NCBI GenBank assembly: GCA_947482115.1 | Contig: CANKII010000001.1 | Location: 448,785 to 512,784, forward strand | Direction of reading: 5' to 3' | DNA length: 64,000 nucleotides | From: Fibrobacterota bacterium | Lineage (GTDB): Bacteria > Fibrobacterota > Fibrobacteria > UBA11236 | Part shown: piece after piece, positions 1 through 64,000 of the stretch | How positions within the stretch are numbered: position 1 is the first letter of the stretch | How the letters are laid out: each line of letters starts with the position of its first letter | Translations under genes and position numbers: made by a program | Notes under the pieces: model-generated | Told to the model about the DNA's origin: nothing | Seen by the model: the letters and a program-made list of their open reading frames with translations, nothing else | Database searches by the model: none

Positions 1-351
1 GGTATTGGTCACCCCATAAGTCGCTATCGCCAAACCCAAGGTGCCTTTCTCATGCCAGGGAAGAAGAAAAGCGGCGCAATCAAAATGCGCAACGCCGCCA
101 AATTGTTCCTGATGCGTGGTGGAGAAAGTAAAGTCGTTGACATCGTTCATGGATGCCGGAGCGTTGATCACCGCGTCGGCCCCGTCCTGAAACCCCGCAC
201 GAAGCAAACCCATGCCCTGTTGCCGCGCGCCAAAACCTTCATCGGCCGTGAGATTCACTCCAGAGACTTGTTTCAAGGCCCAGGATCGCAAAGGAAGGCC
301 GATGAAAGCGGTACCGATAAGGAAAAGGAAAATGGCGCGGAAACGGGACAT
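1..351 (-). CDS. outer-membrane beta-barrel protein, PorV/FadL-like (gene runs off the window start)
   Basis: Minus-strand frame is open from ATG at 351 to position 1 (absent from ORF track because it has no stop). Translation begins MSRFRAIFLFLIGTAFIGLPLRSWA (signal peptide) then GFGARQQGMGLL...DGADAVINAPASM, the R..MG..A..D..DA...NPA N-terminal motif typical of PorV/FadL-type barrels and shared with ORF 46661..47953. Confidence 0.45.
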   Translation of the reverse strand, partial: MSRFRAIFLFLIGTAFIGLPLRSWALKQVSGVNLTADEGFGARQQGMGLLRAGFQDGADAVINAPASMNDVNDFTFSTTHQEQFGGVAHFDCAAFLLPWHEKGTLGLAIATYGVTNT

Positions 352-392
352 GCAACGAGTAATCTACTAAGGAGGTATTATTAGCCCCATTC

Positions 393-842
393 ATGGAACC
401 CCCTGTTTTTCCAACAACCTTTCCCATCACCACCGTCGGCGGTTTGCTGCGCGACGAAGCTGGCAATGTCCTGCTCGTCAAGACGTGGAAGTGGTCAAAC
501 CTTTGGGGCATTCCCGGCGGCAAAGTCGAATACGGTGAAACACTTGCAGCCGCCTTCCTGCGAGAGACTTTGGAAGAAACAGGATTGCGCGCGCTGAGTC
601 CCAGCATGGTAATGGTTCAGGACGCCATTGAACATCCCGAATTCCACCGCCCCGCTCATTTTGTGCTGGTCAATTATCTTGCGCATGTGGCGGGAATAAA
701 ACCTCCCGTCACGCTCAATGACGAGGGACAGGAATATGTCTGGCTTCCCTTGCAGGAAGCATTGAAGATGCCGCTGAATCAACCCACGCGGGTTTTGGCG
801 GAAAAGGCCATCGCCGGAGGAGAATCCTTGTGGACATGCTGA
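393..842 (+). CDS. Nudix hydrolase
   Basis: 149 aa ORF with canonical Nudix box GGKVEYGETLAAAFLRETLEETGL. Confidence 0.8.
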   Translation: MEPPVFPTTFPITTVGGLLRDEAGNVLLVKTWKWSNLWGIPGGKVEYGETLAAAFLRETLEETGLRALSPSMVMVQDAIEHPEFHRPAHFVLVNYLAHVAGIKPPVTLNDEGQEYVWLPLQEALKMPLNQPTRVLAEKAIAGGESLWTC

Positions 843-1189
843 GCATTCGCGAGTTGAAAGTTTCCTGCATCGTGGGCGTGCACGCCCATGAACGCAAACG
901 CGAACAGGACCTTTTCCTCGACGCCGATCTCTGGTTCGATTTCGGTCCGGCCTCCGTCTCCGATCATTTGCGCGACACCATCGATTACACTTTAGTCGCT
1001 GAAGACCTAACGGAATTCATTCGGGCGGAGCGCTTTCAGCTCATCGAAACACTGGCCCATCGCGCTTGTGAACGCTTGTTGAGTCTGCAGCCGAAACTGC
1101 GGCGATGCAGGCTCGTGATTCGCAAACCCGGAGCGGTACCCAACGCGCTTTGCGCCATGGTCACCGTGGAGCAAGAGAGATCCGCGTGA
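836..1189 (+). CDS. folB: dihydroneopterin aldolase
   Basis: ~118 aa; SIRELKVSCIVGVHAHERKREQDLFLDADLWFD...DTIDYTLVAEDLTEFI matches FolB family pattern; first ATG at 836 (GTG at 830). Confidence 0.7.
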   Translation: MLSIRELKVSCIVGVHAHERKREQDLFLDADLWFDFGPASVSDHLRDTIDYTLVAEDLTEFIRAERFQLIETLAHRACERLLSLQPKLRRCRLVIRKPGAVPNALCAMVTVEQERSA

Positions 1190-1953
1190 AAGCGGCGCTT
1201 GTCACCGGATCGGCTCGAAGACTCGGACGCGGGATCGCGCTGCGACTTGCCCAGGAAGGTTATTTCACCTTCATCCATTATCGAACTTCGCCCGGAGAAG
1301 CCAAATCCACTTTGCAGGCCTTAAAGAAACTGGGCGGTAAAGGCGCGTTGATTCAAGGGGACTTGGGTTCACCAGCCGATATCAAACGACTGGTCGCCAC
1401 AGTTCGCAAAAAAACCGGCCGGCTCGATGTTCTGGTGAACAACGTGGGCGTTTACAAACCCGGTCCGCTTCTCAAATATTCCCCTGAAGATTTTGAAACT
1501 ACATTGCGATTGAATCTTTCGTCCTGTTTCCGGTTGATTCAGGAGGCCTTGCCGCTGTTTCCCGCTTCCGGTGGAAGCATCATCAACATTGGATATGCAG
1601 GAGTCGAGAATATCACGGGAACAACCCACAACACGGCTTACCTCATTTCAAAAAGCGGTCTTTTGATTTTGACAAAATCCCTGGCTCAGGCATTGGGTTC
1701 CAGACATATTCGGGTCAACATGGTTTCACCGGGCATTTTATCCAACAGTGTGGAGTTGCCGGAAAGCGCCAAGGACTGGGTTCCTTTGGGCCGGTTGGGT
1801 ACGGTTGAAGATGTTGCCGAAGCCGTGGCTTTTCTGGCGGGAAAAAAGGCTGATTACATCACCGGTGTAAACCTTGATATTTCCGGGGGTTACCATTTAA
1901 ACCTCCGTTCGCTCGAAACGGATCGAAAAAAGGGAAAGTCTAGACGCCGGTGA
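1186..1953 (+). CDS. SDR-family oxidoreductase, possibly pteridine reductase (FolM-like) given adjacency to folB
   Basis: ALVTGSARRLGRGIA Rossmann motif, NNVGV, catalytic Y..xK (YLISK); GTG start 1186 overlaps folB stop (GTGA). Confidence 0.7.
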   Translation: MKAALVTGSARRLGRGIALRLAQEGYFTFIHYRTSPGEAKSTLQALKKLGGKGALIQGDLGSPADIKRLVATVRKKTGRLDVLVNNVGVYKPGPLLKYSPEDFETTLRLNLSSCFRLIQEALPLFPASGGSIINIGYAGVENITGTTHNTAYLISKSGLLILTKSLAQALGSRHIRVNMVSPGILSNSVELPESAKDWVPLGRLGTVEDVAEAVAFLAGKKADYITGVNLDISGGYHLNLRSLETDRKKGKSRRR

Positions 1954-3110
1954 ACCGCTTCATTTCCGGATACATCGAAGGCTATTACGGACGCCTCTTT
2001 TCATTTGAAGAGCGCGTGGGCATCGTGCGCAAGTTGAAAGAGATTGGCGCTACGCATTACCTCTACGCGCCCAAGGAAGACCTTTTTCACCGGCAGGATT
2101 GGCGTAAGCCTTATCCCGCAAGTTGGTTGAAGGAATTCAGTGCGTTCGTAACTGGTTCTCGCAAATCGGGAATTCGCGTGGTGCCGGGACTGGCACCAGG
2201 ACTGAGCTATCGCTATCAAAGCGCGGAAGATTTTGAAATCCTGCTACGCAAACTCAAATCGATTTCCGCCTCGGGCTGCGAAGAAGCCGCCTTATTGATG
2301 GACGATATTTCACCGGAACTTCCCAAAGCGGATGAAAAGACGTTTCACTCACTCGGGGAAGCGCATGCGTTTCTGCTGCAACAGCTTCGCAAAAGGCTTC
2401 CCAAGTTGCGCCTGTGGTTTTGCCCTACTGTTTATTGCGATGCCTTTGCCCCCAAGGGAATGTGTGACGATATTTATCTGAAGGATTTGGCGCGGGGAAT
2501 CCCCAAAGACATTGAAGTGATGTGGACAGGGCCGAAGATCATCTCGAAACGGTTGGCGCCACCAGATTTACAAACAGTCAATCGCATTCTGGGTCACAAA
2601 ACCATTTTGTGGGATAACCTCTATGCCAACGACTATTGCCCGGGAAAAATATTCCTTGGCCCATTTTTGAATCGACCTGCATCCGTGCGTTCCACTTCGG
2701 CAGGACTTCTACTGAACCCGACGGGCCTGTATCAAACGGATTTATTTCTGCTGGACTTACTGGGTGGATTTTTAAAAGGTAAGAGCCCCCAGGAAACCTG
2801 GAAGCATGTTGTGTCTGCGCATAAAATCCCCGCCGAATTCTTGAAAATCGCATCCCTGCTTTCCTCTCCTTTCGAAGCCACGATTCCTCCGGCCAAATCC
2901 ATCGACACTTTGCGCAAAGCATTGAAGCCGTTGATTTGGGAATGGAAATCTCCGCTACAACTCGAACTGTATCCTTACCTGTATACGCTGGATGCCGATC
3001 TGCGCCTGCTGTCGGTTGGAAAAGACAAGCCGGATACCACATGGATTCGCAAGAAATATTCACCAATCATTTCTAAAATTTTGAACCAGCATTTGGAAAC
3101 AGGAGGATGA
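1950..3110 (+). CDS. GH84-family beta-N-acetylglucosaminidase-like (O-GlcNAcase/NagJ-type catalytic domain)
   Basis: N-terminus GYIEGYYGRLFSFEERVGIVRKLKEIGATHYLYAPKEDLFHRQDWRKPYP ... LAPGLSYRYQSAEDF ... LLMDDI matches conserved GH84 catalytic-domain motifs; ATGA overlap with upstream SDR. Confidence 0.55.
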   Translation: MNRFISGYIEGYYGRLFSFEERVGIVRKLKEIGATHYLYAPKEDLFHRQDWRKPYPASWLKEFSAFVTGSRKSGIRVVPGLAPGLSYRYQSAEDFEILLRKLKSISASGCEEAALLMDDISPELPKADEKTFHSLGEAHAFLLQQLRKRLPKLRLWFCPTVYCDAFAPKGMCDDIYLKDLARGIPKDIEVMWTGPKIISKRLAPPDLQTVNRILGHKTILWDNLYANDYCPGKIFLGPFLNRPASVRSTSAGLLLNPTGLYQTDLFLLDLLGGFLKGKSPQETWKHVVSAHKIPAEFLKIASLLSSPFEATIPPAKSIDTLRKALKPLIWEWKSPLQLELYPYLYTLDADLRLLSVGKDKPDTTWIRKKYSPIISKILNQHLETGG

Positions 3111-3111
3111 T

Positions 3112-3498
3112 TTGAAACGCGAAAATATTAGCTCCGGCTCAAAGTGGGAACCCATATTGGGATATTCCCGCGCCGTGAAGGTTGGACAATTTGTTTTTGT
3201 CTCCGGCACAACCGGAACAGATGCCAACGGCAACGTGGACCCGGACACCGGAGTGCAAGCCCGTCAAGCCCTGAGCAACATTCTCTCCGCATTGGAAAAA
3301 GCCGGAGCCTCGGCCAAGGACGTCGTGCGCATCCGCATCTTTATGACCGACGCCTCGGAATGGGAAGTAGTGGGAAAGGCCAACGGAGAAATCTTCGGAG
3401 AAATTCGCCCTGCGTTAACCCTCGTGGAAGTCAGCCGCCTCATCGATCCTGCCATGAAGGTCGAAATCGAAGCCGACGCAGTCATTACCACAGTCTGA
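3112..3498 (+). CDS. ridA: RidA/YjgF family reactive-intermediate deaminase
   Basis: 128 aa, YSRAVKVGQFVFVSGTTG ... RIRIFMTDASEW ... VEIEADAVI typical RidA; TTG start 5 nt after AGGAGG. Confidence 0.8.
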   Translation: MKRENISSGSKWEPILGYSRAVKVGQFVFVSGTTGTDANGNVDPDTGVQARQALSNILSALEKAGASAKDVVRIRIFMTDASEWEVVGKANGEIFGEIRPALTLVEVSRLIDPAMKVEIEADAVITTV

Positions 3499-3515
3499 AT
3501 CTTTCACGGAAAATC

Positions 3516-5381
3516 ATGAGCTCTTTCAAAAACCTGCGGGAGAGTCTCGATTTTCTGGAGAGCCGGGGACAACTTCGGCGCGTGGATGAAGAAGTCGATC
3601 CCCATCTGGAAATGGCCGAGATCCAACGCCGGGTTTATGCGGCCAAAGGTCCGGCTTTGTTATTCACCCGCGTTCGCGGCACAAAGTTTCCCTGCGTCTC
3701 CAATCTCTTCGGAACACATGAACGAGCGCAGCTATTGCTTGGCGACGGAATCAAACGGGCAAAGGAACTTTTAAAGCTCCGTTCCGATCCCGTGAATGCA
3801 CTCAAGCATCCGCTTCATTCGTTGCAATCCGTTTTTAAAGCACGCCATGCACTTCCACTATCCGCTTCACATCCAGCCGTTGCGGAATGTGAAACCCAAT
3901 TATCCGCATTGCCGCAAATCACCAGTTGGCCCATGGATGGCGGAGCTTTCATCACCTTGCCTTTGGCTTATACCGAACATCCGGACAAACCTGGACTCTG
4001 GGCATCCAATCTCGGCATGTATCGCGTCCAAACTTCGGGCGGTGAATATGTTCGAGATCGCGAAGCGGGACTGCATTACCAAATCCATCGCGGCATCGGA
4101 GTGCACCATCACGCCGCAATCCGGCGGGGTGAAAAGCTCAAGGTCACCATTTTCGTAGGCGGCCCGCCTGCGCACATGCTTGCAGCCGTGATGCCGTTAC
4201 CCGAAGGGATGCCGGAAATTCTGTTCGCGGGAATTCTTGGCGGCCGACCTTTCCGTTATGCGCGGAGTGAGGGACATTTACTTTCCGCCGATGCGGATTT
4301 CTGCATCACCGGAACAATCGATCCCATGCACACTTTGCCCGAAGGACCGTTCGGCGATCATATGGGATATTACAGCCTCCGACATCCGTTCCCGGTTTTG
4401 ACAGTGGAGAAGGTTACCCATCGACGCGATGCCATCTGGCCGTTCACGGTGGTGGGCAGGCCTCCACAGGAAGATTCGCATCTCGCGGAATTGATTCATG
4501 AAATCGCAGGAGGTGCATTGCCCAAGGAAATTCCGGGCCTGTATTCCGTGCATGCAGTGGAAGCCGCAGGAGTACACCCTTTGTTGCTTGCGCTTGCCAG
4601 TGATCGCTACCTGCCCTACGCCGAGCGCAAACCGCGCGAGTTGCACACCATTGGCAATGCCATATTGGGTTACAGCCAGCTTTCCCTTGCCAAGTACATC
4701 TGGCTTGCGGCACGTGAAGACGATCCTTCACTTGACATTCGCAACATCCCGGCATTTCTCAGTCATGTGCTCCGCACGGTCTCATGGGAAAAAGATTTGC
4801 ATTTCATCACACGCACAACCATGGATACATTGGATTATAGCGGCAGCGGGTTCAATGAAGGTTCCAAGCTTTTACTGACCGTGTCCGGCACAGTGCGCAG
4901 AGAACTTGCGGAAAACATTCCTGCAGAATTGCTTCGCGTCTGGCCGGAGAACTGGTCCACACCACGAATGGTGATGCCGGGAGTTCTGGTGTTTAGCGGT
5001 CCTGCGGCAAAAGGACAAGATGCGGAACCGGAAACGTTGGATGCGGAGTTGGAGAAATTTTCTGCACGATTACAGGAGGCGGGGGATACTGAAACTCTGT
5101 TGTCCGGTTTCCCGCTTTGGATTCTGGCGGATGATCCCGGCTTTGTTTCCCAATCTCTGGACAATTTCCTGTGGGTCACATTCACCCGCTCCGATCCAGC
5201 GCGTGATGTGCATGGAATTTTTGCCTTTACGGATCGCAAGCATTGGGGATGCAGGGGGCCGCTGGTTATCGACGCACGGATGAAACCCCATCATGCACCT
5301 CCGTTGGAATCCAATCCGGATGTGGTGAAAAGGGTAGAGGCGATGGCTGCACCGGGACGGGCATTACACGGGTTGTTTTGA
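3516..5381 (+). CDS. UbiD-family (de)carboxylase (3-octaprenyl-4-hydroxybenzoate carboxy-lyase-like)
   Basis: 621 aa from ATG 3516 (the track ORF 3144.. is the same frame over-extended across ridA); N-term LRESLDFLESRGQLRRVDEEVDPHLEMAEIQRRVYAAKGPALLF and length typical of UbiD. Confidence 0.8.
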   Translation: MSSFKNLRESLDFLESRGQLRRVDEEVDPHLEMAEIQRRVYAAKGPALLFTRVRGTKFPCVSNLFGTHERAQLLLGDGIKRAKELLKLRSDPVNALKHPLHSLQSVFKARHALPLSASHPAVAECETQLSALPQITSWPMDGGAFITLPLAYTEHPDKPGLWASNLGMYRVQTSGGEYVRDREAGLHYQIHRGIGVHHHAAIRRGEKLKVTIFVGGPPAHMLAAVMPLPEGMPEILFAGILGGRPFRYARSEGHLLSADADFCITGTIDPMHTLPEGPFGDHMGYYSLRHPFPVLTVEKVTHRRDAIWPFTVVGRPPQEDSHLAELIHEIAGGALPKEIPGLYSVHAVEAAGVHPLLLALASDRYLPYAERKPRELHTIGNAILGYSQLSLAKYIWLAAREDDPSLDIRNIPAFLSHVLRTVSWEKDLHFITRTTMDTLDYSGSGFNEGSKLLLTVSGTVRRELAENIPAELLRVWPENWSTPRMVMPGVLVFSGPAAKGQDAEPETLDAELEKFSARLQEAGDTETLLSGFPLWILADDPGFVSQSLDNFLWVTFTRSDPARDVHGIFAFTDRKHWGCRGPLVIDARMKPHHAPPLESNPDVVKRVEAMAAPGRALHGLF

Positions 5382-5398
5382 AAAGGTTTGAGGTAGCC

Positions 5399-7204
5399 TT
5401 AATCCTCTTCGCCCGGCTTAATCCCAAATCTCCGCCTCAATTCATCCAGTGAATACCGAATCAATACCGGCGCGCCGGTGGGTGTGACATACGGATTCCT
5501 TGTAGCGAATAAACCGTCCACAATCGCAGCCATGTGCGCCGCATCAAGCGGCTGGCCCAATGGAATAGATGCTGCGCGAGCGTAGGCGCGGGCGACGCGG
5601 GCCAAGAGCTCATCCGCATCTTGATTCTTTCCGCCATGATCCGAATCCAATAATTTCCCAACCAGCGATTGCAGAATCTCCCTGGCTTTTTCCGCCGCCA
5701 CTTCACTGGGCAATCCCCGCAATTGAAACGCCGTCTTGCCGAAAGGTTCCAAATCAAATCCCAGTGCGCGGAGTTCCGGCAATCGTTCTTCAACTGCACG
5801 AGCTTCAGAGACAGTAAACTCCACCAATTCCGGAAACAAAAGCTGCTGTGCGTTGAACCGCCCCGGACGGCGCATGTCTTCCAAAGATTTTTCATACAGA
5901 ATGCGTTCATGCGCAGCCTGTTGATTCACCAGCAGAAAACCACTTTGCACCGCCACCAGAATAAAACTGCCATGAATCTGTAGGCTCGGCGCGCCAGTTG
6001 TTTCAGCGGGAACCGGCATGGATGCAGGAAAGCGAGCATCAACAGGGAAAAGTGTCGGAGCAGGAATGGATTCAACAGGTGATGGAGATTCGGAAACCGA
6101 CATGGAATCCGGTGGAGTGAAAGTAAAGGCAGGGATTTCAGTAACTGAAGTGGCTTCCGCTACTGACTCGCTTTTCACCGGTGTGGAGACATTGAGTTCC
6201 AATGACGGTGCATTGATAGTTTGACGCAACGCCTTCCGCAGGGCCTGTGACAAGGCCCAAAAGACCCGTACTTCATTGAGGAAGCGCACTTCGCGCTTCG
6301 CAGGATGAATGTTCACATCCACTTCGGCGGGGGAGATGGAGATGAACAATGCCGACACGGGATAGCGACCAGGCGAGGTGACTTCATAAGCCTGCGACAC
6401 GGCACGTGTCAACATTCCACCTTGCACATAACGGCGGTTGATGAAGAAGTATTGCTGGTTGGGGCGGCTCGAAAAACGCTGCGGCTCGGAGATATATCCC
6501 TGTATGTGAATCCCATCGCCTTCCCAGTCCACTTCCACCAAATCGGCGAGAAGATGAACACCCAAGACATCACCTGCCCGGCGGCGCAAGGTGCCTTCGG
6601 GAAGATGGAGCAATTCCCGTGTACCTTCGGAGAGCCGGATGGAAACACCGGGATGCGCCAAAGACATGCGCGTCAGTAATCCGGAAATGCGCGTACCTTC
6701 CGCCTTGCCGCTCGACAAAAATTTTCGCCGCACCGGATTATTCCGGAATAAATTTCGAATGGAAAATGTCGTCCCCTGCGGCCGCGCAATGTCCTTCAGT
6801 TCTTCCTGTTGTGATTCCACCACGCGAAGCAAGGTGCCGATTTCTTCTTCCCAATGCCGTGTCTCCACGGTGAATTCGGAAACGGCTGCCATACTGGCCA
6901 AGGCTTCTCCACGAAATCCGAAGCTGGAAACGATTTCCAAATCTTCCACCGCATTGATTTTGCTGGTGGTGTGGGGGAGCCAACAATGCGAGACATCTTC
7001 ACGTGTCATGCCCGAGCCGTTATCCGCCACGCGAATGAGTTCCTTGCCGCCATCTTCCAGCGTGATGGAAATCTTGGTGGCTCCGGCGTCCAAGGCGTTT
7101 TCGACCAATTCCTTGACCACATTGGCTGGACGCTCAATGACCTCGCCTGCAGCGATTTTTTGGATGGTTAAGGGGGAAAGAGCCTGAATTATGGGGGCGG
7201 GCAT
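5399..7204 (-). CDS. mutL: DNA mismatch repair protein MutL
   Basis: 601 aa; N-terminal GHKL ATPase motifs IAAGEVIERPANVVKELVENALDAGATKI...DNGSGM. Confidence 0.9.
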   Translation of the reverse strand: MPAPIIQALSPLTIQKIAAGEVIERPANVVKELVENALDAGATKISITLEDGGKELIRVADNGSGMTREDVSHCWLPHTTSKINAVEDLEIVSSFGFRGEALASMAAVSEFTVETRHWEEEIGTLLRVVESQQEELKDIARPQGTTFSIRNLFRNNPVRRKFLSSGKAEGTRISGLLTRMSLAHPGVSIRLSEGTRELLHLPEGTLRRRAGDVLGVHLLADLVEVDWEGDGIHIQGYISEPQRFSSRPNQQYFFINRRYVQGGMLTRAVSQAYEVTSPGRYPVSALFISISPAEVDVNIHPAKREVRFLNEVRVFWALSQALRKALRQTINAPSLELNVSTPVKSESVAEATSVTEIPAFTFTPPDSMSVSESPSPVESIPAPTLFPVDARFPASMPVPAETTGAPSLQIHGSFILVAVQSGFLLVNQQAAHERILYEKSLEDMRRPGRFNAQQLLFPELVEFTVSEARAVEERLPELRALGFDLEPFGKTAFQLRGLPSEVAAEKAREILQSLVGKLLDSDHGGKNQDADELLARVARAYARAASIPLGQPLDAAHMAAIVDGLFATRNPYVTPTGAPVLIRYSLDELRRRFGIKPGEED

Positions 7205-7229
7205 GGGGATGGGAAGTTAAGAATTATGA

Positions 7230-7378
7230 CCTCACCCCTAACCCCTCTCAATTTGTTAAAGAGATGGAGAGGGAAGGTCTAAATTTTCTTTCTTTCGCTT
7301 TTTTGGGGAACTACCCCTCTCCCGTCCTTTAAGATGGGAGAGGGGCGAATTCATAGACTATGGATTATGGGGTGAGGG
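7230..7378. repeat. composite palindromic repeat, copy A (outer CCTCACCCC...GGGGTGAGG arms enclosing two CCCCTCTC(CC)-loop-G(G)GAGAGGGG hairpins)
   Basis: Intergenic between mutL start and Rrf2 gene; same architecture as 14758..14881 and 38305..38440. Confidence 0.8.
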
Positions 7379-7420
7379 CGTTATACCCTATTGTCCATAT
7401 CAGTTTGATATGATATATTG

Positions 7421-7867
7421 ATGTTCGTGAAGATTACCTCGAAAACCCTGTATTCATTGCACTTTCTGTGTGCTTTGACCATCAAGGCAAAGAGTAACCC
7501 GCAGAAACCCGTGCATTTGCGTGAAATCGCCAAGGAATACGATATCCCATTCAAGTTTTTGGAACAGATCGCCATTCTCATGAAAAGCGTCGGTCTTGTA
7601 AGGGGAACTCGTGGGAAAACAGGGGGTTATCAATTGGCCGAGACTCCAGAGTCCATCAACCTAGCCCGCATCATCAAGGCGACCGAAGGCGAACTTCTGC
7701 CTTGGGCCGACATCGAAGGTGGCAACGAGGTCATTGGTGGAATCTTGCACACGATTTTTCAGGAACAACGCGATGAAATCGACCGGAAACTTTCCGCTAT
7801 TTCATTATCTCAAATCGCTGAGAAGGCGCGCCAACGTTTGGAACCTGCGCCCATGTTTTATCTGTGA
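7421..7867 (+). CDS. Rrf2-family transcriptional regulator (IscR/CymR/NsrR type)
   Basis: N-terminal wHTH of Rrf2 proteins (YSLHFLCALTIKAKSNPQKPVHLREIAKEYDIPFKFLEQIAILMKSVGLVRGTRGKTGGYQLA); precedes cysH-cysK. Confidence 0.75.
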   Translation: MFVKITSKTLYSLHFLCALTIKAKSNPQKPVHLREIAKEYDIPFKFLEQIAILMKSVGLVRGTRGKTGGYQLAETPESINLARIIKATEGELLPWADIEGGNEVIGGILHTIFQEQRDEIDRKLSAISLSQIAEKARQRLEPAPMFYL

Positions 7868-7874
7868 GTGAAGT

Positions 7875-8615
7875 ATGGAACCTGTAACTCAAATCAATGT
7901 CTCCGCACTGCATGAGCAGGCGAATGAATTGAATCGTGAACTGGCCGCAATGGATGCAGACGGACGTTTGCGCAAGGTTTATGAATTATTCGGCGAAGGA
8001 TTGATCGCCACGACGTCTTTTGGCCGTGATGCCGCTTTGTTATTGCATCATCTCAAGCGGCTGCACATTCCCATCCGTGTATTCTTCATGGACACGGGTT
8101 TTCATTTTCCGGAAACGCTTGCGTATCGTGACACGTTGAGGAAAGAATTCGATTTGCGATTGCATACGGTTTCTTCCGACAATACCGAACGCCGGAAATA
8201 TGCCGTAACGGAAAACGGGGAGTTGCGCATCACGGACACCGATGCCTGCTGCGGAATCAACAAGGTGGAAGTGCAGCGCCGGTTTCTGGCCTTGCCCGAT
8301 GTAAAGGCTTTTATCACCGGATTGCGCCGCGATCAAAGCTCCACGCGCAAAGACACGCCTTTTGCCACAGTGCAACGCGGCCGCATCAAGATCATGCCCT
8401 TCGCCGATTGGCCGCAGGAGGACGTGGACTTGTATTTGCGACTGTGGGAAACGCCGGAACATCCCCTAGCCGCACAGGGTTATCCCAGCATCGGTTGCAG
8501 CCCAGTCACTTGCACACGCAAACCTTTGCCGGGAGAAGATGCGCGCAGCGGTCGTTGGGCAGGTGAAGCCAAAACCGAGTGCGGACTGCATCTGGATACG
8601 GAGTTTGGGCCATGA
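7875..8615 (+). CDS. cysH: adenylyl-sulfate/phosphoadenylyl-sulfate reductase (CysH family, Fe-S type)
   Basis: PAPS_reduct fold; CC...C..C cluster motifs (DACCGINKVE, SIGCSPVTC) and C-terminal catalytic ECGLH motif. Confidence 0.85.
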   Translation: MEPVTQINVSALHEQANELNRELAAMDADGRLRKVYELFGEGLIATTSFGRDAALLLHHLKRLHIPIRVFFMDTGFHFPETLAYRDTLRKEFDLRLHTVSSDNTERRKYAVTENGELRITDTDACCGINKVEVQRRFLALPDVKAFITGLRRDQSSTRKDTPFATVQRGRIKIMPFADWPQEDVDLYLRLWETPEHPLAAQGYPSIGCSPVTCTRKPLPGEDARSGRWAGEAKTECGLHLDTEFGP

Positions 8616-9568
8616 AGGAAACTGCGAAAGATTCCGCCAAGATGCGTTACTTCGACGATCTCACTGCAGTGATTGGTCGTACGCCCTTGGTGAAATTGAA
8701 CAAGGTGATTCCGCATAATGATTCGCTGTTTCTGGTGAAGCTGGAAGGGCGCAATCCCGGCGGTTCGCTGAAGGATCGCATTGCCTTAAACATGATTCTG
8801 GATGCGGAGAAAAAAGGCAAGCTTAAGCCCGGTATGACCTTGATCGAGCCGACCAGTGGCAATACCGGCATTGCACTGGCATGGATTTCCGCCGTGCGCG
8901 GTTACAAGTCTTTGCTCATCATGCCGGAATCCATGAGTGTGGAGCGTCGTAATTTGCTCAAAGCCTATGGCGCGGAATTATTGCTCACACCTTCACATCT
9001 CGGTATGTCCGGCGCGATTGAGAAGGCGAAAGAGTTGCTGCGCACGCACAAGGATTATTTCCTGTTGCAGCAATTCGACAATCCCGCCAATCCAGAAGCG
9101 CATCGCAAAATCACGGCTGAGGAAATTTGGGAAGATACGGCCGGTCAAATCGATGTTCTGGTCGCAGGCGTGGGCACAGGTGGCTTTGTCACCGGTGCGG
9201 GGAAGTTGTTGAAGGAAAGGAAACCTTCCCTGAAAGTCATTGCGGTGGAACCGGAAGGTTCACCTGTGCTTTCCGGTGGCAAAGCAGGATGGCATGAGAT
9301 TCAAGGCATCGGCGCTGGATTCGCTCCCTCGGTGTTAGACCGCCATGCTTATGACGAAGTCTTCCGCGTGAGCAATGAATCGGCATGGGAAACCAGTCGC
9401 CGTTTGGCGCGTGAGGAAGGCATTCTCGCCGGACCTTCGTCGGGTGCAAATGTGTATGCGCTAAACGAGATCGGCAAGCGACCCGAGTTTCTCGGTAAAA
9501 CTTTATTGACTTTGATTTGCGATACCGGGGAACGTTATCTCAGCACCCCTTTGTATAGTCTGGATTAA
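8611..9568 (+). CDS. cysK: cysteine synthase (O-acetylserine sulfhydrylase)
   Basis: PLP-enzyme motifs TPLVKLN, KLEGRNPGGSLKDRIA, TSGNTGIALA, GVGTGG; ATG 8611 overlaps cysH stop (ATGA). Confidence 0.85.
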
Positions 9569-9607
9569 ACCCGAACCCTGAACGTAGTCGAAGGGTGAGA
9601 TAATTCC

Positions 9608-10411
9608 ATGCCCCAATTTACTCCGGAAGAAATGCAACGCTATGAACGCCACTTCTCGTTGAGTGGCGTCGGTTTTCAGGGACAACTCAAACTCAAGAAT
9701 TCCAAAGTGCTCGTGGTTGGTGCGGGAGGATTGGGTTCTCCGGCGTTGTTGTATTTAGCCTCAGCTGGCATTGGCCGAATCGGCATTGTGGATGGGGATA
9801 CGGTGGATCTCACCAATCTGCAACGCCAGATCATTCATGCCACGCCGGATATCGGAAAACTCAAAACCTTGTCGGCCAAGGAAAAAATCGCAGCCATCAA
9901 TCCCGATGTCGAAGTGATTGAACACAGGGAATTTCTGGATGCTTCCAATGTCACTCGAATTTTCGCGGACTATGATTTTATCGTGGAAGGTTGCGATAAT
10001 TTTGCGACCAAGTTTCTGGTAAACGACGCCTGTGTGATTCTCGGAAAACCGTTTTCCCATGCGGGCATGTTGCGATTCGAAGGTCAGACCTTCACCTATG
10101 TTCCCGGAAAAAGCCGCTGCTATCGCTGCTTGTTCCGTAACCCGCCACCGCAGGGCAGCGTTCCGAATTGCGCCGATGCGGGAATTCTGGGAATGTTGCC
10201 GGGGATTTTGGGATCGATTCAGGCTACAGAAACGGTGAAGTATTTGTTGGACTTGGGAGATTTACTTACGGATCGTTTGCTGATCTTTGATGCATTGGCG
10301 ATGCATTTTCGGGAAATCAAAGGCTCTCGCGATCCCGGTTGTCCAGTATGTGGTGATCATCCAACCATTACGGATTTGCGGGATGAAGCCGGTGGGAGAT
10401 GCGAGAGCTGA
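9608..10411 (+). CDS. ThiF/MoeB/HesA-family E1-like adenylyltransferase
   Basis: VLVVGAGGLGSPALLYLASAGIGRIGIVDGDTVDLTNLQRQ nucleotide-binding motif; C-terminal CxxC...CPVC zinc motif. Confidence 0.8.
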   Translation: MPQFTPEEMQRYERHFSLSGVGFQGQLKLKNSKVLVVGAGGLGSPALLYLASAGIGRIGIVDGDTVDLTNLQRQIIHATPDIGKLKTLSAKEKIAAINPDVEVIEHREFLDASNVTRIFADYDFIVEGCDNFATKFLVNDACVILGKPFSHAGMLRFEGQTFTYVPGKSRCYRCLFRNPPPQGSVPNCADAGILGMLPGILGSIQATETVKYLLDLGDLLTDRLLIFDALAMHFREIKGSRDPGCPVCGDHPTITDLRDEAGGRCES

Positions 10412-10425
10412 ACGACCAGGAAGAG

Positions 10426-10878
10426 TTAGAGCAGTAGCTTGGCGTATTTGGCTGCCAAGTCTTCCTGAATAGGTTCCACCTCTCGCACCCGCTCTCTCCG
10501 CAGTTCCATCATCGGTACAGGCTTGTTCATTCGAATCCGCTCATCTATTGCGAGCGGCTTGCGGTTTTGGATGGGCGTTTGAACCGGCATCTGGACCGGA
10601 ATTTCCATTCGAGGTTGCGACTCTTCTTTTCGCACTTCGGCCACCGGCGCGGGAGCAGGCGCGGGATTCGGTGAGGGCTCCAGCGCATTCATGAGGTTCA
10701 GAACGAAGTTGAACACCACGGGAGTTTGCGACGCACCCTGATTTGCCAAGGCATTTCCAAAAGCAGGTGTGGTGAACTCGAGGATTTCAGGAATCCAGAC
10801 TTTGACGTGAATGTCAAGCATGTTGGTGGTGCGATCGAAGTTCGTTTGCTTTTCCATCAATTTCATGTCGGGCTCCAA
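10426..10878 (-). CDS. hypothetical protein (Pro/Ala-rich central region)
   Basis: 150 aa ORF, no recognisable family; alternative start MKLM at 10866. Confidence 0.35.
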   Translation of the reverse strand: MEPDMKLMEKQTNFDRTTNMLDIHVKVWIPEILEFTTPAFGNALANQGASQTPVVFNFVLNLMNALEPSPNPAPAPAPVAEVRKEESQPRMEIPVQMPVQTPIQNRKPLAIDERIRMNKPVPMMELRRERVREVEPIQEDLAAKYAKLLL

Positions 10879-11269
10879 AAGGGATCAATGAGATTCAAAT
10901 ATGCATTCAACGGTTAGACGCATCGCATCGTTGAATGGGGACGCGGTTTTCGAAAGGAATGTGACTCAAGTCACCCGGGAAAAAGAGGTGGGATACCAAG
11001 CGCCGGTAGGTTGACTTCGGGTCTCGTCTTCAAGAGTCACCCGGTTCAGGATCTGTTCAGTAGAACCATCCACGGGCGGAATCCATATTTCCACCAATAA
11101 TTCGACGTTTTCGCCAGTTTCGAGGATTTCTTCCATCTCGTCCACGGTGTTCTCCCAGATTCTTTCAAATCATACAGTTGGGTTCTGCATTGTATGACGA
11201 AATGAAAAGGGGATTTGGGGACAATGCAAAATGACAAAGATTTATAGGGAATCAAAGAAGCACAAGAGG

Positions 11270-11998
11270 CTACTTCAAAACCAAATCCACACCTGTCACA
11301 ATCAACAGCACATACACCACATAAACAAAATATTTCTGCGGCAACCACCGGTTCATCAGCCACCCAACGCCAATGCCCAGCGGAATCATCGGCAAAAGTT
11401 TGAGATCCACTTTCAGGATATCGACATTCACGATTCCCGAAGCCACATAAGGTGGGAGTTTCAGAAGATTGGTCACAAAGAAGAACAGACTTGTCGTGCC
11501 CACGAAGGTTTTTTTGTCCATCTTCTGCGCAATCAGATAAAGCGCCATGATGGGACCCGCTGCGTGCGCCAGTGTGGAGGAAAATCCGGCCAGCACTCCG
11601 ACCAGCATTCCCTGCCACCAACTGGGCACATAGGTTTTGGACGGATACCAGATGTCACGTATTAAAAGCAGGGCTGTCAGAAAGAGCGCCGTTCCTCCCA
11701 ATGCATGTCGAAGCAGATGATCGGACACCGAATTGACAAACAGCATTCCCAACGCGATGCCGAAGACGCAACCAAAGATCGGCCAGCGTATCCGGCTGAA
11801 GTCCCACTTTTTCCAGTACACGCTCACGGTCAGGATGTCCGCGAAAATCAACAGGGGCAGTACAAGACCAATGGCCTGCTTGGCCTTGTATGCGTAAGCC
11901 AGCAAAGGGGTTTGCAAAAGTGAGATGCCGGAGGCGAATCCCGCCTTGCCGAAGCCGACGATGAAAGCACCGAGATAGGGAAAGATTGCCGTATTCAT
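11270..11998 (-). CDS. TSUP-family membrane transporter (TauE/SafE sulfite-exporter-like)
   Basis: 242 aa, multiple TM helices, Gly-rich repeats typical of TauE/SafE duplication. Confidence 0.75.
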   Translation of the reverse strand: MNTAIFPYLGAFIVGFGKAGFASGISLLQTPLLAYAYKAKQAIGLVLPLLIFADILTVSVYWKKWDFSRIRWPIFGCVFGIALGMLFVNSVSDHLLRHALGGTALFLTALLLIRDIWYPSKTYVPSWWQGMLVGVLAGFSSTLAHAAGPIMALYLIAQKMDKKTFVGTTSLFFFVTNLLKLPPYVASGIVNVDILKVDLKLLPMIPLGIGVGWLMNRWLPQKYFVYVVYVLLIVTGVDLVLK

Positions 11999-12000
11999 AT

Positions 12001-12552
12001 TTAACGAGCCACGATGCGCTGACGCACCTGCTCTGCAGCCTCCGGATTTAAAAGAAGGGATATCAAGGTTAACGCAAATTCTTCCGACGTTCCCGCTCCG
12101 CGCGAGGTGATCACTTTGCCGTCGATATGGACCCGATCTTGAACGTAAGAACGGACCTGACCGGTAAATTCTTCTTCCGAACCGGGAAAGGATGTCACGG
12201 TGAGGTTTGAAGTGATGCCCGCGTCCATCAAGACCAAGGGTGCGGCGCAGATGGCCGCGATGTAGCCTTGTTCGTTGCGAAACTTGCGGACCAATTCCAA
12301 TACTTCCGGGCGCATGCGCAAGGCATCCACTCCGGGACCGCCGGGAATCAACAACATGTCAAAGATCTGATCCGCACAGGCGGACAGCAGGGCATCTGCC
12401 ATCACGGAGACGTTTCGGCTGCCCAAAATCTTGAGATCCTTGGTGACCGACGCGGTGGTCACGGTAATTCCGGCGCGGCGCAGCAAATCGACGGCGGTAA
12501 TGGCCTCGATCTCTTCAAAGCCGGGGTGAAGAAGCACCAGCACCTTTTTCAT
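12001..12552 (-). CDS. DJ-1/PfpI (ThiJ) family protein
   Basis: MKKVLVLLHPGFEEIEAITAVDLLRRAG...LLIPGGPG...AAICAAPLVL nucleophile-elbow Cys; start taken at internal ATG 12552 to avoid overlap with hslO. Confidence 0.8.
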   Translation of the reverse strand: MKKVLVLLHPGFEEIEAITAVDLLRRAGITVTTASVTKDLKILGSRNVSVMADALLSACADQIFDMLLIPGGPGVDALRMRPEVLELVRKFRNEQGYIAAICAAPLVLMDAGITSNLTVTSFPGSEEEFTGQVRSYVQDRVHIDGKVITSRGAGTSEEFALTLISLLLNPEAAEQVRQRIVAR

Positions 12553-12571
12553 CGGTGCTAAATTAGCATAG

Positions 12572-13507
12572 ATGGAAAACACCCCGCTCCCCGCTTTTTC
12601 TCCACCCACAACCTTCTCCCACGGCGACCGCATCTGGCGGGCTACCGGCGATAAACTCGCCGTCCGCATTGTGCTGGTGGACAACACCGAAACCGCCAAT
12701 CGCATCGCCTCGGCGCACGGTGCACAGGCCTTCGCCCGCCAGCTTCTCGGCGAATCCATCTCCGCTTCGCTTTTGCTCGCTTCGGGTCTCAAGGGACCGG
12801 GAACGATTCAACTGCGCTTCTCGCTTTCAGGCGACATCAGCCGCGTGGCTGCCGATGCCACACCGATGGGGTTGGTGCGCGCCATGATCCCGCAGGAAGA
12901 TCTTTCCCGCACCGGAAATTTTGAACCCATGTTGCTGCCGCAAATGTTGACGGTGAGCAAGCTGGATCGCGATGGTCAGCGCATTGCCGAGGGCATCGTG
13001 GAAATGGAATCGGCGGACATCTCGCAAAGCGTAACCCATTATTTGCGCCAGAGCGAACAGGGCAAGGCTTGGCTGCGCGCGACATCGGTATGCGATACGC
13101 CTACGGGAGAACGACTGCATTTCAGCGGCGGGTTTTTAATCGAAGGTTTTCCCGGTTTGTTGGAAGCCGGGTGGAAAGCGATTGAAACGACTGCGCAAGG
13201 TTTGGATGTGGCCGCTTACGCGCTTCCCGGCGGCGGACTGGATTTACACGCTTTGTTCAACCAGTTTGCCGCGCATTTCCCTGCGCAAATTCATCAGGAG
13301 TTCAAGGTCGAGTCCTATTGTCCATGCACAGAAGACGGAGTGCTTCGCGCCATGGCGGGATTGGGACGTGACGAACTACTGAGCATTCTGATGGAAGGAC
13401 AGGATACCGAGGTGTTCTGCGAGTTCTGCCGCCGCCGTTATGCCATTCTTCCCGAGCAAATCGGAGCTCTTTTGGACGGTTTGGAGCCAGACGAAGAGCT
13501 ACCTTGA
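12572..13507 (+). CDS. hslO: redox-regulated chaperone Hsp33
   Basis: C-terminal zinc centre CPCTEDG...CEFCRRRY (CxC...CxxC) and N-terminal Hsp33 fold motifs; exact start uncertain. Confidence 0.85.
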   Translation: MENTPLPAFSPPTTFSHGDRIWRATGDKLAVRIVLVDNTETANRIASAHGAQAFARQLLGESISASLLLASGLKGPGTIQLRFSLSGDISRVAADATPMGLVRAMIPQEDLSRTGNFEPMLLPQMLTVSKLDRDGQRIAEGIVEMESADISQSVTHYLRQSEQGKAWLRATSVCDTPTGERLHFSGGFLIEGFPGLLEAGWKAIETTAQGLDVAAYALPGGGLDLHALFNQFAAHFPAQIHQEFKVESYCPCTEDGVLRAMAGLGRDELLSILMEGQDTEVFCEFCRRRYAILPEQIGALLDGLEPDEELP

Positions 13508-13527
13508 TGCCTCCGGAAGAAAAGATC

Positions 13528-15258
13528 ATGTCATACCTCGTCATGGCCCGCAAATGGCGGCCGAAGAACTTCGAAGAAATGGTGGGGCAGGAGCATATCG
13601 CCAAGACGCTCCGCAACGCCCTGACTTCCGGCCGCATCGCCCATGCATTCCTATTCACCGGAACCCGCGGAGTGGGGAAGACCACCTCCGCCAGAATTCT
13701 CGCCAAAGCCTTGAACTGCAAAAATGGCCCAACACCGACGCCTTGTGAAGTCTGCGAAAACTGCCTTGCAGTAAATCAGGGCGCATCCATGGACGTTCTC
13801 GAAATCGACGGCGCGTCCAACAACGGTGTGGACAATGTTCGCGACTTGCGCGAACAGGTGAAGTATGCGCCGATGCACGGCCAATACAAGATTTACATCA
13901 TCGACGAAGTACACATGCTTTCCAAGGCGGCGTTCAACGCTTTGCTCAAGACTTTGGAAGAGCCGCCTCCGCATGTGATTTTCATCTTCGCCACCACCGA
14001 GGTGAGCAAGGTTCCTCACACCATTTTATCCCGCGTCCAACGCTTCGACTTCCGCCGCATTTCCGAGACGGCCATTCGCGATCGACTCGACTTCATTTGC
14101 GGACAGGAAAAGATTCAGTTTGAAGTGGAAGCGCTGGAAGCCATTGCCCGTAAGGCCGACGGCAGCATGCGCGATGCACTGAGCCTGTTTGATCGCGTCG
14201 TCGCCTTTACCGGTGAAAGCCTGACTTTGGAATCCACGCGCAAGGTGCTTGGCATTCCCGAAGACCGGTTGTTCGGGAATTTGTTGAAGTGTTTGATGAC
14301 CCATGATACGGCGGGGTGTTTCAAGGCTTTGGAAGAAGTGTATCATCAGGGTTTGGAGATCTCCGAATTCCTGTCCGGCTTTGGGGAATATCTGCGTGAT
14401 GTGTTGTTCAGCCGTCAGGAAGGCATTACACCCGCTATGTTGGGAGTGGGTGAGGCGCGCTTCCGAGATTTACGAGCCTTGGCTTTGGATCTTCAAGACG
14501 GTGATTTGTTGCGCTATGCCAAGATCACTTCTGATTTACTCGGTGGTTTAAAGACTGCTCCGCATCCACGACTGTGGGTGGAACTGGGCCTGTCGCGTAT
14601 GGCCGCTTTGGATCGCGTGGTCACCTTGTCACAGTTGATGGGGCAGGAATCATTGCCTCCTGTGCATATTCAGCCTGCACCTCCGGTTCAATTGCCTACG
14701 GCAGCAGTACCTATTCCGGAACCGATTCCCGAGGCTAAAAAAAAAAGTCCTGAACAACCCTCATCCCCAACCCCTTCTCCCACGGTAGTGGGAGAAGGGG
14801 AAGAAGAAACGGTTTTAAAACCACAATTCTCTTCTCACCCCTCTCCCGCGTTTAAGGCGGGAGAGGGGCTGGGGGTGAGGGATTTACCCGCCCAATGGAC
14901 CGCATTGGTCGATTCCTATTCCATCGAAAAGCCGCTTACCGCAAGTCCCTTGCGATATAGCCACTTACGCATAAAACCTGAAGAAACTCCCGTGGTGGAA
15001 ATTGTATTTTCAGGGAGTGGACATCACGATCTTTTTCTGGCCGATGGTGAGGGGAAACGCAGCCTCAGAAACTTTCTCGCTGCATCGCTCGAAGCCGACA
15101 GTATTTTCACTTTGGCCTTCGCATTTGAAGAGCCCGTGGGTGGTACATCCAAGTCGGCTCCGGTTACGGAAGGCCTGAATGTTTTGCTGCAACGAGAGCC
15201 CATCGTAAAAACCCTGCTGGACATGTTCGAGGGGCGCGTGCTCGAAGGTCCGGTTTAA
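13528..15258 (+). CDS. dnaX: DNA polymerase III subunits gamma/tau
   Basis: AAA+ clamp-loader motifs RPKNFEEMVGQEHI, GTRGVGKTTSARILAKALNC, zinc module CEVCENC, DEVHML, SRVQRFDF; contains in-frame repeat insert 14758..14881 and A10 tract 14737..14746. Confidence 0.9.
   Translation: MSYLVMARKWRPKNFEEMVGQEHIAKTLRNALTSGRIAHAFLFTGTRGVGKTTSARILAKALNCKNGPTPTPCEVCENCLAVNQGASMDVLEIDGASNNGVDNVRDLREQVKYAPMHGQYKIYIIDEVHMLSKAAFNALLKTLEEPPPHVIFIFATTEVSKVPHTILSRVQRFDFRRISETAIRDRLDFICGQEKIQFEVEALEAIARKADGSMRDALSLFDRVVAFTGESLTLESTRKVLGIPEDRLFGNLLKCLMTHDTAGCFKALEEVYHQGLEISEFLSGFGEYLRDVLFSRQEGITPAMLGVGEARFRDLRALALDLQDGDLLRYAKITSDLLGGLKTAPHPRLWVELGLSRMAALDRVVTLSQLMGQESLPPVHIQPAPPVQLPTAAVPIPEPIPEAKKKSPEQPSSPTPSPTVVGEGEEETVLKPQFSSHPSPAFKAGEGLGVRDLPAQWTALVDSYSIEKPLTASPLRYSHLRIKPEETPVVEIVFSGSGHHDLFLADGEGKRSLRNFLAASLEADSIFTLAFAFEEPVGGTSKSAPVTEGLNVLLQREPIVKTLLDMFEGRVLEGPV
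14737..14753 (+). promoter_or_regulatory. candidate tau/gamma recoding site: A10 slippery run followed by -1-frame UGA
   Basis: AAA AAA AAA A in zero frame; -1 frame reads AAG UCC UGA (stop 14751..14753); GAGG 3 nt upstream; strong hairpin element starts 12 nt downstream. Confidence 0.45.
14758..14881. repeat. composite palindromic repeat, copy C, inserted in frame in dnaX linker
   Basis: CCCTCATCCCC-AA-CCCCTTCTCCC-loop-GGGAGAAGGGG-spacer-CCCCTCTCCC-loop-GGGAGAGGGG-CT-GGGGGTGAGGG; translated as ...SSPTPSPTVVGEGEEETVLKPQFSSHPSPAFKAGEGLGVRD... Confidence 0.8.
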
Positions 15259-15280
15259 ATTTAAGGACGAGGAGAGTCTT

Positions 15281-15586
15281 ATGAACATGCAGAAAATGCT
15301 CAAGGAATTGCAAAAGGTGCAGGGCCGCATGGGCAAGGTGCAGGAAGAGTTGCAGTCGGCCATATACGATGCTGAGGCTGGCGGCGGTTTGGTCAAGGTT
15401 TCCATGAACGGCAAATACGAAGTCCAGGCCGTGCGTCTCAAGAAAGAAGCCGTGGATCCGGACGATGTCGAGGCTTTGGAAGATTTATTGCTGGCGGCTT
15501 TCAATGAAGCGCGCAACAAAGTCGAAACAGATTCGCAGGAAAAAATGGGCGGATTGACAAAAGGTTTGGGAATACCGGGAATGTGA
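15281..15586 (+). CDS. ybaB: nucleoid-associated protein YbaB/EbfC
   Basis: 101 aa, MNMQKMLKELQKVQGRMGKVQEEL...GGGLVKVSMNGKYEV..., family signature; follows dnaX as in most bacteria. Confidence 0.85.
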   Translation: MNMQKMLKELQKVQGRMGKVQEELQSAIYDAEAGGGLVKVSMNGKYEVQAVRLKKEAVDPDDVEALEDLLLAAFNEARNKVETDSQEKMGGLTKGLGIPGM

Positions 15587-15667
15587 GCTAAAAACGTCGT
15601 TTTGACAAACTGTCGCTTTGCCAGAACGACCATGCAACTCACATCCAGTCTTATCTTTTAATCACTA

Positions 15668-16474
15668 ATGGAAATCTTTATCGCACTCTTGAAGGGGCTG
15701 CTCCCTGTCGCCTATCTCATCTGTCTGTGGTTTTACGGACAGTTGTTTTTCAGCGCGGATGAAACGAAGCAAAGCCGTTGGGCCAAACTCAGTGTGGCGA
15801 TTGCGGTATGCATGCACACAGCCCTGTTATTTAGTCTCGCGGCCCAATATCATCGCTGTCCCTTGTGGACTCAAGGCGAAGCTTTGTTGTTTCTGGCATG
15901 GATGTTGGCCATTGTCCATCTTCTTTCCGAATGGTCGGCGGATACACGGAGATTGGGGTTCTTCACTTTGGGACCGGCTGCTTTTTGCGCCACTGTGGCG
16001 CTGTCCTTTCTCGGTAAAGAATTGATGCTGGATGCGCAATACCGCAGTTCCTGGTTCATCTTTCACATCGTTGCGAGCCTCGCCGCTTATGCCGCCTTCA
16101 GTCTGGCCGCCGTTTTGGCTGCCTTGTATCTGACTTTGCATCGCAAGCTTAAACTCAAAACTTTCGACCTGACATTTCGCAAACTTCCGCCGCTGGACAA
16201 GCTGGACAAGCTCTCCGCCATGTGGTCCTTTTTGGGAACTTTGCTCATGCTTGCCAGCACGGTCATCGGTGTGTGGTGGGTGCGGCGCGATGGCTTGCAT
16301 GGAATGTCCCCGCGTGAAATCGGCATTTTTGTCGTACTGGCGATTTTTCTGTTTACTGCTGCAGCTCGCAGAACATTGGGCTGGCGCGGACGCCGTCATG
16401 CGATTTGGATTTTGGCGGGCTTTGCGGCCTTGGTACTGGCGAATCTTGCCGGACTGCACGGGTTTCACTTTTAG
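15668..16474 (+). CDS. cytochrome c assembly protein family membrane protein (CcsA/HemX-like)
   Basis: 268 aa polytopic membrane protein immediately upstream of hemA (B. subtilis hemAX-like arrangement), W-rich segments. Confidence 0.6.
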   Translation: MEIFIALLKGLLPVAYLICLWFYGQLFFSADETKQSRWAKLSVAIAVCMHTALLFSLAAQYHRCPLWTQGEALLFLAWMLAIVHLLSEWSADTRRLGFFTLGPAAFCATVALSFLGKELMLDAQYRSSWFIFHIVASLAAYAAFSLAAVLAALYLTLHRKLKLKTFDLTFRKLPPLDKLDKLSAMWSFLGTLLMLASTVIGVWWVRRDGLHGMSPREIGIFVVLAIFLFTAAARRTLGWRGRRHAIWILAGFAALVLANLAGLHGFHF

Positions 16475-16477
16475 GAA

Positions 16478-17779
16478 ATGATTTTGAACGCGCCATCACA
16501 GCCGCAGGTTTTTGTGCTCGGAGCCAATCATTTGACCGCTTCCGTTTCATTGCGCGACCGGTTGCTGCTGGATGAAAAAAGCATTCAGGAATTTGCGGAG
16601 ACCTTGTTGAAGGACGGCGTTGTGAAAGAGCTCTCCATTCTTTCCACCTGCAACCGATCCGAGATTTACGGCATGGCGGAAGATCCAAAGGCGGCGAGAA
16701 CGCACATTGAAAACGCCTGGGCAGCCCGGCGCAATGTCAGCGAGGATGAAATTCGCACCCATGGTTATTTCCTTTCGGAAACCGAGGCCATTCGCCATTT
16801 GTTCCGCGTCATGGGCTCTCTCGATAGCATGGTACTTGGAGAGATGCAGATTCTTGGACAGGTCAAGGATTCCTATCAATTGGCCTCGCAGAACGGTTGG
16901 ACGGATTTTTATTTGAACCACATTTTTCAATCCGGCTTCCACACGGGCAAGCGGATTCATTCCGAGACAACCATTCATGAAGGCGCAGTGAGTATCAGTT
17001 ATGCCGCAGTGGAGCTGGCGCGCAAGGTGTTGGGCGATTTGCGCGGGCGTGTGGTCGGTGTGGTGGGTGCGGGTGAAATGGGAGAGCTGGCGGCGCAGCA
17101 TTTGCACAAGGCCGGAGCCCGTAGTTTTCTGTTCTTCAACCGCTCCATGGGGCCAGCCGAGCGCATGGCTGCGGCTTTCGGCGGAGAATCCCGTCTCCTC
17201 TCCGAACTGCAGGAGCACATGGGGCAATGCGACATCGTGATTTCCGCCACTGGTGCGCCGGACATTGTGATTACGCGCGAACATGTTCAAGGCGCATTGC
17301 GGCACCGGCATGGTCGCCCCCTCTTTCTGGTGGACATTGCGGCGCCGCGTGACATTGATCCGCTGGTGGGCGAAATAGAGAACACCTTTTTGTTCACCAT
17401 CGACGATCTCAAGAATGCTGTCAGCGGAAACCTGGAATTGCGCCGGCAGGAGGCCCACAAGGCTGAAGCCATTGTCGAAGAGGAAGCCGCACGGATTGAA
17501 TCCTGGAGTCGCGCTCTGGGTGTGGTCCCGGTTTTGCGCACCCTGCGGGAAAAATATCAGGCCATCACCGATCGGGAAATTGAAAAATGGGCCGCCGGTC
17601 AACCGCCGGAATTGCGTACGCACCTGGAATCGCTGGGGCGCGGCCTGCTCAATAAATTTTTACACGCCCCGACGACGCGTCTCAAGCAACTGGGCGAACA
17701 GGGCGACGGTTCACGCGCGAGCTATTACGCGGATTTGCTGTTCGCCCTGGCCCGCGAGGAGAAACAACATGGTGACTAA
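16478..17779 (+). CDS. hemA: glutamyl-tRNA reductase
   Basis: 433 aa; active-site region ILSTCNRSEIYG, NAD-binding GAGEMGELAAQHL. Confidence 0.9.
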   Translation: MILNAPSQPQVFVLGANHLTASVSLRDRLLLDEKSIQEFAETLLKDGVVKELSILSTCNRSEIYGMAEDPKAARTHIENAWAARRNVSEDEIRTHGYFLSETEAIRHLFRVMGSLDSMVLGEMQILGQVKDSYQLASQNGWTDFYLNHIFQSGFHTGKRIHSETTIHEGAVSISYAAVELARKVLGDLRGRVVGVVGAGEMGELAAQHLHKAGARSFLFFNRSMGPAERMAAAFGGESRLLSELQEHMGQCDIVISATGAPDIVITREHVQGALRHRHGRPLFLVDIAAPRDIDPLVGEIENTFLFTIDDLKNAVSGNLELRRQEAHKAEAIVEEEAARIESWSRALGVVPVLRTLREKYQAITDREIEKWAAGQPPELRTHLESLGRGLLNKFLHAPTTRLKQLGEQGDGSRASYYADLLFALAREEKQHGD

Positions 17780-18701
17780 AAAACAGAGACTCATTTTGGG
17801 AAGCCGCGGAAGCCCTCTCGCTTTGGCGCAGGCAACCATGATTAAAGGGGATTTGGAGGCCGCTCACAAGGGACTCGAAGTTCAACTGGAAATCATCAAG
17901 ACTTCCGGCGATACGGATCAAAGCACAAGGCTGGATTCCTTTCCGGCTTTCGGAGTGTTCGTCAAGGAAATTCAGGCTGCGCTTTTGAGCGGCAGAATCG
18001 ATGCTGCCGTGCATTCGCTCAAGGATGTGCCTGAGGACGAACCGGAAGAATTGATGCTGGCCGCCTTCCCCAAGCGCGAAGACGCCCGTGATGTGTTCGT
18101 TTCCAAGGGAACCCGGTTTCTGGATTTGCCCAAAGGTTCCAAAGTGGGAACAGGTTCACCGCGTCGCATTGTGCAATTGAAAGCCCTGCGCCCCGACATC
18201 CAGTTCATGCCCATACGCGGCAATGTGGATACGCGCATTTCCAAAATTGAAAAAGGGGATGTGGCTGGCATTATCCTGGCCGCAGCCGGTCTTCGCCGTC
18301 TCGGAAAAGCCTCGGTCATCACCCACAGTTTTTCCTTTGCGGAAAGCATTCCTGCCATTGGACAGGCCTCGCTCGCATTGGAATGTCGCGCAAACGACAA
18401 CCGGGTTCGCGACATTTTGGTGGCATTGGATGAACCTTTTACCGCCGATGCCGTGCAACTGGAACGGCAATTCATGCGTGTCGTGGGTGGAGGATGCAGC
18501 GTTCCGATGGCGGCGCATGCCTATCCTTACGGTTCCGGATTTCGTTTCATGGCGGTGATGGGTGACGTATCCACCGGGAAAATTGTGCGCATAGAGCGCG
18601 CTTTTGAACCCGAGAATGCGGAAGATGAAGTGGATGATATTGCAGAGGAATTGCTGGAGGAATGCCGGGCAAAAGGCATTCCCACACCTAAAAAGGCGTG
18701 A
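17769..18701 (+). CDS. hemC: porphobilinogen deaminase (hydroxymethylbilane synthase)
   Basis: MVTKKQRLILGSRGSPLALAQA...IKTSGD... family pattern; track ORF 17415.. is over-extended; true ATG 17769 overlaps hemA end. Confidence 0.9.
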   Translation: MVTKKQRLILGSRGSPLALAQATMIKGDLEAAHKGLEVQLEIIKTSGDTDQSTRLDSFPAFGVFVKEIQAALLSGRIDAAVHSLKDVPEDEPEELMLAAFPKREDARDVFVSKGTRFLDLPKGSKVGTGSPRRIVQLKALRPDIQFMPIRGNVDTRISKIEKGDVAGIILAAAGLRRLGKASVITHSFSFAESIPAIGQASLALECRANDNRVRDILVALDEPFTADAVQLERQFMRVVGGGCSVPMAAHAYPYGSGFRFMAVMGDVSTGKIVRIERAFEPENAEDEVDDIAEELLEECRAKGIPTPKKA

Positions 18702-18721
18702 TTCATTAAAAGGGGGATGTC

Positions 18722-19486
18722 GTGATTGATGTTCTCAACACAAGGCCGGAATCGCAGGCCGCAGAATTAAGTGAGTTGTTGAATCAAAACGGATATCATC
18801 CCGTTGAAATTCCCCTTGTGGAGCTGGTTTTAATCTCCGAAGGCTTGGCGACATTAACCCGGCTTTCATCCGATGAGTACGACGGTATTTTGCTTTCCTC
18901 CCCCAATTTGATTCCGCTGTTGGTTGAAATGAATGCGCCTGTTTTAAAGAAACTGGCGGCCAAGGAATGGTACTTGATCAGTAAACAGGCGCAGTTTCAA
19001 GTCGAAGCGATTGGCGGCAAGGTTGCCTTTGTTCCTAAAAACGCATCGTTGGAAGGTTTTTACAAGGAGTTTCCCGCACGGGCCGGCCTGCGCATTCTGC
19101 ATATTTGTTCGCGGGTGACCCGGCTCGATCCCAAGCTGTTTCTGGAACGCGGAATCACGGTTCGCAATCTTCCCATGTATACTCCGCATTGTCCCACGGG
19201 TGTCGCCTCCCAATTACAGGTCGTCTGGCCGCAGCTCCGCGCAGTTCTGTTTGCTTCGGGTTCGGCGGTGCAAAATCTGTTTACAGCGGATACCCAAAGA
19301 GCGAAGACCTTGGGATCCGAAAAAGGACCGTTGCCGATTTCCATTGGACCGAGTGCCACCGAAGCCTTGCTTGCGGAAGGAATCGAAAATTTCCGGCAGG
19401 CAGAAACTGCGGATAATGCCGGACTCGTTGCCGCGCTCAACAAGGAATTTCAAAACCCACCTCAGGAAGAACTTTCAGAATCATGA
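18722..19486 (+). CDS. hemD: uroporphyrinogen-III synthase
   Basis: 254 aa HemD-like (VLNTRPESQAAELSELL...), position between hemC and hemL; GTG start. Confidence 0.7.
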   Translation: MIDVLNTRPESQAAELSELLNQNGYHPVEIPLVELVLISEGLATLTRLSSDEYDGILLSSPNLIPLLVEMNAPVLKKLAAKEWYLISKQAQFQVEAIGGKVAFVPKNASLEGFYKEFPARAGLRILHICSRVTRLDPKLFLERGITVRNLPMYTPHCPTGVASQLQVVWPQLRAVLFASGSAVQNLFTADTQRAKTLGSEKGPLPISIGPSATEALLAEGIENFRQAETADNAGLVAALNKEFQNPPQEELSES

Positions 19487-20772
19487 CTCCAAGCCATCCT
19501 TCCCAGTCCGAACGCCATGCCCGTGCCCGCAAAGTGATTCCCGGTGGAGTCAATTCTCCGGTGCGTGCATTCAAATCTGTCGGTGGTTCTCCCGTGTTCG
19601 TCGCCTCCGCCAAAGGACCGTTTCTTTACGACGTGGATGGGAAGGAATACATCGACTTCGTCCTGTCATGGGGACCGATGATTTTGGGACACGCTCATCC
19701 TGCCGTTGTGGAAGCGGTACAAAAGGCGGCGGAGAAAGGTCTGAGCTTTGGTGCCTGCACGGATGGCGAAACGGAAATGGCGGAAGCCATTTGCAATTTG
19801 CTGCCTTCCGTGGAAAAAGTGCGACTGGTGTGCTCTGGAACCGAAGCTACCATGGCGGCGGTGCGTTTGGCGCGCGGTTATACGGGCCGGGAAAAGATCG
19901 TGAAATTTCGCGGTTGCTATCACGGACATGGCGACAGCTTTTTGGTGCAGGCCGGTTCCGGTGCCATGACGTTCGGAAATCCCAGCAGTCCCGGCGTCAC
20001 ACGCGGCTCAGCGCAGGATACCTTAATCGCCGAGTTCAACAATCTCGATTCGGTGAAAGCTTTGTTCGCCGAACAGGGATCGGAGATCGCCGCCATCATT
20101 GTGGAGCCTGTGGTGGGGAATATGGGGGTTCTCATTCCCGAACCCGGATTTCTTCAGGGCTTGCGTGAATTCTGCGACGGAAAGAAAACGCTGCTGATTT
20201 TTGATGAAGTAATGACTGGATTTCGTGTATCGTTGCAAGGCGCGCAAGGACGTTTTGGAATTAAACCCGACCTCACAACCATGGGGAAGGTGGTTGGTGG
20301 TGGTTTGCCTTTGGCGGCCTATGGTGGCCGCGCGGATATCATGGATATGCTGAGCCCTGAAGGGCCCGTATATCAAGCCGGAACCTTATCGGGAAATCCG
20401 CTGGCCGTGGCGGCGGGTTTGGCGACGTTGAAGGAAATATCCAAACCGGGATTTTATGATCGATTGGAAACCTTGAGCAATCGTTGGGAAAATGATTTAC
20501 GTACGGCACTGGAAAAAAGTCCGGTTCCCACTCAGGTGAATCGCGTTGGTGCGATGATGACCGTATTCTTCAGTACGAAATCGGTGCGCGACTATGATTC
20601 TGCAGTGGCCTGCGACACGGCGGCTTATGGCCGATTCTTCCAGGCCTGTTTAAGCGAAGGGCTTTATCTCGCGCCGTCGCAATTCGAAGCGGGATTCCTC
20701 TCCATCGCGCATGATGAATCCATTCTGGCGCGGGTGGCGGAAAAGACAGAACGGGCCGTAAAAAAAATCTGA
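19483..20772 (+). CDS. hemL: glutamate-1-semialdehyde 2,1-aminomutase
   Basis: 429 aa class-III aminotransferase, ARKVIPGGVNSPVRAFKSVGG, TMGKVVGGGLP (PLP-Lys). Confidence 0.9.
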   Translation: MTPSHPSQSERHARARKVIPGGVNSPVRAFKSVGGSPVFVASAKGPFLYDVDGKEYIDFVLSWGPMILGHAHPAVVEAVQKAAEKGLSFGACTDGETEMAEAICNLLPSVEKVRLVCSGTEATMAAVRLARGYTGREKIVKFRGCYHGHGDSFLVQAGSGAMTFGNPSSPGVTRGSAQDTLIAEFNNLDSVKALFAEQGSEIAAIIVEPVVGNMGVLIPEPGFLQGLREFCDGKKTLLIFDEVMTGFRVSLQGAQGRFGIKPDLTTMGKVVGGGLPLAAYGGRADIMDMLSPEGPVYQAGTLSGNPLAVAAGLATLKEISKPGFYDRLETLSNRWENDLRTALEKSPVPTQVNRVGAMMTVFFSTKSVRDYDSAVACDTAAYGRFFQACLSEGLYLAPSQFEAGFLSIAHDESILARVAEKTERAVKKI

Positions 20773-20784
20773 AAAATCGGGGAA

Positions 20785-21390
20785 TTATTTCTCTTTCAAC
20801 CACTTCGCAAAAAGTTCAACAGCTTTTCCCCGGTGGCTCATCGGGTTCTTTTCCTCCGGTTTCATTTCCCCAAAAGTCCGGGTTTCACCGTCCGGGATGA
20901 AAATGGGATCATAACCGAAACCGCCTGTGCCGCGTTCTTCCTTGGTAATCTCACCGGGGCAAAGTCCTTCAAAATATTGCGGCTCTTTTCCGGGTTCCAA
21001 AAAACACAGCACGCAAACGAAACGCGCGCGGCGATTGGTTTGATCGCCCAACACCGATAAAAGTTTGTGCCGGTTGTTACTGTCCTTAGCCCCGAGTCTT
21101 GCGTAACGCGCTGAGTAAACTCCGGGCGCTCCGTTCAACACTTCGACTTCCAAGCCGCTGTCATCCGCCAACACGGAATGAGGGACATGTGCAGCCACAG
21201 ATTGGGCTTTAATCAAGGCGTTTTCACGAAAGGTTTTTCCTGTTTCCTTCGGCTCTTTATCGTAACCCGCTTGCACAGCCGTCAGAACTTTATAACCCAA
21301 TGGTCCCAACAAATCCTGAAACTCCCGGGCTTTACCGGTGTTGCGTGTGGCAAGGACGATGATCTGGGTAATGGGAATCTCTTGGTCCAT
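20785..21390 (-). CDS. rdgB: non-canonical purine NTP pyrophosphatase RdgB/Ham1
   Basis: ILATRNTGKAREF..., FGYDPIF, HRGKA motifs. Confidence 0.85.
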   Translation of the reverse strand: MDQEIPITQIIVLATRNTGKAREFQDLLGPLGYKVLTAVQAGYDKEPKETGKTFRENALIKAQSVAAHVPHSVLADDSGLEVEVLNGAPGVYSARYARLGAKDSNNRHKLLSVLGDQTNRRARFVCVLCFLEPGKEPQYFEGLCPGEITKEERGTGGFGYDPIFIPDGETRTFGEMKPEEKNPMSHRGKAVELFAKWLKEK

Positions 21391-23919
21391 TTACCCAACC
21401 TTTGGTTTCAATACGAAGTTTACCAGCTTGCCCGGAACCGCAATGACCTTGACGACTTCCTGATCCGCGAGATAGGCTACGAATTTTTCATTGCCTCGTG
21501 CCTGCGCTTCCAGTTCTTCCTTGGAAAGATCCTTCGCCAGCATTTCACGGACGCGGACCTTGCCATTGGTTTGAAAGACGATTTCCACCGTGTCATCCAC
21601 AATCAATGCCGGGTCCCATTTTGGCCAGGGTTCATAGGACAAGGTTTCGGGGTGACCCAATTCCTGCCAAAGCTCTTCGGCAATATGAGGTGCGAAAGGG
21701 GACAACAACTTCGCCATGATTTCGGAAGTGTAGCGGTATGCGACTCCATCTTTTTCCAGTGACTCGGAAAGATCACTGGAATATACCATCATCGCGGAGA
21801 TGGCAGTATTGAAATGCAACTCATCCAGATCTTCGGTGACCTTCTTGATGCAACGATGCGCGGCTTTGAGCAAGGCTTCCGGCGGTTCACGATCCACCAC
21901 AGTTACCGAACTACGATCATCGCCAACAATCACGCGCCAAGCGCGGCTCAGGAAACGCCATTGGCCTTCAATGCCGGTGGTTTGCCACGGTTTCATGCGT
22001 TCCAGTGGACCCATGAACATTTCATACAGGCGCATGGCATCGGCGCCGTATTCTTCAATCACGTCATCCGGGTTCACCACGTTGCCACGCGATTTGGACA
22101 TTTTCTCGCCGTCTTCACCGAGAATCATTCCCTGATTCACCAGCTTGTGAAAAGGTTCCACGGTGGAGACATGGCCGAGATCGAACAACACCTTGTGCCA
22201 GAATCGGGCATACAGCAAATGCAATACGGCATGTTCCGCTCCGCCGATGTAAAGATCCACCGGCATCCAGTACTTTTCAATTTCGGGCGAACAGAATGCC
22301 TTGTCGTTATGCGGATCGAGATAACGCAGGAAGTACCAACTCGAACCGGCCCATTGCGGCATGGTGTTGAGCTCGCGTTTCTTCGCAGGCGAATACTGGA
22401 CCCAGTCCACAGCTTTGGAAAGCGGCGGTTCGAAAGTTCCATTGGGTTTATAATCCTCGACTTCGGGAAGATTCACCGGCAATTCGGAGTCCGGCAAAGT
22501 CTCCGGGCCGTTGGAACCGTGAACGATTGGGAAGGGTTCGCCCCAATACCGCTGGCGTGAGAACAACCAATCGCGCAGCTTGTATTGAATCTTCGCCTTG
22601 CCAAGTTTTTTTTCTTCCAGCCAGGTGTTGATGCACTTCTTGGCATCTTCAACTTTCAAGCCGTCGAGGAAAGAAGAATTCACCAGCGGTCCATCGCCGG
22701 TGTAGGCTTCCTTGGAAATATCTCCACCGGAGATCACTTCGATGATGGGAAGGTTCATCGCTTTTGCAAATGCATAATCGCGTTCGTCATGCGCAGGCAC
22801 CGCCATGATGGCTCCGGTGCCATAACCCATCATCACATAATCTGCGGTCCACACGGGAATGCGATTGCCGTTGACGGGATTGATGGCATAGCCGCCGGTG
22901 AACACGCCTGTCTTATCCTTGTCCATGCCGCGTTCCAAATCGCTTTTCGAACTTGCTTGCTTGCGATAGGATTCAACAGAGGATTTTTGCGCCTCGGAAG
23001 TGAGGATTTGAACGAAGGGGTGTTCGGGTGCAACCACCATGAAAGTGGCTCCGAATAAAGTGTCAGGCCGCGTCGTGAAAATGCGCAGGGATTCGATACG
23101 ATCCACGAGTTGGAAATCCACTTCCGCGCCTTCCGATCTTCCGATCCAGTTGCGCTGCATGCTCTTGATGGATTCAGACCAATCTAACGGTTCCAAATCA
23201 TTGATCAACCGTTCCGCATAGGCGGTGATGCGCAACATCCATTGACGCATTGGTCGCTTTTCACAAGGATGCGCTCCTCGCTCGGATTTTCCGTCAATAA
23301 CCTCTTCATTAGCTAATACGGTACCTAATGCTTCACACCACCAAACGGGGGCATTAGAGATGTAAGCGAGTCTTTGTCCATCCAAAAATTCATGGACGGC
23401 GCCTTCGCCCTGCTTTTTGATCTCTTCAGGAATAGGAAGTTCCGCAATGGGCCTGGCTTTTTGTTGTGTGGTGTCATACCAGCTTTCAAAAAGCTGTTTG
23501 AAGATCCACTGGGTCCACTTGAAATAATCGGGTTCACAGGTGCTTATTTCGCGATCCCAGTCATAACTGAAACCCAGCGCGCGGATTTGACGGCGAAAAT
23601 TATCGATGTTGCTGTTCGTGGTCGCTCGCGGATGGGTTCCGGTTTTGATGGCATGTTGCTCGGCGGGCAGGCCGAAGGCATCCCAACCCATCGGATGCAA
23701 AACATTGTGTCCGTTCATACGCTTGTAGCGGCACACGATGTCAGTGGCGGTATAGCCTTCAGGATGGCCCACATGCAGGCCGTTGCTGGAAGGGTAGGGG
23801 AACATGTCGAGGCAATAGAATTTGGGCTGGTCGGGCTTGATATCGGCCTTGAAAGTTTTGTGGTTCAGCCAATATTCCTGCCACTTGGGCTCGACCATTT
23901 TGGGATTATAACGAGGCAA
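21391..23919 (-). CDS. leuS: leucine--tRNA ligase
   Basis: 842 aa; HVGHPEGY (HIGH), KMSKS present, CP1 editing domain. Confidence 0.95.
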
Positions 23920-24002
23920 TGTTCCGTCCTTTGTAAATCAGGGGAAAATGTAGATCGCTTCAAGTACATTTTTGCCCTCAAATAACGAGGACTGGGGAAA
24001 GC

Positions 24003-24977
24003 ATGCACTATCGCGATTTTGGCAAAACGGGGATGAAGGTTTCGGAAATCGGCTTCGGAGCCTGGGCTTTGGGCGATGAAAGCTGGTGGGGCAAGCAGGA
24101 CGACAAGGATTCGTTCAAGTCACTGGAACGCGCCTTGGAACTCGGTGTCAACTTCATCGACACGGCAGCCGTGTATGGTGATGGCAAAAGCGAAAAACTG
24201 ATTCGCGAGTTTCTGAAAACCCGAAAAGAGAAGGTGATTGTCTGCACCAAAACACCTCCGGCAACCGGAGTGTGGCGGCCCAATCCGTGGGAACGCTGGG
24301 AGGATGTTTACTCCGAAGCTTATCTGCGAAAAGACATTGAAGAACGGCTCACCAATCTGGGTGTGGATTGCCTCGATATTTTGGTGTTGCATACCTGGAC
24401 TCGGGCTTGGAACAAAGATCCGGGTCCATTGCTGGCGCTGGCCAAATTGAAAAAAGAAGGCAAGGTTCGCGCAATTGGAATTTCCACACCGGAGCATGAT
24501 CAGGATTCGGTGAACGGTCCCATCCGCGATGGTTTGGTGGATGCGATTCAGGTGATTTACAATCTGTTCGATCAAGAACCAGCGGCGGAGCTTTTGCCAT
24601 CGGCAAAAGAAAAAGGCGTGGGCATCATTATCCGCGTGGCGTTTGACGAAGGTTCGTTGACGGGCAAATACAACAAGGAAACGAAATTTCCCGCCGGGGA
24701 TTTCCGCGGTGAATATTTCAAAGGTGAGCGTCTGGGAGACATGGTGGATCGCGTGGATGCCATCAAGGCGGATTTGGTGGGCAGTGGCTATACCGTGCCT
24801 CAAGCTGCGCTGCTTTACACCTTGGCCAATCCCGCCACCTCGGTGGTGATTCCCGGTATTCGCAATGTGGCACAGGCGGAGATGAACGTCGGCGTTTCAC
24901 ATCTGCCACCGATGCCGGAAGTTTTGCAGGTTAAACTGCGGAAGCATGCATGGCGCAGAGGCGTGTGGTATCCGTAA
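24003..24977 (+). CDS. aldo/keto reductase
   Basis: 324 aa AKR fold (MHYRDFGKTGMKVSEIGFGAWALG..., NFIDTAAVYG). Confidence 0.85.
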   Translation: MHYRDFGKTGMKVSEIGFGAWALGDESWWGKQDDKDSFKSLERALELGVNFIDTAAVYGDGKSEKLIREFLKTRKEKVIVCTKTPPATGVWRPNPWERWEDVYSEAYLRKDIEERLTNLGVDCLDILVLHTWTRAWNKDPGPLLALAKLKKEGKVRAIGISTPEHDQDSVNGPIRDGLVDAIQVIYNLFDQEPAAELLPSAKEKGVGIIIRVAFDEGSLTGKYNKETKFPAGDFRGEYFKGERLGDMVDRVDAIKADLVGSGYTVPQAALLYTLANPATSVVIPGIRNVAQAEMNVGVSHLPPMPEVLQVKLRKHAWRRGVWYP

Positions 24978-24993
24978 AATATCGAGGGAAACA

Positions 24994-25392
24994 ATGAGAA
25001 TTAAGCGAACATTTTTTCTTGCCGCACTGATTGAGGTTGTGATTATTTCCGGTTGCGCATGCCCGAAGCGAAATATCCAACAACATGAAAAACCCATTCA
25101 AGTCGAGATTGCCACAAATGAAAGTCAGAAGGCAAAACCGAATCCCATCGAGGAAAAAGGAAATCTGTTTCGCGAAAGCTGGACGAAGTTGCGAACAGGA
25201 ATGACGGTCGGAGAGTTAACCCGGCTTTTTGGTTCGGAATTGGGTTTGAGTTATTGCAACCAGCCCAGCGCCTGTCAATGGTCTCCCAAGTTGACTTATT
25301 ACGGTTTTCCGGAAATTAAAGCAGAGATCACCTTCAAGTTCGAAGGCGGCAAGTTGACGGACTGGTCACCAAAGGTCCTGCCGCCCAAGTAA
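24994..25392 (+). CDS. small lipoprotein, possibly BamE/SmpA_OmlA-like
   Basis: Signal peptide + lipobox (IISGCA); ~130 aa; weak BamE-like pattern (TGMTVGELTRLFG...). Confidence 0.4.
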   Translation: MRIKRTFFLAALIEVVIISGCACPKRNIQQHEKPIQVEIATNESQKAKPNPIEEKGNLFRESWTKLRTGMTVGELTRLFGSELGLSYCNQPSACQWSPKLTYYGFPEIKAEITFKFEGGKLTDWSPKVLPPK

Positions 25393-25412
25393 TGCGACTT
25401 GCTTCGTGGGAT

Positions 25413-27455
25413 TTAAGGCGAGTAAACCATTCTGTGGGTAATGGAACCAGACTGTTTGCCATCAAAGTCCTGTCCTGTCATCCGGACAAGATAAAGGCCA
25501 CGCGCAGGGCGGCTGCCATTCGAAGCCAAACCGTTCCAGACAAGAATATTCCGCTGACTTCCAATTTCAATCCGGCTTTCCCAAACCTTCATTCCCTTCA
25601 TATCCAGAATTTCAATCTTGCCACAGGTAGCATTTCCTTTGGGCAGGGCAAACACAATCGCTGATGATCCCGGAATTTTAAGGGTGAAAGATCGGGAACC
25701 TGGTTGTTTTAAAATATCCACCGGGTTGACCACTACGGCAAAAATCAGGGTACTCTTTGTATTTCCCGTCGAATTGGTCACAGTGACAGTATAACCGGCC
25801 GCAGAAACCGGTGTGGTAGGAGTGCCGGAAATAATTCCAGTGCTTGAATTCAGGATCAATCCCGTCGGAAGTGCTGGACTCACAGTGTAAGTGAGTGGAG
25901 TACTTCCTGTAACTGTGGGAATGTTCTGAGAGATCGGATTTCCGACGATGTACAAAGCCGTTGGCGAGGAATATGAAAGATTTGTGGGAGGTGTGTTCGG
26001 TACTGGTGGCATGCCCACAATCAAGGGAAATCCGAGTCCCAGAACCAAATCATTCGATACGCGCACTTCATCAACCTTGCCGCTGAACTGATAATTATCC
26101 CGGCCATTATTGCCCACAAAAAAAGGTCCTGTGGAAACACGGAAAGGATCGGTTACCGGGTTGTTGGTGCCATTACTGTAAAGCTGAAAGGGCGTTCCAT
26201 CGATGTAGCCGTAGGCCTGTCCATTGGATTGATCAAAAGCAATCGCGATGTCCACCCAGCGATTCCGGGGAACGATTCCGTCCACACTCCATTCCCGAAT
26301 CCAATAACCCGTGCCGTTCCTAACCTTTTGGCCATCGGCTTCCAAACGACCGTTCGGGTCAACTACCAAAATGAGGCCGTCGTAAGTACCCATTAGCCAG
26401 CCACCCTGCCCTGGGGTCAAATAAACCCGTGCTTCAAAGGTCATTTTACCGGTGGCGCCAATCGTCAAAGCACTTGCATAGGCATGAGTCAGATAGCTGT
26501 TGGCAATCGTCGCGGTGCCGGTAAAGATGCCGGCGGAATCATAAGGAGAAGAGGTTAATGCGAAATTATTGGCGTTTGACAAACTAAAGGCATTGGGACT
26601 CAAGTCTGTGAATGTGCCGCTGTTGTGGGAGGCAAATGACCACAGTGCCACTGTCGAAGAGTTGAGGGGAAAATGGGTCTGTGTAGCAGGGGGAGAGCCG
26701 ACGATTAAAGGTAAACCAGCCCCCAATATCAAATCATTTGAAACACGGATTTCGTCAATGGTTCCGCTGAATTGATAACTCAGATCCCTACCATTATTGC
26801 CTACGAAAAAGCTGCCTGTTGAAACTCGGAAAGGATCGGTTATGGGATTGCTGGTCCCCGTGCTGTAAAGCTGAATGGGAACTCCATCAATATATCCGTA
26901 AGCCTGTCCCGTGGACTGATCGAAAGCAACCGAGAGATCAAACCATCGATTCAAGGGCACGATTCCAGGAGGACTTACCTCCTGTATCCAATAGCCCGTC
27001 CCATTCCTCACCTTTTGTCCTGCCGCTTGAAAATGGCCGTCCGAACCTATTTGCAGGCTGACGCCATCGTAGGTTCCAATCACCCAGCCACCAAAGTTAC
27101 CCGCACCGCTTTGACCTGGTTTTAAAAACATGCGAACTTCATAGGTTATTCTACCCGTACCCGCGATCGTGAGTGCGCTGGCATTCGCATGGGACAGATA
27201 GCTGGCCGAAAGCGATGCGGAACCCGTAAACACCACGGCAGAATCACTGGGAGATGCCGTTAACGCAAAATTATTGGCACTAGACAAGCTATTACCATTT
27301 GGACTCGAATCAGTGAACGTGTTTCCCACGCGAGAACTAAATGTCCATAGGGCTACGGTGTTAGAATTCACAGTAAAATGTGTGGCACACCAGCTTGGAT
27401 TCGAAACTACGAACAGGGTCAATGTGGATACCAGAATCGATTTCATAGCAGACAT
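25413..27455 (-). CDS. T9SS C-terminal-domain cargo protein with two LamG/concanavalin-like domains and an Ig-like repeat
   Basis: Signal peptide MKSILVSTLTLFVVS; two LamG_3-like domains (FDQSTGQAYGYIDG...IDEIRVSN; second ...VDEVRVSN); C-terminal ~80 aa sorting domain ...LYLVRMTGQDFDGKQSGSITHRMVYSP; track ORF start 27530 likely over-extended. Confidence 0.7.
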   Translation of the reverse strand: MSAMKSILVSTLTLFVVSNPSWCATHFTVNSNTVALWTFSSRVGNTFTDSSPNGNSLSSANNFALTASPSDSAVVFTGSASLSASYLSHANASALTIAGTGRITYEVRMFLKPGQSGAGNFGGWVIGTYDGVSLQIGSDGHFQAAGQKVRNGTGYWIQEVSPPGIVPLNRWFDLSVAFDQSTGQAYGYIDGVPIQLYSTGTSNPITDPFRVSTGSFFVGNNGRDLSYQFSGTIDEIRVSNDLILGAGLPLIVGSPPATQTHFPLNSSTVALWSFASHNSGTFTDLSPNAFSLSNANNFALTSSPYDSAGIFTGTATIANSYLTHAYASALTIGATGKMTFEARVYLTPGQGGWLMGTYDGLILVVDPNGRLEADGQKVRNGTGYWIREWSVDGIVPRNRWVDIAIAFDQSNGQAYGYIDGTPFQLYSNGTNNPVTDPFRVSTGPFFVGNNGRDNYQFSGKVDEVRVSNDLVLGLGFPLIVGMPPVPNTPPTNLSYSSPTALYIVGNPISQNIPTVTGSTPLTYTVSPALPTGLILNSSTGIISGTPTTPVSAAGYTVTVTNSTGNTKSTLIFAVVVNPVDILKQPGSRSFTLKIPGSSAIVFALPKGNATCGKIEILDMKGMKVWESRIEIGSQRNILVWNGLASNGSRPARGLYLVRMTGQDFDGKQSGSITHRMVYSP

Positions 27456-27539
27456 GGTAACCTCGCTTTTCCTTATGACAAGCCCTAACCCAGATTTAAT
27501 TTCGCTTCGTTTCTGCAAAAATGTTGGCAAATTCGGCGC

Positions 27540-29396
27540 CTAAGGTGAATACACCATTCTTCGAGTCACAATACCAGCTTGTTTTCCATCCAAATCGAAC
27601 CCAGTCAAACGAACAAGGTAAAGCCCGCTAGCAGGACGCAAACCGTTGGTAGTAACACCATTCCATGCAAGAGTGTTTTCCCGATTTGCAAGCTCAGTCC
27701 GGCTTCCCCAAATCTTCATTCCCTTCATGTCAATAATTTCCAGCCTGCCATTCGACATGCTTCCTTTCGGCATGACAAATACGATGGATGCAGAGCCTGG
27801 GATTTTCAGTGTGAATGAACTGGCATCGGATTGTTGCAGGATACCTACTGGATTGATTACGGCCAGGGTCAAAGTTGCCGTGGTGCTTCCGGCCTGATTG
27901 GTTGCGGTGATGGTGTAATTTGCCGCTGCTGAAGGTGTGGTGGGTTTTCCGGTAATGATTCCTGTGCTTGTACTCAAGGTAAGGCCTGCAGGAAGTGACG
28001 GACTCACAACGTAAGTGATGGTGGCGCTTCCGCTGATGCTCGGTGTATTGGGTGTGATGGTCGTTCCGACGATGTACAATGCCGAACTGGAGGAGTACGA
28101 AAGACCGGAAGGTGGAAGACGTACTGTAATTACCAGTGTAGTGGTTGCTCCCCCGCTGGCGGTCACCGTATAGCTCGCAGTGGAAGCAGGCGTGGTGGGT
28201 GTTCCGGATATCACCCCGGTGGTTGTGTTCAATGTCAATCCGGCTGGCAAAGCGGGACTCACAGAATAACCGGTTATTGTTCCGTTCACCGTAGGGGTGT
28301 TCGGTGTAATGACTGTACCGACCACATATTGGGCTGGATTTGAGGAGTAAACAAAGGTGGGTGCAGTAGTCACCGTAATGTTCAGCGTGGCAGTTGTGGA
28401 GCCCAGTGTATTGGTTGCAATCACCACATAACTTGCCGGTGGGGAGGTTACAGTGGGAGTTCCGGTAATGGCTCCCGTGCCTGTGTTCAATGTCAATCCG
28501 GCTGGGAGTGCAGGTGTTACGGAGTAGGTTATGGGCGTGGTTCCATTGATCGTTGGAGTGTTTGTTGTGATGGCAGCTCCCACATAATAAGTTGCGGGAT
28601 TCAAGGAATACACAAGATTTGTCGGAGGCGTTTGCACAGTTGGTGGAGTACTGGCATTCAGCGGAAGTCCCGCGCCGTACACCAAATTGTTGGAAACACG
28701 GACTTCATCGATAAGCCCATTAAAAGGGTGGCCGTCAGTAGGTGTGGCTCCGACCTCAAAATTACTTGTCGCCGTTCTCCAGGAATCCGTATTGGGGGCC
28801 GGATATCCTGAATGCGTATAAAGCTGAACCGGGCTTTCGTCGATATAACCGTAAGCCTGTCCTGTGGAGTTATCAAATGAGGTTGCCACATCAACCCAGC
28901 GGTTCAGAGGCACAACCCCATTCGCGGATATAAACCATACCCAATAACCCGTGCCGCCGCTTATTTTTTGCCTTCCAATTGAAAGAAATCCTCCTGCGCC
29001 AATTGTGACAGAAAGGCCGTCATAACTGCCCACGACCGTATAACCAACAGTTCCCGTAGGATACTGTGTTAGATAAATGCGGCCTTCAAGGGTCATTTTC
29101 CCTGTCCCGCTAATGTTCAGCAAAGAGGTATTTGTATGGCTCAGTCCGTTCGCGCCTTGGGATCCCGTAAAGCTGACTGCAGAATCCGTAGGGGAGGAAA
29201 CCAGGGAGAAGCTGTTGGCATTGGATAAGCTAAGGCCATTCGGGCCGAGGTCGGGAATGCTACCGCTGCTCCGCGAAGCGAATGACCACAATGCTGTTGT
29301 TGAAGCGTTCACGGTAAAATGCGTTGCGCTCCAGCCCGGATTCGAAACAACAAACAGGGTCATTGTGGATACAAGAATCGATTTCAGTGTAGTCAT
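27540..29396 (-). CDS. T9SS C-terminal-domain cargo protein with one LamG-like domain and five Ig-like (putative Ig/PF05345-like) repeats
   Basis: Paralogous signal peptide (MTTLKSILVSTMTLFVVS), LamG-like domain (...IDEVRVSNNL), repeated ~75-aa PAGLTLNT.TG.I.GTPT modules, T9SS CTD ...LYLVRLTGFDLDGKQAGIVTRRMVYSP. Confidence 0.7.
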   Translation of the reverse strand: MTTLKSILVSTMTLFVVSNPGWSATHFTVNASTTALWSFASRSSGSIPDLGPNGLSLSNANSFSLVSSPTDSAVSFTGSQGANGLSHTNTSLLNISGTGKMTLEGRIYLTQYPTGTVGYTVVGSYDGLSVTIGAGGFLSIGRQKISGGTGYWVWFISANGVVPLNRWVDVATSFDNSTGQAYGYIDESPVQLYTHSGYPAPNTDSWRTATSNFEVGATPTDGHPFNGLIDEVRVSNNLVYGAGLPLNASTPPTVQTPPTNLVYSLNPATYYVGAAITTNTPTINGTTPITYSVTPALPAGLTLNTGTGAITGTPTVTSPPASYVVIATNTLGSTTATLNITVTTAPTFVYSSNPAQYVVGTVITPNTPTVNGTITGYSVSPALPAGLTLNTTTGVISGTPTTPASTASYTVTASGGATTTLVITVRLPPSGLSYSSSSALYIVGTTITPNTPSISGSATITYVVSPSLPAGLTLSTSTGIITGKPTTPSAAANYTITATNQAGSTTATLTLAVINPVGILQQSDASSFTLKIPGSASIVFVMPKGSMSNGRLEIIDMKGMKIWGSRTELANRENTLAWNGVTTNGLRPASGLYLVRLTGFDLDGKQAGIVTRRMVYSP

Positions 29397-29484
29397 GGGC
29401 CTCTCCATTTGTGTCTTGTAAAAAGAATATTCCCTTTTGAACTTTAACCCGGCGACTCCAGAAAATGTTGGTAAAACCCGATCC

Positions 29485-31773
29485 CTAGGGCGAATACACC
29501 ATTCTTTGAGTTCTAACGATGGCCTGCTTTTTGTTCAAATCCACACCCGTCATGCGAACCAAATAAAGCCCGCTGGCAGGACGCAAGCCGTTCGAAGCCA
29601 AACCGTTCCAGGCAAGAACATTCTGCTGATTTCCGACTTCAACCCGGCTTTCCCACACACTTGTTCCCTTCATGTCCAGGATTTCCAATTTGTAATTAGA
29701 AGCATGTCCATTCGGCAGAGAAAAAACCATTGAAGATGAACCGTGAATTTTCAGGGTGAATGATCGGATATCGGATTGTTGCAGAATACCTACTGGATTG
29801 GTTACGGCCAGAGTCAAAGTTGCCGTGGTGTTTCCCGCCGGATTGCTCGCTGTGATGACATAATTCGCCGCAGCCGAAGGTGTTGTCGGAGTTCCAGAAA
29901 TAATTCCAGTGCTTGCATTGAGTACCAGTCCGGCTGGCAAAACCGGATTTACGGAGTAGGTAATAGTGGCGCTGCCGGTAATGGTGGGGGTATTTGAAGT
30001 AATGGCAGTTCCAACGATGTACAATGCTGTGGGTGAGGAATACGAAAGGTTGGAAGGTGCAAGACGTGCCGTAATGATTAAAGTGGCGGTTGCTGAACCA
30101 CCCGTCGTATTGACGGTAATCACATAGCTGCCGTTCGAAACAGGCGTAGAAGGCGTTCCCGATATGACACCCGTCGTGGTATTTAAAACCAGTCCGCTGG
30201 ACAAGGCGGGGGTTACGGAATAACTGGTCGCTGTTCCAGTCACGGTAGGTGTATTTGGAGTGATTGCTGTCCCCACTATGTATTGAGCCGGGTTCGCAGA
30301 ATAGGAAAGAGTTGGTGCGGGCATCACACTGATATTCAGGGAAAGGGTGGTGGACCCCACGGAATTGGTCGCTGTCACGGTATAATTTGCCGACGGAGAT
30401 ATTACGGTAGGCGTTCCGACAATGATTCCGGTGCCAGTGTTCAAGTTTAATCCGGCTGGAAGCGTGGGGGTCACGGAATAGGTAATCGGCGTTGTACCTG
30501 ATACTGTGGGATTATTCGGGGTAATGGCCGCTCCGATTCCATAAGTTGCGGGATTGGAGGAATAAGTGAGACCGGATGGAGGCGCCAGCACGGTAATATT
30601 CAACGTGGTCAATGTGTATGAAGAACCATTGAAGGCGTTCACCGTATAAATGGTGGCAGGTGAGGATGTCGCGGGAGTTCCTGAAATGGCACCGGTATTG
30701 GTATTGAATGTTAATCCGGCTGGAAGAGTGGGACTGATGGTATAGGACGTGATGGATTGTGTGGTAATAGTGGGAATATTCGGTGAAATGGCAGTCCCGG
30801 CAAAGTACACTGCAGGATTTGTAGGATAAACGAGATCCGATGCGAAGTAGGTCTGGAAAGCGAATTTCAAAACAGTGCCGTTGTCTCCGGCGGCATAACC
30901 TGTGGTGGAATCCGGGAAATAAATGCCGTTGAAATTCCACGTCGTGGGCAGGCTTTGGGAAACCCAATTTGTACCGCCATTGGTGGTTTTGAGAACCACG
31001 TTTGAACTTCCGGATCCGCCCACGGCATAACCGGTGGTGGGACTTATGAAATAAATTCCGCGCAAGGGCTTGGTATTGCCCGTGGTCTGGGCCGTCCAGT
31101 TGGAACCGCCATTGGTGGTTTTTAAAATCCCTCCGCTGAAGGTGGTGGCATAACCCGTTGAACTATTGTTGAAATAGGTGGCCCAAACTATTGCCGTGAC
31201 ACCGCTGGTTTGGGAAACCCAGGTAGCTCCGCCGTTTGTGGTTTTGACAATTCTCCCGCCACTCCCCACGACATAACCCGTATCTGCACTGGTAAAATAC
31301 GCGTTCAGAAAATCAGAGGTCACTCCGCTATTTTGAGTGACCCAGTTTGTGCCGCCGTTGGTAGTTTTAAGAATGGTGCCGCCATATCCGACGACGTATC
31401 CCAGACTCGAATTGATAAAGAAGCCGCGGGTTAGATTTTGGGTGGTACCGCTTGTCTGGAGATTCCAGTTGGCACCGCCATTGGTGGTTTTAAGAATAGT
31501 ACTGGATGCCGTCATCCAACCGGTGCTTGTGTCCACGAATTGAACGAAAGTAACAGCGCTTGAAGTCCCGCTGTTTTGTGCTGTCCAACTTGTTCCACCG
31601 TTCGTGGTTTTAAGAACCGCCGAGCCGCCTACAACGTAGCCGAATCTGGAATTGAGGAAGCTGGCCCTGTGAAGCGTTTCGGACGACCCGGTGGGTAGCA
31701 GGGTCAGTGTTTGTGCCGGAATGATCGAAAAAAGCGCAAGGACACAGAGTGATGCGAGCAACCGGATTTTCAT
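29485..31773 (-). CDS. T9SS C-terminal-domain cargo protein with Ycf48/BNR-like beta-propeller and five Ig-like repeats
   Basis: Signal peptide; seven ILKTTNGGTNW-type blades; same Ig-like modules and CTD (...LYLVRMTGVDLNKKQAIVRTQRMVYSP) as neighbours. Confidence 0.7.
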   Translation of the reverse strand: MKIRLLASLCVLALFSIIPAQTLTLLPTGSSETLHRASFLNSRFGYVVGGSAVLKTTNGGTSWTAQNSGTSSAVTFVQFVDTSTGWMTASSTILKTTNGGANWNLQTSGTTQNLTRGFFINSSLGYVVGYGGTILKTTNGGTNWVTQNSGVTSDFLNAYFTSADTGYVVGSGGRIVKTTNGGATWVSQTSGVTAIVWATYFNNSSTGYATTFSGGILKTTNGGSNWTAQTTGNTKPLRGIYFISPTTGYAVGGSGSSNVVLKTTNGGTNWVSQSLPTTWNFNGIYFPDSTTGYAAGDNGTVLKFAFQTYFASDLVYPTNPAVYFAGTAISPNIPTITTQSITSYTISPTLPAGLTFNTNTGAISGTPATSSPATIYTVNAFNGSSYTLTTLNITVLAPPSGLTYSSNPATYGIGAAITPNNPTVSGTTPITYSVTPTLPAGLNLNTGTGIIVGTPTVISPSANYTVTATNSVGSTTLSLNISVMPAPTLSYSANPAQYIVGTAITPNTPTVTGTATSYSVTPALSSGLVLNTTTGVISGTPSTPVSNGSYVITVNTTGGSATATLIITARLAPSNLSYSSPTALYIVGTAITSNTPTITGSATITYSVNPVLPAGLVLNASTGIISGTPTTPSAAANYVITASNPAGNTTATLTLAVTNPVGILQQSDIRSFTLKIHGSSSMVFSLPNGHASNYKLEILDMKGTSVWESRVEVGNQQNVLAWNGLASNGLRPASGLYLVRMTGVDLNKKQAIVRTQRMVYSP

Positions 31774-31869
31774 GGAATCTCCCTTATTTACCTGTAATAA
31801 TATTCATTCAAATTGGCATTAATCCCGCGTTCGGAAAAATACCGTTCGTAAATTCCGAACAGTTGCGTT

Positions 31870-32583
31870 TTAATCCAAATAATGAATAGGGGAGTTGCGA
31901 TCCACGCCCACGGCGCTACGCTCATAGAAGGTTGCCAGCAAAGCAGACCGCTCTTCCGGTGACAGTGAATGCTTATCGCGACCGTTCTCACGCAGCCAAT
32001 GATCCAAGGTTGCAATGATGACTCCGGCGCAGACAGAAACGTTCAGGCTTTCAGTAAGACCTTGCTGGGGAATACGGAAACGAACATCCGCCCGTTTCAA
32101 AGTTTCAGGATGATTTCCCATGGTTTCCGAACCGAGATAGAAGGCTACCGGCTGCGAAAGATCCAAGTCATACAACGATGTTTCGGCGGAAGTAGATGCC
32201 ACGGCGATTTTATAACCGCGACCGCGAAGATTATCCAGACATTCGACGCGGCGGGAATGGCAGAAAATGTCCAGCCACTTGTAACTGCCCTTGAGTACCG
32301 AACGCGTCACACGATAAGGGTTGACCTCGTTGATGACATGCACATCCTGAAAACCAAACACTTCGCAAGTGCGAATCACGGCGCTGATATTGTGCGGGTC
32401 CTTGAGATCCTCCATCACCAGCGAGAAATGTCGTGTGCGCCGGGATACCACACCCTGCAATAATTTCCTCCGCGCCTCGGTGAGTTTCAATCCATACTTT
32501 TGCAAAGCTTCGCGCACCGCGGGATCTTCGGCTAATGCGGCTTCGGGTAACAAAGGCAATGCCATTTCAACGAGGCCGCTCAT
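31870..32583 (-). CDS. SpoU/TrmH-family RNA 2'-O-methyltransferase
   Basis: SPOUT motifs (HNISAVIRTCEVFG, VASTSAETSLYD, GSETMGN, GLTESLNVSVCAGVI); ATG at 32583 overlaps upstream gene stop (ATGA). Confidence 0.75.
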   Translation of the reverse strand: MSGLVEMALPLLPEAALAEDPAVREALQKYGLKLTEARRKLLQGVVSRRTRHFSLVMEDLKDPHNISAVIRTCEVFGFQDVHVINEVNPYRVTRSVLKGSYKWLDIFCHSRRVECLDNLRGRGYKIAVASTSAETSLYDLDLSQPVAFYLGSETMGNHPETLKRADVRFRIPQQGLTESLNVSVCAGVIIATLDHWLRENGRDKHSLSPEERSALLATFYERSAVGVDRNSPIHYLD

Positions 32584-33419
32584 GGAAGCTTGAAGAAGTC
32601 GGCAACCTTCTTCTTCTCCGCTGGCGTCCATGCAGGACTGGATTGAATATCCGCGCCCCCGCTGGCATTCAATTTGTGCGCTGTTTCCGTAATGTCATTC
32701 AACACTTCACGGATCTTGTTGAACACGATTTTCCGGAACACACCGAGATTCATGATTTTATTGATGACGCTGTTTCCGGGAAAAACCAGAATCTTCATTT
32801 TATATCCGACGGTGTGCGGCTTTCCAGGCACAGGCCAGTAGACGAAATCCATCAGCGCCGGACCTTTCAAACTCCAAAAGGCCACGTCCGCCGTGCCGCT
32901 GCCGAAATAAAACAGGTGTTTTTCGGAATAGGATCCGGAAATAAGCCTGGCCTCACCGCGCAAATGCTTGCCCTTGGTTCCTTGAAAGTAGGTGCGGGCT
33001 GCATCGACATATTGCGCCGTATAGGGTTGTCCCTGATAATGACTCACCAGCTTGGCGGACAGAGGTAAATCCTCCAGAAGATATTCCAGCCGTTCACGTG
33101 AAACCTGAATCGTGTCCGTGATTTCATAGATCACCCGGTATTCCATGCCCAGAAAGCGGTACAGGGGATAGCCGAATTGTGGATTGGCTGGCCCAACCCC
33201 ACGGCTTTGCAGCAGATGCGCTTCTTCGCAGCGGGTGTTGTCGAAAACAAAAGGGGAGGGGCCAAGTGTTTTGGCGTCGGGGCAAAATCCCCTACCGGGA
33301 TAGGCGAGTTTGCATCCGTAAATGATGCGGCAAAAATCCACCTGACCTGGACTCAAATTCCCTGCGGCAAAAGTTTGGGCAGCGACCGCAAGCGCCATTG
33401 GCAGAAAGAGCTTTCTCAC
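32580..33419 (-). CDS. secreted hypothetical protein
   Basis: 279 aa, N-terminal signal peptide MRKLFLPMALAVAAQTFAA; no recognisable family; 4-nt overlaps with flanking genes suggest operon PHP-hyp-trmH. Confidence 0.5.
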   Translation of the reverse strand: MRKLFLPMALAVAAQTFAAGNLSPGQVDFCRIIYGCKLAYPGRGFCPDAKTLGPSPFVFDNTRCEEAHLLQSRGVGPANPQFGYPLYRFLGMEYRVIYEITDTIQVSRERLEYLLEDLPLSAKLVSHYQGQPYTAQYVDAARTYFQGTKGKHLRGEARLISGSYSEKHLFYFGSGTADVAFWSLKGPALMDFVYWPVPGKPHTVGYKMKILVFPGNSVINKIMNLGVFRKIVFNKIREVLNDITETAHKLNASGGADIQSSPAWTPAEKKKVADFFKLP

Positions 33420-34147
33420 GCCACTCTCCGCTGCTTTTTATAGTCGATCCACGGCATATAGCCGCGTCCCACAACCTTGTAGGTAATCACCGACATCTCA
33501 ATCCAGCGCAATGAGCGGCCTTGCACGCGCCCCTTGCCGAGCTTCAACGCATTCAGGATGGCCTCGATGGATTGTTCGGATTCGACCTCGGTCCACAAAG
33601 TTCCGAACTGTTCCAAGGTGTGTGTATCCGAATCTCCAACCAAGGGCAGCCCCAGCTTTAATGCCGCTTCACGAGCTTTGGCATTCGGATTCCAAAAGCG
33701 GTGGTAAAAACCTGAAATCTCCACGGCATCAAAAAGGTCCGCATTCTCAAAGAGCTTCTCTTTGAGGCACACCGCATTGGGATAAAAAGGATGGGCTGCG
33801 AGGATGAACGCTTTGTCTCCATAAACCGATTTGACTTTTCTCAACTCCGCAAAGGTGTGAACATTGTTCGCCACTTCCGCCGGGAAATTGAGGAGCACGA
33901 CATGGCTGCCCTCAATATCCTGTTCCACGCCAGGAATCAGAAGGATGCCCCGCTCGGCGGCATAGGCCTTGATGCGCTCACTTTCGAATTGTTGGGTGTG
34001 CAAAGTAATGGCCAAAGCCGTATATCCCAGCCGGGCGGCTTTGTCGATCAATTCCTCGGCCGTATGCCATACGTGATGGTCCATGGGATCATTCACCGTA
34101 TGCAAATGCAGGTCTATTTTTTGGACTTCTTTTTGAAATTCGGCCAT
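33416..34147 (-). CDS. PHP-domain metal-dependent phosphoesterase
   Basis: IDLHLHTVNDPMDHH... His-rich PHP motifs, ...GDSDTH. Confidence 0.7.
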   Translation of the reverse strand: MAEFQKEVQKIDLHLHTVNDPMDHHVWHTAEELIDKAARLGYTALAITLHTQQFESERIKAYAAERGILLIPGVEQDIEGSHVVLLNFPAEVANNVHTFAELRKVKSVYGDKAFILAAHPFYPNAVCLKEKLFENADLFDAVEISGFYHRFWNPNAKAREAALKLGLPLVGDSDTHTLEQFGTLWTEVESEQSIEAILNALKLGKGRVQGRSLRWIEMSVITYKVVGRGYMPWIDYKKQRRVA

Positions 34148-34258
34148 AATTTTAAAGGTTTTGGGCTTGAATGCTGCGTGTCAAATATAGTTTACAAAGC
34201 ATTGAAAATAAACTACTTAGGTAGCCTTGAATCACCTTGTTCAGGCCATCGGATTTCC

Positions 34259-35719
34259 ATGAGTTTACCCTGTGCTGTCATCATTGGAAGGCCTAATGTA
34301 GGCAAGTCCAGCCTCTTTAACCGAATCCTCGGCCGTCGCGCTGCCGTGGTTGCCGACCGCGAAGGCGTCACCCGGGATCGACACTATCAGGAAGCCGAGT
34401 GGGACGACAAGCGTTTTCGCATCGTGGATACCGGCGGCTTCATGCCGAAAGAAATCAGTCACCTCGATAGCCAGGTCAAAACCCAAATCGACATGGCTTT
34501 GGACGAAGCTTCGGTGGTCCTCTTCGTACTGGATGGTTTGACCGGTGTTACGGCGCAGGATCAGGAATTCGCCCGCATGGTGATGCGCAAGCGCAAGCAA
34601 GTAATTCTGGTGGTGAACAAATCCGAGAAGCGCGACACGGCCATGGAAGCGCCCGAAGCCTGGTCTTTGGGAATGGGCGAACCTTATCCCGTTTCCGCAT
34701 TGTCAGGTTTTGGCATCCGCGATTTACTTGATCTCATTGTGTCCATGCTGCCCGAGTCCGGTCCGGTTGGGCCTTCACGGGAAATTTTACGCTTGGCTGT
34801 CTTGGGACGCCCTAATTCCGGCAAGAGCACCTTGGTAAATGCATTACTCGGTGAAGAACGCGTGGTCACCTCGGATTTAGCCGGAACCACCCGCGATGCC
34901 ATTGACACCGAACTGGAATATGAAGGTCGCCGCATCGTGCTGACGGATACGGCCGGGTTGCGCAAGAAGTCGCGCGTGCATGATGAGGTGGAGCACTTCT
35001 CCAATCTCCGCGCTCTGGAAGCCATTCGTCGCAGTCAGGTTTGCGTGCTGATGGTGGATGCCACGGACACAGTCAGTGAACAGGACTTCCGCATTTGTGA
35101 AAAGATTCAGGAAGCCGGTCGCGGACTCGTGGTCGTGTTGAACAAGTGGGACGAAGTGGAAGCCGGAGATAAAACCTTCGCCCATGCCGTCAAGGAAATT
35201 CGCCGTCGCAGTCCGGTACTGGAAGGCATGCCCTTCGTAGCCATCTCTGCGTTGACGGGAAAACGCGCCACCAAGGTGCTGGATTTTTCCATCAAGGTCA
35301 AGGACAATCTGGAACGCATTTTGGGCCGCGAAAAAGTCATCGAGTTTTTTCAGCTCGCCTTGGATACACATCCCCATCCCACTTCTTCGCTGGGACCCGT
35401 GCGATTGAACCGGTGTTGTCAGGTTATGGTGGACCCGGTGGCGCTGGCCATCGAGGTATCCAATCCCGAGAGAGTTCTGCCGAGTTATGTGCGCTATTTG
35501 CGCCGCAAGGCCATGGAGCATTTCGACCTCAAGGGCGTACCGTTGCGCATCTGGTTCCGCGATCGTTTTCAATTGCGCACAGATGAAGAGTTGGAAGCGT
35601 ATTTGAACGGACATCGCGAAGGCTTCACCGAATGGGAGGAAGCCGAGTGGATAGAGGAAGGTGCGGCAATCTCCGCTTCTTCGGGAACATCTTCCTCTTC
35701 AGGAGATGAGGAGGAGTAA
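34259..35719 (+). CDS. der: ribosome-biogenesis GTPase Der (EngA)
   Basis: Two tandem GTPase domains (GRPNVGKSSLFN...; GRPNSGKSTLVN...DTAG) plus KH-like C-term; acidic tail; track ORF 33791.. over-extended. Confidence 0.9.
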   Translation: MSLPCAVIIGRPNVGKSSLFNRILGRRAAVVADREGVTRDRHYQEAEWDDKRFRIVDTGGFMPKEISHLDSQVKTQIDMALDEASVVLFVLDGLTGVTAQDQEFARMVMRKRKQVILVVNKSEKRDTAMEAPEAWSLGMGEPYPVSALSGFGIRDLLDLIVSMLPESGPVGPSREILRLAVLGRPNSGKSTLVNALLGEERVVTSDLAGTTRDAIDTELEYEGRRIVLTDTAGLRKKSRVHDEVEHFSNLRALEAIRRSQVCVLMVDATDTVSEQDFRICEKIQEAGRGLVVVLNKWDEVEAGDKTFAHAVKEIRRRSPVLEGMPFVAISALTGKRATKVLDFSIKVKDNLERILGREKVIEFFQLALDTHPHPTSSLGPVRLNRCCQVMVDPVALAIEVSNPERVLPSYVRYLRRKAMEHFDLKGVPLRIWFRDRFQLRTDEELEAYLNGHREGFTEWEEAEWIEEGAAISASSGTSSSSGDEEE

Positions 35720-36345
35720 TGCCTCCGGCGCTTTCATATTCCATCTTGTCACTGGGGAGCGGCTACTTGCTCGGCTCCATTCCCAGCGCCTTGTGGATTT
35801 GTCGTTTCTTTTTCCGCGTGGACATCACCCAGGTAGGCAGCGGCAACCCCGGCATGACCAATGTCTGGCGTACTCTGGGTTGGAAACCCGCATTGCCTGT
35901 CGCTCTCGTAGATGCAGCCAAAGGATTCTTCGCTGCGTATTTGGGACTACTTCTAACGCATTCCGTTTTATGGGCCTTGCTCGCTGGCATCGCTGCTGTG
36001 ATCGGACATTCATTTTCCCTCTTCGCCCATTTTAAAGGTGGCAAGGGAGTGCTCACCGGTTTTGGCGCATTTCTGTTTCTCAGCCCCATCGCCAGCCTGT
36101 CCTCTTTGAGTCTCTGGGTTGTGGTATTGCTTTTGAGCCGCTTCGTCAGCCTTTCATCCATTGCTGCCGCCGTGACTTTGCCGGTGTTCATCACCCTCGA
36201 ATCGCATTGGCATGGGATGCCCGTATTCAATTCCGTATTCTGGGCGGCACTGGTGGTCTGCGGCTTTGTCGTGGTGAGGCACCGCGCCAATTTCTCCCGC
36301 CTGTTGAATGGAACCGAACCACGTTTTCAGGGGAAGTCCTCATGA
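35719..36345 (+). CDS. plsY: glycerol-3-phosphate acyltransferase PlsY
   Basis: LLGSIPSALWI...GSGNPGMTNVWRTLG motifs; conserved der-plsY linkage. Confidence 0.85.
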   Translation: MPPALSYSILSLGSGYLLGSIPSALWICRFFFRVDITQVGSGNPGMTNVWRTLGWKPALPVALVDAAKGFFAAYLGLLLTHSVLWALLAGIAAVIGHSFSLFAHFKGGKGVLTGFGAFLFLSPIASLSSLSLWVVVLLLSRFVSLSSIAAAVTLPVFITLESHWHGMPVFNSVFWAALVVCGFVVVRHRANFSRLLNGTEPRFQGKSS

Positions 36346-36782
36346 ACGCATCCTTACAACGCCTGGAACAGGGCAAGCTGTATTACTCCATCTCCGAAGT
36401 CTGCCGGATGACGGGTTTGGAGCCGCATGTGCTCCGGTATTGGGAAACCGAATTCACGCAAATGCGGCCGCGCAAAAACCGCGCGGGCAACCGCGCTTAT
36501 CGCGCCAAGGAAATCCAATACGTTCATTATATCCGTCACTTGCTGCATGCCGAGAAGTACACCATTCAGGGCGCCAAGAAAAGACTCGTTGAAGTAACGC
36601 CCGAAGAAGTGGCCGGGCAGATTTCCCTGCTGCGTCCGGAAATTGTAGTGAGCCCGGTAAAACGGGGGGAAGAATCCATTGAAGAGGTTTCATCAGTCTC
36701 TTCCGATCTGCGCAGTGAACTGGAACAGGTCCGCAACGGTTTGCGTGAAGTGCTGCGATTGCTCGACGGAGAAAAGGCCTAG
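36342..36782 (+). CDS. MerR-family transcriptional regulator
   Basis: YSISEVCRMTGLEPHVLRYWETEF...NRAYRAKEIQYVHYIRHLL HTH + coiled-coil; ATGA overlap with plsY. Confidence 0.65.
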   Translation: MNASLQRLEQGKLYYSISEVCRMTGLEPHVLRYWETEFTQMRPRKNRAGNRAYRAKEIQYVHYIRHLLHAEKYTIQGAKKRLVEVTPEEVAGQISLLRPEIVVSPVKRGEESIEEVSSVSSDLRSELEQVRNGLREVLRLLDGEKA

Positions 36783-36784
36783 GC

Positions 36785-37576
36785 TTGTTCGGTTTTCGTT
36801 GGCAACAACTTTCGCTGTTTGATTTCTTTTCCGCTCCCGTTGTAAAATCTTCAATTGATACTTCTTCGACCGGCGATTCGCAGGATGAAATTCGAATTTC
36901 CGTCAATCCGAGAATGCGTCAGGGTTGGAAACTGGAATGGCGGCGGGGGAAAGGTGCGCAGCTCATCGTGCCTCAATCTCTTGCGAATGCACCCGCCGAA
37001 GTTCGAAAGTCCCTGTTGGACTGGGCTTCCATCACAATCCGCCGAGGTAGCAAGGATACTGTCACAAAAGCAAAGCGCCGTCAGCTCGAAGATCAAGTCC
37101 ACACTTGGATTCATGGACACAATGAAAACGATCCCGCGAGGAAAGCGCAAACCCTTCGTCGCGCAGGCAAACATTTGCAACGGCTGGAAGCGCAGGGCAG
37201 GCATCATAATCTTCAGGCCATTTTCGAAAAAATCAACGCGGAATATTTCGATGGAAAACTGGAAGCCCGCATTACCTGGTCCACCCGCTGGGGTGGACTG
37301 TCCACACAATCCACGCGTAAGGATGCGGAGGGGAAACCTTATCATCTGTTGAGCATCAGCAGGGGATATGATCACCCGTTAGCCACGCCGGAGATTGTGG
37401 GCGGCGTGGTGTATCATGAATGCCTGCACATCGCCGTGCCTCCCGGGGAACGGGATGGCCGCAGGACGATTCATGGCCGAGAATTCCGTAAACGGGAAAA
37501 GGAATATCGCCATTATGAAATATGGCGGAAATGGCATCGGGATGAATTACCCAAAATATTGCGGCATCCCCCGTAG
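36785..37576 (+). CDS. SprT-like zinc metalloprotease-domain protein
   Basis: TRWGG...HLLSIS... then HExxH (VYHECLHIAV) and downstream HGREF. Confidence 0.55.
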   Translation: MFGFRWQQLSLFDFFSAPVVKSSIDTSSTGDSQDEIRISVNPRMRQGWKLEWRRGKGAQLIVPQSLANAPAEVRKSLLDWASITIRRGSKDTVTKAKRRQLEDQVHTWIHGHNENDPARKAQTLRRAGKHLQRLEAQGRHHNLQAIFEKINAEYFDGKLEARITWSTRWGGLSTQSTRKDAEGKPYHLLSISRGYDHPLATPEIVGGVVYHECLHIAVPPGERDGRRTIHGREFRKREKEYRHYEIWRKWHRDELPKILRHPP

Positions 37577-37605
37577 GGGCGCATAGCCATGCGCCCCTAC
37601 GGGGG
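37568..37605. terminator. perfect 17-bp-stem palindrome at convergent SprT/trmB ends (bidirectional terminator candidate)
   Basis: CCCCCGTAGGGGCGCAT-AGCC-ATGCGCCCCTACGGGGG; both stop codons (TAG) and the HPP C-termini of both proteins lie in the mirrored arms. Confidence 0.5.
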
Positions 37606-38301
37606 ATGCACCCGTAACACACACCGGTAAATCGGTTTTCCGATCTTTCGGTATTTGATCTCAAAGTTGGTTTGAATCCCCTCGGTGGGTTCCGCTTTCG
37701 GATCGATCATTTCCAGCCACGGCATGCGTTTGAAAAGCTCCTGCGTCTCCAGATTGTATTCCTCATGATCGGTGCCAAAGAAAAACAGGGCATCGGGAGT
37801 GGAAATGCGCCGGACCTGATCGAGAAACTCTTCCTGCATGATCCGGTGTTTGTGATGCCGCTTCTTCGGCCATGGATCGGGAAAATAAACGTGCACGGCT
37901 TTTGTACAGGCATCGGGTAAAAAGTCCCGGAAGAAAATCAGGGCGTCACCCAAGACCAAACGCACGTGTTTAAGCTGGGGGCGTCGGGCCACACGACCGG
38001 CGGCGATGTAGGCGATCTCGGCTTCTTTCTCCAAAGCCAGAAAAGGCATGTCCGGATGCCTTTCGCAATAGGACGTCATGAAAGTTCCCTTGCCGCAACC
38101 CACCTCGATTTCAATGGGACCCGGGACTCCGAAAAATGCGGGGATGTCGATGGGCGTTGTCGCCGGAGTGTTTTCCGTCCTCAGCAGGGGAAGGTCTGCA
38201 TCGTCCTTCAGCAACCGCAAATGAAAATAGTGTTTCAGGTCGTGGCTGGGGGTCAGCGCACGCTGGAATTCGTAAGAGGATAGCCCGGAGGGAAGGGACA
38301 T
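37597..38301 (-). CDS. trmB: tRNA (guanine46-N7)-methyltransferase
   Basis: IEVGCGKGTFM SAM motif, ...FPDPWPKKRHHKHR. Confidence 0.85.
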   Translation of the reverse strand: MSLPSGLSSYEFQRALTPSHDLKHYFHLRLLKDDADLPLLRTENTPATTPIDIPAFFGVPGPIEIEVGCGKGTFMTSYCERHPDMPFLALEKEAEIAYIAAGRVARRPQLKHVRLVLGDALIFFRDFLPDACTKAVHVYFPDPWPKKRHHKHRIMQEEFLDQVRRISTPDALFFFGTDHEEYNLETQELFKRMPWLEMIDPKAEPTEGIQTNFEIKYRKIGKPIYRCVLRVHPP

Positions 38302-38304
38302 ACG

Positions 38305-38440
38305 CCCTCACCCCCAACCCCTCTCCCATCTTAAAGGATGGGAGAGGGGAGAGGAACAAATGTTTTTTTTTGTTTTGAACACGAGCATTTATCTTCCCCC
38401 CTCTCCCACTTTTTGGTGGGAGAGGGGATGGGGGTGAGGG
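38305..38440. repeat. composite palindromic repeat, copy B
   Basis: CCCTCACCCCC-AA-CCCCTCTCCC-loop-GGGAGAGGGG-AT-rich spacer (T9 run)-CCCCTCTCCC-loop-GGGAGAGGGG-AT-GGGGGTGAGGG between trmB and gatB; causes ORF caller to over-extend gatB to 38338. Confidence 0.8.
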
Positions 38441-38463
38441 TCGAGAAAACTAACTTTCATTTC

Positions 38464-39915
38464 ATGTCATACAGCATTGTCATTGGATTGGAAGTACACG
38501 CCCAGCTCTCCACAAACACCAAAATGTTTTGCGGTTGCCGGGTCGAATTTGGCGCAGAGCCGAACACCTTGATTTGCCCCGTCTGCCTCGGTATGCCCGG
38601 CACCTTGCCTGCGCCCAATGCGACGGCTGTGGAAAGCGCTGTCAAAATGGGACTGGCCTGCGGCTCCCGGATTGAGCCGCGCCCCATGTGGACGCGCAAG
38701 AATTATTTCTATCCCGATCTTCCCAAGGGTTACCAGATCACCCAGCAGGGGGGATCGCCGATTTACGATAAGCCGATTTGCACCGGCGGCCATCTTGAAA
38801 TCGATTTGGAAGATGGAACCCGCAAGCGTATCCGGTTGAACCGCATCCACATGGAAGAGGATGCCGGAAAACTGATTCACGATCTCACGGTCAATGATTC
38901 CCTGTTCGATGCCAATCGCTGCGGCACGCCCCTGATCGAGATTGTCACTGAAGCGGATCTTCGCTCGCCGCGTGAAGCTTATCTGTATCTGGAAAAGCTC
39001 AAGCAAATTCTCGAATATCTTGAGATTTGCGACGCGAACATGGAACGCGGAAACTTGCGTTGTGATGCCAACATCTCATTGCGTAAAGATGAGAACGCTC
39101 CGTTCGGCGAACGCATTGAACTCAAGAACATGAACTCTTTCCACAACATTGAAAAAGCGTTGGAATCGGAGATTGAATTACAGGCAGGAATGCTGGATCG
39201 CGGCGAAGTCGTCAAGCGTGTGACCAAACGTTGGGATGTGCAAAAAGGCGTCACTGTGTCCGTGCGTAGCAAGGAAGATGCGCAGGACTACCGTTATTTC
39301 CCGGAACCCGATTTGGTGCGTCTGAGCGTCACTGAAGCAGATGTGGAATCCATCCGAAAGGTTTTACCGGAATTGCCGGAGGCCCGTCGTCGTCGTTATG
39401 TCGAAGTTTACAGCGTCCCGCCTTATGACGCCGATGTATTGACCCGTGAAAAGGCAGTCTCGGAATTTTTTGAATCCGTATGCGCAGTGACCTCCGACAA
39501 GAAGGCTGCTTCCAACTGGGTCATGGGCGAAGTGTTGCGTGTGCTCAAGGATGGAAATCTCTCCATCACTGATTTGAAATTCACCCCGCAGCATTTGGGA
39601 GAGATGATCAATCTCATTCAAACGGGAGCCATTTCAGGCAAGATCGCCAAAACCGTTTTCGAACACATGGTGGCCGAAGGCAAACCACCGGAGCAAATCG
39701 TCCGCGAGCAGAATCTTTCCGTGATCAGCGACTCTTCCGCCATTGAAGGATTTATCCGTCAGGTGATGGAACAGGATGCCGAGAAGGTAGGCGAGTACCG
39801 GAGTGGCAAGGTGAAATTGTTCGGCTATTTCGTGGGTCAGGTGATGAAGGCCTGTCAGGGCAAAGCCAGCCCGGATCAAGTAAATGCCCTGTTGCAAAAG
39901 ATGCTGGCGGGGTAG
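38464..39915 (+). CDS. gatB: Asp-tRNA(Asn)/Glu-tRNA(Gln) amidotransferase subunit B
   Basis: MSYSIVIGLEVHAQLSTNTKMFCGC...ICPVCLG (GatB N-terminal Zn/cradle motifs); true start ATG 38464. Confidence 0.9.
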   Translation: MSYSIVIGLEVHAQLSTNTKMFCGCRVEFGAEPNTLICPVCLGMPGTLPAPNATAVESAVKMGLACGSRIEPRPMWTRKNYFYPDLPKGYQITQQGGSPIYDKPICTGGHLEIDLEDGTRKRIRLNRIHMEEDAGKLIHDLTVNDSLFDANRCGTPLIEIVTEADLRSPREAYLYLEKLKQILEYLEICDANMERGNLRCDANISLRKDENAPFGERIELKNMNSFHNIEKALESEIELQAGMLDRGEVVKRVTKRWDVQKGVTVSVRSKEDAQDYRYFPEPDLVRLSVTEADVESIRKVLPELPEARRRRYVEVYSVPPYDADVLTREKAVSEFFESVCAVTSDKKAASNWVMGEVLRVLKDGNLSITDLKFTPQHLGEMINLIQTGAISGKIAKTVFEHMVAEGKPPEQIVREQNLSVISDSSAIEGFIRQVMEQDAEKVGEYRSGKVKLFGYFVGQVMKACQGKASPDQVNALLQKMLAG

Positions 39916-40357
39916 GGAATTTTGGTTAAATGGGTGTTTCTGTTGGTTGCGGTTGTAGGGGCTGAAAATATTCCACCCCTACAACTGCCCCAACAAGATT
40001 CAACCCAAATCGTTCGTACGGATTCGACTCATTTACCCCCCCCGACCCCCGTATTTCTGAAACGCACCGATACCGTTTCGGTGGTAAAGCATCAGTTCAA
40101 TCACCGGGAACAGATTATCACCGGCGGCGTCATTATGGCCTGTTTAATGGGAATGCTGGCTATTATGAACAATTACAACCCCCGGTAATTTATTGCTTTT
40201 TGGCCCGGGAAGTGTATATTTGTAACATCTAAAACGCATTTACGTGGCTGCCCCACGGATTTAAAATCCCGCCAAGCAGATTCAAACGGTTTTCGGTTCT
40301 CCCGTAAGAGAACAAGCCAATTCACACATCACCGCCCTGGATTTAGGGGTCTTTCGC

Positions 40358-41842
40358 ATGGAACAGGATTTTATCAATAACTCTGAAGAACCCTCCGGAC
40401 AAATACCGGAAGAGGAAGAGTATTACCCCCAAAACCCCGAAGTTGCCGAGGATGGTGACGAGGATTCGGATTTTGACGGGGAAGAAGGTGAAGGTGAAGA
40501 GGAAGAAGACACCTTTGGCAACGGGACTTCGGGACGACCCAGAAAAGGGTTTGACCCCCAGCGGCAAATCCAGAATCTCTCCCAAATCTCGCATGAGTCC
40601 AATGACAGCCAGCGTCGTTTTCGCAAACGGAACAAGCTCAATAAAATCGTAACCCGGATGAAACCGGGTGGAAAGCGCACTCCGGGCCAACAGGGCGGAG
40701 CTTTGGATTACTCTGCGGATTATGACCCCCGTTCGGAAGCCGAGGAGTATACGGCGTTAATTTACGTCACCGAAAACGGCCATGGATTCATGCGCTCGGA
40801 GCGTATCAATTTTCAGGCTCAGGATATTGATATCGTCATCCCGCGTGAAATGGTGCAGCGCTTCGGACTGCGTTCGGGTCACAAGATTCAGGCCATTGTC
40901 CGCGCCAAACGGAATCGCCGCCAGAAGGTGGTTTCCCACCTGCTCTTCATTCAGGATGAGCCGATTGAAACGTGGAGACCGACTCCGCCGTTTCACACTT
41001 TGACCAGCATCAACCCCCACGAGTTCTACCACCTTTCATCCCCTTCGGATGAAGACAAGAGCATGACGCTTTTGGAACTGCTCACACCAATCGGCAAGGG
41101 GCAGCGCGGTCTTATCGTGGCGCCACCGCGCACCGGCAAAACCATTCTAATGGAAAAAATCGCCAATGGCATTGCCCGCAATCATCCGGAAGCGGAGATT
41201 TTTCTGCTGCTCATCGATGAGCGCCCCGAGGAAGTCACACATTTGACCCGCCGCATCAAAGGCAAGATTTACGCCTCCTGTCTGGATCGATCCATCGACG
41301 AACATATTGCGCTCACGCAAATGGTGATCGACATGGCGGAGCGCAAGGTGGAACGCGGCAAGGATGTGGTTATTCTGCTGGATTCCATCACACGCATGGC
41401 ACGCGCCTTCAACAACCAGTTGAAATCCTCCGGCCGCACCTTATCCGGCGGTGTGGACGCCAAGGCCATGCAGGAGCCCAAGAAATTCTTTGGCGCAGCC
41501 CGCAAAATCGAAGAGGGTGGAAGCCTGACGATCATCGCCACGGCGCTGGTCCAAACCGGTTCGCAAATGGACGAGGTAATTTTCCAGGAGTTCAAGGGCA
41601 CGGGCAACATGGAGTTGGTGCTCAACCGCCGACTGGCCGAAAAACGCATCTATCCCGCACTCGACATCGGCATGTCCGGCACCCGCCGCGAGGAATTGAT
41701 CCTGCCACCGGAATATCACAAGGCTGCGTCCCGCTTCCGCCGTTATCTGGCGAATCTTACCGAGGCAAACCAAATGCAGGCAGCGTTGCAGGAATTGGAG
41801 AAATTCAAGAGCACCGAAGCGTTCATCAACGCGTTTGTGTAG
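40358..41842 (+). CDS. rho: transcription termination factor Rho with N-terminal acidic/basic low-complexity insertion
   Basis: OB-fold RNA-binding and RecA-like ATPase core ([11 protein letters not shown] Walker [11 protein letters not shown] loops) highly similar to E. coli Rho; first ~120 aa E/D-rich then R/K-rich disordered segment. Confidence 0.9.
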
Positions 41843-41889
41843 CTTCGTACCCTTCGACTACGCTCAGGGTACGAGACAAGGAGTTTAAG

Positions 41890-42309
41890 ATGAAGATTCA
41901 ATTACGGGGCACACCGGACTTTCACTTCGAAGCAAAGAGTCCGGAGAACGATTACACGTTTTCCATCGGCGCCTCCAAGTCCATTGGCGGGGATGAAAGC
42001 GGATTTCGGCCCATGCAGGTTTTGTTGGCTTCATTGGGAGGCTGTTCCGGCATTGATGTGGTGAATATCCTGAAGAAATCCCGCGTGGAATTTGATTCCA
42101 TTGACATCGAAATAAACGGAGACAGAAAACCGGATTCTACCCCGTCGCCTTTCACTCATATTCGCCTTTTGTTTCGCGTTCACGGTAAAAATGTGGACAA
42201 GACCAAGGTTGAAAAGGCCGTGAGCCTCTCGGTGGGGAAGTATTGTTCAGCCATCACTTCGCTCGATCCTGCAATTACGATAGAGACGGTTACGGAAGTT
42301 GTGGAATAA
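41890..42309 (+). CDS. OsmC/Ohr-family peroxiredoxin-like protein
   Basis: 139 aa; GGCSGIDV and ...GKYCSA conserved Cys pair of OsmC family. Confidence 0.75.
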   Translation: MKIQLRGTPDFHFEAKSPENDYTFSIGASKSIGGDESGFRPMQVLLASLGGCSGIDVVNILKKSRVEFDSIDIEINGDRKPDSTPSPFTHIRLLFRVHGKNVDKTKVEKAVSLSVGKYCSAITSLDPAITIETVTEVVE

Positions 42310-42592
42310 TCCAGTGACTAAAGCGTTTCGACTTGTGGGCTGGCTGGAAGGGGCTTCTTTCCTGATCCTGTTGTTCATCGCCATGCCGCTCAAGTATCAC
42401 TGGCATATGCCGTTGGCGGTGAGAGTCGTAGGCATGGCACACGGTTTGTTGTTCCTCGCCTATCTGTTTTCCGCTTACAACATGGCTTCCAAGTTTGACT
42501 GGTCATTCCGTAAACAGGCGAAGGCCTACATTGCGGCATTTCTGCCTTTTGGAACCTTTGTGTTTAACGCGAAGTATTTAAAGCAGAATTAA
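42299..42592 (+). CDS. DUF3817-family small membrane protein
   Basis: AFRLVGWLEGASFLILLFIAMPLKY...PLAVRVVGMAHGLLFLAYL...AAFLPFGTFVFN pattern typical of DUF3817. Confidence 0.7.
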   Translation: MWNNPVTKAFRLVGWLEGASFLILLFIAMPLKYHWHMPLAVRVVGMAHGLLFLAYLFSAYNMASKFDWSFRKQAKAYIAAFLPFGTFVFNAKYLKQN

Positions 42593-42611
42593 GCTAAAGC
42601 AGACGGGGTAA

Positions 42612-43184
42612 TCACTTCGTCCGCCACGATCCGAATACATGGTCCCTTGCGTCGGTTGATGCATGGCATAGTATGCAGGAAGAGATCTTTCCACTTTCCA
42701 CATTCTGACTGTCATTGAAATAGAAGTATTCCCAGTCGCCGTGTTCCGGGTCATAACCAACAGGCCGTTTTACCATTCCACCTACGCCACTATCCACTTC
42801 CACGCCCAGTTTTCCATTGTCCATCCAGTAGGGGTGGAATTTCTTCTGCTTGATAATTACCGAACCGACCGGATAGGACGCGGAATTACTGTCGAAAGCG
42901 ACAGTCGCCAGATTGTTCATGTAAACAAGTATGGCGGCATAAGCATGTGGGCCATTTTTGATGCGAGCTTTGTCAATATCCTGCTGGTTTGCCCCACGGC
43001 AAAGCATAGCCAGTTCTGGATTTACTAAAACCTCTTTGTCAGTAACCTTCTCATAGCTCACCGCGTAGGCGCTAACGATTTCCGGAATCGTGGGTGAGGC
43101 ATTATTTGGGTTTAGAGTTTCCTGCGAATTACAACTTATCAGAAAGGTTGCAAAACCTATGGCGAGGAATATGAAAGACTTCAT
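42612..43184 (-). CDS. secreted lipoprotein with single C-terminal CXXCH heme-binding motif (cytochrome P460/c'-beta-like candidate)
   Basis: Lipoprotein signal MKSFIFLAIGFATFLISC; ~190 aa; single CILCH motif near C-terminus; track ORF over-extended to 43364 into MFS gene. Confidence 0.45.
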   Translation of the reverse strand: MKSFIFLAIGFATFLISCNSQETLNPNNASPTIPEIVSAYAVSYEKVTDKEVLVNPELAMLCRGANQQDIDKARIKNGPHAYAAILVYMNNLATVAFDSNSASYPVGSVIIKQKKFHPYWMDNGKLGVEVDSGVGGMVKRPVGYDPEHGDWEYFYFNDSQNVESGKISSCILCHASTDARDHVFGSWRTK

Positions 43185-43230
43185 GATTCCATAAATGTAT
43201 CGCCGGAATTCAGGACTGGCAGTACGATTT

Positions 43231-44502
43231 TCACAAACTCTCGTGCATCGTCTCCCGTGACAACCAAAGTGCCAAAAAGGTGATTGCAGCCGCAATAGAC
43301 AGATAATAGCCCACGAATTGCAAGCCATACTTTGTCGCCAACCATGTGGCTGCGTAAGGTGCAAGCGAAGCTCCGAAAATTCCCGCCAGATTAAAGGTTA
43401 GAGAAGCGCCGGTATAACGAACGGTTGTGGGGAAGAGCTCGGACAGCATCGTACCTAACGGGCCATAGCATAGACCCATCAAACCCAGCCCAAGGGCAAG
43501 AAAGAGAAGAACCAGAGGTGTACTGCCAGAACCGAACAGTGGGGCGAAGACGAGGCCGAAGAGCATAATCGCCGCGATGATCCACATCTGCGTAATGCGG
43601 CGGCCATGGCGATCCGCAAGCCAACTGGCAATGGGAATGGTCAGTCCGAAAAAGACCACACCGAACATTTGCATCAGCAAAAACTGGTTGCGGGAATAGC
43701 CCAGTGCCTTGGTGCCCCAAGTCAATGCAAATACGGTCATCAAATAAAATGTCACGAACACCGTCAGCGCAAGCATGGTTCCCAAAATCAAAGTCTTCCA
43801 ATGAAACTTGAATACCTCAACCACAGGCACAGCAACCCGCTCATTATGCTGAACAGCCTTGCGGAATACCGGTGTTTCTTCCAACTTGAGACGCACATAA
43901 AGCCCGAGCATCACCAACAATGCACTGGCAAGAAAGGGTATACGCCAACCGAAGCGGAAGAACTGTTCATCGCTCAGGGATGTGCTCAGAATCAAAAAAA
44001 TTCCACTGGAGAGAATGAAACCTATCGGCGCTCCCAACTGTGGGAACATACCATACCATGCGCGTTTTCCCGGAGGCGCATTTTCCGTCGCCAGCAATAC
44101 CGCACCGCCCCATTCACCGCCCAACCCAAGGCCTTGTCCAAAACGGCACAGCGCCAGCAGCAGGGGAGCCCAGATGCCGATTTGTGCATAAGTCGGGAGA
44201 ACACCAATGATGACCGTGGACAAACCCATGGTGAACAGCGCCGCCACCAAGGTCGCCTTACGACCGACGCGATCTCCAAAGTGACCGAATAATGCCGAAC
44301 CGATGGGACGCGCGAAAAAGGCGAGCGCGAAAGTGGCCAGCGATTGCAAAGTCGCCGAGGTGGGATCGGACTTGGGGAAAAACAAATGCGGAAACACCAA
44401 CACCGCAGCAGTAGCGTAGATGTAGAAGTCGAAGAATTCTATGGCCGTGCCGATGAGGCTGGCGAATAAGATGCGACTGGGGGAGTTGGTTTTAGCGGTC
44501 AT
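43231..44502 (-). CDS. MFS transporter (metabolite:H+ symporter family)
   Basis: 423 aa, 12 TM, GHFGDRVGRK MFS signature. Confidence 0.85.
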   Translation of the reverse strand: MTAKTNSPSRILFASLIGTAIEFFDFYIYATAAVLVFPHLFFPKSDPTSATLQSLATFALAFFARPIGSALFGHFGDRVGRKATLVAALFTMGLSTVIIGVLPTYAQIGIWAPLLLALCRFGQGLGLGGEWGGAVLLATENAPPGKRAWYGMFPQLGAPIGFILSSGIFLILSTSLSDEQFFRFGWRIPFLASALLVMLGLYVRLKLEETPVFRKAVQHNERVAVPVVEVFKFHWKTLILGTMLALTVFVTFYLMTVFALTWGTKALGYSRNQFLLMQMFGVVFFGLTIPIASWLADRHGRRITQMWIIAAIMLFGLVFAPLFGSGSTPLVLLFLALGLGLMGLCYGPLGTMLSELFPTTVRYTGASLTFNLAGIFGASLAPYAATWLATKYGLQFVGYYLSIAAAITFLALWLSRETMHESL

Positions 44503-44545
44503 ATTGCAACGATAGAATTGATCCGCTGGGTGAGCGGAGACAGGG

Positions 44546-45253
44546 CTATATCAGATATTCCGACACGAGCCATTCCTCCCGGCCATCGTCGAACTTGACC
44601 CGCAGATGTCCGTCCGGATTCACGTCCACGGGCAGGACTCTAGGTTGTCCAGGGCGATCCCGCAAACGAAGCGGGACATCCCACAGGACTTTCTCTTTCC
44701 ATTCCGTCACAATATCCCGCGTTCCGGTTTTAGTGAGCCGTTCCTGAATGGCCTCGGAAAAACCCGAAGCCAGAACCGAACCGCAATCCGGATCCGCTCC
44801 CGCTTCTATTAAGCAAGCGCTGGCCGTTCCACCATCCGATACCAAAGGGGCTTCCACCACATTGATTCCCAGTCCGATGAGAACATGATCGCCTGTTGTT
44901 TCCAGCAACATGCCCGCAACTTTGCGGCCTTCCCACAACAAATCATTGGGCCATTTCAATCGCAGACGCAAACGATTCTCCGGAGCAATGCAGGCAGCGG
45001 CGGTGTCCCAAAGTGCCAAGCCGGCCTCCAACGGAAACAGTTTCAACCGGGATGGCGGAAGGAATTTCCGGTGCGCCGCCAGTGTGAGATACACGTTTCC
45101 CACCGGACTGTGCCATGAACGGCCTCGGGTGCCGCGGCCCTGCGTTTGGACATCCGCGGTGATTAGAAGGAAGTCATACCCCGAAGCTTCGCTGCGGGCC
45201 GCTTCCATGGTCGATTCAATCGAGTCAAAGTGAATGTGGTGGATTTGATGCAT
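44546..45253 (-). CDS. birA: biotin--[acetyl-CoA-carboxylase] ligase (class I, no DNA-binding domain)
   Basis: TQGRGTRGRSWHSPVGNVYLTL matches BirA GRGRRGR.W.SP motif; KWPNDLL. Confidence 0.75.
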   Translation of the reverse strand: MHQIHHIHFDSIESTMEAARSEASGYDFLLITADVQTQGRGTRGRSWHSPVGNVYLTLAAHRKFLPPSRLKLFPLEAGLALWDTAAACIAPENRLRLRLKWPNDLLWEGRKVAGMLLETTGDHVLIGLGINVVEAPLVSDGGTASACLIEAGADPDCGSVLASGFSEAIQERLTKTGTRDIVTEWKEKVLWDVPLRLRDRPGQPRVLPVDVNPDGHLRVKFDDGREEWLVSEYLI

Positions 45254-45272
45254 GGGTCATTTCACAGGCGTT

Positions 45273-45815
45273 TTATTTTAAAAGATTTCCGCGCGGAGAT
45301 TTCACGAAGGCCGAATATTCGACTTCGAAATTGGGAGTGAAGACCCCTGTTCCCAATGCAGCATCCATTTCTTTGCGGCTCCAGAATTGTACTGCAGTGA
45401 CTTCATCCAGACCGGGATTAAACGGGCCTTCATGAAAACTCAAATAACTGCGGATGTTTTCCGATTCCACGGGGTCGCGAATTTTCAGGAAGTAGAGATA
45501 TTCCAAATCCGACACATCCAGAAAAATACCCAGTTCCTCTTCGGTTTCCCGCAAAGCGGCTTCCTCATAGGATTGGCCAAAACCCACATGACCGCCCACC
45601 GAGGTATCCCATTTATCGGGCATGATGTCCTTGGTGGAGGCGCGCTTTTGCAGCAGCATGAGCCCGGCGCGATTCAGAACGACCACGTGCACAGCCCGGT
45701 GAATAATAGAGGGGTTGCCGTGAACCATTCGTCGTGCAACCGGACCGATGACGGTTTCATCATCATCCGAAACCTGAATCAATTGCTCATCGGCATGGGG
45801 ATGGGGAATGGACAT
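45273..45815 (-). CDS. Nudix hydrolase (IPP-isomerase-like subfamily)
   Basis: HRAVHVVVLNRAGLMLLQKRASTK...GGHVGFGQSYEEAALRETEEELGI. Confidence 0.7.
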   Translation of the reverse strand: MSIPHPHADEQLIQVSDDDETVIGPVARRMVHGNPSIIHRAVHVVVLNRAGLMLLQKRASTKDIMPDKWDTSVGGHVGFGQSYEEAALRETEEELGIFLDVSDLEYLYFLKIRDPVESENIRSYLSFHEGPFNPGLDEVTAVQFWSRKEMDAALGTGVFTPNFEVEYSAFVKSPRGNLLK

Positions 45816-45903
45816 TCTTGGAAATTAGTAAGCCTGAAAACCTCAAAGTGTTTAGTTTTTGGGTGTGATTTTCAGTTCCTCAACCCCCGTCAAGGAGAAC
45901 CCC

Positions 45904-46557
45904 ATGAATAGATTCCATGTTGCCTTCTCAATTGCCATTCTGGCGGCTTCGGCAAGCTTTGCCGCTATCAGCAACATCACCGGGTTTGGCACGCTCGCCA
46001 TCCCAACCGGGGAATTTGCGGACGACGCCTCCTCCGGGGCCAATGCCGGTTTGGCTACAACCGGATTCGGAGTAGGTGGTGAATACAATTATCCCATCGA
46101 CGGGGAAAATTTTATTTGGAGCTCCAGTGCCTTTTGGATCTTTAATCCAACGGATGAAGACGAATTGAAAAAGGGTTTTGGAGTCACATCGGCGTCCGGA
46201 ATGAATTATTGGAATGTCCCTCTCCTGACCGGGTTGAAATTACAGAAGGCATTATCCCCCGCGTTTACTGGATATGTTACGGGCCAGGCGGGCTTTAATT
46301 ACAAGACGGCGACGGATGGAGAAATAGCCAACGGCGGACCGTCAACAAAGGTGAAGGTTTCCGGATCCGGTGCGTTTGCCTTTTCCATTGGCGCGGGCAT
46401 GATTCTGAAACAGGAAATACTCAATCATAGAATCCATATCAGCGGTCGGTACATGAGCTTGGGCAAACCCACCGTCAAACTCAAAACAAATGCAGGGAGT
46501 GGTTCGTTCAAGGGTGAAACAAATCTCATTGCAATTTTGGCGGGCCTTGATTTCTAA
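45904..46557 (+). CDS. outer-membrane beta-barrel protein (OmpA-like TM domain / porin-like)
   Basis: Signal peptide MNRFHVAFSIAILAASASFA, alternating amphipathic beta-strands, C-terminal ...GLDF. Confidence 0.5.
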   Translation: MNRFHVAFSIAILAASASFAAISNITGFGTLAIPTGEFADDASSGANAGLATTGFGVGGEYNYPIDGENFIWSSSAFWIFNPTDEDELKKGFGVTSASGMNYWNVPLLTGLKLQKALSPAFTGYVTGQAGFNYKTATDGEIANGGPSTKVKVSGSGAFAFSIGAGMILKQEILNHRIHISGRYMSLGKPTVKLKTNAGSGSFKGETNLIAILAGLDF

Positions 46558-46582
46558 GAACGAAAAAACATCTATTTAGACC

Positions 46583-46622
46583 AGCGCCTTTTCCCGAAAT
46601 GGAAAGGGCGCTTACTTTTTCT
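46583..46622 (+). terminator. Rho-independent terminator
   Basis: AGCGCCTTTTCC-CGAAAT-GGAAAGGGCGCT followed by TACTTTTTCT; on the opposite strand also followed by a T-rich run (bidirectional). Confidence 0.65.
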
Positions 46623-46660
46623 CGAGCCCTGAGTCCGCCTTGGGCGGAAAGGGCGAAGGA

Positions 46661-47953
46661 TTAAATCCCCAACCCCACATTGATGGCGAAATAACGATCT
46701 TCCGTTTGACCGGTATAATAACCCTTCTCCTCAGCCCACGTCACGGCGTCCACATGAATTGACTTGAACAGGGAAAGGCCGAGGCCCCCTGTCCAATAAC
46801 CTCCCTTGAAACCGCTGGCGAGTCGAACGCTCGCAATCCACCACAGATACTGCTCCACTTCCGCCCCGAAATTGATTTTGTTCAGCGGCTTGTAATTGTG
46901 GTCGTTGTTGAACAAGTCTTCGAGGTCCACCGCGAAATTCACCTTGCGTCCGAATATTCCCCCGTGTTGGAGAATGGCCGGGGTCGCGGCCGCACCCACG
47001 GTGAATTCCGGCGTCACCGGATCGCCATTCAGATACATGCCCATATTTTGCACCGCCGCACCGAAGCGCAACCATGAATATTGCTGCCACAGCGCACCGA
47101 CGTCGATGCCATGTCCATAGCTCAACGGATTACCGTAATTTTCCAATTTGCCATTGAGCGTGTCGATGACGGAATGTTTGAGATTGTCATTCCCAAAATC
47201 GCTGGCCGCAAGCTGATAATTCTCCACCTGCTGGCGGTTGGCCAGACGGTATCCGACACCCACGGAAAGTTTGTCGTTCATGAATCCACGCGCACCCGCA
47301 AGTTGTATGACGGCATCGATTTGAATCCGTTCGACACCGGCCTGCGGCAATAAAATCCCCTGGTCAGCATAGGGCGCCACCGTGGCATCCGCCCAATAGG
47401 CAAAACCAAAATTGTGCATTGCAAACTCCGAGCCGTGTAAAACCCCCACATGGATGGGCTTTCGATCAAAGGGGGTCAAATCCGTTTGCAACGTGGAGTC
47501 ATTCAGGAAGGTGTTTTGATCAGAAAAGGAATTCTGATGATTATTGTAAATATTTTTGAAATCCAACAGATCGCTCAGGTTGGGCGATGTCAGCCCGATG
47601 ACATCCATCCGCAAGTCCATCCGATCGCGGGGATAGCTCATGCCCGGCCTCCGTTTCGGATTTCCCAAAGCATTGATCAGGTTCAGACCTGCGGGATTGT
47701 AAAACAAAGCATCCTTGTCATCCACCACAGCGACAAAGGCATTGCCCATGGACATTGGGCGAAAAGAAAGATGCTGTGGTCCCGATCGGGCAAAGGTGGA
47801 CAAGGGATATAACAGAAAGAAAAAGGCAATCATTCGAAAGCAATGCTGGCCGAGTGACGCCACGGCACCTCGATACACCCGCGTAAACGCGGGCACTCGG
47901 TGACCGTGGCGTTGTATCGAGGCCAGGCCCGAAGTTCTCATGGCTTGCTCCAC
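46661..47953 (-). CDS. PorV/FadL-like outer-membrane beta-barrel protein
   Basis: 430 aa; signal peptide; N-terminal RPMSMGNAFVAVVDDKDALFYNPAGL motif; ends in aromatic barrel terminus (…VGLGI). Confidence 0.5.
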   Translation of the reverse strand: MEQAMRTSGLASIQRHGHRVPAFTRVYRGAVASLGQHCFRMIAFFFLLYPLSTFARSGPQHLSFRPMSMGNAFVAVVDDKDALFYNPAGLNLINALGNPKRRPGMSYPRDRMDLRMDVIGLTSPNLSDLLDFKNIYNNHQNSFSDQNTFLNDSTLQTDLTPFDRKPIHVGVLHGSEFAMHNFGFAYWADATVAPYADQGILLPQAGVERIQIDAVIQLAGARGFMNDKLSVGVGYRLANRQQVENYQLAASDFGNDNLKHSVIDTLNGKLENYGNPLSYGHGIDVGALWQQYSWLRFGAAVQNMGMYLNGDPVTPEFTVGAAATPAILQHGGIFGRKVNFAVDLEDLFNNDHNYKPLNKINFGAEVEQYLWWIASVRLASGFKGGYWTGGLGLSLFKSIHVDAVTWAEEKGYYTGQTEDRYFAINVGLGI

Positions 47954-49806
47954 CGCGATTTTTTGGGTAGGGAAGATTCAGGCACGTAATTCCGCCAGCA
48001 CCCGCCGATGAATGTGACCGCCGAGTCCAATCCGTTCTTCACATTGCTGCTGAGTTGCGAATAGGACTTGCCGGCCATTTTAACCAGCAGAGAATCCTTT
48101 TGAATTCGGATGCGGATGGGCATCTGGGAATCGTCACTCTTCCTGATTTTGATGAAGGATACCTGATTCTGCTTCTCAAAGTTCTTGACGAAGCCCAGAA
48201 CACCGGGCTGGCCCGACATATAGACAGTGTCATAGATTATGGTATGTGCGGAGATATGCACGGTATCCATGCGACAGCGGGGCGGGTGATAGCTGGTATC
48301 GTTGACGCAGAATTGCGGATTGACATGAATCGTGCCGGAATCCAAATGGTCGGGGATGTGAAGCGTGATTCGCAGGCATTGCTGCGGTTGAACCGTAGTA
48401 TCAACAAAACATACCGGGGTAGTGCGACCCGGATAAAATACAGTCTGCTGGGAAATATGGAGTGTGTCTGGAGGATCTTTGCTGTAATCAATACTGTCAT
48501 GTGCGGGAACGTCATAGGAAAAGACGGTGTCGTGTGAAGGAACTGCAATGGAATCGTAGCTGCTATCGTGGGCGAAAACTTGATAGTAATAGGTGCTATC
48601 GTGCGCTGGAATGGAAACTTGAAATGTGCTGTCATGGGCGGGGATGTTTCTCGTCATCGAAACAGTGTCGGGTGCCGTGGAGGTATCCGGTTCCTCTCCA
48701 GCATCATCCATCACGCTATTGTGATCATTGTCGATGAAATCTCCCAAACCCACCGGAACGACCCGTGCATCCTCGTCCACGAAGCCGTCACCGTCATTGT
48801 CCTTGCCGTCCATGATTTCCTCATCCACGCAGCCGTCACCGTCGTTGTCCCTGGAATCCCCAAATTGGTAGAAGGTGATCGCATCACCGAGGTCATTGAT
48901 GACCTTGGTGACATCATTCCCCGAGGAACCGGACAGTGAGGAATCCTTCCCCGTATCCGAACCACCCGACTTGCCGCCACCAATCAGCGCGGCCAATTGC
49001 GAGGCGGAGGCCAGTCCACCGGAGACGTTTTGAATCAGGGAATTCAGGTTATCGCGAGCCACCGGATCGTTTTGCAAATCCGCACGAATGGAACTCAAGC
49101 TGTCCACGGAGAATCCACCATCCCCCTTTCCGAAATGAATTTTTTTCATCAGGGCGTCGCGGGAGTCGATGATGTCGTTCTGATCGAGATCGTAGAGCCG
49201 GGTAACGTTGTAAAGAACCTCGAATGCTGTGAAGTCCACGACGACCTTGTCATAAGGCATGATGAAATCGATTAGGGGGAATCGGCTTCTTTTGCGAAAC
49301 CCGGGTTTCCCCATATTGGCCGAATCGAGGTATTTCCGCATGAAATCCGCCGAATCATTGCCCTTGAGGTATTTGTTGAACCGCCGTGTCAACGTGTCGC
49401 GATCTGTCAGAAGCCCCAAAACACGATTGACCTTGACGGCTGCCTGCAATCTTTTGGTCAGGGCATTATCATCATGGTTTAAAAATGTGAGGGAGCCGCC
49501 GTTTTTTGTGCTGTCCAGATCTTTGAGAATGCCGTTGACGTTCAGCTTGTAATAGCGAACAGCAGCTTTGGCGTATCCGTAATAGGCCATGGAATTTGCG
49601 CTGTCCTCACCAATCGCCTTTTCAAAAGCGGACATGGCTCCGGCGAAATCCTTTTGGCGGAAGAGTTCCTCTCCGTGGGACGTGTTTCCACTCGCGTCCG
49701 TTCCGGCATCCCCTTCGCCGCTGGGATTGAAAATGTTGCAGCCTGCAAGAAAGACTACGGCACCAAGTACCGCAACGGCAAGCTTTATAAACGGATGATA
49801 ACGCAT
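47938..49806 (-). CDS. lipoprotein with TPR-like N-terminus, thrombospondin-type-3-like Ca-binding Asp repeats and tandem AHDS short repeats
   Basis: Lipobox LAGCN; DNDGDGCVDEEIMDGKDNDGDGFVDED; five ~11-aa AHDS(T/S)... repeats; overlaps downstream PorV-like gene by 16 nt (operon). Confidence 0.5.
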   Translation of the reverse strand: MRYHPFIKLAVAVLGAVVFLAGCNIFNPSGEGDAGTDASGNTSHGEELFRQKDFAGAMSAFEKAIGEDSANSMAYYGYAKAAVRYYKLNVNGILKDLDSTKNGGSLTFLNHDDNALTKRLQAAVKVNRVLGLLTDRDTLTRRFNKYLKGNDSADFMRKYLDSANMGKPGFRKRSRFPLIDFIMPYDKVVVDFTAFEVLYNVTRLYDLDQNDIIDSRDALMKKIHFGKGDGGFSVDSLSSIRADLQNDPVARDNLNSLIQNVSGGLASASQLAALIGGGKSGGSDTGKDSSLSGSSGNDVTKVINDLGDAITFYQFGDSRDNDGDGCVDEEIMDGKDNDGDGFVDEDARVVPVGLGDFIDNDHNSVMDDAGEEPDTSTAPDTVSMTRNIPAHDSTFQVSIPAHDSTYYYQVFAHDSSYDSIAVPSHDTVFSYDVPAHDSIDYSKDPPDTLHISQQTVFYPGRTTPVCFVDTTVQPQQCLRITLHIPDHLDSGTIHVNPQFCVNDTSYHPPRCRMDTVHISAHTIIYDTVYMSGQPGVLGFVKNFEKQNQVSFIKIRKSDDSQMPIRIRIQKDSLLVKMAGKSYSQLSSNVKNGLDSAVTFIGGCWRNYVPESSLPKKSRWSKP

Positions 49807-49964
49807 ATCAGGGTTTGCGAACAGGATTCATTGACAGCTTTCTCAGGGTTTCGAACGGTCATAAATTTAACACCCTGGGCAATCTTGAGGAACAGTTTGA
49901 TATTGAATGTGATAAGCATTTGATTTTAAAGCAACAAACCCGTGAAGGAGATACATTTCAACTC

Positions 49965-50675
49965 ATGCAAAGCCCTGCAAAAGACAAGTTACCGGAGGCC
50001 GTAGAGAGCTTTCTGCTAACGGTCAAGATTTTGGAGGAATCGCTCAAGTCGCTTCCCGAAAATGTGGACGGGGCCTATTATCAGGCTTTGGAAAAGGCAT
50101 TGGAAAATGTTCCTGCCGTGCATCAGGCTTACGATCGTTACATCTCCGCTGCGCTGGTGGCGGATGGAAAAAACATCACCTGCAAAAAAGGATGCTCGGC
50201 CTGCTGCCGTCATTTTGTGACGAGTGTAGAGCCTTTCGAAATCCTCGCGCTGCATCTTCGTATTCGTAAATCGGAACAGTACCCGGATCAACTGTTTGCC
50301 TGCCACAGTCGCGTCACGAAGTTTGATCAACTTCTCAAGAAGGAAGGGGAGGACCCGGAAGCCGAAGACCGGGCGTTGTATCGCTATTTCCTCCGTGGCG
50401 CAGCTTGTCCCTTTCTGAAGCAGGATGGGGAATGTGGCGTCTACGAAAACCGACCCATGTCGTGTCGCATGTTCTTTGCCGAGTCTCCGCCGCGATTCTG
50501 TTCCGGCAAGGAAGTGGTATCTCCGTGGAATAAAAACTTTCAGGTGGAATTGCCGGATGTGGCGGAGGAAGCGCTCGCGAGATGTTCGGCATTGCTGGAT
50601 AACTTGGAGCTACCCGTGGGTTTATTCTCCGGTGTGTTGGACGCAAATGCCTTATTTGGGAAGTATGAGAGTTAG
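49965..50675 (+). CDS. YkgJ-family (UPF0153) Zn/Fe-S cluster CxxCxxCC domain protein
   Basis: CKKGCSACCRHF ... CPFLKQDGECGVYENRPMSCRMF; start uncertain (49815 upstream alternative). Confidence 0.55.
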   Translation: MQSPAKDKLPEAVESFLLTVKILEESLKSLPENVDGAYYQALEKALENVPAVHQAYDRYISAALVADGKNITCKKGCSACCRHFVTSVEPFEILALHLRIRKSEQYPDQLFACHSRVTKFDQLLKKEGEDPEAEDRALYRYFLRGAACPFLKQDGECGVYENRPMSCRMFFAESPPRFCSGKEVVSPWNKNFQVELPDVAEEALARCSALLDNLELPVGLFSGVLDANALFGKYES

Positions 50676-50698
50676 TTAACATTAGATTTCATACCACC

Positions 50699-51604
50699 AT
50701 GAAGCCTAGTTCGAAAATCATCACTTACAAATTCAAATCAGGTTTTCCGCATGAGATAGAACTGGTATCCTTGAAATCCTCTTTTGAAGAAAGCAAGCGT
50801 TTGCTGACTGAACCTCACAGGGCGGATTTTTATCACGTCCTCTGGTTCAAGAAAGGTCGGCCCGCACATCTGGTTGATTTCAATCCCATCCGTATTCAAC
50901 CGGGAACGTTTTTGTTCATCGGAAAAGGAAGGGTCATTATGTTTGACAAACTGGGGGATTATGACGGAATGGCACTGCGCTTCACAGATTCTTTTTTCTG
51001 CAGAAATGTGGAAGACTCACAGTATCTGAACAGCACGCCGCTATTTAACTCTTACAATGAGATTCCGATTATTGCATTAAAATCTTCCCCTTCCGACTTG
51101 AGCCATATTCTTGAACAGATTCAGAATGAAATCACCTTCCCATCCGATGCCAAACAACATCTGGTGCTGCAAAACTTCGTACACAATTTCCTGATTCTGG
51201 CGGAGCGTCAATTCCATCCAAAGCCGATCAAAATGGTTCGGGATGGCGCCGATCTGCAATACGGAGAGAAATTCTCCCTGCTTTTGGATCAACACTTCAA
51301 AACCTCCAAACACTTGGCAGAATACGCCGGGAAAATGTTCATCACCGAGAAAAAATTATCCAAGGTAATTTCGAGGATGTTCGGAAAATCACCCAAGGAA
51401 ATGATCGACGATCGTGTGGTTCTTGAAGCAAAGAGACTTTTACTATTCAGTAATTCCAACGTAAAGCAAATATCCCAAGAACTCGGTTTCGACGAAGCGA
51501 CAAACTTCATCAAATATTTTCGGAAACATGTGGCTCAAACTCCGAATACATTCCGGGCGCGCTATCTCACAGGAGCCGTTCCAGATTTACCCCAAAAGGG
51601 CTGA
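50699..51604 (+). CDS. AraC-family transcriptional regulator
   Basis: C-terminal dual HTH_18 (…HLAEYAGKMFITEKKLSKVISRMFGKSPKEMI...ISQELGFDEATNFIKYFRKHVAQTPNTFR). Confidence 0.8.
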   Translation: MKPSSKIITYKFKSGFPHEIELVSLKSSFEESKRLLTEPHRADFYHVLWFKKGRPAHLVDFNPIRIQPGTFLFIGKGRVIMFDKLGDYDGMALRFTDSFFCRNVEDSQYLNSTPLFNSYNEIPIIALKSSPSDLSHILEQIQNEITFPSDAKQHLVLQNFVHNFLILAERQFHPKPIKMVRDGADLQYGEKFSLLLDQHFKTSKHLAEYAGKMFITEKKLSKVISRMFGKSPKEMIDDRVVLEAKRLLLFSNSNVKQISQELGFDEATNFIKYFRKHVAQTPNTFRARYLTGAVPDLPQKG

Positions 51605-51670
51605 ATCTTACCCTCTCCAACATAGTGGTCGCACTTATCTTCCATCAATCCGGAGATGGAGGAATAATAC

Positions 51671-52609
51671 TTGAGCACAATATTCCGAATTTTACCAGCA
51701 ATCTTCTGTGTTTTATGGGCGGGTTGTCTGTTCGACAACTCGAGCCAAGGCGATGAATCCGGTTCCAATTGGACTTTACGAAATCCTTCCGTGACGGCGA
51801 ATGTACTGGAATCCGTCATTTGGTCGGGTTCACAATTTGTTGCGGTCGGGGACTCGACTTCCAATGCCGGTTATTACGGAGTCATTCTCACCTCGCCAGA
51901 TGGGATATCCTGGACAAATCGTCCATCCGGAATGGAACATTGGCTTTATTCGGTAGCCTGGTCTGAAACGAAGTTCAATACCGTAGGTTACTACGGAGTT
52001 ATGCTGACGTCACCCGATGGAATTACATGGACCATTCAAAATTCAGGTTCAGGGGCTGTTCTCCGTTCTGTAACCTGGACTGGTTCACAATTTGTTGCAG
52101 TGGGTAATGGAGCCATTCTGACTTCACCAGACGGCATCACATGGATGGATCGGAGCGTTGACGTTACTCCAGGCTTGTTATCGGTAATCTGGACGGGTAA
52201 GCAATTGGTGGCTGTAGGTTGGGGTGGAACGGTTCTGACATCACCCGATGGTGTGACTTGGACCACTCGTCCTTCGGGTACAACTCTTGACCTGAATGCA
52301 GTCACATGGTCCGGCACTCAATTGGTGGCAGTAGGCGGTAATGAAGTTGCGGAAGTGATTTTGACTTCGCCTGATGGCGTAGTGTGGACTCCGCATTCGT
52401 CTGGAAAATCTCATAACCTTCGTGCTGTGACTTGGGCGAGTACGAAATTTGTCGCAGTCGGCGACAGTGGAGCCATTCTCATTTCCGCTGATGGAATAAC
52501 GTGGACTCCACGTACTTCGGAAACGACCCGTTCTTTACATTCAATCACCGGATCAAATTCCAGATTGGTGGTAGTAGGTGATAGCGGCACCATCCTTACG
52601 TCACCTTAG
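51671..52609 (+). CDS. lipoprotein with Ycf48/BNR-like beta-propeller repeats
   Basis: Lipobox WAGCL; eight to nine ~36-aa repeats (V)ILTSPDG(I/V)TWT. Confidence 0.6.
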   Translation: MSTIFRILPAIFCVLWAGCLFDNSSQGDESGSNWTLRNPSVTANVLESVIWSGSQFVAVGDSTSNAGYYGVILTSPDGISWTNRPSGMEHWLYSVAWSETKFNTVGYYGVMLTSPDGITWTIQNSGSGAVLRSVTWTGSQFVAVGNGAILTSPDGITWMDRSVDVTPGLLSVIWTGKQLVAVGWGGTVLTSPDGVTWTTRPSGTTLDLNAVTWSGTQLVAVGGNEVAEVILTSPDGVVWTPHSSGKSHNLRAVTWASTKFVAVGDSGAILISADGITWTPRTSETTRSLHSITGSNSRLVVVGDSGTILTSP

Positions 52610-52719
52610 TTCAACACACCCGTTCCAAATTTACCGTACAAGGGCTGAAGCTTACCATTCCCCGCAGCACCAGCTCAGCGTATTTTCTCGCATACAAATT
52701 GATGGAGAGAGGGGAAACG

Positions 52720-54561
52720 ATGAAACAGATAAACATGCGTTTTGTTTTGTTGGCAATCTTAGGATGCTTGAGTCCGTGTTTTTCGCAGTTCACCTATCCA
52801 GGATGCGCCAATCTGGCAGCCACCGATTTCAGGGAAGTGGTGCTTGTTGGGCGCTCATCATCCGTTAATGGCGTTACACCTTTGGCAATTGACGCTAACC
52901 TCACGGAACCGGTGGGCATGTACGTGCATACCGACGGAAAGGTTTATTGGGCAGAACGCAGCAATATCGGAAACAGCAACGCTCAAAACGGGGTGGGGCG
53001 CATCAAGGTCTTTGACCCATCCACCAACACAGTCACCACCGTGCTCACGCTCGCTACTTCGGGTGGTACTACAAATGGAGTGGGAGGTAATGAGGCTGGC
53101 GTTCGATATGTCACCTTGCATCCGAATTTCAATGTCAATCGCTGGGCTTACGTGCAGTACATGCCTCGTGCCATCTCCACAGGAAGAAATGTGGACACAA
53201 CCGTGCTCTCAAGGTTTGTGGTGATGCCAAATGGAATGTTTGATTCCACCAGCGAGAAGAAATTTCTCAAAATGGCATGGACTCCTGGCGTAAATCACCA
53301 TGGTGGTGGACTGGATTGGGACGCTCAAGGAAACCTCTACATTGCCACCGGACACAATACGGAGAGAACGACGGACTATGCTCCCATGAATTCAGCACTG
53401 CTGGGGACGGCTGGAGAAAACAAGGACAGAGCGACACAGGACGATCAAGCCCATTCGGCCAATACGATGGATTGGAGGGGAAAACTCCTGCGCATTCATC
53501 CCGACAGTTCCGCCAAAGGCTATAGTATTCCGTCGGGAAATTTGCGTCAAAGGTTTTATGAAGTAGGTGGTTCATGGGTGGCGGGACAGGATACGAATAA
53601 AATTCTGCCCGAAATCTACAGCTTTGGCTTTCGCAACCCTTACTCCATTTCCGTCGACAAGCGAACGGGATGGGTGACAATCGGAGACATGGGGCCTGAT
53701 GCCGCCGCTGCCGCCGCAGCTTCCGGACCGGCAGGTGGAGATGATTTTGACCTGATCACAAAGCCAAGTTTCAACGGCTGGCCCTATTTCATCGGCCCTA
53801 ATCGGGGATACAACATGTGGAACCCTTCCACAAACAATTATTCCCTGCCCGTTCAAAGCCCAGACACGGTTTACAACAATTCACCCAACAACAACGGTGT
53901 TACTAGGCTGCCCACGGCCCTTGCCAGCATACTTTCTGAATCCAGAAATGGAGCGCTCAACACGGGAGTTGCAGCGGCTTTTGGCACCACCGGAGGAATG
54001 GGATCGGTAACAGGACCCATCTATCATTACAACGATTTTCCGGCATCATCCAAAAAGTGGCCTCCGCATTTGGAAGGCAAGTGGATTATTGCCGAATCGG
54101 CGCGTAACAACGTCTATGTGGCGACTCCCAACAGCGCTGGGACTGCCGTGACAGACCTGCAAGTCATTCCCGGTTCCGCCACCGTTTTCAGGCCGTCTGG
54201 AACAGTCGGGATCATCGACATGAAAATGGGACCCGAAGGAGCGCTTTACCTGATTCATTATTCCGGAAATTGGACATCCGGAACCACAACCCGTATTTCA
54301 CGTGTCGAATATGCAGGAACATGCAGCCCGGCTACGGTGTCCATTGTTGGAAGCAGAGCCGACATCAAGCCAATTCAAAAACTCATTTACACTAATCTTG
54401 GAGATGGAACGTTGTTCTGGCCTGTTGGAATGAAGCGCCTCACCGCGTTTGACCTGCAAGGAAAAATTTTGTGGTCGGCGATGCGTCAAGCCTCGGAAAA
54501 CACCGTATCCATTCCAGCCGGATTACGCAGTGACTTGCTGAAAGTGCGATACGTCCAATGA
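52720..54561 (+). CDS. PQQ-dependent sugar dehydrogenase-like beta-propeller (GSDH family) with probable T9SS C-terminal domain
   Basis: Signal peptide MKQINMRFVLLAILGCLSPCFSQ; FGFRNPYSISVDKRTGWVTIGDMGPD GSDH-type blade motif; ~80-aa C-terminal beta-sandwich-like tail. Confidence 0.55.
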   Translation: MKQINMRFVLLAILGCLSPCFSQFTYPGCANLAATDFREVVLVGRSSSVNGVTPLAIDANLTEPVGMYVHTDGKVYWAERSNIGNSNAQNGVGRIKVFDPSTNTVTTVLTLATSGGTTNGVGGNEAGVRYVTLHPNFNVNRWAYVQYMPRAISTGRNVDTTVLSRFVVMPNGMFDSTSEKKFLKMAWTPGVNHHGGGLDWDAQGNLYIATGHNTERTTDYAPMNSALLGTAGENKDRATQDDQAHSANTMDWRGKLLRIHPDSSAKGYSIPSGNLRQRFYEVGGSWVAGQDTNKILPEIYSFGFRNPYSISVDKRTGWVTIGDMGPDAAAAAAASGPAGGDDFDLITKPSFNGWPYFIGPNRGYNMWNPSTNNYSLPVQSPDTVYNNSPNNNGVTRLPTALASILSESRNGALNTGVAAAFGTTGGMGSVTGPIYHYNDFPASSKKWPPHLEGKWIIAESARNNVYVATPNSAGTAVTDLQVIPGSATVFRPSGTVGIIDMKMGPEGALYLIHYSGNWTSGTTTRISRVEYAGTCSPATVSIVGSRADIKPIQKLIYTNLGDGTLFWPVGMKRLTAFDLQGKILWSAMRQASENTVSIPAGLRSDLLKVRYVQ

Positions 54562-55412
54562 ATCATCGAAGAAAAATCCAAATCGGTTGCATGTTGGCCA
54601 TGATGTTTTTTGCAACACGACCCGCAATTTCAAACACCAAGGAGAATAAAATGGAAAACCGAGAAAAAGCCGTGGCACTGTTGAACAGCATCGAATCGGG
54701 AGATGCGGGTCCGGCCACGAATTATGTGAACCCGAACAAATACATCCAGCACAATCTCGGAGTTGCCGACGGACTTCAAGGCTTCGGAGCACTGTTGCAA
54801 TTATTACCCAAAGGTTCTGCCAAGGTCAAAGTCGTTAGGGCCTTTCAGGATGGAGATTACGTTTTCACGCATACGGATTACAATTTCTTCGGCCCAAAAA
54901 TCGGATTCGATATTTTCCGCTTTGAAGACGGAAAGATTGTGGAGCATTGGGACAATTTGCAGGAAACCATTCTGAGAAATCCCAGCGGCCACTCCATGGT
55001 CGACGGGTCGACGGAAATCACGGACTTGGAAAAAACCGAGGCGAACAAAACCTTAGTTCTCTCTTTCATCTCGGATATTCTTGTCAATGGAAAGATGGAT
55101 AAGCTGGCCGGATATTTTGACGGGGACAATTATATCCAGCATAATCCGCATATTGCCGACAAACTGTCGGGCCTCGGAGCGGCAATCGAGGCTATGGCCA
55201 AACAAGGCATCGCAATGAAGTACGAACAAGTCCACAAGGTGCTTGGCGAAGGAAATTTTGTGCTGGCGGTGAGCGAAGGAAATTTCGCCGGAAAGCGAAC
55301 TTCGTTCTATGATCTTTTCCGAGTCGAAAACGGAAAAATTGCCGAGCATTGGGATGTGATGGAAACCATTCCCGAAAAAGAGGAGTGGAAGAATGGGAAT
55401 GGAAAGTTTTGA
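54558..55412 (+). CDS. secreted protein with two tandem SnoaL-like (NTF2-fold) domains
   Basis: Signal peptide; two internal repeats each ending ...FRFEDGKIVEHWD / ...FRVENGKIAEHWD typical of SnoaL-like cyclase/ester-cyclase fold. Confidence 0.55.
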   Translation: MNHRRKIQIGCMLAMMFFATRPAISNTKENKMENREKAVALLNSIESGDAGPATNYVNPNKYIQHNLGVADGLQGFGALLQLLPKGSAKVKVVRAFQDGDYVFTHTDYNFFGPKIGFDIFRFEDGKIVEHWDNLQETILRNPSGHSMVDGSTEITDLEKTEANKTLVLSFISDILVNGKMDKLAGYFDGDNYIQHNPHIADKLSGLGAAIEAMAKQGIAMKYEQVHKVLGEGNFVLAVSEGNFAGKRTSFYDLFRVENGKIAEHWDVMETIPEKEEWKNGNGKF

Positions 55413-55444
55413 TGAGCCCAGATGGGGGATAAGGGTGGATGGAA

Positions 55445-55516
55445 TTATTCCGCCTTCACCCATCTTTTCAACACGTGTTCCTTCCATACCTCAAACGTCC
55501 CCTCCAAAATCTGCTG
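55445..55516 (-). pseudogene. displaced/duplicated 3'-terminal fragment of tgt (24 codons incl. stop)
   Basis: Minus-strand reads QQILEGTFEVWKEHVLKRWVKAE* vs Tgt C-terminus QQILDGTFEVWKDQLLRSWMKVEE*; first 38 nt identical to tgt (1 mismatch), remainder diverged; preceded by in-frame stops. Confidence 0.5.
55479..55516. repeat. 38-bp direct repeat, left copy (att-like)
   Basis: TCCTTCCATACCTCAAACGTCCCCTCCAAAATCTGCTG; partner at 62558..62595 differs at one base. Confidence 0.8.
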
Positions 55517-55601
55517 TCACTACTTTAGATAATTTTGAATTACCAACCAGCCGGTGCTCCGGCATGTTGGAGGCCAACGCATTGTTTGGACGATTTGAAG
55601 C

Positions 55602-55955
55602 TTAAACATCCATGGACTTGACTTTCCTTTTCCTGTGAATAGGTCGTTCAAAGTATTCATCGTGCTTGAGTCCATAGGCTAACGTAAAAGATCCCATCGC
55701 GGCAAAGGGTATGAGCAGCAGGTGAACCCACCCGTCCATCATATAATTCGCCGTAATGCAACCAAGCCAGTACACCAACAATGCAGTCGTAGCCAGCCAC
55801 AGTGCCAGAACCATTTTCCTGTTCAAGTCCCTGGGTTTGTGCAAATGGATTGGACCCGGGACCCATATTGTCTTCGCGGTTTTCATATTGACTCCTTTCT
55901 CCAACTTTGTCTTTCCGAAAAATCCCGCCCCGATGTTGAATCGAAGCGGGACCAA
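55602..55955 (-). CDS. small hypothetical membrane protein
   Basis: 117 aa ORF with two predicted TM helices (VLALWLATTALLVYWLGCI..., LLLIPFAAMGSFTLAYGL); start uncertain (internal MKTAK). Confidence 0.35.
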   Translation of the reverse strand: MVPLRFNIGAGFFGKTKLEKGVNMKTAKTIWVPGPIHLHKPRDLNRKMVLALWLATTALLVYWLGCITANYMMDGWVHLLLIPFAAMGSFTLAYGLKHDEYFERPIHRKRKVKSMDV

Positions 55956-55994
55956 GGATTGCCGATTAGATAGTTAGCCTTTCGGTGCAATCCT

Positions 55995-57581
55995 TTAAGG
56001 GTTGTATTCCTTCAAAACTTCCTTGTTCATGACCTCCAGTTCAGTGCGTCGGTTGAACTTGCGTCCTTCGGCGGTACGGTTATCCGCCTTGGGTCGTGTG
56101 AACCCGTAACCTTTTGCGGTCAAGTGGCCATTAAGGGAAGGTTCAGTCTGTCCCATATACCGCATCACGGCTTCCGCCCGGCCTTGACTCAACCCCATGT
56201 TATAATCCGCGCCTCCCACATTATCCGTGTGGCCAGCCACCTCAATTTGAAGTTTGGGGTATTTGACAAGCATCTTGGCAATAATGTTGAGGTAGGGTTT
56301 GGAATTGATCGAGATTTCCGTTTTGCCGGTTTCGAAGTAAACCGCATCCAGCAACAGCAGGCCCGTGCTTAACAATTGCTTTTCAGCCTCGGATCGCTTT
56401 GAGCGCTCTTCAGCAAGCGAAGCCTGCGAAGCGGCAAGACTGGAGGCAAGGTTGATGGAATCCTGGCGTGCCTTGGCCGCAATGGAATCGGCGATGGCTT
56501 TTTGCCTGGCCTGTTTCATCGCATCCGCAAAAGCCAGGCTGTCCTTGGACTCCTCGGCGTTTCTGGCCCGGTTTTTCAGCGCGATTCTGTCCAGTGAATC
56601 CTGACGCGCCTTTTCGGCCTCCTGAAGCTTTCTCTCGGCCTGCGTATCATAGGAAATGCTTACGGAAGCGAAAGCCCTCCACGGTTCCAGCGCCCTGTCC
56701 GGAGCGCTCCGATCCTTGGACAGCGAAAAGTCCGCCCCTAATCCAACGTTTAAATGCGCTGGGGTTCGGAAGGTCACGGAAGGCGTTGCCCACAGGGGAT
56801 CGGTGCTGAGGGGTTTGGCCAGGAAAGTGCGGCTGTTTATTTCCGCTCCCAGAACGAGGGGGGGCATCACGATGAATTGTGCGCCCACTCCTGTAACCAG
56901 CAGAACGTCCTTGCCGGACTCAAAGGAGGAAACCACGCCCTCATTTAAATGAAGCTTGATCCCCATGTCTTCACCAGCAAAAACAAAGGATTGAACCAGC
57001 CGGGCCATCACATCGGTGCCCTTGCGGGTTTCAAAATAATTGTAGCCGTCCGCGCGATTCGTGTTGATTTGACTTCCGGCGATTCCGAACAGGGTCGCAA
57101 CCTGCAGCCCCAAATGCACGGGGACATTTTCAGGAAGGGGAAGGCTCCCTTGTGCTCCTAAAACGGCGGTTCCCGCTCCCGTTCCATTATCCGTGCTGTT
57201 GCGGATGTTATAAGCACCGAGGCCCACGAATCCATCGATGTAGGGATTAATCCCCAAAGCCGATCCAAAAGTGGCCGTGGTGATTTGTCCGTTCTTGGAA
57301 GGCGCGAGCGGCTCCGTTTTGGATTGCTGATAAAAATTCCCCCGCAATTGCATGCCCAGTCGTCCCGCCCCCAGCGGCTCCGCAGAAATGACGTTTGTCA
57401 TGCCCGGGGTTCCGTAGGGGGTGGTCGTAGGCTCCATGATCTGGGACATTGGCGCGGATCCGTATTTGGCGGGTGCGGGAGGCTGATCTAACGTGTCCTG
57501 TGATCTGACGGTTTGCAGGGACAGGATGAGAAGGGAAACGATGGCAACAAGAAAGCGGATAGAACAGTTTTTGAATAACAT
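55995..57581 (-). CDS. OmpA-family outer-membrane protein (N-terminal barrel, coiled-coil linker, C-terminal OmpA peptidoglycan-binding domain)
   Basis: Signal peptide; C-terminal LQIEVAGHTDNVGGADYNMGLSQGRAEAV OmpA_C motif; Ala/Lys/Gln-rich linker. Confidence 0.8.
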   Translation of the reverse strand: MLFKNCSIRFLVAIVSLLILSLQTVRSQDTLDQPPAPAKYGSAPMSQIMEPTTTPYGTPGMTNVISAEPLGAGRLGMQLRGNFYQQSKTEPLAPSKNGQITTATFGSALGINPYIDGFVGLGAYNIRNSTDNGTGAGTAVLGAQGSLPLPENVPVHLGLQVATLFGIAGSQINTNRADGYNYFETRKGTDVMARLVQSFVFAGEDMGIKLHLNEGVVSSFESGKDVLLVTGVGAQFIVMPPLVLGAEINSRTFLAKPLSTDPLWATPSVTFRTPAHLNVGLGADFSLSKDRSAPDRALEPWRAFASVSISYDTQAERKLQEAEKARQDSLDRIALKNRARNAEESKDSLAFADAMKQARQKAIADSIAAKARQDSINLASSLAASQASLAEERSKRSEAEKQLLSTGLLLLDAVYFETGKTEISINSKPYLNIIAKMLVKYPKLQIEVAGHTDNVGGADYNMGLSQGRAEAVMRYMGQTEPSLNGHLTAKGYGFTRPKADNRTAEGRKFNRRTELEVMNKEVLKEYNP

Positions 57582-57769
57582 GACTCCTCCTTTGTTAATA
57601 CATCACCAACAATTAATCTATGCGATTAAAAAACTTTGGCAAGATATTTTTTGATTTTATTTTATGTAACTATTTATTACTGATACAACCCGGACAGAAA
57701 TCCGCTGCTGATATTCCTACTCCACCGCCACCAAAAACAAATGTCCCTGCGGCGGGACTCCCTATCGTC

Positions 57770-57818
57770 CAATAAAGATCAAAAGTCTGTTTCAGGCATC
57801 AGACCCGAAACAGACTTT
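57770..57818 (-). terminator. Rho-independent terminator downstream of lipoprotein gene
   Basis: AAAGTCTGTTTC-13 nt loop-GAAACAGACTTT 12-bp stem followed on minus strand by TTGATCTTTATT. Confidence 0.6.
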
Positions 57819-57830
57819 TCTCTCCCGGCT

Positions 57831-58658
57831 TTAATCCTCCTGTGTTTCATCACCTCCGTTGCATTTGATGTGATGGATTTTCCCTTTTCCAATGACAATC
57901 ACTTCGGCCATGCCTGCGCCCTTGAAAGTGATGTCCAGAGAAAAATCACCCCGCTCCATGTGTATTACTCCATCGCTGGGGAATCCAAAACCCACGACAA
58001 AGCTTCCCAGAAAAATGAATGGGCGCTTCACCTTTTTAAAGGACCCATTCTTAAACTCGGCGCCGTTAAAGGTGCCGGTGATGGTTCCGCTCCATTCCGC
58101 TCCCGTTCTGACCCCGTTGTCAAATATCCACGTTAGAGTCGCGTTGATTTGGACCTCTATATCCACGGCCCCGTTGACCTTGACCACATGCCGGTCATGT
58201 TTAATGGTGACGGCCTGAAACGGATGGAACGTCGTCATGTAATTTCCCAGGGAATCCGTAAGCCAGATGGAATCCTGGCGCTCCCGGGTGAACGTTTTTC
58301 CGCTGGCGTTCGTAAAGGTGAATTGGGCGTCTCGCACGAAACATTTGCAGGTATCGTTGTAGTGAAGCCGGTGGATAACGATCTCTCCAGTGACCGTATC
58401 CGTGTCGGCAGTTTCTTTAGCGGAACCTTGGGCGGTGAACATTTGCCCCATGTTAATGGTTTCCTGGTTCATGAAACTGCTGGCTCCGTCGGATTGGTAG
58501 TCACCGCTGACACTGGTGGACGACATACAGCCTGTCAACGCGAAACAGGTCATTGCCACCACAATGGACGTTCTGAATAAATGGCTGAAAGAAGTTGACG
58601 TTTTCATGGATTTCCTCCTTTGTTTTCGAGCACAAACGGCCTCGAAGAGGTCACCCAT
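57831..58658 (-). CDS. hypothetical lipoprotein
   Basis: Signal peptide with lipobox LTGCMSS; 275 aa beta-rich; no family recognised. Confidence 0.45.
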   Translation of the reverse strand: MGDLFEAVCARKQRRKSMKTSTSFSHLFRTSIVVAMTCFALTGCMSSTSVSGDYQSDGASSFMNQETINMGQMFTAQGSAKETADTDTVTGEIVIHRLHYNDTCKCFVRDAQFTFTNASGKTFTRERQDSIWLTDSLGNYMTTFHPFQAVTIKHDRHVVKVNGAVDIEVQINATLTWIFDNGVRTGAEWSGTITGTFNGAEFKNGSFKKVKRPFIFLGSFVVGFGFPSDGVIHMERGDFSLDITFKGAGMAEVIVIGKGKIHHIKCNGGDETQED

Positions 58659-58893
58659 AAATTATGCGGCAATAGTCCCAAGAGCAAGTCAATTTATGGT
58701 CAGTATTTATTTCGAATAACAATTTTTACAATATTACGGAATCGTTACAGAAAAAATGTCCCTTGGAAAAGGATTCCGACGTCCATAAAAAAATCCCTCG
58801 AATGTTTGTGATGTGGAAAAGATCAACCTGACATAAAAAAAGCTGCGTACATTAAAAGAGACGGAAGGATTGAGACACAAAAAGGAGGAGATT

Positions 58894-59361
58894 ATGAAAA
58901 ACCTGATTTTGTGTTTGGCATGTGTTTTGACGATGGCAATTCCTTCAACTGCCAGTGGAGATTTTGGACTGGGAATCATCCTTGGAGCTCCATCGGGGAT
59001 TTCGGCCAAAATTGCCACAGGCCAGACAAACTCTGTAAACCTGATTCTGGGATATGATCTGAACGACGGCCCCGGCTGCTGTCGCGACAATGGCCAGCTC
59101 TACATCGGCGGAGATTATGTGTGGTACAACTACAATCTCATCCGCGTATCGAAAGGAAGGCTTCCGCTTTATTACGGCCCCGGTGCTAATGCCTCGTTTT
59201 CAAACAATTCGAGGGTGGGTGTGCGCGGTGTGATTGGGCTTGAATATCAATTCTCGGGAGCCCCTTTTGACGTGTTTCTGGAAATAGCACCCGGAATCAA
59301 CGTAATGCCCAGCACTCACGGGTATGTCTCAGGAGGGCTCGGCTCCCGATTCTTCTTCTAG
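58894..59361 (+). CDS. small outer-membrane beta-barrel protein (OmpW/OmpA-TM-like)
   Basis: RBS AAAGGAGGAG 6 nt upstream; signal peptide MKNLILCLACVLTMAIPSTASG; alternating beta-strands; C-terminal RFFF. Confidence 0.5.
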   Translation: MKNLILCLACVLTMAIPSTASGDFGLGIILGAPSGISAKIATGQTNSVNLILGYDLNDGPGCCRDNGQLYIGGDYVWYNYNLIRVSKGRLPLYYGPGANASFSNNSRVGVRGVIGLEYQFSGAPFDVFLEIAPGINVMPSTHGYVSGGLGSRFFF

Positions 59362-59372
59362 TCCAGTTTGGA

Positions 59373-60068
59373 TCAAGCAAAGACGAGAATATTCCTGCGT
59401 GCTTCGAGCCTTTTCTCCATGGCTTTGGCTCGTGGGAAAAGCACTTCGATTTCCAGCTTGGCGTGCAGGAGCAGGCGGTTTTTAAAATCGCTCATCTCAT
59501 CCTTTAAACTACCCGTGTTCAATGCCAGCTGGTCCAAATGCTGCTCATAAACATGCCCCAAACTCGCGATCATGGTTGCTGAAATTTGGTGGGTCGGATG
59601 AAATTCAGATTCCAAATTGAGGGTGCAAACATCCTCAAGGCGGAGGATATAGGGGAAAACATGCTCCTCCTCCTCATGCATGTGTTCCAAAAATGATTCT
59701 GCAAAGGATTTGAATGTTTGGTATGCGAATTTCATTCCAAAAGAATTCGGCAGTTCAGACGAATCTTGCCGGGAAAAAAGCCTGTCCAGAATGGGAATAT
59801 CTTCATCCCGAAACTGGCGGTGTTCCGCATTAAGAAAATCCACAATGCGATAGGAACGCTCCCGATTCCAATCCGAGTCAGATGATGGAACAGGCATTGT
59901 CTCAGCCACACGGAGCAATTCCGCAAAATCGGTTCCTGTTTCACGGCAAAAGGATTCCACCGTCATGTCGAGATGATTCCAAAAAGAATGACCTGTAGTC
60001 TCCAGCAATTCTATCACAATGGGACGCTGGCGTATGAGTTTGGAAAGGGAAGCGTTTTCTGAAAACAT
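59373..60068 (-). CDS. hemerythrin-like di-iron protein, RIC/YtfE/ScdA-like (iron-sulfur cluster repair) candidate
   Basis: N-terminal ScdA_N-like segment (LIRQRPIVIELLETTGHSFWNHLDMTV...FAELL) plus His/Glu-rich HHE-type motifs (NAEHRQFRDED, LEHMHEEEEHVFPYIL, LGHVYEQHLDQ); start ATG 60068 after AAGGAGG. Confidence 0.5.
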   Translation of the reverse strand: MFSENASLSKLIRQRPIVIELLETTGHSFWNHLDMTVESFCRETGTDFAELLRVAETMPVPSSDSDWNRERSYRIVDFLNAEHRQFRDEDIPILDRLFSRQDSSELPNSFGMKFAYQTFKSFAESFLEHMHEEEEHVFPYILRLEDVCTLNLESEFHPTHQISATMIASLGHVYEQHLDQLALNTGSLKDEMSDFKNRLLLHAKLEIEVLFPRAKAMEKRLEARRNILVFA

Positions 60069-60388
60069 GGGACACCCTCCTTTCGGGAATATACTGTGCT
60101 TCGGAAAGCATTGCAATTAAAAGGGACGTCAAAATACTTGGCAAAAAACTGTCCCATAATTTCTGAATCACGCGTCTCTCCCACATGTTGAGATCCTTGC
60201 GGTACAGCTTAAGCGGCCGTAGTTATTGGGGTTGTTACGATCCGTAATAAAACAGAATCAACAGAAACCCAAACATTGCAACACGCTCATATCAAATCTC
60301 CTGATATTTATGATATGAGGACTGACAGTCATTTAATCCGGGAGATCCACATGCCGCCATAAGTTGACGGAAAACAAAGGAGATGAAC

Positions 60389-61792
60389 ATGAAACGGCAA
60401 GCTTTTTTTCTCACACTATCCCTTCTTGTAACCCTGTCGCTGCCCCAGGAGAATTATTCAACTTGGGCTTATCACAAAAATCTCATTCTGAACACATCCG
60501 GATCGGGGGCAAACGTCATGAGCGATGTTTACAATTTCCCCGTGTTAGTCCGTCTGGGAGTCTCTGATGCCGCCATCTTCACACAAGCTGTTGGAAATGG
60601 AAAAGACATCCGGTTCACCAAACGGGACAATGTCACCCGTTTGCCACATCAGCTGGAGCTTTGGGATGTTGCGAATAAATCTGCAGCTATTTGGGTGCTG
60701 GTGGATACCATTCACGGAAACGTGAGCAACCAATCGATCCGAGTGCATTGGGGGCAGGGAGCCGCCCAAGACAGTTCCAACGGGGCGGCAGTTTTTGACA
60801 CGGGCAGGGGTTTTCAGGCGGTATGGCACATGGATGGAAACGCCCCGGCAAGCGATGAACCCGATGCCACAAAAAACGGATTCACTGCCGCTCAAAATTC
60901 GAATCCCGCCTCGGTATCGGGAATGATTGCAGGAGCACGCAACTTTGATGGAAGCTTCAATTATTTTTCGACTACAAACACGGCCAGTGGTCCATTGAAT
61001 TTCCCTCAAAACGGTCGCTATACAATTTCCGCATGGGTCAACGCGGTGGCGTTTACTGCCCACGGGGTTGTCGTTTCCAAGCATGACCGGCAATATGCGC
61101 TGAAACTCAATAACGGCAACAGTTGGGAATTTTTCGAGTTTGAGGACGCATCCGGATGGAATGCCGTGTCTTATCCTCCAGCGGACGCCCAGGGAACATG
61201 GGAATACCTGACCGGAGTATGGGATGGATTCAATGCTTACCTGTATATCAACGGCATTCAGGTGGGCAACAGTCCGAACCTCACGAGTAGCACGAATGCA
61301 AGGGTTACGAACACGAATGTGACCATAGGGCGCCAGAACGAAAGCGCCAATCGGTATTTCATGGGGCTTATGGATGAAGTTCGGATGGCCAGTGTTTCAA
61401 GGGATTCCAACTGGGTCCGGTTGGAATTTCAGAATCAGCAGGCCAATCAAACCCTGGCATCCCTTTCAGATACCATTCCAACCGGTATTGGGAGACCTCC
61501 GCTTTTGACCGCATCTGAGCCACGCCTCTCAATCGATTTACAGAGTGGCAGTCTCATTGTCCGCATGCAAAAAAGCGATGCTTTAAAGGTTCGTCTGCTG
61601 ATGATGGACGCTCAAGGCCGGACAATCTGGAATCAAACCGTTGGAATGAGTCCGGGAATGAACCGGATCACCTGGAATCGACAGCTTGGTAACGAAAGGG
61701 TGACAGGGATTTGTCTTTTACAAGCCACTTTCCTGGACGCAAAAAAAAGAACGATTTCAATCGTCGAAAGGAAAATTCCGTTTATCCGGTAG
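60389..61792 (+). CDS. secreted DUF2341 + LamG/concanavalin-like domain protein with probable T9SS C-terminal domain
   Basis: Signal peptide MKRQAFFLTLSLLVTLSLPQ; DUF2341-like N-domain (WAYHKNLILNTSG...DIRFTKRDN...LELWD); LamG_3 motifs (QAVWHMDGN...GLMDEVRMASVSR); C-terminal ~85 aa beta-sandwich tail. Confidence 0.55.
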   Translation: MKRQAFFLTLSLLVTLSLPQENYSTWAYHKNLILNTSGSGANVMSDVYNFPVLVRLGVSDAAIFTQAVGNGKDIRFTKRDNVTRLPHQLELWDVANKSAAIWVLVDTIHGNVSNQSIRVHWGQGAAQDSSNGAAVFDTGRGFQAVWHMDGNAPASDEPDATKNGFTAAQNSNPASVSGMIAGARNFDGSFNYFSTTNTASGPLNFPQNGRYTISAWVNAVAFTAHGVVVSKHDRQYALKLNNGNSWEFFEFEDASGWNAVSYPPADAQGTWEYLTGVWDGFNAYLYINGIQVGNSPNLTSSTNARVTNTNVTIGRQNESANRYFMGLMDEVRMASVSRDSNWVRLEFQNQQANQTLASLSDTIPTGIGRPPLLTASEPRLSIDLQSGSLIVRMQKSDALKVRLLMMDAQGRTIWNQTVGMSPGMNRITWNRQLGNERVTGICLLQATFLDAKKRTISIVERKIPFIR

Positions 61793-62062
61793 ACCGGGTT
61801 ATGCTCCTGTGCGAAGGGTTGTTGCAAACCGGCTCTTCGCATGAAGATGTTTTGCCACAGGGACTTAGGATGACGGCTTAACGTATCCTTTTGAAATCCG
61901 GATGCAACATGGATTACAGGCCGGATACAAAACCTGATTTTCCAAAAAACCTGCTGCCGTTTTTAAAACAGTTGGATATTATACAGGAAAGTTCGGTTTC
62001 CCTGGAATTAGGGAAAGTAAAACCCACCTTGTTGCTCAACATTAAACGCTGGGGTAATCGTT

Positions 62063-62506
62063 ATGTTGAAAGTTCAGGACAAATTCGGAAACGCTAAAAT
62101 ATCCGAACGTAGAGTGGATCCGGATCCGGCGCCCGAAATGTTCACCTTCAAAGATGTCCTGCAATCCAAACGATCCTCCATAACGCTCTACGAAGGCGAG
62201 AACGAATTTTTGTTGTCGGCGGACCTGAAAGGCTGTCATAAAAAGAATCTGGATATTCACTTTGGTTGCGAGACTTTAATGCTTTCGGGTTACCGAAAAT
62301 CGCCTGAAGAAAAATTCGAGAAATGCATTCGTTTTGAGGCACCCATTCAAAAGAAGGGCATGCGGGCGTGGTTTTCAAAAAACCTTCTTCTGGTGAGTTT
62401 ACCCAAGGCCAAGAACGTGCCGGTTGAAAGAGAAATTAAAGGGCGGGCCATTCCGTCGCATCTGAATGAAATCATTCAGAGAAAACCGGAGATGGTGGCG
62501 ATATAG
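62063..62506 (+). CDS. Hsp20/alpha-crystallin family small heat-shock protein
   Basis: ACD pattern ...ITLYEGENEFLLSADLKGCHKKNLDIHFGCETLMLSGYR...RFEAP...AWFSKNLLLVSLPK. Confidence 0.8.
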   Translation: MLKVQDKFGNAKISERRVDPDPAPEMFTFKDVLQSKRSSITLYEGENEFLLSADLKGCHKKNLDIHFGCETLMLSGYRKSPEEKFEKCIRFEAPIQKKGMRAWFSKNLLLVSLPKAKNVPVEREIKGRAIPSHLNEIIQRKPEMVAI

Positions 62507-62520
62507 AAAAGGCCGATTGG

Positions 62521-63657
62521 TTACTCCTCGACCTTCATCCAACTCCTCAGTAACTGATCCTTCCATACCTCAAACGTCCCATCCAAAATCTGCTGCCGCG
62601 CCACCCGCATCAAGTCCTGATAGAAATGCAGACTGTGCAGCGTCGCCAGTTCCAGCGCCAGAATTTCTCCGGAAACAAAAATATGCCGCAGATAGGCCCG
62701 TGAGAAATTACGACAGCAATAACACGAGCAATCCGGATCAACAGGCATATCCAGCTCCTTCGCATGCCGCGCCGCCTTATAATGAAAAGGCCCATTCCAT
62801 GTGAATACGGTTCCATGCCGCGCGGCGCGCGTGGGGAGAACGCAGTCGAACATGTCGATGCCCCGGGAAATTAATTCCAGCAAATTGGCTGGTGTGCCCA
62901 CGCCCATCACATAACGCGGTTTGTTGGTGGGCATCAAATTCGTGGAAAAGTCGGCTACGGAATACATCTCTTCAGCCGGTTCACCGACAGAAAGGCCGCC
63001 CAGCGCATAACCTGGCAGATCCAGTTTGATCAAATGTTCAATGGCTTTGGCCCGCAATTCCTCGTGCATTCCGCCCTGCGCGATGCCGAAGAAATATTGC
63101 GGATAGCCGTGCATCTCCGGATGATCCTTTAGCCATGTCACAGCGCGTTCATGCCAGCGCTGCGTCAGCTCAAGACTTTTCACTGCCACGTCCTTCGTAG
63201 CTGGATAGGGAGTGCATTCGTCGAAGGCCATGAAAATATCCGCACCAAGTTTGCGCTGTGCTTCCATCACACTTTCCGGCGTGAACATGTGTTTCGAGCC
63301 ATCGAGATGGGAGCGGAACTCCACACCTTTTTCTGTCAGCTTGCGCAAAGTTTCCAGACTCCATACCTGAAACCCGCCCGAGTCGGTGAGCATGGCATGC
63401 GGCCAGCTGGCGAAGCGATGCAGTCCTCCGGCTTGGGCCACGAGATCGCAACCGGGACGGAGATACAGGTGATAGGTGTTTCCAAGAATTAATCGCGCGC
63501 CCGTGTCCGCCACATCGCGCGGGGAAACGGCCTTGACCGCACCCGCGGTGCCTACTGGCATGAACACTGGTGTTTGAATGGTGGCATGAGCGGTATGCAA
63601 TGTACCCGCGCGCGCCTTGCTTGCGGAAGACGTTTTCTCGAGATTGAAAAAGCTCAT
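62521..63657 (-). CDS. tgt: queuine tRNA-ribosyltransferase
   Basis: 378 aa; TPVFMPVGTAGAVK, catalytic Asp regions, zinc site CSCYCC...H; 3' end carries right copy of 38-bp direct repeat. Confidence 0.9.
   Translation of the reverse strand: MSFFNLEKTSSASKARAGTLHTAHATIQTPVFMPVGTAGAVKAVSPRDVADTGARLILGNTYHLYLRPGCDLVAQAGGLHRFASWPHAMLTDSGGFQVWSLETLRKLTEKGVEFRSHLDGSKHMFTPESVMEAQRKLGADIFMAFDECTPYPATKDVAVKSLELTQRWHERAVTWLKDHPEMHGYPQYFFGIAQGGMHEELRAKAIEHLIKLDLPGYALGGLSVGEPAEEMYSVADFSTNLMPTNKPRYVMGVGTPANLLELISRGIDMFDCVLPTRAARHGTVFTWNGPFHYKAARHAKELDMPVDPDCSCYCCRNFSRAYLRHIFVSGEILALELATLHSLHFYQDLMRVARQQILDGTFEVWKDQLLRSWMKVEE
62558..62595. repeat. 38-bp direct repeat, right copy (inside tgt 3' end)
   Basis: TCCTTCCATACCTCAAACGTCCCATCCAAAATCTGCTG. 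Confidence 0.8.
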
Positions 63658-64000
63658 GTTTGATACAACAGGGGCAAGGCTTCGGACAATTTCTTCACTG
63701 GATGTAATTCCATTTCTTTAATTCGCAACCTTGCAGAATCTCCTTCGGGAACTACGGCGGCGTGAAATCCCAAACGTGCAGCTTCGCGCAATCGCGCTTC
63801 CAATTGCGGCACATGACGCAACTCGCCGTTCAATCCAAGTTCGCCCACTGCCAGCGTCGCGGGAATGCTGCGTCGTCCCAAATGGTTTCCGGCCACGGCA
63901 GCTGCCACGGCCAAATCTACGGCGGGTTCATCGACGCGAATTCCTCCAGCCATGTTTACGAAGACATCTTGCATGCCGATTTCCACGCCCGCGAATTTTT
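63654..64000 (-). CDS. radA: DNA repair protein RadA (C-terminal Lon-protease-like domain; gene continues beyond window end)
   Basis: ...DVFVNMAGGIRVDEPAVDLAVAAAVAG...AVGELGLNGELRHVPQLEARLREAARLGFHAAVVP matches RadA C-terminal domain; 4-nt overlap with tgt. Confidence 0.8.
   Translation of the reverse strand, partial: KFAGVEIGMQDVFVNMAGGIRVDEPAVDLAVAAAVAGNHLGRRSIPATLAVGELGLNGELRHVPQLEARLREAARLGFHAAVVPEGDSARLRIKEMELHPVKKLSEALPLLYQT

Follow-up and report, generated by a model that had tools for sequence, protein, structure and literature searches.

Three tandem genes of an uncultured Fibrobacterota bacterium: old paralogs with differing N-terminal heads and a predicted T9SS-type C-terminal domain

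Three adjacent related genes, all on the minus strand, were located in the DNA of an uncultured freshwater Fibrobacterota (class Fibrobacteria) within an analysed stretch of 64,000 nucleotides (the window): gene A (25413..27455, 680 aa), gene B (27540..29396, 618 aa), and gene C (29485..31773, 762 aa). Each encodes a signal peptide, an N-terminal head, a stalk of He_PIG modules and a C-terminal domain (CTD). The genes are best read as old tandem paralogs for Sec-exported proteins that are probably displayed on the cell surface by a T9SS-type route (probability of roughly 60% for this reading as a whole). The tandem minus-strand arrangement had been recognised at these positions in a preliminary description of the DNA. 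The host LeuRS is 70-73% identical to its closest organism-named matches, which are Fibrobacteria/Fibrobacterota MAG proteins.

The modules were assigned by domain search, which bore out the earlier calls for all three genes, differing heads included (all module coordinates refer to the minus strand). In gene A, a Sec signal peptide and two Laminin_G_3 (LamG) domains (about 27386-26676 and about 26708-26022) precede a single He_PIG module (about 25973-25725), after which comes the CTD. Gene B combines the same type of signal peptide with one Laminin_G_3 domain (about 29120-28686), and between this domain and its CTD lie three He_PIG modules (28628-27849). Gene C has a signal peptide unlike those of A and B, and its head is a PSII_BNR/Ycf48-like beta-propeller (about 31710-30844) whose blades repeat every 120-132 nt; the four He_PIG modules that follow (about 30843-29794) lead into the CTD. 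A true Ycf48 protein was excluded for gene C, as the NCBIfam equivalog model requires 326 bits and the gene scores 74. The PAGLTLNTxTGxISGTPT module is present in all three genes, as had been noted; 8 copies (1+3+4) were counted, with a period of 255-264 nt (85-88 aa) rather than a length of ~75 aa. Differing N-terminal heads on a common He_PIG stalk and CTD likewise support the domain shuffling proposed earlier, and an origin of A, B, and C as tandem paralogs by duplication and domain shuffling is supported by the sequences.

Near-identity of the gene ends was not confirmed. The regions 27540-27900 and 29485-29830, previously taken for near-identical 3' tracts, are only 71% identical (258/363), and the last 100 codons show 68-73% nucleotide identity between pairs of genes. 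The longest exact words common to the CTD tracts (16, 18, and 21 nt) are not above column-shuffle expectation (p 0.06-0.47). The DNA similarity of the genes is far above chance (blastn E 1e-46 to 1e-147); a C-terminal region of ~190 aa is homologous in all three (62-72% amino acid identity), and B and C are ~70% identical across 369 aa/1087 nt, with a likeness that extends beyond the gene ends. Synonymous sites are saturated in the CTD (dS 1.0-1.6) and in LamG, dS is 1.24 in the He_PIG region, and four-fold sites are 30-55% identical versus 25% expected from composition. With dS of at least 1 the copies are old, and dN/dS of about 0.15-0.25 (CTD dN about 0.25) shows that they are under purifying selection. 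Ongoing gene conversion at the gene ends, as suggested at first, is not supported by the dS values or by the four-fold sites. Examination of nucleotide identity refuted conversion except in one 60-nt tract shared by B (27825..27884, minus) and C (29770..29829, minus). This tract, the most similar in the array (57/60 nt, 95% identity, local dS 0.13), encodes TTATLTLAV.NPVGILQQSD at the He_PIG/CTD junction and could represent a short patch of old conversion. Because the copies are old, well diverged, and without near-identical tracts under conversion, the locus is an ordinary multigene family of cargo-gene paralogs (~70% DNA identity).

At the 5' ends, the previously compared segments 27400-27530 and 29290-29408 proved to be out of register (43% identity); aligned in register, the regions of A and B are 76% identical over 127 nt, identity rising to 86% in the best 79 nt. 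The signal-peptide and upstream region, formerly described as near-identical in all three genes, is thus homologous in A and B, short of near-identity, and not shared by C. The signal-peptide tracts of A (27366..27455, minus) and B (29307..29396, minus) are 82% identical over 90 nt and 86% over 79 nt (dS 0.69). The signal peptide of gene C (MKIRLLASLCVLALFSIIPAQT) is unrelated to the A/B type, and the N-terminal amino acid identity of A and C is about 21%. Gene A most likely begins with the ATG at 27455 rather than with the TTG at 27530, and the start of gene B most likely lies at 29396, since the two starts align mutually, are each preceded by GAGG, and agree with the protein lengths in public gene calls (680 and 618 aa). 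An intergenic motif occurs as TTTGCCAACATTTT (27518..27531, minus; 9 nt past the stop of B and 63 nt upstream of the ATG of A) and as TTTACCAACATTTT (29462..29475, minus; 10 nt past the stop of C and 66 nt upstream of the ATG of B); it was apparently duplicated together with the upstream region of the LamG gene.

All three proteins terminate in a basic CTD of about 95 aa, represented by the last 100 codons of A (25416..25715, minus; pI 10.2, FlgD_ig/T9SS-CTD-like), B (27543..27842, minus; pI 10.1), and C (29488..29787, minus; pI 10.0). This domain belongs to the FlgD_ig/T9SS-CTD superfamily. The earlier designation of the genes as T9SS cargo was upheld in part: TIGR04183 is passed by C (23.9 vs. 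a cutoff of 23), and profile-profile comparison with 20 classical type A CTDs (hhalign) gave a probability of 95.6% (E 1.1e-8), but A (16.0) and B (undetected) fall below TIGR04183, and all three genes remain below the threshold of Pfam PF18962 (Por_Secre_tail). Pfam FlgD_ig (PF13860) is exceeded by C only (31.7 vs. 27). A T9SS-type sorting domain in A, B, and C is accordingly a reasonable but borderline prediction. The AlphaFold2 model of the CTD of C is a 7-strand beta-sandwich (pLDDT 81). Foldseek ranked FlgD first for the CTD model, with the CTD of the T9SS substrate NucA in 7th place and the PorU CTD in 23rd; a PDB profile search gave FlgD as best match (3.6e-6) and the PorZ CTD at 0.004.

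Alternatively, the CTD could be no secretion signal at all, but a structural or binding domain of the ordinary FlgD_ig type, in proteins that are periplasmic or exported otherwise (for example by OMVs or a T2SS), which is regarded as unlikely but deserving of weight. Its profile mostly matches internal tandem FlgD_ig repeats, thousands of them, in giant proteins, and the fold alone is therefore no sorting signal. FlgD itself as best PDB profile match points the same way, as do the failure of A and B with the curated T9SS models and the absence of the PNP motif, a feature with little or no variation in the alignment of classical CTDs; a FlgD-type WNG motif stands in its place. Within the window, a single possible T9SS component was seen, a candidate PorV/PorQ-like FadL-type outer-membrane barrel (46661..47941, minus). 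It is sub-threshold (29.6 bits vs. a PorV_fam cutoff of 90), with a fold equally close to FadL/TodX and to PorV; no T9SS component was found above threshold in the window. Against a non-signal role, the CTD is always the last domain of otherwise unrelated proteins with Sec signals: besides A, B, and C, it occupies the extreme C-terminus of distant homologues and of a fourth cargo-like protein of the window (60383..61792, plus; DUF2341, Laminin_G_3, and CTD at aa 390-468 of 469). In Bacteroidota and Ignavibacteria, Ycf48-like and LamG homologues have PF18962 at the same position. The profile-profile homology and the strongly basic character argue likewise for a signal; a basic pI (about 10 here) has been described for T9SS CTDs in Fibrobacter, and F. 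succinogenes cellulases have been proposed to carry such CTDs (PMC6851124). According to reviews, the T9SS is confined to the FCB superphylum, Fibrobacteres included.

Under the preferred reading, the proteins would first be exported by Sec and then directed by the CTD across the outer membrane via a T9SS-type translocon, to be either exposed at the cell surface or released from it. The stalk of 1, 3, or 4 Ig-like modules would hold outwards a putative ligand-binding head (double LamG in A, single LamG in B, Ycf48-like beta-propeller in C), and the proteins may act as adhesins or as glycan- or particle-binding proteins. The family probably arose via duplication and exchange of N-terminal heads; A and B would be duplicates including the upstream region, B and C would have a three-module stalk and the CTD in common, and at most the one short patch at the B/C stalk/CTD junction would be left of old conversion.

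The proteins resemble Bacteroidota cargo with type A CTDs (TIGR04183/PF18962; P. gingivalis gingipains, F. johnsoniae RemA/NucA) in the order of Sec signal, head, and Ig-like spacers, in ending with a basic beta-sandwich of 7 strands and about 80-100 aa, and in a hydrophobic strand followed by G (LEILDMKG in the A/B/C family) and a GxY motif. They differ in scores at or below curated cutoffs, in the missing PNP motif, in an extra FlgD-type WNG...NG segment, in a tail R-M-V-Y-S-P that is not K-rich, and in their Fibrobacterota host, whose T9SS is putative. The proposed T9SS CTDs of Fibrobacter succinogenes S85 glycoside hydrolases (formerly BTD/Fpm-1; Raut et al. 2019, PMC6851124) come from the same phylum and are similarly basic C-terminal modules of secreted modular proteins, with partial recognition by TIGR04183; the heads of A, B, and C are LamG or beta-propeller binding modules rather than CAZyme catalytic ones, the likeness to Fpm-1 is one by description, and the lineage is a distant one, from freshwater, going by the LeuRS identity of 70-73% to the closest organism-named matches. 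The propeller of C is 32-48% identical to those of 'YCF48-related' or 'photosystem II stability/assembly factor-like' Por_Secre_tail proteins (Bacteroidota, Ignavibacteria, Kapabacteria, Calditrichia), which follow the same head-spacer-CTD logic but whose spacers and CTDs mostly belong to other families (PF19408, PF18962). With the Ig-like domain of FlgD, the flagellar hook-cap protein (PF13860), the CTD shares the WxG...G...GxY signature; unlike FlgD, it is terminal in secreted modular proteins, and no flagellar genes lie nearby in the locus.

The array is part of a 6.9-kb insertion (24978-31869), specific to this lineage, that is flanked by convergent SpoU methylase and aldo-keto reductase (AKR) genes and that also contains a 132-aa ORF (24994..25392, plus; signal peptide, lipoprotein-like, no family match). 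Two sister lineages retain PHP-hyp279-SpoU and AKR-LeuRS but have no homologue of A, B, or C; SpoU and AKR are 13 nt apart in one (L011), and the junction is occupied by a different gene, for DAHP synthase, in the other (L012). Horizontal acquisition of the block, as an island that arrived as a ready-made three-gene unit with no duplication in place, is rather improbable. Its absence from both syntenic sister lineages and the DAHP synthase gene at the same junction favour such an arrival, as does a homologue from another species (P0116), which is about as distant from A, B, and C as these are mutually; the duplications are therefore older than this species. On the other hand, the borders showed neither an integrase nor a tRNA nor flanking direct repeats, the GC content is not atypical (50.0% vs. 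51.6% for the window), and every one of the closest homologues belongs to the same Fibrobacteria-type proteins. A paralog (P0007) that, to judge from its listed longest contig, appears to lie on the same 1.75-Mb contig fits an intragenomic origin.

A hotspot of recombination or phase variation with variable surface display, its ends kept near-identical by ongoing gene conversion, had also been envisaged; the tandem layout with common modules, the 60-nt B/C tract, the 86% identity of the A/B signal-peptide tract, the termination of two public contigs within gene A (at 26643 and 26645), and the location of both in-array SNPs in gene C would fit it, but it is largely refuted already and highly improbable in view of the diverged end tracts with saturated dS, exact runs no longer than chance, the different signal peptide of C, and scans that found no simple-sequence or tandem repeats, no promoter or gene start enclosed by inverted repeats, no invertible elements, and no recombinase family in Pfam matches of the flanking genes or other window ORFs scanned. 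The array is stable in the five public contigs compared, which show an identical three-gene layout, and so no support for copy-number variation, at 99.93-100% identity with 0-5 differences per 10-22 kb. The 762/618/680-aa trio was called on the fetched public contigs, and in one contig (L001) three further differences all lie outside the array.

Genes A, B and C, three tandem minus-strand paralogs, encode putative secretion cargo and are best described as an ordinary family of diverged copies, which most likely originated through old duplications with exchange of heads and is at present kept by purifying selection. The three consecutive reading frames were found as had been described from the sequence alone: gene A at 25413-27455 (680 aa), gene B at 27540-29396 (618 aa) and gene C at 29485-31773 (762 aa), the lengths being those of public gene calls. 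The ATG of A at 27455 aligns with that of B at 29396, and both are preceded by GAGG; the extents of A and B were fixed from these aligned starts together with the public calls for the three genes. A start of B at its first ATG (622 aa) was rejected, as it had no match among the public contigs; the public calls use the second ATG. Hydrophobic N-terminal Sec signal sequences were read from the translations of all three genes.

The N-terminal heads named in the preliminary description (a double LamG in A, a single LamG in B, a Ycf48/BNR propeller in C) were confirmed by Pfam. Laminin_G_3 (PF13385) was scored at 69.6 in A (two stretches) and at 39.0 in B (one stretch) against a gathering score of 27.6, and the propeller of C was scored at 66.4 with PSII_BNR against a cutoff of 27, which assigns it to that fold family. 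Identity of C with true Ycf48 was ruled out, the NCBIfam equivalog model NF010237 giving 74 against a cutoff of 326; on these profile scores, the head of C is taken to be a Ycf48-like propeller and not Ycf48 itself. The module carrying PAGLTLNTxTGxISGTPT proved to be the He_PIG repeat (PF05345; 42.9 in A, 86.1 in B and 87.1 in C, cutoff 24), of which eight copies (one, three and four, respectively) make up the stalks; its length is 85-88 aa (period 255-264 nt), not ~75 aa as had been estimated. With modules and reading frames as stated, the anatomy first assigned to the array was essentially right. A match to FlgD_ig, weak in A and B, follows at the C terminus of each protein.

The relationship between the copies was then quantified at the DNA level. 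Over the last 100 codons, the gene pairs are 68-73% identical in DNA and 62-67% identical in protein, and the very comparison from which near-identical 3′ DNA had been claimed for all three genes gives 71% identity. At the 5′ end, for which the same had been claimed, similarity was found between A and B only (76% over 127 nt; best stretch, 86% over 79 nt), the signal peptide of C being unrelated to that of A and B. Nor is the similarity confined to the gene ends, since a stretch of 369 aa (1087 nt) spanning three He_PIG modules and the shared C-terminal domain (CTD, ~95 aa) is ~70% identical in B and C. The longest exact words common to the copies (16, 18 and 21 nt) are not above expectation for the overall identity (column shuffles, p 0.06-0.47). 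Where the residue is conserved, the copies agree at 30-55% of four-fold degenerate sites, versus 25% expected from composition. Values of dS (Nei-Gojobori) were 1.0-1.6 for the CTD, 1.24 for the He_PIG region and 0.69 for the A/B signal peptide, with LamG saturated; dN/dS among the copies was ~0.15-0.25, which indicates purifying selection.

Ongoing gene conversion at the gene ends, as had been proposed, does not agree with these identities and dS values. Only one tract departs from this pattern: where the stalk meets the CTD, B 27825-27884 and C 29770-29829 (minus strand) share 57 of 60 nt (95%), with a local dS of 0.13. This tract, chosen post hoc as the best window, exceeds shuffles (p ~0.0005) and is at most the relic of a short conversion event. 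Since the DNA is ~70% identical and synonymous sites are saturated, nothing in the copies points to gene conversion or phase variation being active. The main value of the comparison is corrective, in that shared amino-acid motifs judged by eye can mimic near-identical DNA.

The array had also been put forward as a hotspot of recombination or phase-variable display. That reading is not supported by the searches for switching devices and strain variation. The array proved free of tandem and simple-sequence repeats. Inverted repeats were limited to short pairs (20-21 nt, 76-90% complementary) that lie 1.5-7.9 kb apart, and none of these encloses a promoter or the start of a gene. No recombinase family was present among the Pfam matches of the flanking genes or of the other window ORFs scanned. 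For population variation, a public collection was used in which 38 indexed blocks contain the exact A protein, and 24 contigs (metagenome assemblies and one MAG, GCA_943331555.1) were read. The 762/618/680-aa trio is present on the fetched contigs that span the array, three of the fetched contigs breaking off within it. Five contigs compared with the window were 99.93-100% identical to it over 10-22 kb; two SNPs (29896 and 30768, both in gene C) were recorded within the array, where these five showed no further structural or allelic variation. The paralogs (~70% identity) are therefore over three orders of magnitude more divergent than the population is diverse. Two contigs, one an ENA scaffold and one from a GenBank MAG (L001 and L002), both stop at 26643-26645, between the LamG copies of A; the assembly could have broken there owing to the duplicated LamG (78% identity) or to heterogeneity among strains, and a form of gene A with a single LamG could also account for these ends.

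Intergenic signals were also searched for. The motif TTTRCCAACATTTT was rejected as a regulatory element. In the whole window it was found nowhere but between the genes, at two sites, and 59% of shuffles reach this count; neither C nor the distant homologues in contigs L007 and L008 have it upstream. It is treated as a duplication remnant, not a demonstrated signal. Scans for sigma-70 promoters and terminators gave site numbers no higher than shuffles, and neither gap between A, B and C holds a terminator-like site.

Genes flanking the array include those for SpoU methylase, PHP phosphoesterase, Der, PlsY, aldo-keto reductase and LeuRS, the last of which is 70-73% identical to proteins named as from Fibrobacteria/Fibrobacterota MAGs. 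Two sister lineages were examined, L011 (LeuRS 80% identical) and L012 (75%). The order PHP, 279-aa protein, SpoU, aldo-keto reductase and LeuRS is kept in both, and in neither are the SpoU and reductase genes separated by a homologue of any of the three array genes or of the small ORF 24994-25392. In L011, the convergent SpoU-reductase gap (8967-8981) is an empty 13 nt; in L012, the junction (7692-8744) is occupied by a DAHP synthase gene. Given this empty or different junction in the sister lineages, the 6.9-kb block 24978-31869, comprising A, B, C and the small ORF, is a lineage-specific insertion in a conserved housekeeping neighbourhood. The SpoU/reductase site has accepted different insertions in the different lineages (L011, L012 and the window). 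A mobile-element origin of the block was considered and rejected, as a search of its borders revealed neither an integrase or tRNA nor flanking repeats, and the block does not stand out in GC content. More distant homologues of A, B and C are single genes at other loci. The B-like protein P0116 from another species is about as far from A, B and C as these are from one another, which places the duplications before the window's species.

The CTD was compared with profiles of known sorting domains. With TIGR04183 (cutoff 23), C scored 23.9, A scored 16.0 and B gave no match; with PF18962 (Por_Secre_tail; cutoff 27), C scored 17.3, and A and B were not listed; with FlgD_ig (PF13860; gathering score 27), C, A and B scored 31.7, 21.2 and 22.2, respectively. 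When the CTD profile was aligned by hhalign with 20 classical type A CTDs, obtained from Ycf48-like protein matches, a probability of 95.6% (E 1.1e-8) was returned. A profile of the A/B/C-type CTD and distant homologues matched the FlgD structure 3c12 best among PDB entries (3.6e-6), followed by the CTDs of PorZ (0.004) and PorU (0.41). The AlphaFold2 model of the CTD is an Ig-like, seven-strand beta-sandwich (pLDDT 80.9), with which Foldseek returned weak matches (E 0.015-0.07); FlgD was the top match, the CTD of NucA bound in the T9SS translocon complex (8glk_D) came seventh and that of PorU (6za2_B) 23rd, the latter two at E 0.03-0.07. Like classical type A CTDs, the A/B/C-type CTD keeps a hydrophobic strand followed by G (MKG) and a GxY (GLY); N, P, G, G and Y are the invariant columns in an alignment of the classical domains. 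Unlike these, it lacks PNP and has "KIPGS" at the corresponding stretch, and its WNG motif is an FlgD-like feature. The CTD is basic (pI ~10) and is always the last domain of proteins with a Sec signal, four of which lie in the window; it ends 0-1 residues before the stop codon in A, B, C and the product of 60383-61792.

When 1.84 billion representative proteins were searched with the CTD profile, 17 057 were matched at E up to 0.001, and the top matches (P0248, P0253, P0265 and P0299 among them) are giant proteins with 7-24 tandem internal FlgD_ig repeats. These four also match CHU_C, the type B T9SS signal, strongly, and some end in OmpA domains. The heavy overlap of the FlgD_ig, CHU_C and Por_Secre_tail models blurs CTD annotation. 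A profile search of genome contigs with the three-sequence CTD alignment returned one distant Ignavibacteriae locus only (L006). From profiles and motifs, we assign the CTD to the FlgD_ig/T9SS-CTD superfamily as a divergent member, borderline for the type A family, whose most likely role is that of an outer-membrane sorting signal. As this domain falls midway between two models, FlgD_ig and the T9SS type A CTD, standard annotation is expected to under-call such cargo in Fibrobacterota.

In the literature, the T9SS is assigned to the FCB superphylum (PMC8754138, PMC9127263), and T9SS CTDs have been proposed on F. succinogenes enzymes (PMC6851124). Sec signal peptides, a modular architecture and a terminal basic sandwich were established for A, B and C. 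In the most likely course of events, Sec would carry the proteins to the periplasm, and a T9SS-type translocon would then recognise the CTD; the proteins would be attached to the surface or released, and their binding head, LamG or propeller, would be held out by the He_PIG stalk. The locus is an example of how uncultured freshwater Fibrobacterota build surface-protein repertoires, in which the Ig-like stalk and the sorting domain stay the same and the binding head is exchanged.

No T9SS core component (SprA/Sov, PorK/L/M/N or GldK-N, PorU, PorV) was detected above threshold within the 64-kb window. A FadL-type outer-membrane barrel is encoded at 46661-47941 (minus strand); it is conserved across Fibrobacteria and annotated there as "hypothetical". 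It carries a PorV/PorQ N-terminal motif, scored at 29.6 bits against a cutoff of 90, and so do all 32 Fibrobacteria homologues tested. The model of the barrel (pLDDT 78) matched FadL (1e-6) and PorV (1.6e-6) about equally, and a phmmer search against the PDB gave nothing useful. Motif and model are compatible with a PorV-like protein, and the barrel may serve the T9SS as a divergent component for shuttling or attachment. The gene upstream (47938-49806, minus strand) overlaps the barrel gene by 4 nt, or by 16 nt if the longer GTG ORF, with its end at 47953, is taken; it encodes a 622-aa lipoprotein with a weak TPR match, and the two genes are apparently co-transcribed. It is unlikely, in our estimate, that the CTD defines a distinct, Fibrobacteria-enriched class of sorting signal (FlgD_ig-like, lacking PNP, with a WNG...GxYxxR core and an RxxYxP tail) recognised by this barrel as a divergent PorV/PorQ-like protein missed by curated T9SS models; such a class would add a third type to CTD types A and B.

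The fourth CTD-bearing protein, encoded at 60383-61792 (plus strand), combines DUF2341, Laminin_G_3 and a CTD of the A/B/C class. Its homologue in a distant relative (L008, 8674-10077) adjoins a gene for a Ycf48, He_PIG and CTD protein and lies near a GSDH gene resembling 52699-54561 of the window. Two tRNA-like sequences were seen by eye in the DNA of L008 (~6400-6600), directly upstream of P0037, a homologue with the Ycf48, He_PIG and CTD architecture. A second Ycf48-like propeller protein (51671-52609, plus strand; 312 aa) has a lipoprotein-like N terminus and neither He_PIG nor CTD; it is 26-28% identical to the propeller of C and has a weak BamI-like match. For GTPase Der/EngA (33791-35719, plus strand), the mechanical ORF comprises 642 aa versus 486 aa in public gene calls; its N-terminal 156 codons, which extend into the divergent region upstream, are probably untranslated. 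Rho termination factor (40358-41842, plus strand) carries a long, highly acidic N-terminal extension (E/D/G runs) before its conserved core.

Follow-up and report, generated by a model that had tools for sequence, protein, structure and literature searches.

The interval between the convergent core genes p286 and tgt reads as a gene-exchange hotspot in this Fibrobacteria clade, and in the 64,000-nucleotide stretch of Fibrobacterota DNA analysed here (the window) it holds two gene cassettes, S1 and S2, side by side. The newer insert is most likely a 4,930-bp unit carrying S1, with the crossover in the 3′ end of p286. A sequence-only reading of the window had instead proposed S2 as an island integrated at the 3′ end of tgt and bounded by a 38-nt direct repeat; this repeat is probably passenger sequence rather than a recombination site.

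Remnants of tgt and p286 inside the interval

The intact tgt gene (62521..63657, minus strand; Pfam TGT, E=1.3e-150) encodes a queuine tRNA-ribosyltransferase of 378 aa that ends in QQILDGTFEVWKDQLLRSWMKVEE-stop, and the identical protein is present on >20 public contigs. The direct repeat at its end is genuine: the window contains the 37-mer CCTTCCATACCTCAAACGTCCCMTCCAAAATCTGCTG at 55480-55516 and at 62559-62595 and nowhere else, against 0.00 occurrences expected from shuffles. The two copies form a 37/38-nt direct repeat differing at a single base, are spaced by 7,079 bp, start one base away from where they had been placed before, and show ungapped likeness over as much as 64 nt at 84%. The proximal copy (the 'core', minus strand) encodes QQILDGTFEVWK within tgt, and the last 11 codons of the gene (tail1, 62521-62558, minus strand) follow it. 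The distal copy had been said to continue as a diverged tgt tail, and translation confirmed that it does so in frame: the minus strand at 55445-55516 reads stop-QQILEGTFEVWKEHVLKRWVKAE-stop, made up of the second core copy and a diverged tail with its own stop codon (tail2, 55445-55479). Two stop codons lie ahead of this remnant, which is the only such tgt fragment in the window (tblastn E=1.6e-8), and homology between the two tgt copies ends abruptly upstream of CAGCAG. Identity between them is uneven, with 1/38 mismatches in the core versus 12/33 in the tail (Fisher p=3e-4); the cores differ by no synonymous and one nonsynonymous change, the tails by four synonymous and seven nonsynonymous changes in 10 codons. 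The tgt remnant is a true scar of recombination. Public annotations list a 70-aa 'gene' that is an artefact of the scar.

Adjoining it is a second gene-tail remnant that the sequence-only reading, which did see the first, had overlooked. It lies at 55525..55605 on the plus strand and comprises the last 26 codons and stop of a ykgJ-like gene (LDNFELPTSRCSGMLEANALFGRFEA, tblastn E=3.6e-8). The functional counterpart is p286 (49965..50675, plus strand; longest ORF from 49815), a ykgJ-type CxxCxxCC cysteine-cluster gene (Pfam CxxCxxCC; homologues named YkgJ family) that forms the conserved left flank of the hotspot. The two remnants stand back to back, separated by an 8-nt junction, TCACTACT (55517..55524), that matches neither gene and that we interpret as an illegitimate joint which may have closed or permuted a donor fragment. 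They are the only flanking-gene fragments of this sort in the window.

A three-way alignment with the closest relative found, L166 (about 90% nucleotide identity), divides both p286 tails into zones. Functional p286 is L166-like up to 50627, passes through a crossover zone at 50628-50657 and ends in six foreign codons (50658-50675); the remnant is foreign at 55525-55557, ambiguous in the corresponding crossover zone at 55558-55587, and L166-like from 55588-55605 onwards into the downstream sequence. Counted over the 11 codons that precede the crossover zone, then over the final 13 codons and over the next 40 nt downstream, matches to L166 are 35/42, 28/39 and 13/40 for the functional gene, and 23/42, 34/39 and 38/40 for the remnant. 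By this alignment, each p286 tail in the window is part L166-like and part foreign, and the two are reciprocal chimeras. Within the 30-nt zone identity is imperfect, the longest identical run being 7 nt (TGTTGGA), and the tail repeats are alike only at codon positions 1-2. The first seven codons of the remnant differ from the functional copy by six synonymous changes and one nonsynonymous change, which points to a functional gene of another lineage as their source and not to decay.

Relative to L166 the indel is a unit of 4,930 bp (50658..55587, with boundaries uncertain within the 30-nt crossover zones), in the order foreign p286 tail, S1, tgt remnant, junction and foreign p286 fragment.

Contents of the interval in related genomes

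Convergent tgt and p286 are neighbours in 7-8 relatives, directly adjacent in five of them (L001, L083, L153, L163 and L181) and separated by about 40 nt in L002 and L004, and synteny with the relatives picks up again at window position 50668. The window therefore has 11.9 kb extra, made up of S1 (50676-55444) and S2 (55606-62520). Altogether the interval occurs in five states: empty (seven loci), with a CheX/CheX/CheY set (L003), with a 577-aa repeat protein (L179/L180), with S2 (L166), and with S1 and S2 together (the window). The 577-aa protein is 42-47% identical to the product of the second S1 gene, so in some lineages S1-type content natively occupies the p286-tgt interval. The flanks consist of core genes (radA-like plus further syntenic ones). 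All same-species contigs share the identical S1 and S2 arrangement, and no polymorphism was seen among them.

Cassette S1 consists of four plus-strand genes, which encode an AraC-type regulator (50699-51604), a TSPDG-repeat protein (51671-52609), a glucose/sorbosone-dehydrogenase-like protein (52720-54561) and a tandem SnoaL-like protein (54651-55412). Neither L166 nor any more distant relative examined has S1. Cassette S2, the proposed island, shares no gene with S1. It encodes a small membrane-like ORF (55602-55886, minus), an OmpA-domain protein (55995-57581, minus), ORFs of 275 aa (57831-58658, minus) and 163 aa (58870-59361, plus), a hemerythrin/RIC-like protein (59373-60116, minus), a DUF2341-LamG protein (60383-61792, plus), an ORF of 62-68 aa (61891-62097, plus) and a weakly Hsp20-like protein (62063-62506, plus); three S2 ORFs match no family. 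The cargo list drawn up from sequence was broadly right; the RIC-like and Hsp20-like proteins fall below the curated cut-offs and no S2 protein matched a T9SS tail model. That S2 is accessory DNA between conserved genes holds good, as it is missing from genus-level relatives. Composition is only mildly atypical, and it is S1 (GC 0.488 versus 0.524 in core genes), not the proposed island, that deviates more. The absence of an integrase was borne out: scans of the ORFs across 40-64 kb with Pfam, PHROGs and NCBIfam returned no recombinase, integrase or excisionase. Searches for tRNAs, Rfam families, and phage-contig or plasmid signals found none, and the tgt core does not occur in viral contigs.

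In L166, a single metagenomic contig of 1,181 bp that covers 304 nt of S2 and stops short of tgt, p286 (96% amino acid identity) is joined directly to the first gene of S2, without S1 and without the tgt remnant. Positions 176-910 of this contig correspond to 49926-50659 of the window at 90.2% identity and positions 878-1181 to 55557-55860 at 91.8%; p286 and S2 are thus similarly diverged, which fits vertical co-inheritance of S2. Between window and L166, dS is 0.49 in p286 and 0.25 in the first gene of S2.

Origin of the S1 unit and its alternatives

We favour, with somewhat better than even confidence, a history in which S1 was gained beside a resident S2 as a piece of an allelic p286-S1-tgt locus, by crossover in the 3′ end of p286. 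In the window's lineage, S2 would first have lain between p286 and tgt, and S1 would have been acquired more recently from a related strain or species. The 4.93-kb donor piece would have started 26 codons short of the p286 end, crossed S1 and stopped 23 codons short of the tgt end. Its ends would have been joined to each other, by circularisation or by a tandem duplication in the donor, leaving the 8-nt junction and the back-to-back gene tails as the mark of joining. A single reciprocal crossover in the 3′ end of p286 could then have inserted the piece in Campbell fashion, giving p286 a new tail, shifting the old tail downstream and setting both cassettes side by side. The insert is not collinear with a linear donor fragment; donor p286 sequence is split between its two ends, from which we infer a circular or tandemly permuted intermediate, and the unit indeed resembles an allelic locus copied in circularised or permuted form. 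As to enzymology, the recombination may have been illegitimate or guided by short homology, or a trans-acting recombinase may have carried it out. The layout of the locus, the empty intervals of relatives, the p286-S2 joint in L166, the reciprocal chimerism and the lack of recombinase genes are direct observations; the intermediate, the enzymology and the direction, a gain of S1 instead of a loss, are deduced from them. No genome with the donor arrangement p286-S1-tgt(tail2) was found, L179/L180 having a homologue of one S1 gene only.

Some observations count against a gain of S1. The main weakness of this reading is that its key evidence, from the sister lineage L166, is one contig of 1.18 kb; the missing donor genome and the uniformity of the same-species contigs weigh in the same direction. 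An identical run of at most 7 nt is poor for RecA-type recombination, and loss by deletion between short repeats is generally easier than gain. The model also leaves unexplained why the two cores match at 37/38 positions and lack any synonymous change, whereas all neighbouring donor-derived sequence is 55-65% identical; only a near-conspecific donor with cassette-linked divergent tails, or chance (P 0.03-0.25), would solve this puzzle.

Integrase-mediated islands that occupy the 3′ end of a tRNA or protein gene, and CIME-type derivatives without an integrase, share with the present locus the direct repeats, the displaced and diverged gene tail and a target restored by incoming sequence. The 7.1 kb with S2 could accordingly be an integrative element, its recombinase lost or acting in trans, that entered the tgt 3′ end at the 38-nt core, with tail1 supplied by the element, tail2 native, and S1 later lost from L166 by deletion between the p286 tails. 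The near-identical repeats, a sharp outer boundary and identity falling steeply at the inner one resemble att sites, S2 is missing in genus-level relatives, and a short-repeat deletion would be mechanistically easy and would also produce the chimeric tail of L166. We nevertheless think this history unlikely. L166 has the first gene of the segment right after p286 and shows the same gene order without the repeat, an observation that the sequence-only reading had itself named as counting against it. Nor is the empty site an exact loss of the repeat-bounded segment: L166 keeps the S2 end on p286, and the distant relatives lack 11.9 kb, not 7.1 kb, so that the repeat-bounded segment is not the indel against the nearest relative. 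Reciprocal chimerism places the crossover in the ykgJ-like 3′ end (50628-50657 and 55558-55587), outside the putative core, and the tgt remnant, taken before for a displaced native tail, is joined to a foreign p286 fragment and most likely came with the S1 unit. The arrangement would moreover have to be older than the L166 split, and a core duplication of that age should by neutral drift have accumulated about 6-9 differences, not the single one observed (P about 0.001-0.03). A diverged p286 tail would also be required at the far end of the 'element'; the equal divergence of p286 and S2 from L166, the window without a recombinase and the viral contigs without the core also speak against it, as does, weakly and over 12 residues only, the resemblance of tail1 rather than tail2 to the tgt tails of the nearest relatives (KD.LL..W...EE). 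The case against the island draws on the one 1,181-bp contig and the age argument; the evidence lends no support to tgt as an integrase target.

A recombinase encoded elsewhere, of the tyrosine or serine type, might alternatively have moved the 4.93-kb S1 unit itself as a non-autonomous, CIME/IME-like element whose att site mimics the ykgJ-like 3′ end, the tgt fragment being a relic of imprecise excision. Restoration of the target gene by an element-supplied tail, a crossover within a 30-nt zone sharing TGTTGGA and the in-frame empty site of L166 would all suit such an element. This is rather improbable, as neither unit nor window has a recombinase, likeness at codon positions 1-2 only signals coding conservation instead of an identical core, fragments of both flanking genes fit a chunk of an allelic locus better than a dedicated element, and L179/L180 natively hold a homologue of an S1 gene between p286 and tgt. 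The p286-tgt interval might also have been tandemly duplicated in situ, the copies then diverging, losing genes differentially or having the cargo of one replaced. This formally fits the observed succession of tail, cassette and tail on either side of a single novel joint, the junction. Such a duplication is very improbable given that S1 and S2 have no common genes, that the duplicated tails are about 65% identical, against 97% for the core, with a synonymous bias as in separate functional lineages, and that the resident gene cannot supply the foreign part of the p286 remnant. The metagenomic source raises the thought of an assembly artefact fusing coexisting p286-S1-tgt and p286-S2-tgt strain variants, which we regard as negligible: the same arrangement and junction recur in many independent assemblies (ENA, Logan, NCBI), several contigs cross the junction, and one of the contigs carrying it is 1.75 Mb long.

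Known hotspots, displacement arrays and the stacking of cargo

The locus reads as an event of a known kind, in which recombination at a hotspot free of mobile elements displaced a gene tail. Like the hotspots described by Oliveira, Touchon, Cury & Rocha (2017, PMC5635113), it has the same flanking core genes, differing cargo, no mobile-element genes and recombination in the flanking genes; unlike them, it stacks two alternative cargoes in one genome and retains scars, fragments of both flanking genes, that let the topology be reconstructed. In 'sequential displacement' or C-terminal displacement arrays such as the T6SS effector-immunity loci of Vibrio cholerae (Kirchberger et al. 2017, PMC5361080) and the Rhs loci cited there, an incoming module likewise recombines in a conserved gene, provides a new 3′ end and pushes the old 3′ end and cargo downstream, although the displaced gene here is a housekeeping-type ykgJ-like gene and not a polymorphic toxin. 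Homology-facilitated illegitimate recombination (PMC5361080) similarly combines one homologous and one illegitimate joint with no integrase, but in its classical form a simple linear fragment misfits the donor p286 fragment on the far side of the insert. The tandem-duplication topology, single novel joint and lack of an element-encoded recombinase recall Campbell-type integration, or transformation-induced merodiploidy by unequal crossing-over (Johnston et al. 2013, PMC3784515); here, however, the 'copies' are heterologous alleles with different cargo, no long repeat mediates, and the size is about 5-7 kb versus 100-900 kb.

By itself, a displaced gene tail with a near-perfect direct repeat does not justify calling an integrase-type island or att site. 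What decided the case was the remnant of the opposite flanking gene next door, together with one close relative; the two reverse both the likely newcomer segment and the probable place of crossover. A more speculative idea, which we hold to be improbable, is that the S1 unit, and perhaps S2 before it, belongs to an unrecognised class of recombinase-less circular cassettes using back-to-back ykgJ-like and tgt 3′ ends as a composite homing site. If true, such cassettes could enter related genomes at either flank and leave the target gene restored, and the near-perfect 38-nt core would be a conserved functional site used by a recombinase of the host or one acting in trans.

Two alternative cargo sets, an AraC-regulated dehydrogenase/SnoaL set (S1) and an envelope/stress set (S2), can thus come to be stacked at a hotspot of uncultured Fibrobacteria that has no integrase, where the usual outcome would be for one to replace the other. 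This is documented here at nucleotide resolution, and the scars make the intermediate topology inferable.

Gene tails and cassettes between p286 and tgt

The 64-kb window contains exactly two copies of the 37-mer CCTTCCATACCTCAAACGTCCCMTCCAAAATCTGCTG, part of the queuine tRNA-ribosyltransferase gene tgt. One spans 55480-55516 and the other 62559-62595, where chance predicts none (0 copies, 100 shuffles). The pair (repeat family D4) is spaced 7,079 bp apart and keeps 84% ungapped similarity over 64 nt. The proximal copy falls within the 25 C-terminal codons of tgt (62521-63657, minus strand; Pfam TGT E=1.3e-150), an intact gene that ends QQILDGTFEVWKDQLLRSWMKVEE and a stop. On the minus strand, two stop codons come before the distal copy, which then runs in frame through QQILEGTFEVWKEHVLKRWVKAE to a stop; the diverged ending of this remnant, termed tail2, is …KEHVLKRWVKAE before the stop. 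These observations confirm the 38-bp direct repeat and diverged tgt tail described in the sequence-only reading. Upstream of CAGCAG the similarity of the two tgt copies breaks off sharply. The first 38 nt of the repeat hold one mismatch (0 synonymous and 1 nonsynonymous change), and the next 33 nt hold 12, with 4 synonymous and 7 nonsynonymous changes in 10 codons, a significant contrast (Fisher p=3e-4).

Eight nucleotides past the tgt fragment lies a second gene-tail fragment (55525-55605, plus strand), placed back to back with it on the opposite strand. It encodes LDNFELPTSRCSGMLEANALFGRFEA and a stop, a match to the C-terminal residues (LDNLELPVGLFSGVLDANALFGKYES before a stop) of an ORF whose end is at 50675. 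This ORF is p286 (49965-50675), a called gene for a CxxCxxCC/YkgJ-family cysteine-cluster protein. When tgt and p286 were searched against the window by tblastn, only these two fragments were returned (E=1.6e-8 and 3.6e-8). A 70-aa gene called across the same region in public assemblies (window 55393-55605, plus strand; for example L081 18053-18265) crosses the tgt remnant in antisense before entering the p286 remnant, and almost certainly reflects misannotation of the recombination scar.

The window thus reads p286 with its tail-a, cassette S1, tgt tail2 and core (the tgt repeat), 8 nt, p286 tail-b, cassette S2, tgt tail1 (the end of intact tgt) and core, and the tgt body. S1 (50676-55444) encodes an AraC regulator, a TSPDG-repeat protein, a GSDH-like protein and a tandem SnoaL protein. 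The repeat protein (51671-52609) is built from ~39-aa 'xxTSPDGxxWT' units, seen in the DNA as repeat families D1/D2 with a period of ~117 nt. The SnoaL-like protein holds two SnoaL domains as an internal tandem duplication, and its gene carries a 44-nt repeat (54909-54952 and 55311-55354) whose copies, 402 nt apart, are 82% identical. S2 (55606-62520) corresponds to the proposed island. Between the repeats are genes for OmpA-domain, hemerythrin/RIC-like, DUF2341-LamG and weakly Hsp20-like proteins and three ORFs without a family match. This is broadly the content that had been described, but the Hsp20 and RIC matches fall under curated cut-offs and no gene between the repeats matches the T9SS tail model. 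A 16-nt inverted repeat between the OmpA-domain gene and a 275-aa ORF (57781-57819; 94% complementary, 7-nt loop) is probably a terminator hairpin.

No tRNA, tmRNA or Rfam family was found, and the scan for recombinase or phage-like proteins was empty, bearing out the earlier statement that no integrase is present. The core had no match in viral contigs and S2 had none among plasmids. The possibility that S2 is a block conserved elsewhere was rejected, as its OmpA homologues (66-71% identity) lie in unrelated contexts. GC, GC3 and RSCU distance from core genes are 0.488, 0.513 and 0.349 for S1 and 0.505, 0.568 and 0.306 for S2; core genes have GC 0.524 and GC3 0.571, with a null 95th percentile for RSCU distance of 0.294. 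This weakly informative analysis is compatible with a donor inside the clade. Elsewhere in the window, 25001-32500 has a tetranucleotide distance from the window average (0.017-0.018) equal to that of the right half of S2, and carries three large minus-strand ORFs with low GC3 (0.48-0.52).

The p286 3' end compared with a sister lineage

The p286 search identified a 1,181-bp contig, L166 (scaffold_1136513 of ENA ERZ28612979 / SAMN08331103, MEHR18-2), the closest relative locus found, whose protein P0243 has 96% amino acid identity to p286. L166 1-118 aligns to window 49635-49752 (92.4%), 176-910 to 49926-50659 (90.2%) and 878-1181 to 55557-55860 (91.8%). It runs from p286 straight into the first S2 gene, without S1 and without a tgt fragment. 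The repeat-bounded 7.1 kb had been taken as the insert; this is not supported, since the segment missing from L166 is the S1 unit and the start of S2 is kept. At the 5' end of p286, where its conserved part is separated from the upstream gene, ~173 nt in the window (49752-49926) face ~57 nt in the sister lineage (L166 118-176), a length difference that is an indel or a diverged segment.

A codon-anchored three-way alignment covered three stretches: the 11 codons that precede the crossover zone, the final 13 codons and 40 nt downstream. The functional p286 tail agrees with L166 at 35/42 positions upstream, 28/39 in the last 13 codons, where the differences lie mostly within the final 6, and 13/40 downstream, a random level. 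The p286 remnant agrees at 23/42, 34/39 and 38/40, respectively. The two tails are reciprocal chimeras, each joining an L166-like part to a foreign one, and the ancestry switch maps within a 30-nt zone (50628-50657 in the functional gene, 55558-55587 in the remnant). Such a pattern is the hallmark of a single reciprocal exchange near the p286 stop codon, within the gene's 3' end, and the proposed role of the 38-mer as an att crossover core is unsupported. The unit that sets the window apart from L166 is 4,930 bp long. It begins with the foreign last p286 codons, continues through S1, the tgt remnant and the 8-nt joint, and ends with the foreign upstream portion of the p286 remnant.

The foreign p286 tail reads …LDNFELPTSRCSG.L.ANALFGKYES and a stop. 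Over its first 7 codons the foreign fragment has 6 synonymous changes and 1 nonsynonymous change relative to the resident sequence, so it came from a functional gene in another lineage rather than by decay. A joint search of 120 + 118 relatives for tgt and p286 homologues returned no tgt with tail2 and no p286 with the foreign tail; the nearest sequences were P0046 ('VLKRW') and P0244 ('LDNLELP...GKYEG'), the latter from a 3,174-bp contig of ERZ27297570.

Gain in the window and loss in L166 would leave identical chimeras, and age was used to choose between them. Had a second tgt core predated the L166 split, this unconstrained copy should by now differ from the functional one at ~6-9/38 positions; because only 1 difference is observed (P about 0.001-0.03), the tgt duplication is most likely younger than the split, with L166 as the prior state and gain as the direction. 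Synonymous divergence between window and L166 is 0.49 for p286 (dN 0.016) and 0.25 for the first S2 gene, and the similar divergence of p286 and S2 from L166 is compatible with vertical inheritance of S2 alongside p286. The newcomer is most likely the 4.9-kb S1 unit, and S2 older accessory DNA.

The p286-tgt interval in the species and its relatives

The arrangement is real and fixed in the sampled population, because every same-species public contig (ENA KAVA23-1 samples, Logan and two NCBI assemblies; longest carrier 1.75 Mb) has the identical S1 and S2 arrangement, at 99.98-100% identity with 0-2 SNPs over 10-16 kb. None of these contigs showed an empty or intermediate form. The tgt protein cluster has no sequence variants, and apparent variants of S1 proteins were rejected as alternative gene calls on identical DNA. 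One contig, L170 (ENA KAVA23-1 SAMEA14109830 scaffold_10501; compared with 47769-53037), is 100% identical up to 53037, inside the GSDH-like gene, and then continues into unrelated sequence encoding a sigma-54 activator; the break reflects structural variation or a chimeric assembly.

The window comes from an uncultured Fibrobacteria bacterium whose closest named matches are Fibrobacteria MAGs. In L001, L083, L153, L163 and L181 (tgt 76-85% amino acid identity), tgt and p286 are convergent neighbours with gaps of ~2-100 nt (12 nt in L001); the gap is ~40 nt in L002 and L004 (72% identity). Synteny of the relatives with the window picks up at 50668 and continues to about 40 kb. Compared with all empty-state relatives, the window has 11.9 kb of extra DNA (50676-62520), inside which the tgt remnant separates S1 from S2; an empty tgt site lacking 7.1 kb had been expected, and the genus-level relatives lack 11.9 kb instead. 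Other relatives fill the same interval differently, with two CheX-like genes and a CheY-like response regulator in one Fibrobacteria MAG (L003 11280-12730), and with a sole gene for a 577-aa protein, 42-47% identical to the S1 repeat protein, in L179/L180 (L179 3279-5012). S1 and S2 are alternative fillings of one interval, each framed by p286 and tgt tails, with one novel joint, and this interval is a hotspot. In L163/L164 (ERZ26871208, 'np1212' contigs) many genes are split (DnaB, MlaE, ABC; tgt called as 290 aa), as is typical of uncorrected long-read indels, and protein lengths there are unreliable.

A proposed history and its known counterparts

Parts of the donor-derived p286 fragment lie at both ends of the insert, so the incoming DNA was not a simple linear collinear piece; we infer that it must have been circular or have come from a joint formed by tandem duplication in the donor. 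The source would have been a related strain or species carrying p286-S1-tgt. A segment of that locus would have closed on itself, joining a point 26 codons before the p286 stop to one 23 codons before the tgt stop and creating the 8-nt joint, and a single recombination with the resident p286 tail would have followed. Such a history would account for the lack of an integrase, the fragments of both flanks, their back-to-back order and an intact p286 with a new tail. The crossover zone shows similarity at codon level only, with TGTTGGA as the longest identical run, which suggests that the enzymology was that of illegitimate or short-homology recombination or of a trans-acting recombinase. Simple linear homology-facilitated illegitimate recombination and unequal crossover at the 8-nt joint were both rejected, as each conflicts with an upstream half of the p286 remnant that is not L166-like; in-situ duplication was rejected on the divergence pattern.

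Two features are left unexplained by the proposed history. Nothing in the family-wide xGLF motif corresponds to the 12-nt block 55546-55557 ('TSRC'), and the core (37/38, without synonymous change) sits between donor-derived stretches 55-65% identical to the resident. The L001 tgt tail is ~56% identical to that of the window by hand count and its core matches at 34/39, suggesting that gene tails evolve fast at this locus. A 37/38 core has P 0.1-0.4 given a donor ~90-95% identical in the conserved stretch, and P 0.03 given one as distant as L001. A near-conspecific donor with cassette-linked tails of other ancestry would explain the core, and the 38 nt may have a functional role. We regard the proposed history as a whole, resting on a single short sister-lineage contig with the donor not found, as moderately probable.

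The repeated tgt tail is a scar left by recombination in a hotspot without an integrase. The specifics of an island integrated at tgt through a 38-bp att core are unsupported: unlike an integrase-type island, the locus has no recombinase and its repeat-bounded segment is not the L166 indel, and a search of the literature for integration at tgt yielded nothing relevant. The p286-tgt locus falls under the definition of a hotspot between core genes without mobile elements (PMC5635113), and the event resembles homology-facilitated illegitimate recombination. In T6SS effector-immunity arrays and Rhs loci, an incoming module provides a new 3' end and shifts the old end and cargo downstream (PMC5361080); the event in the window resembles this 'sequential displacement' or C-terminal displacement, and has the same topology as Campbell insertion or transformation-induced tandem duplication (PMC3784515). 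The locus is a further example of an already known kind of event.
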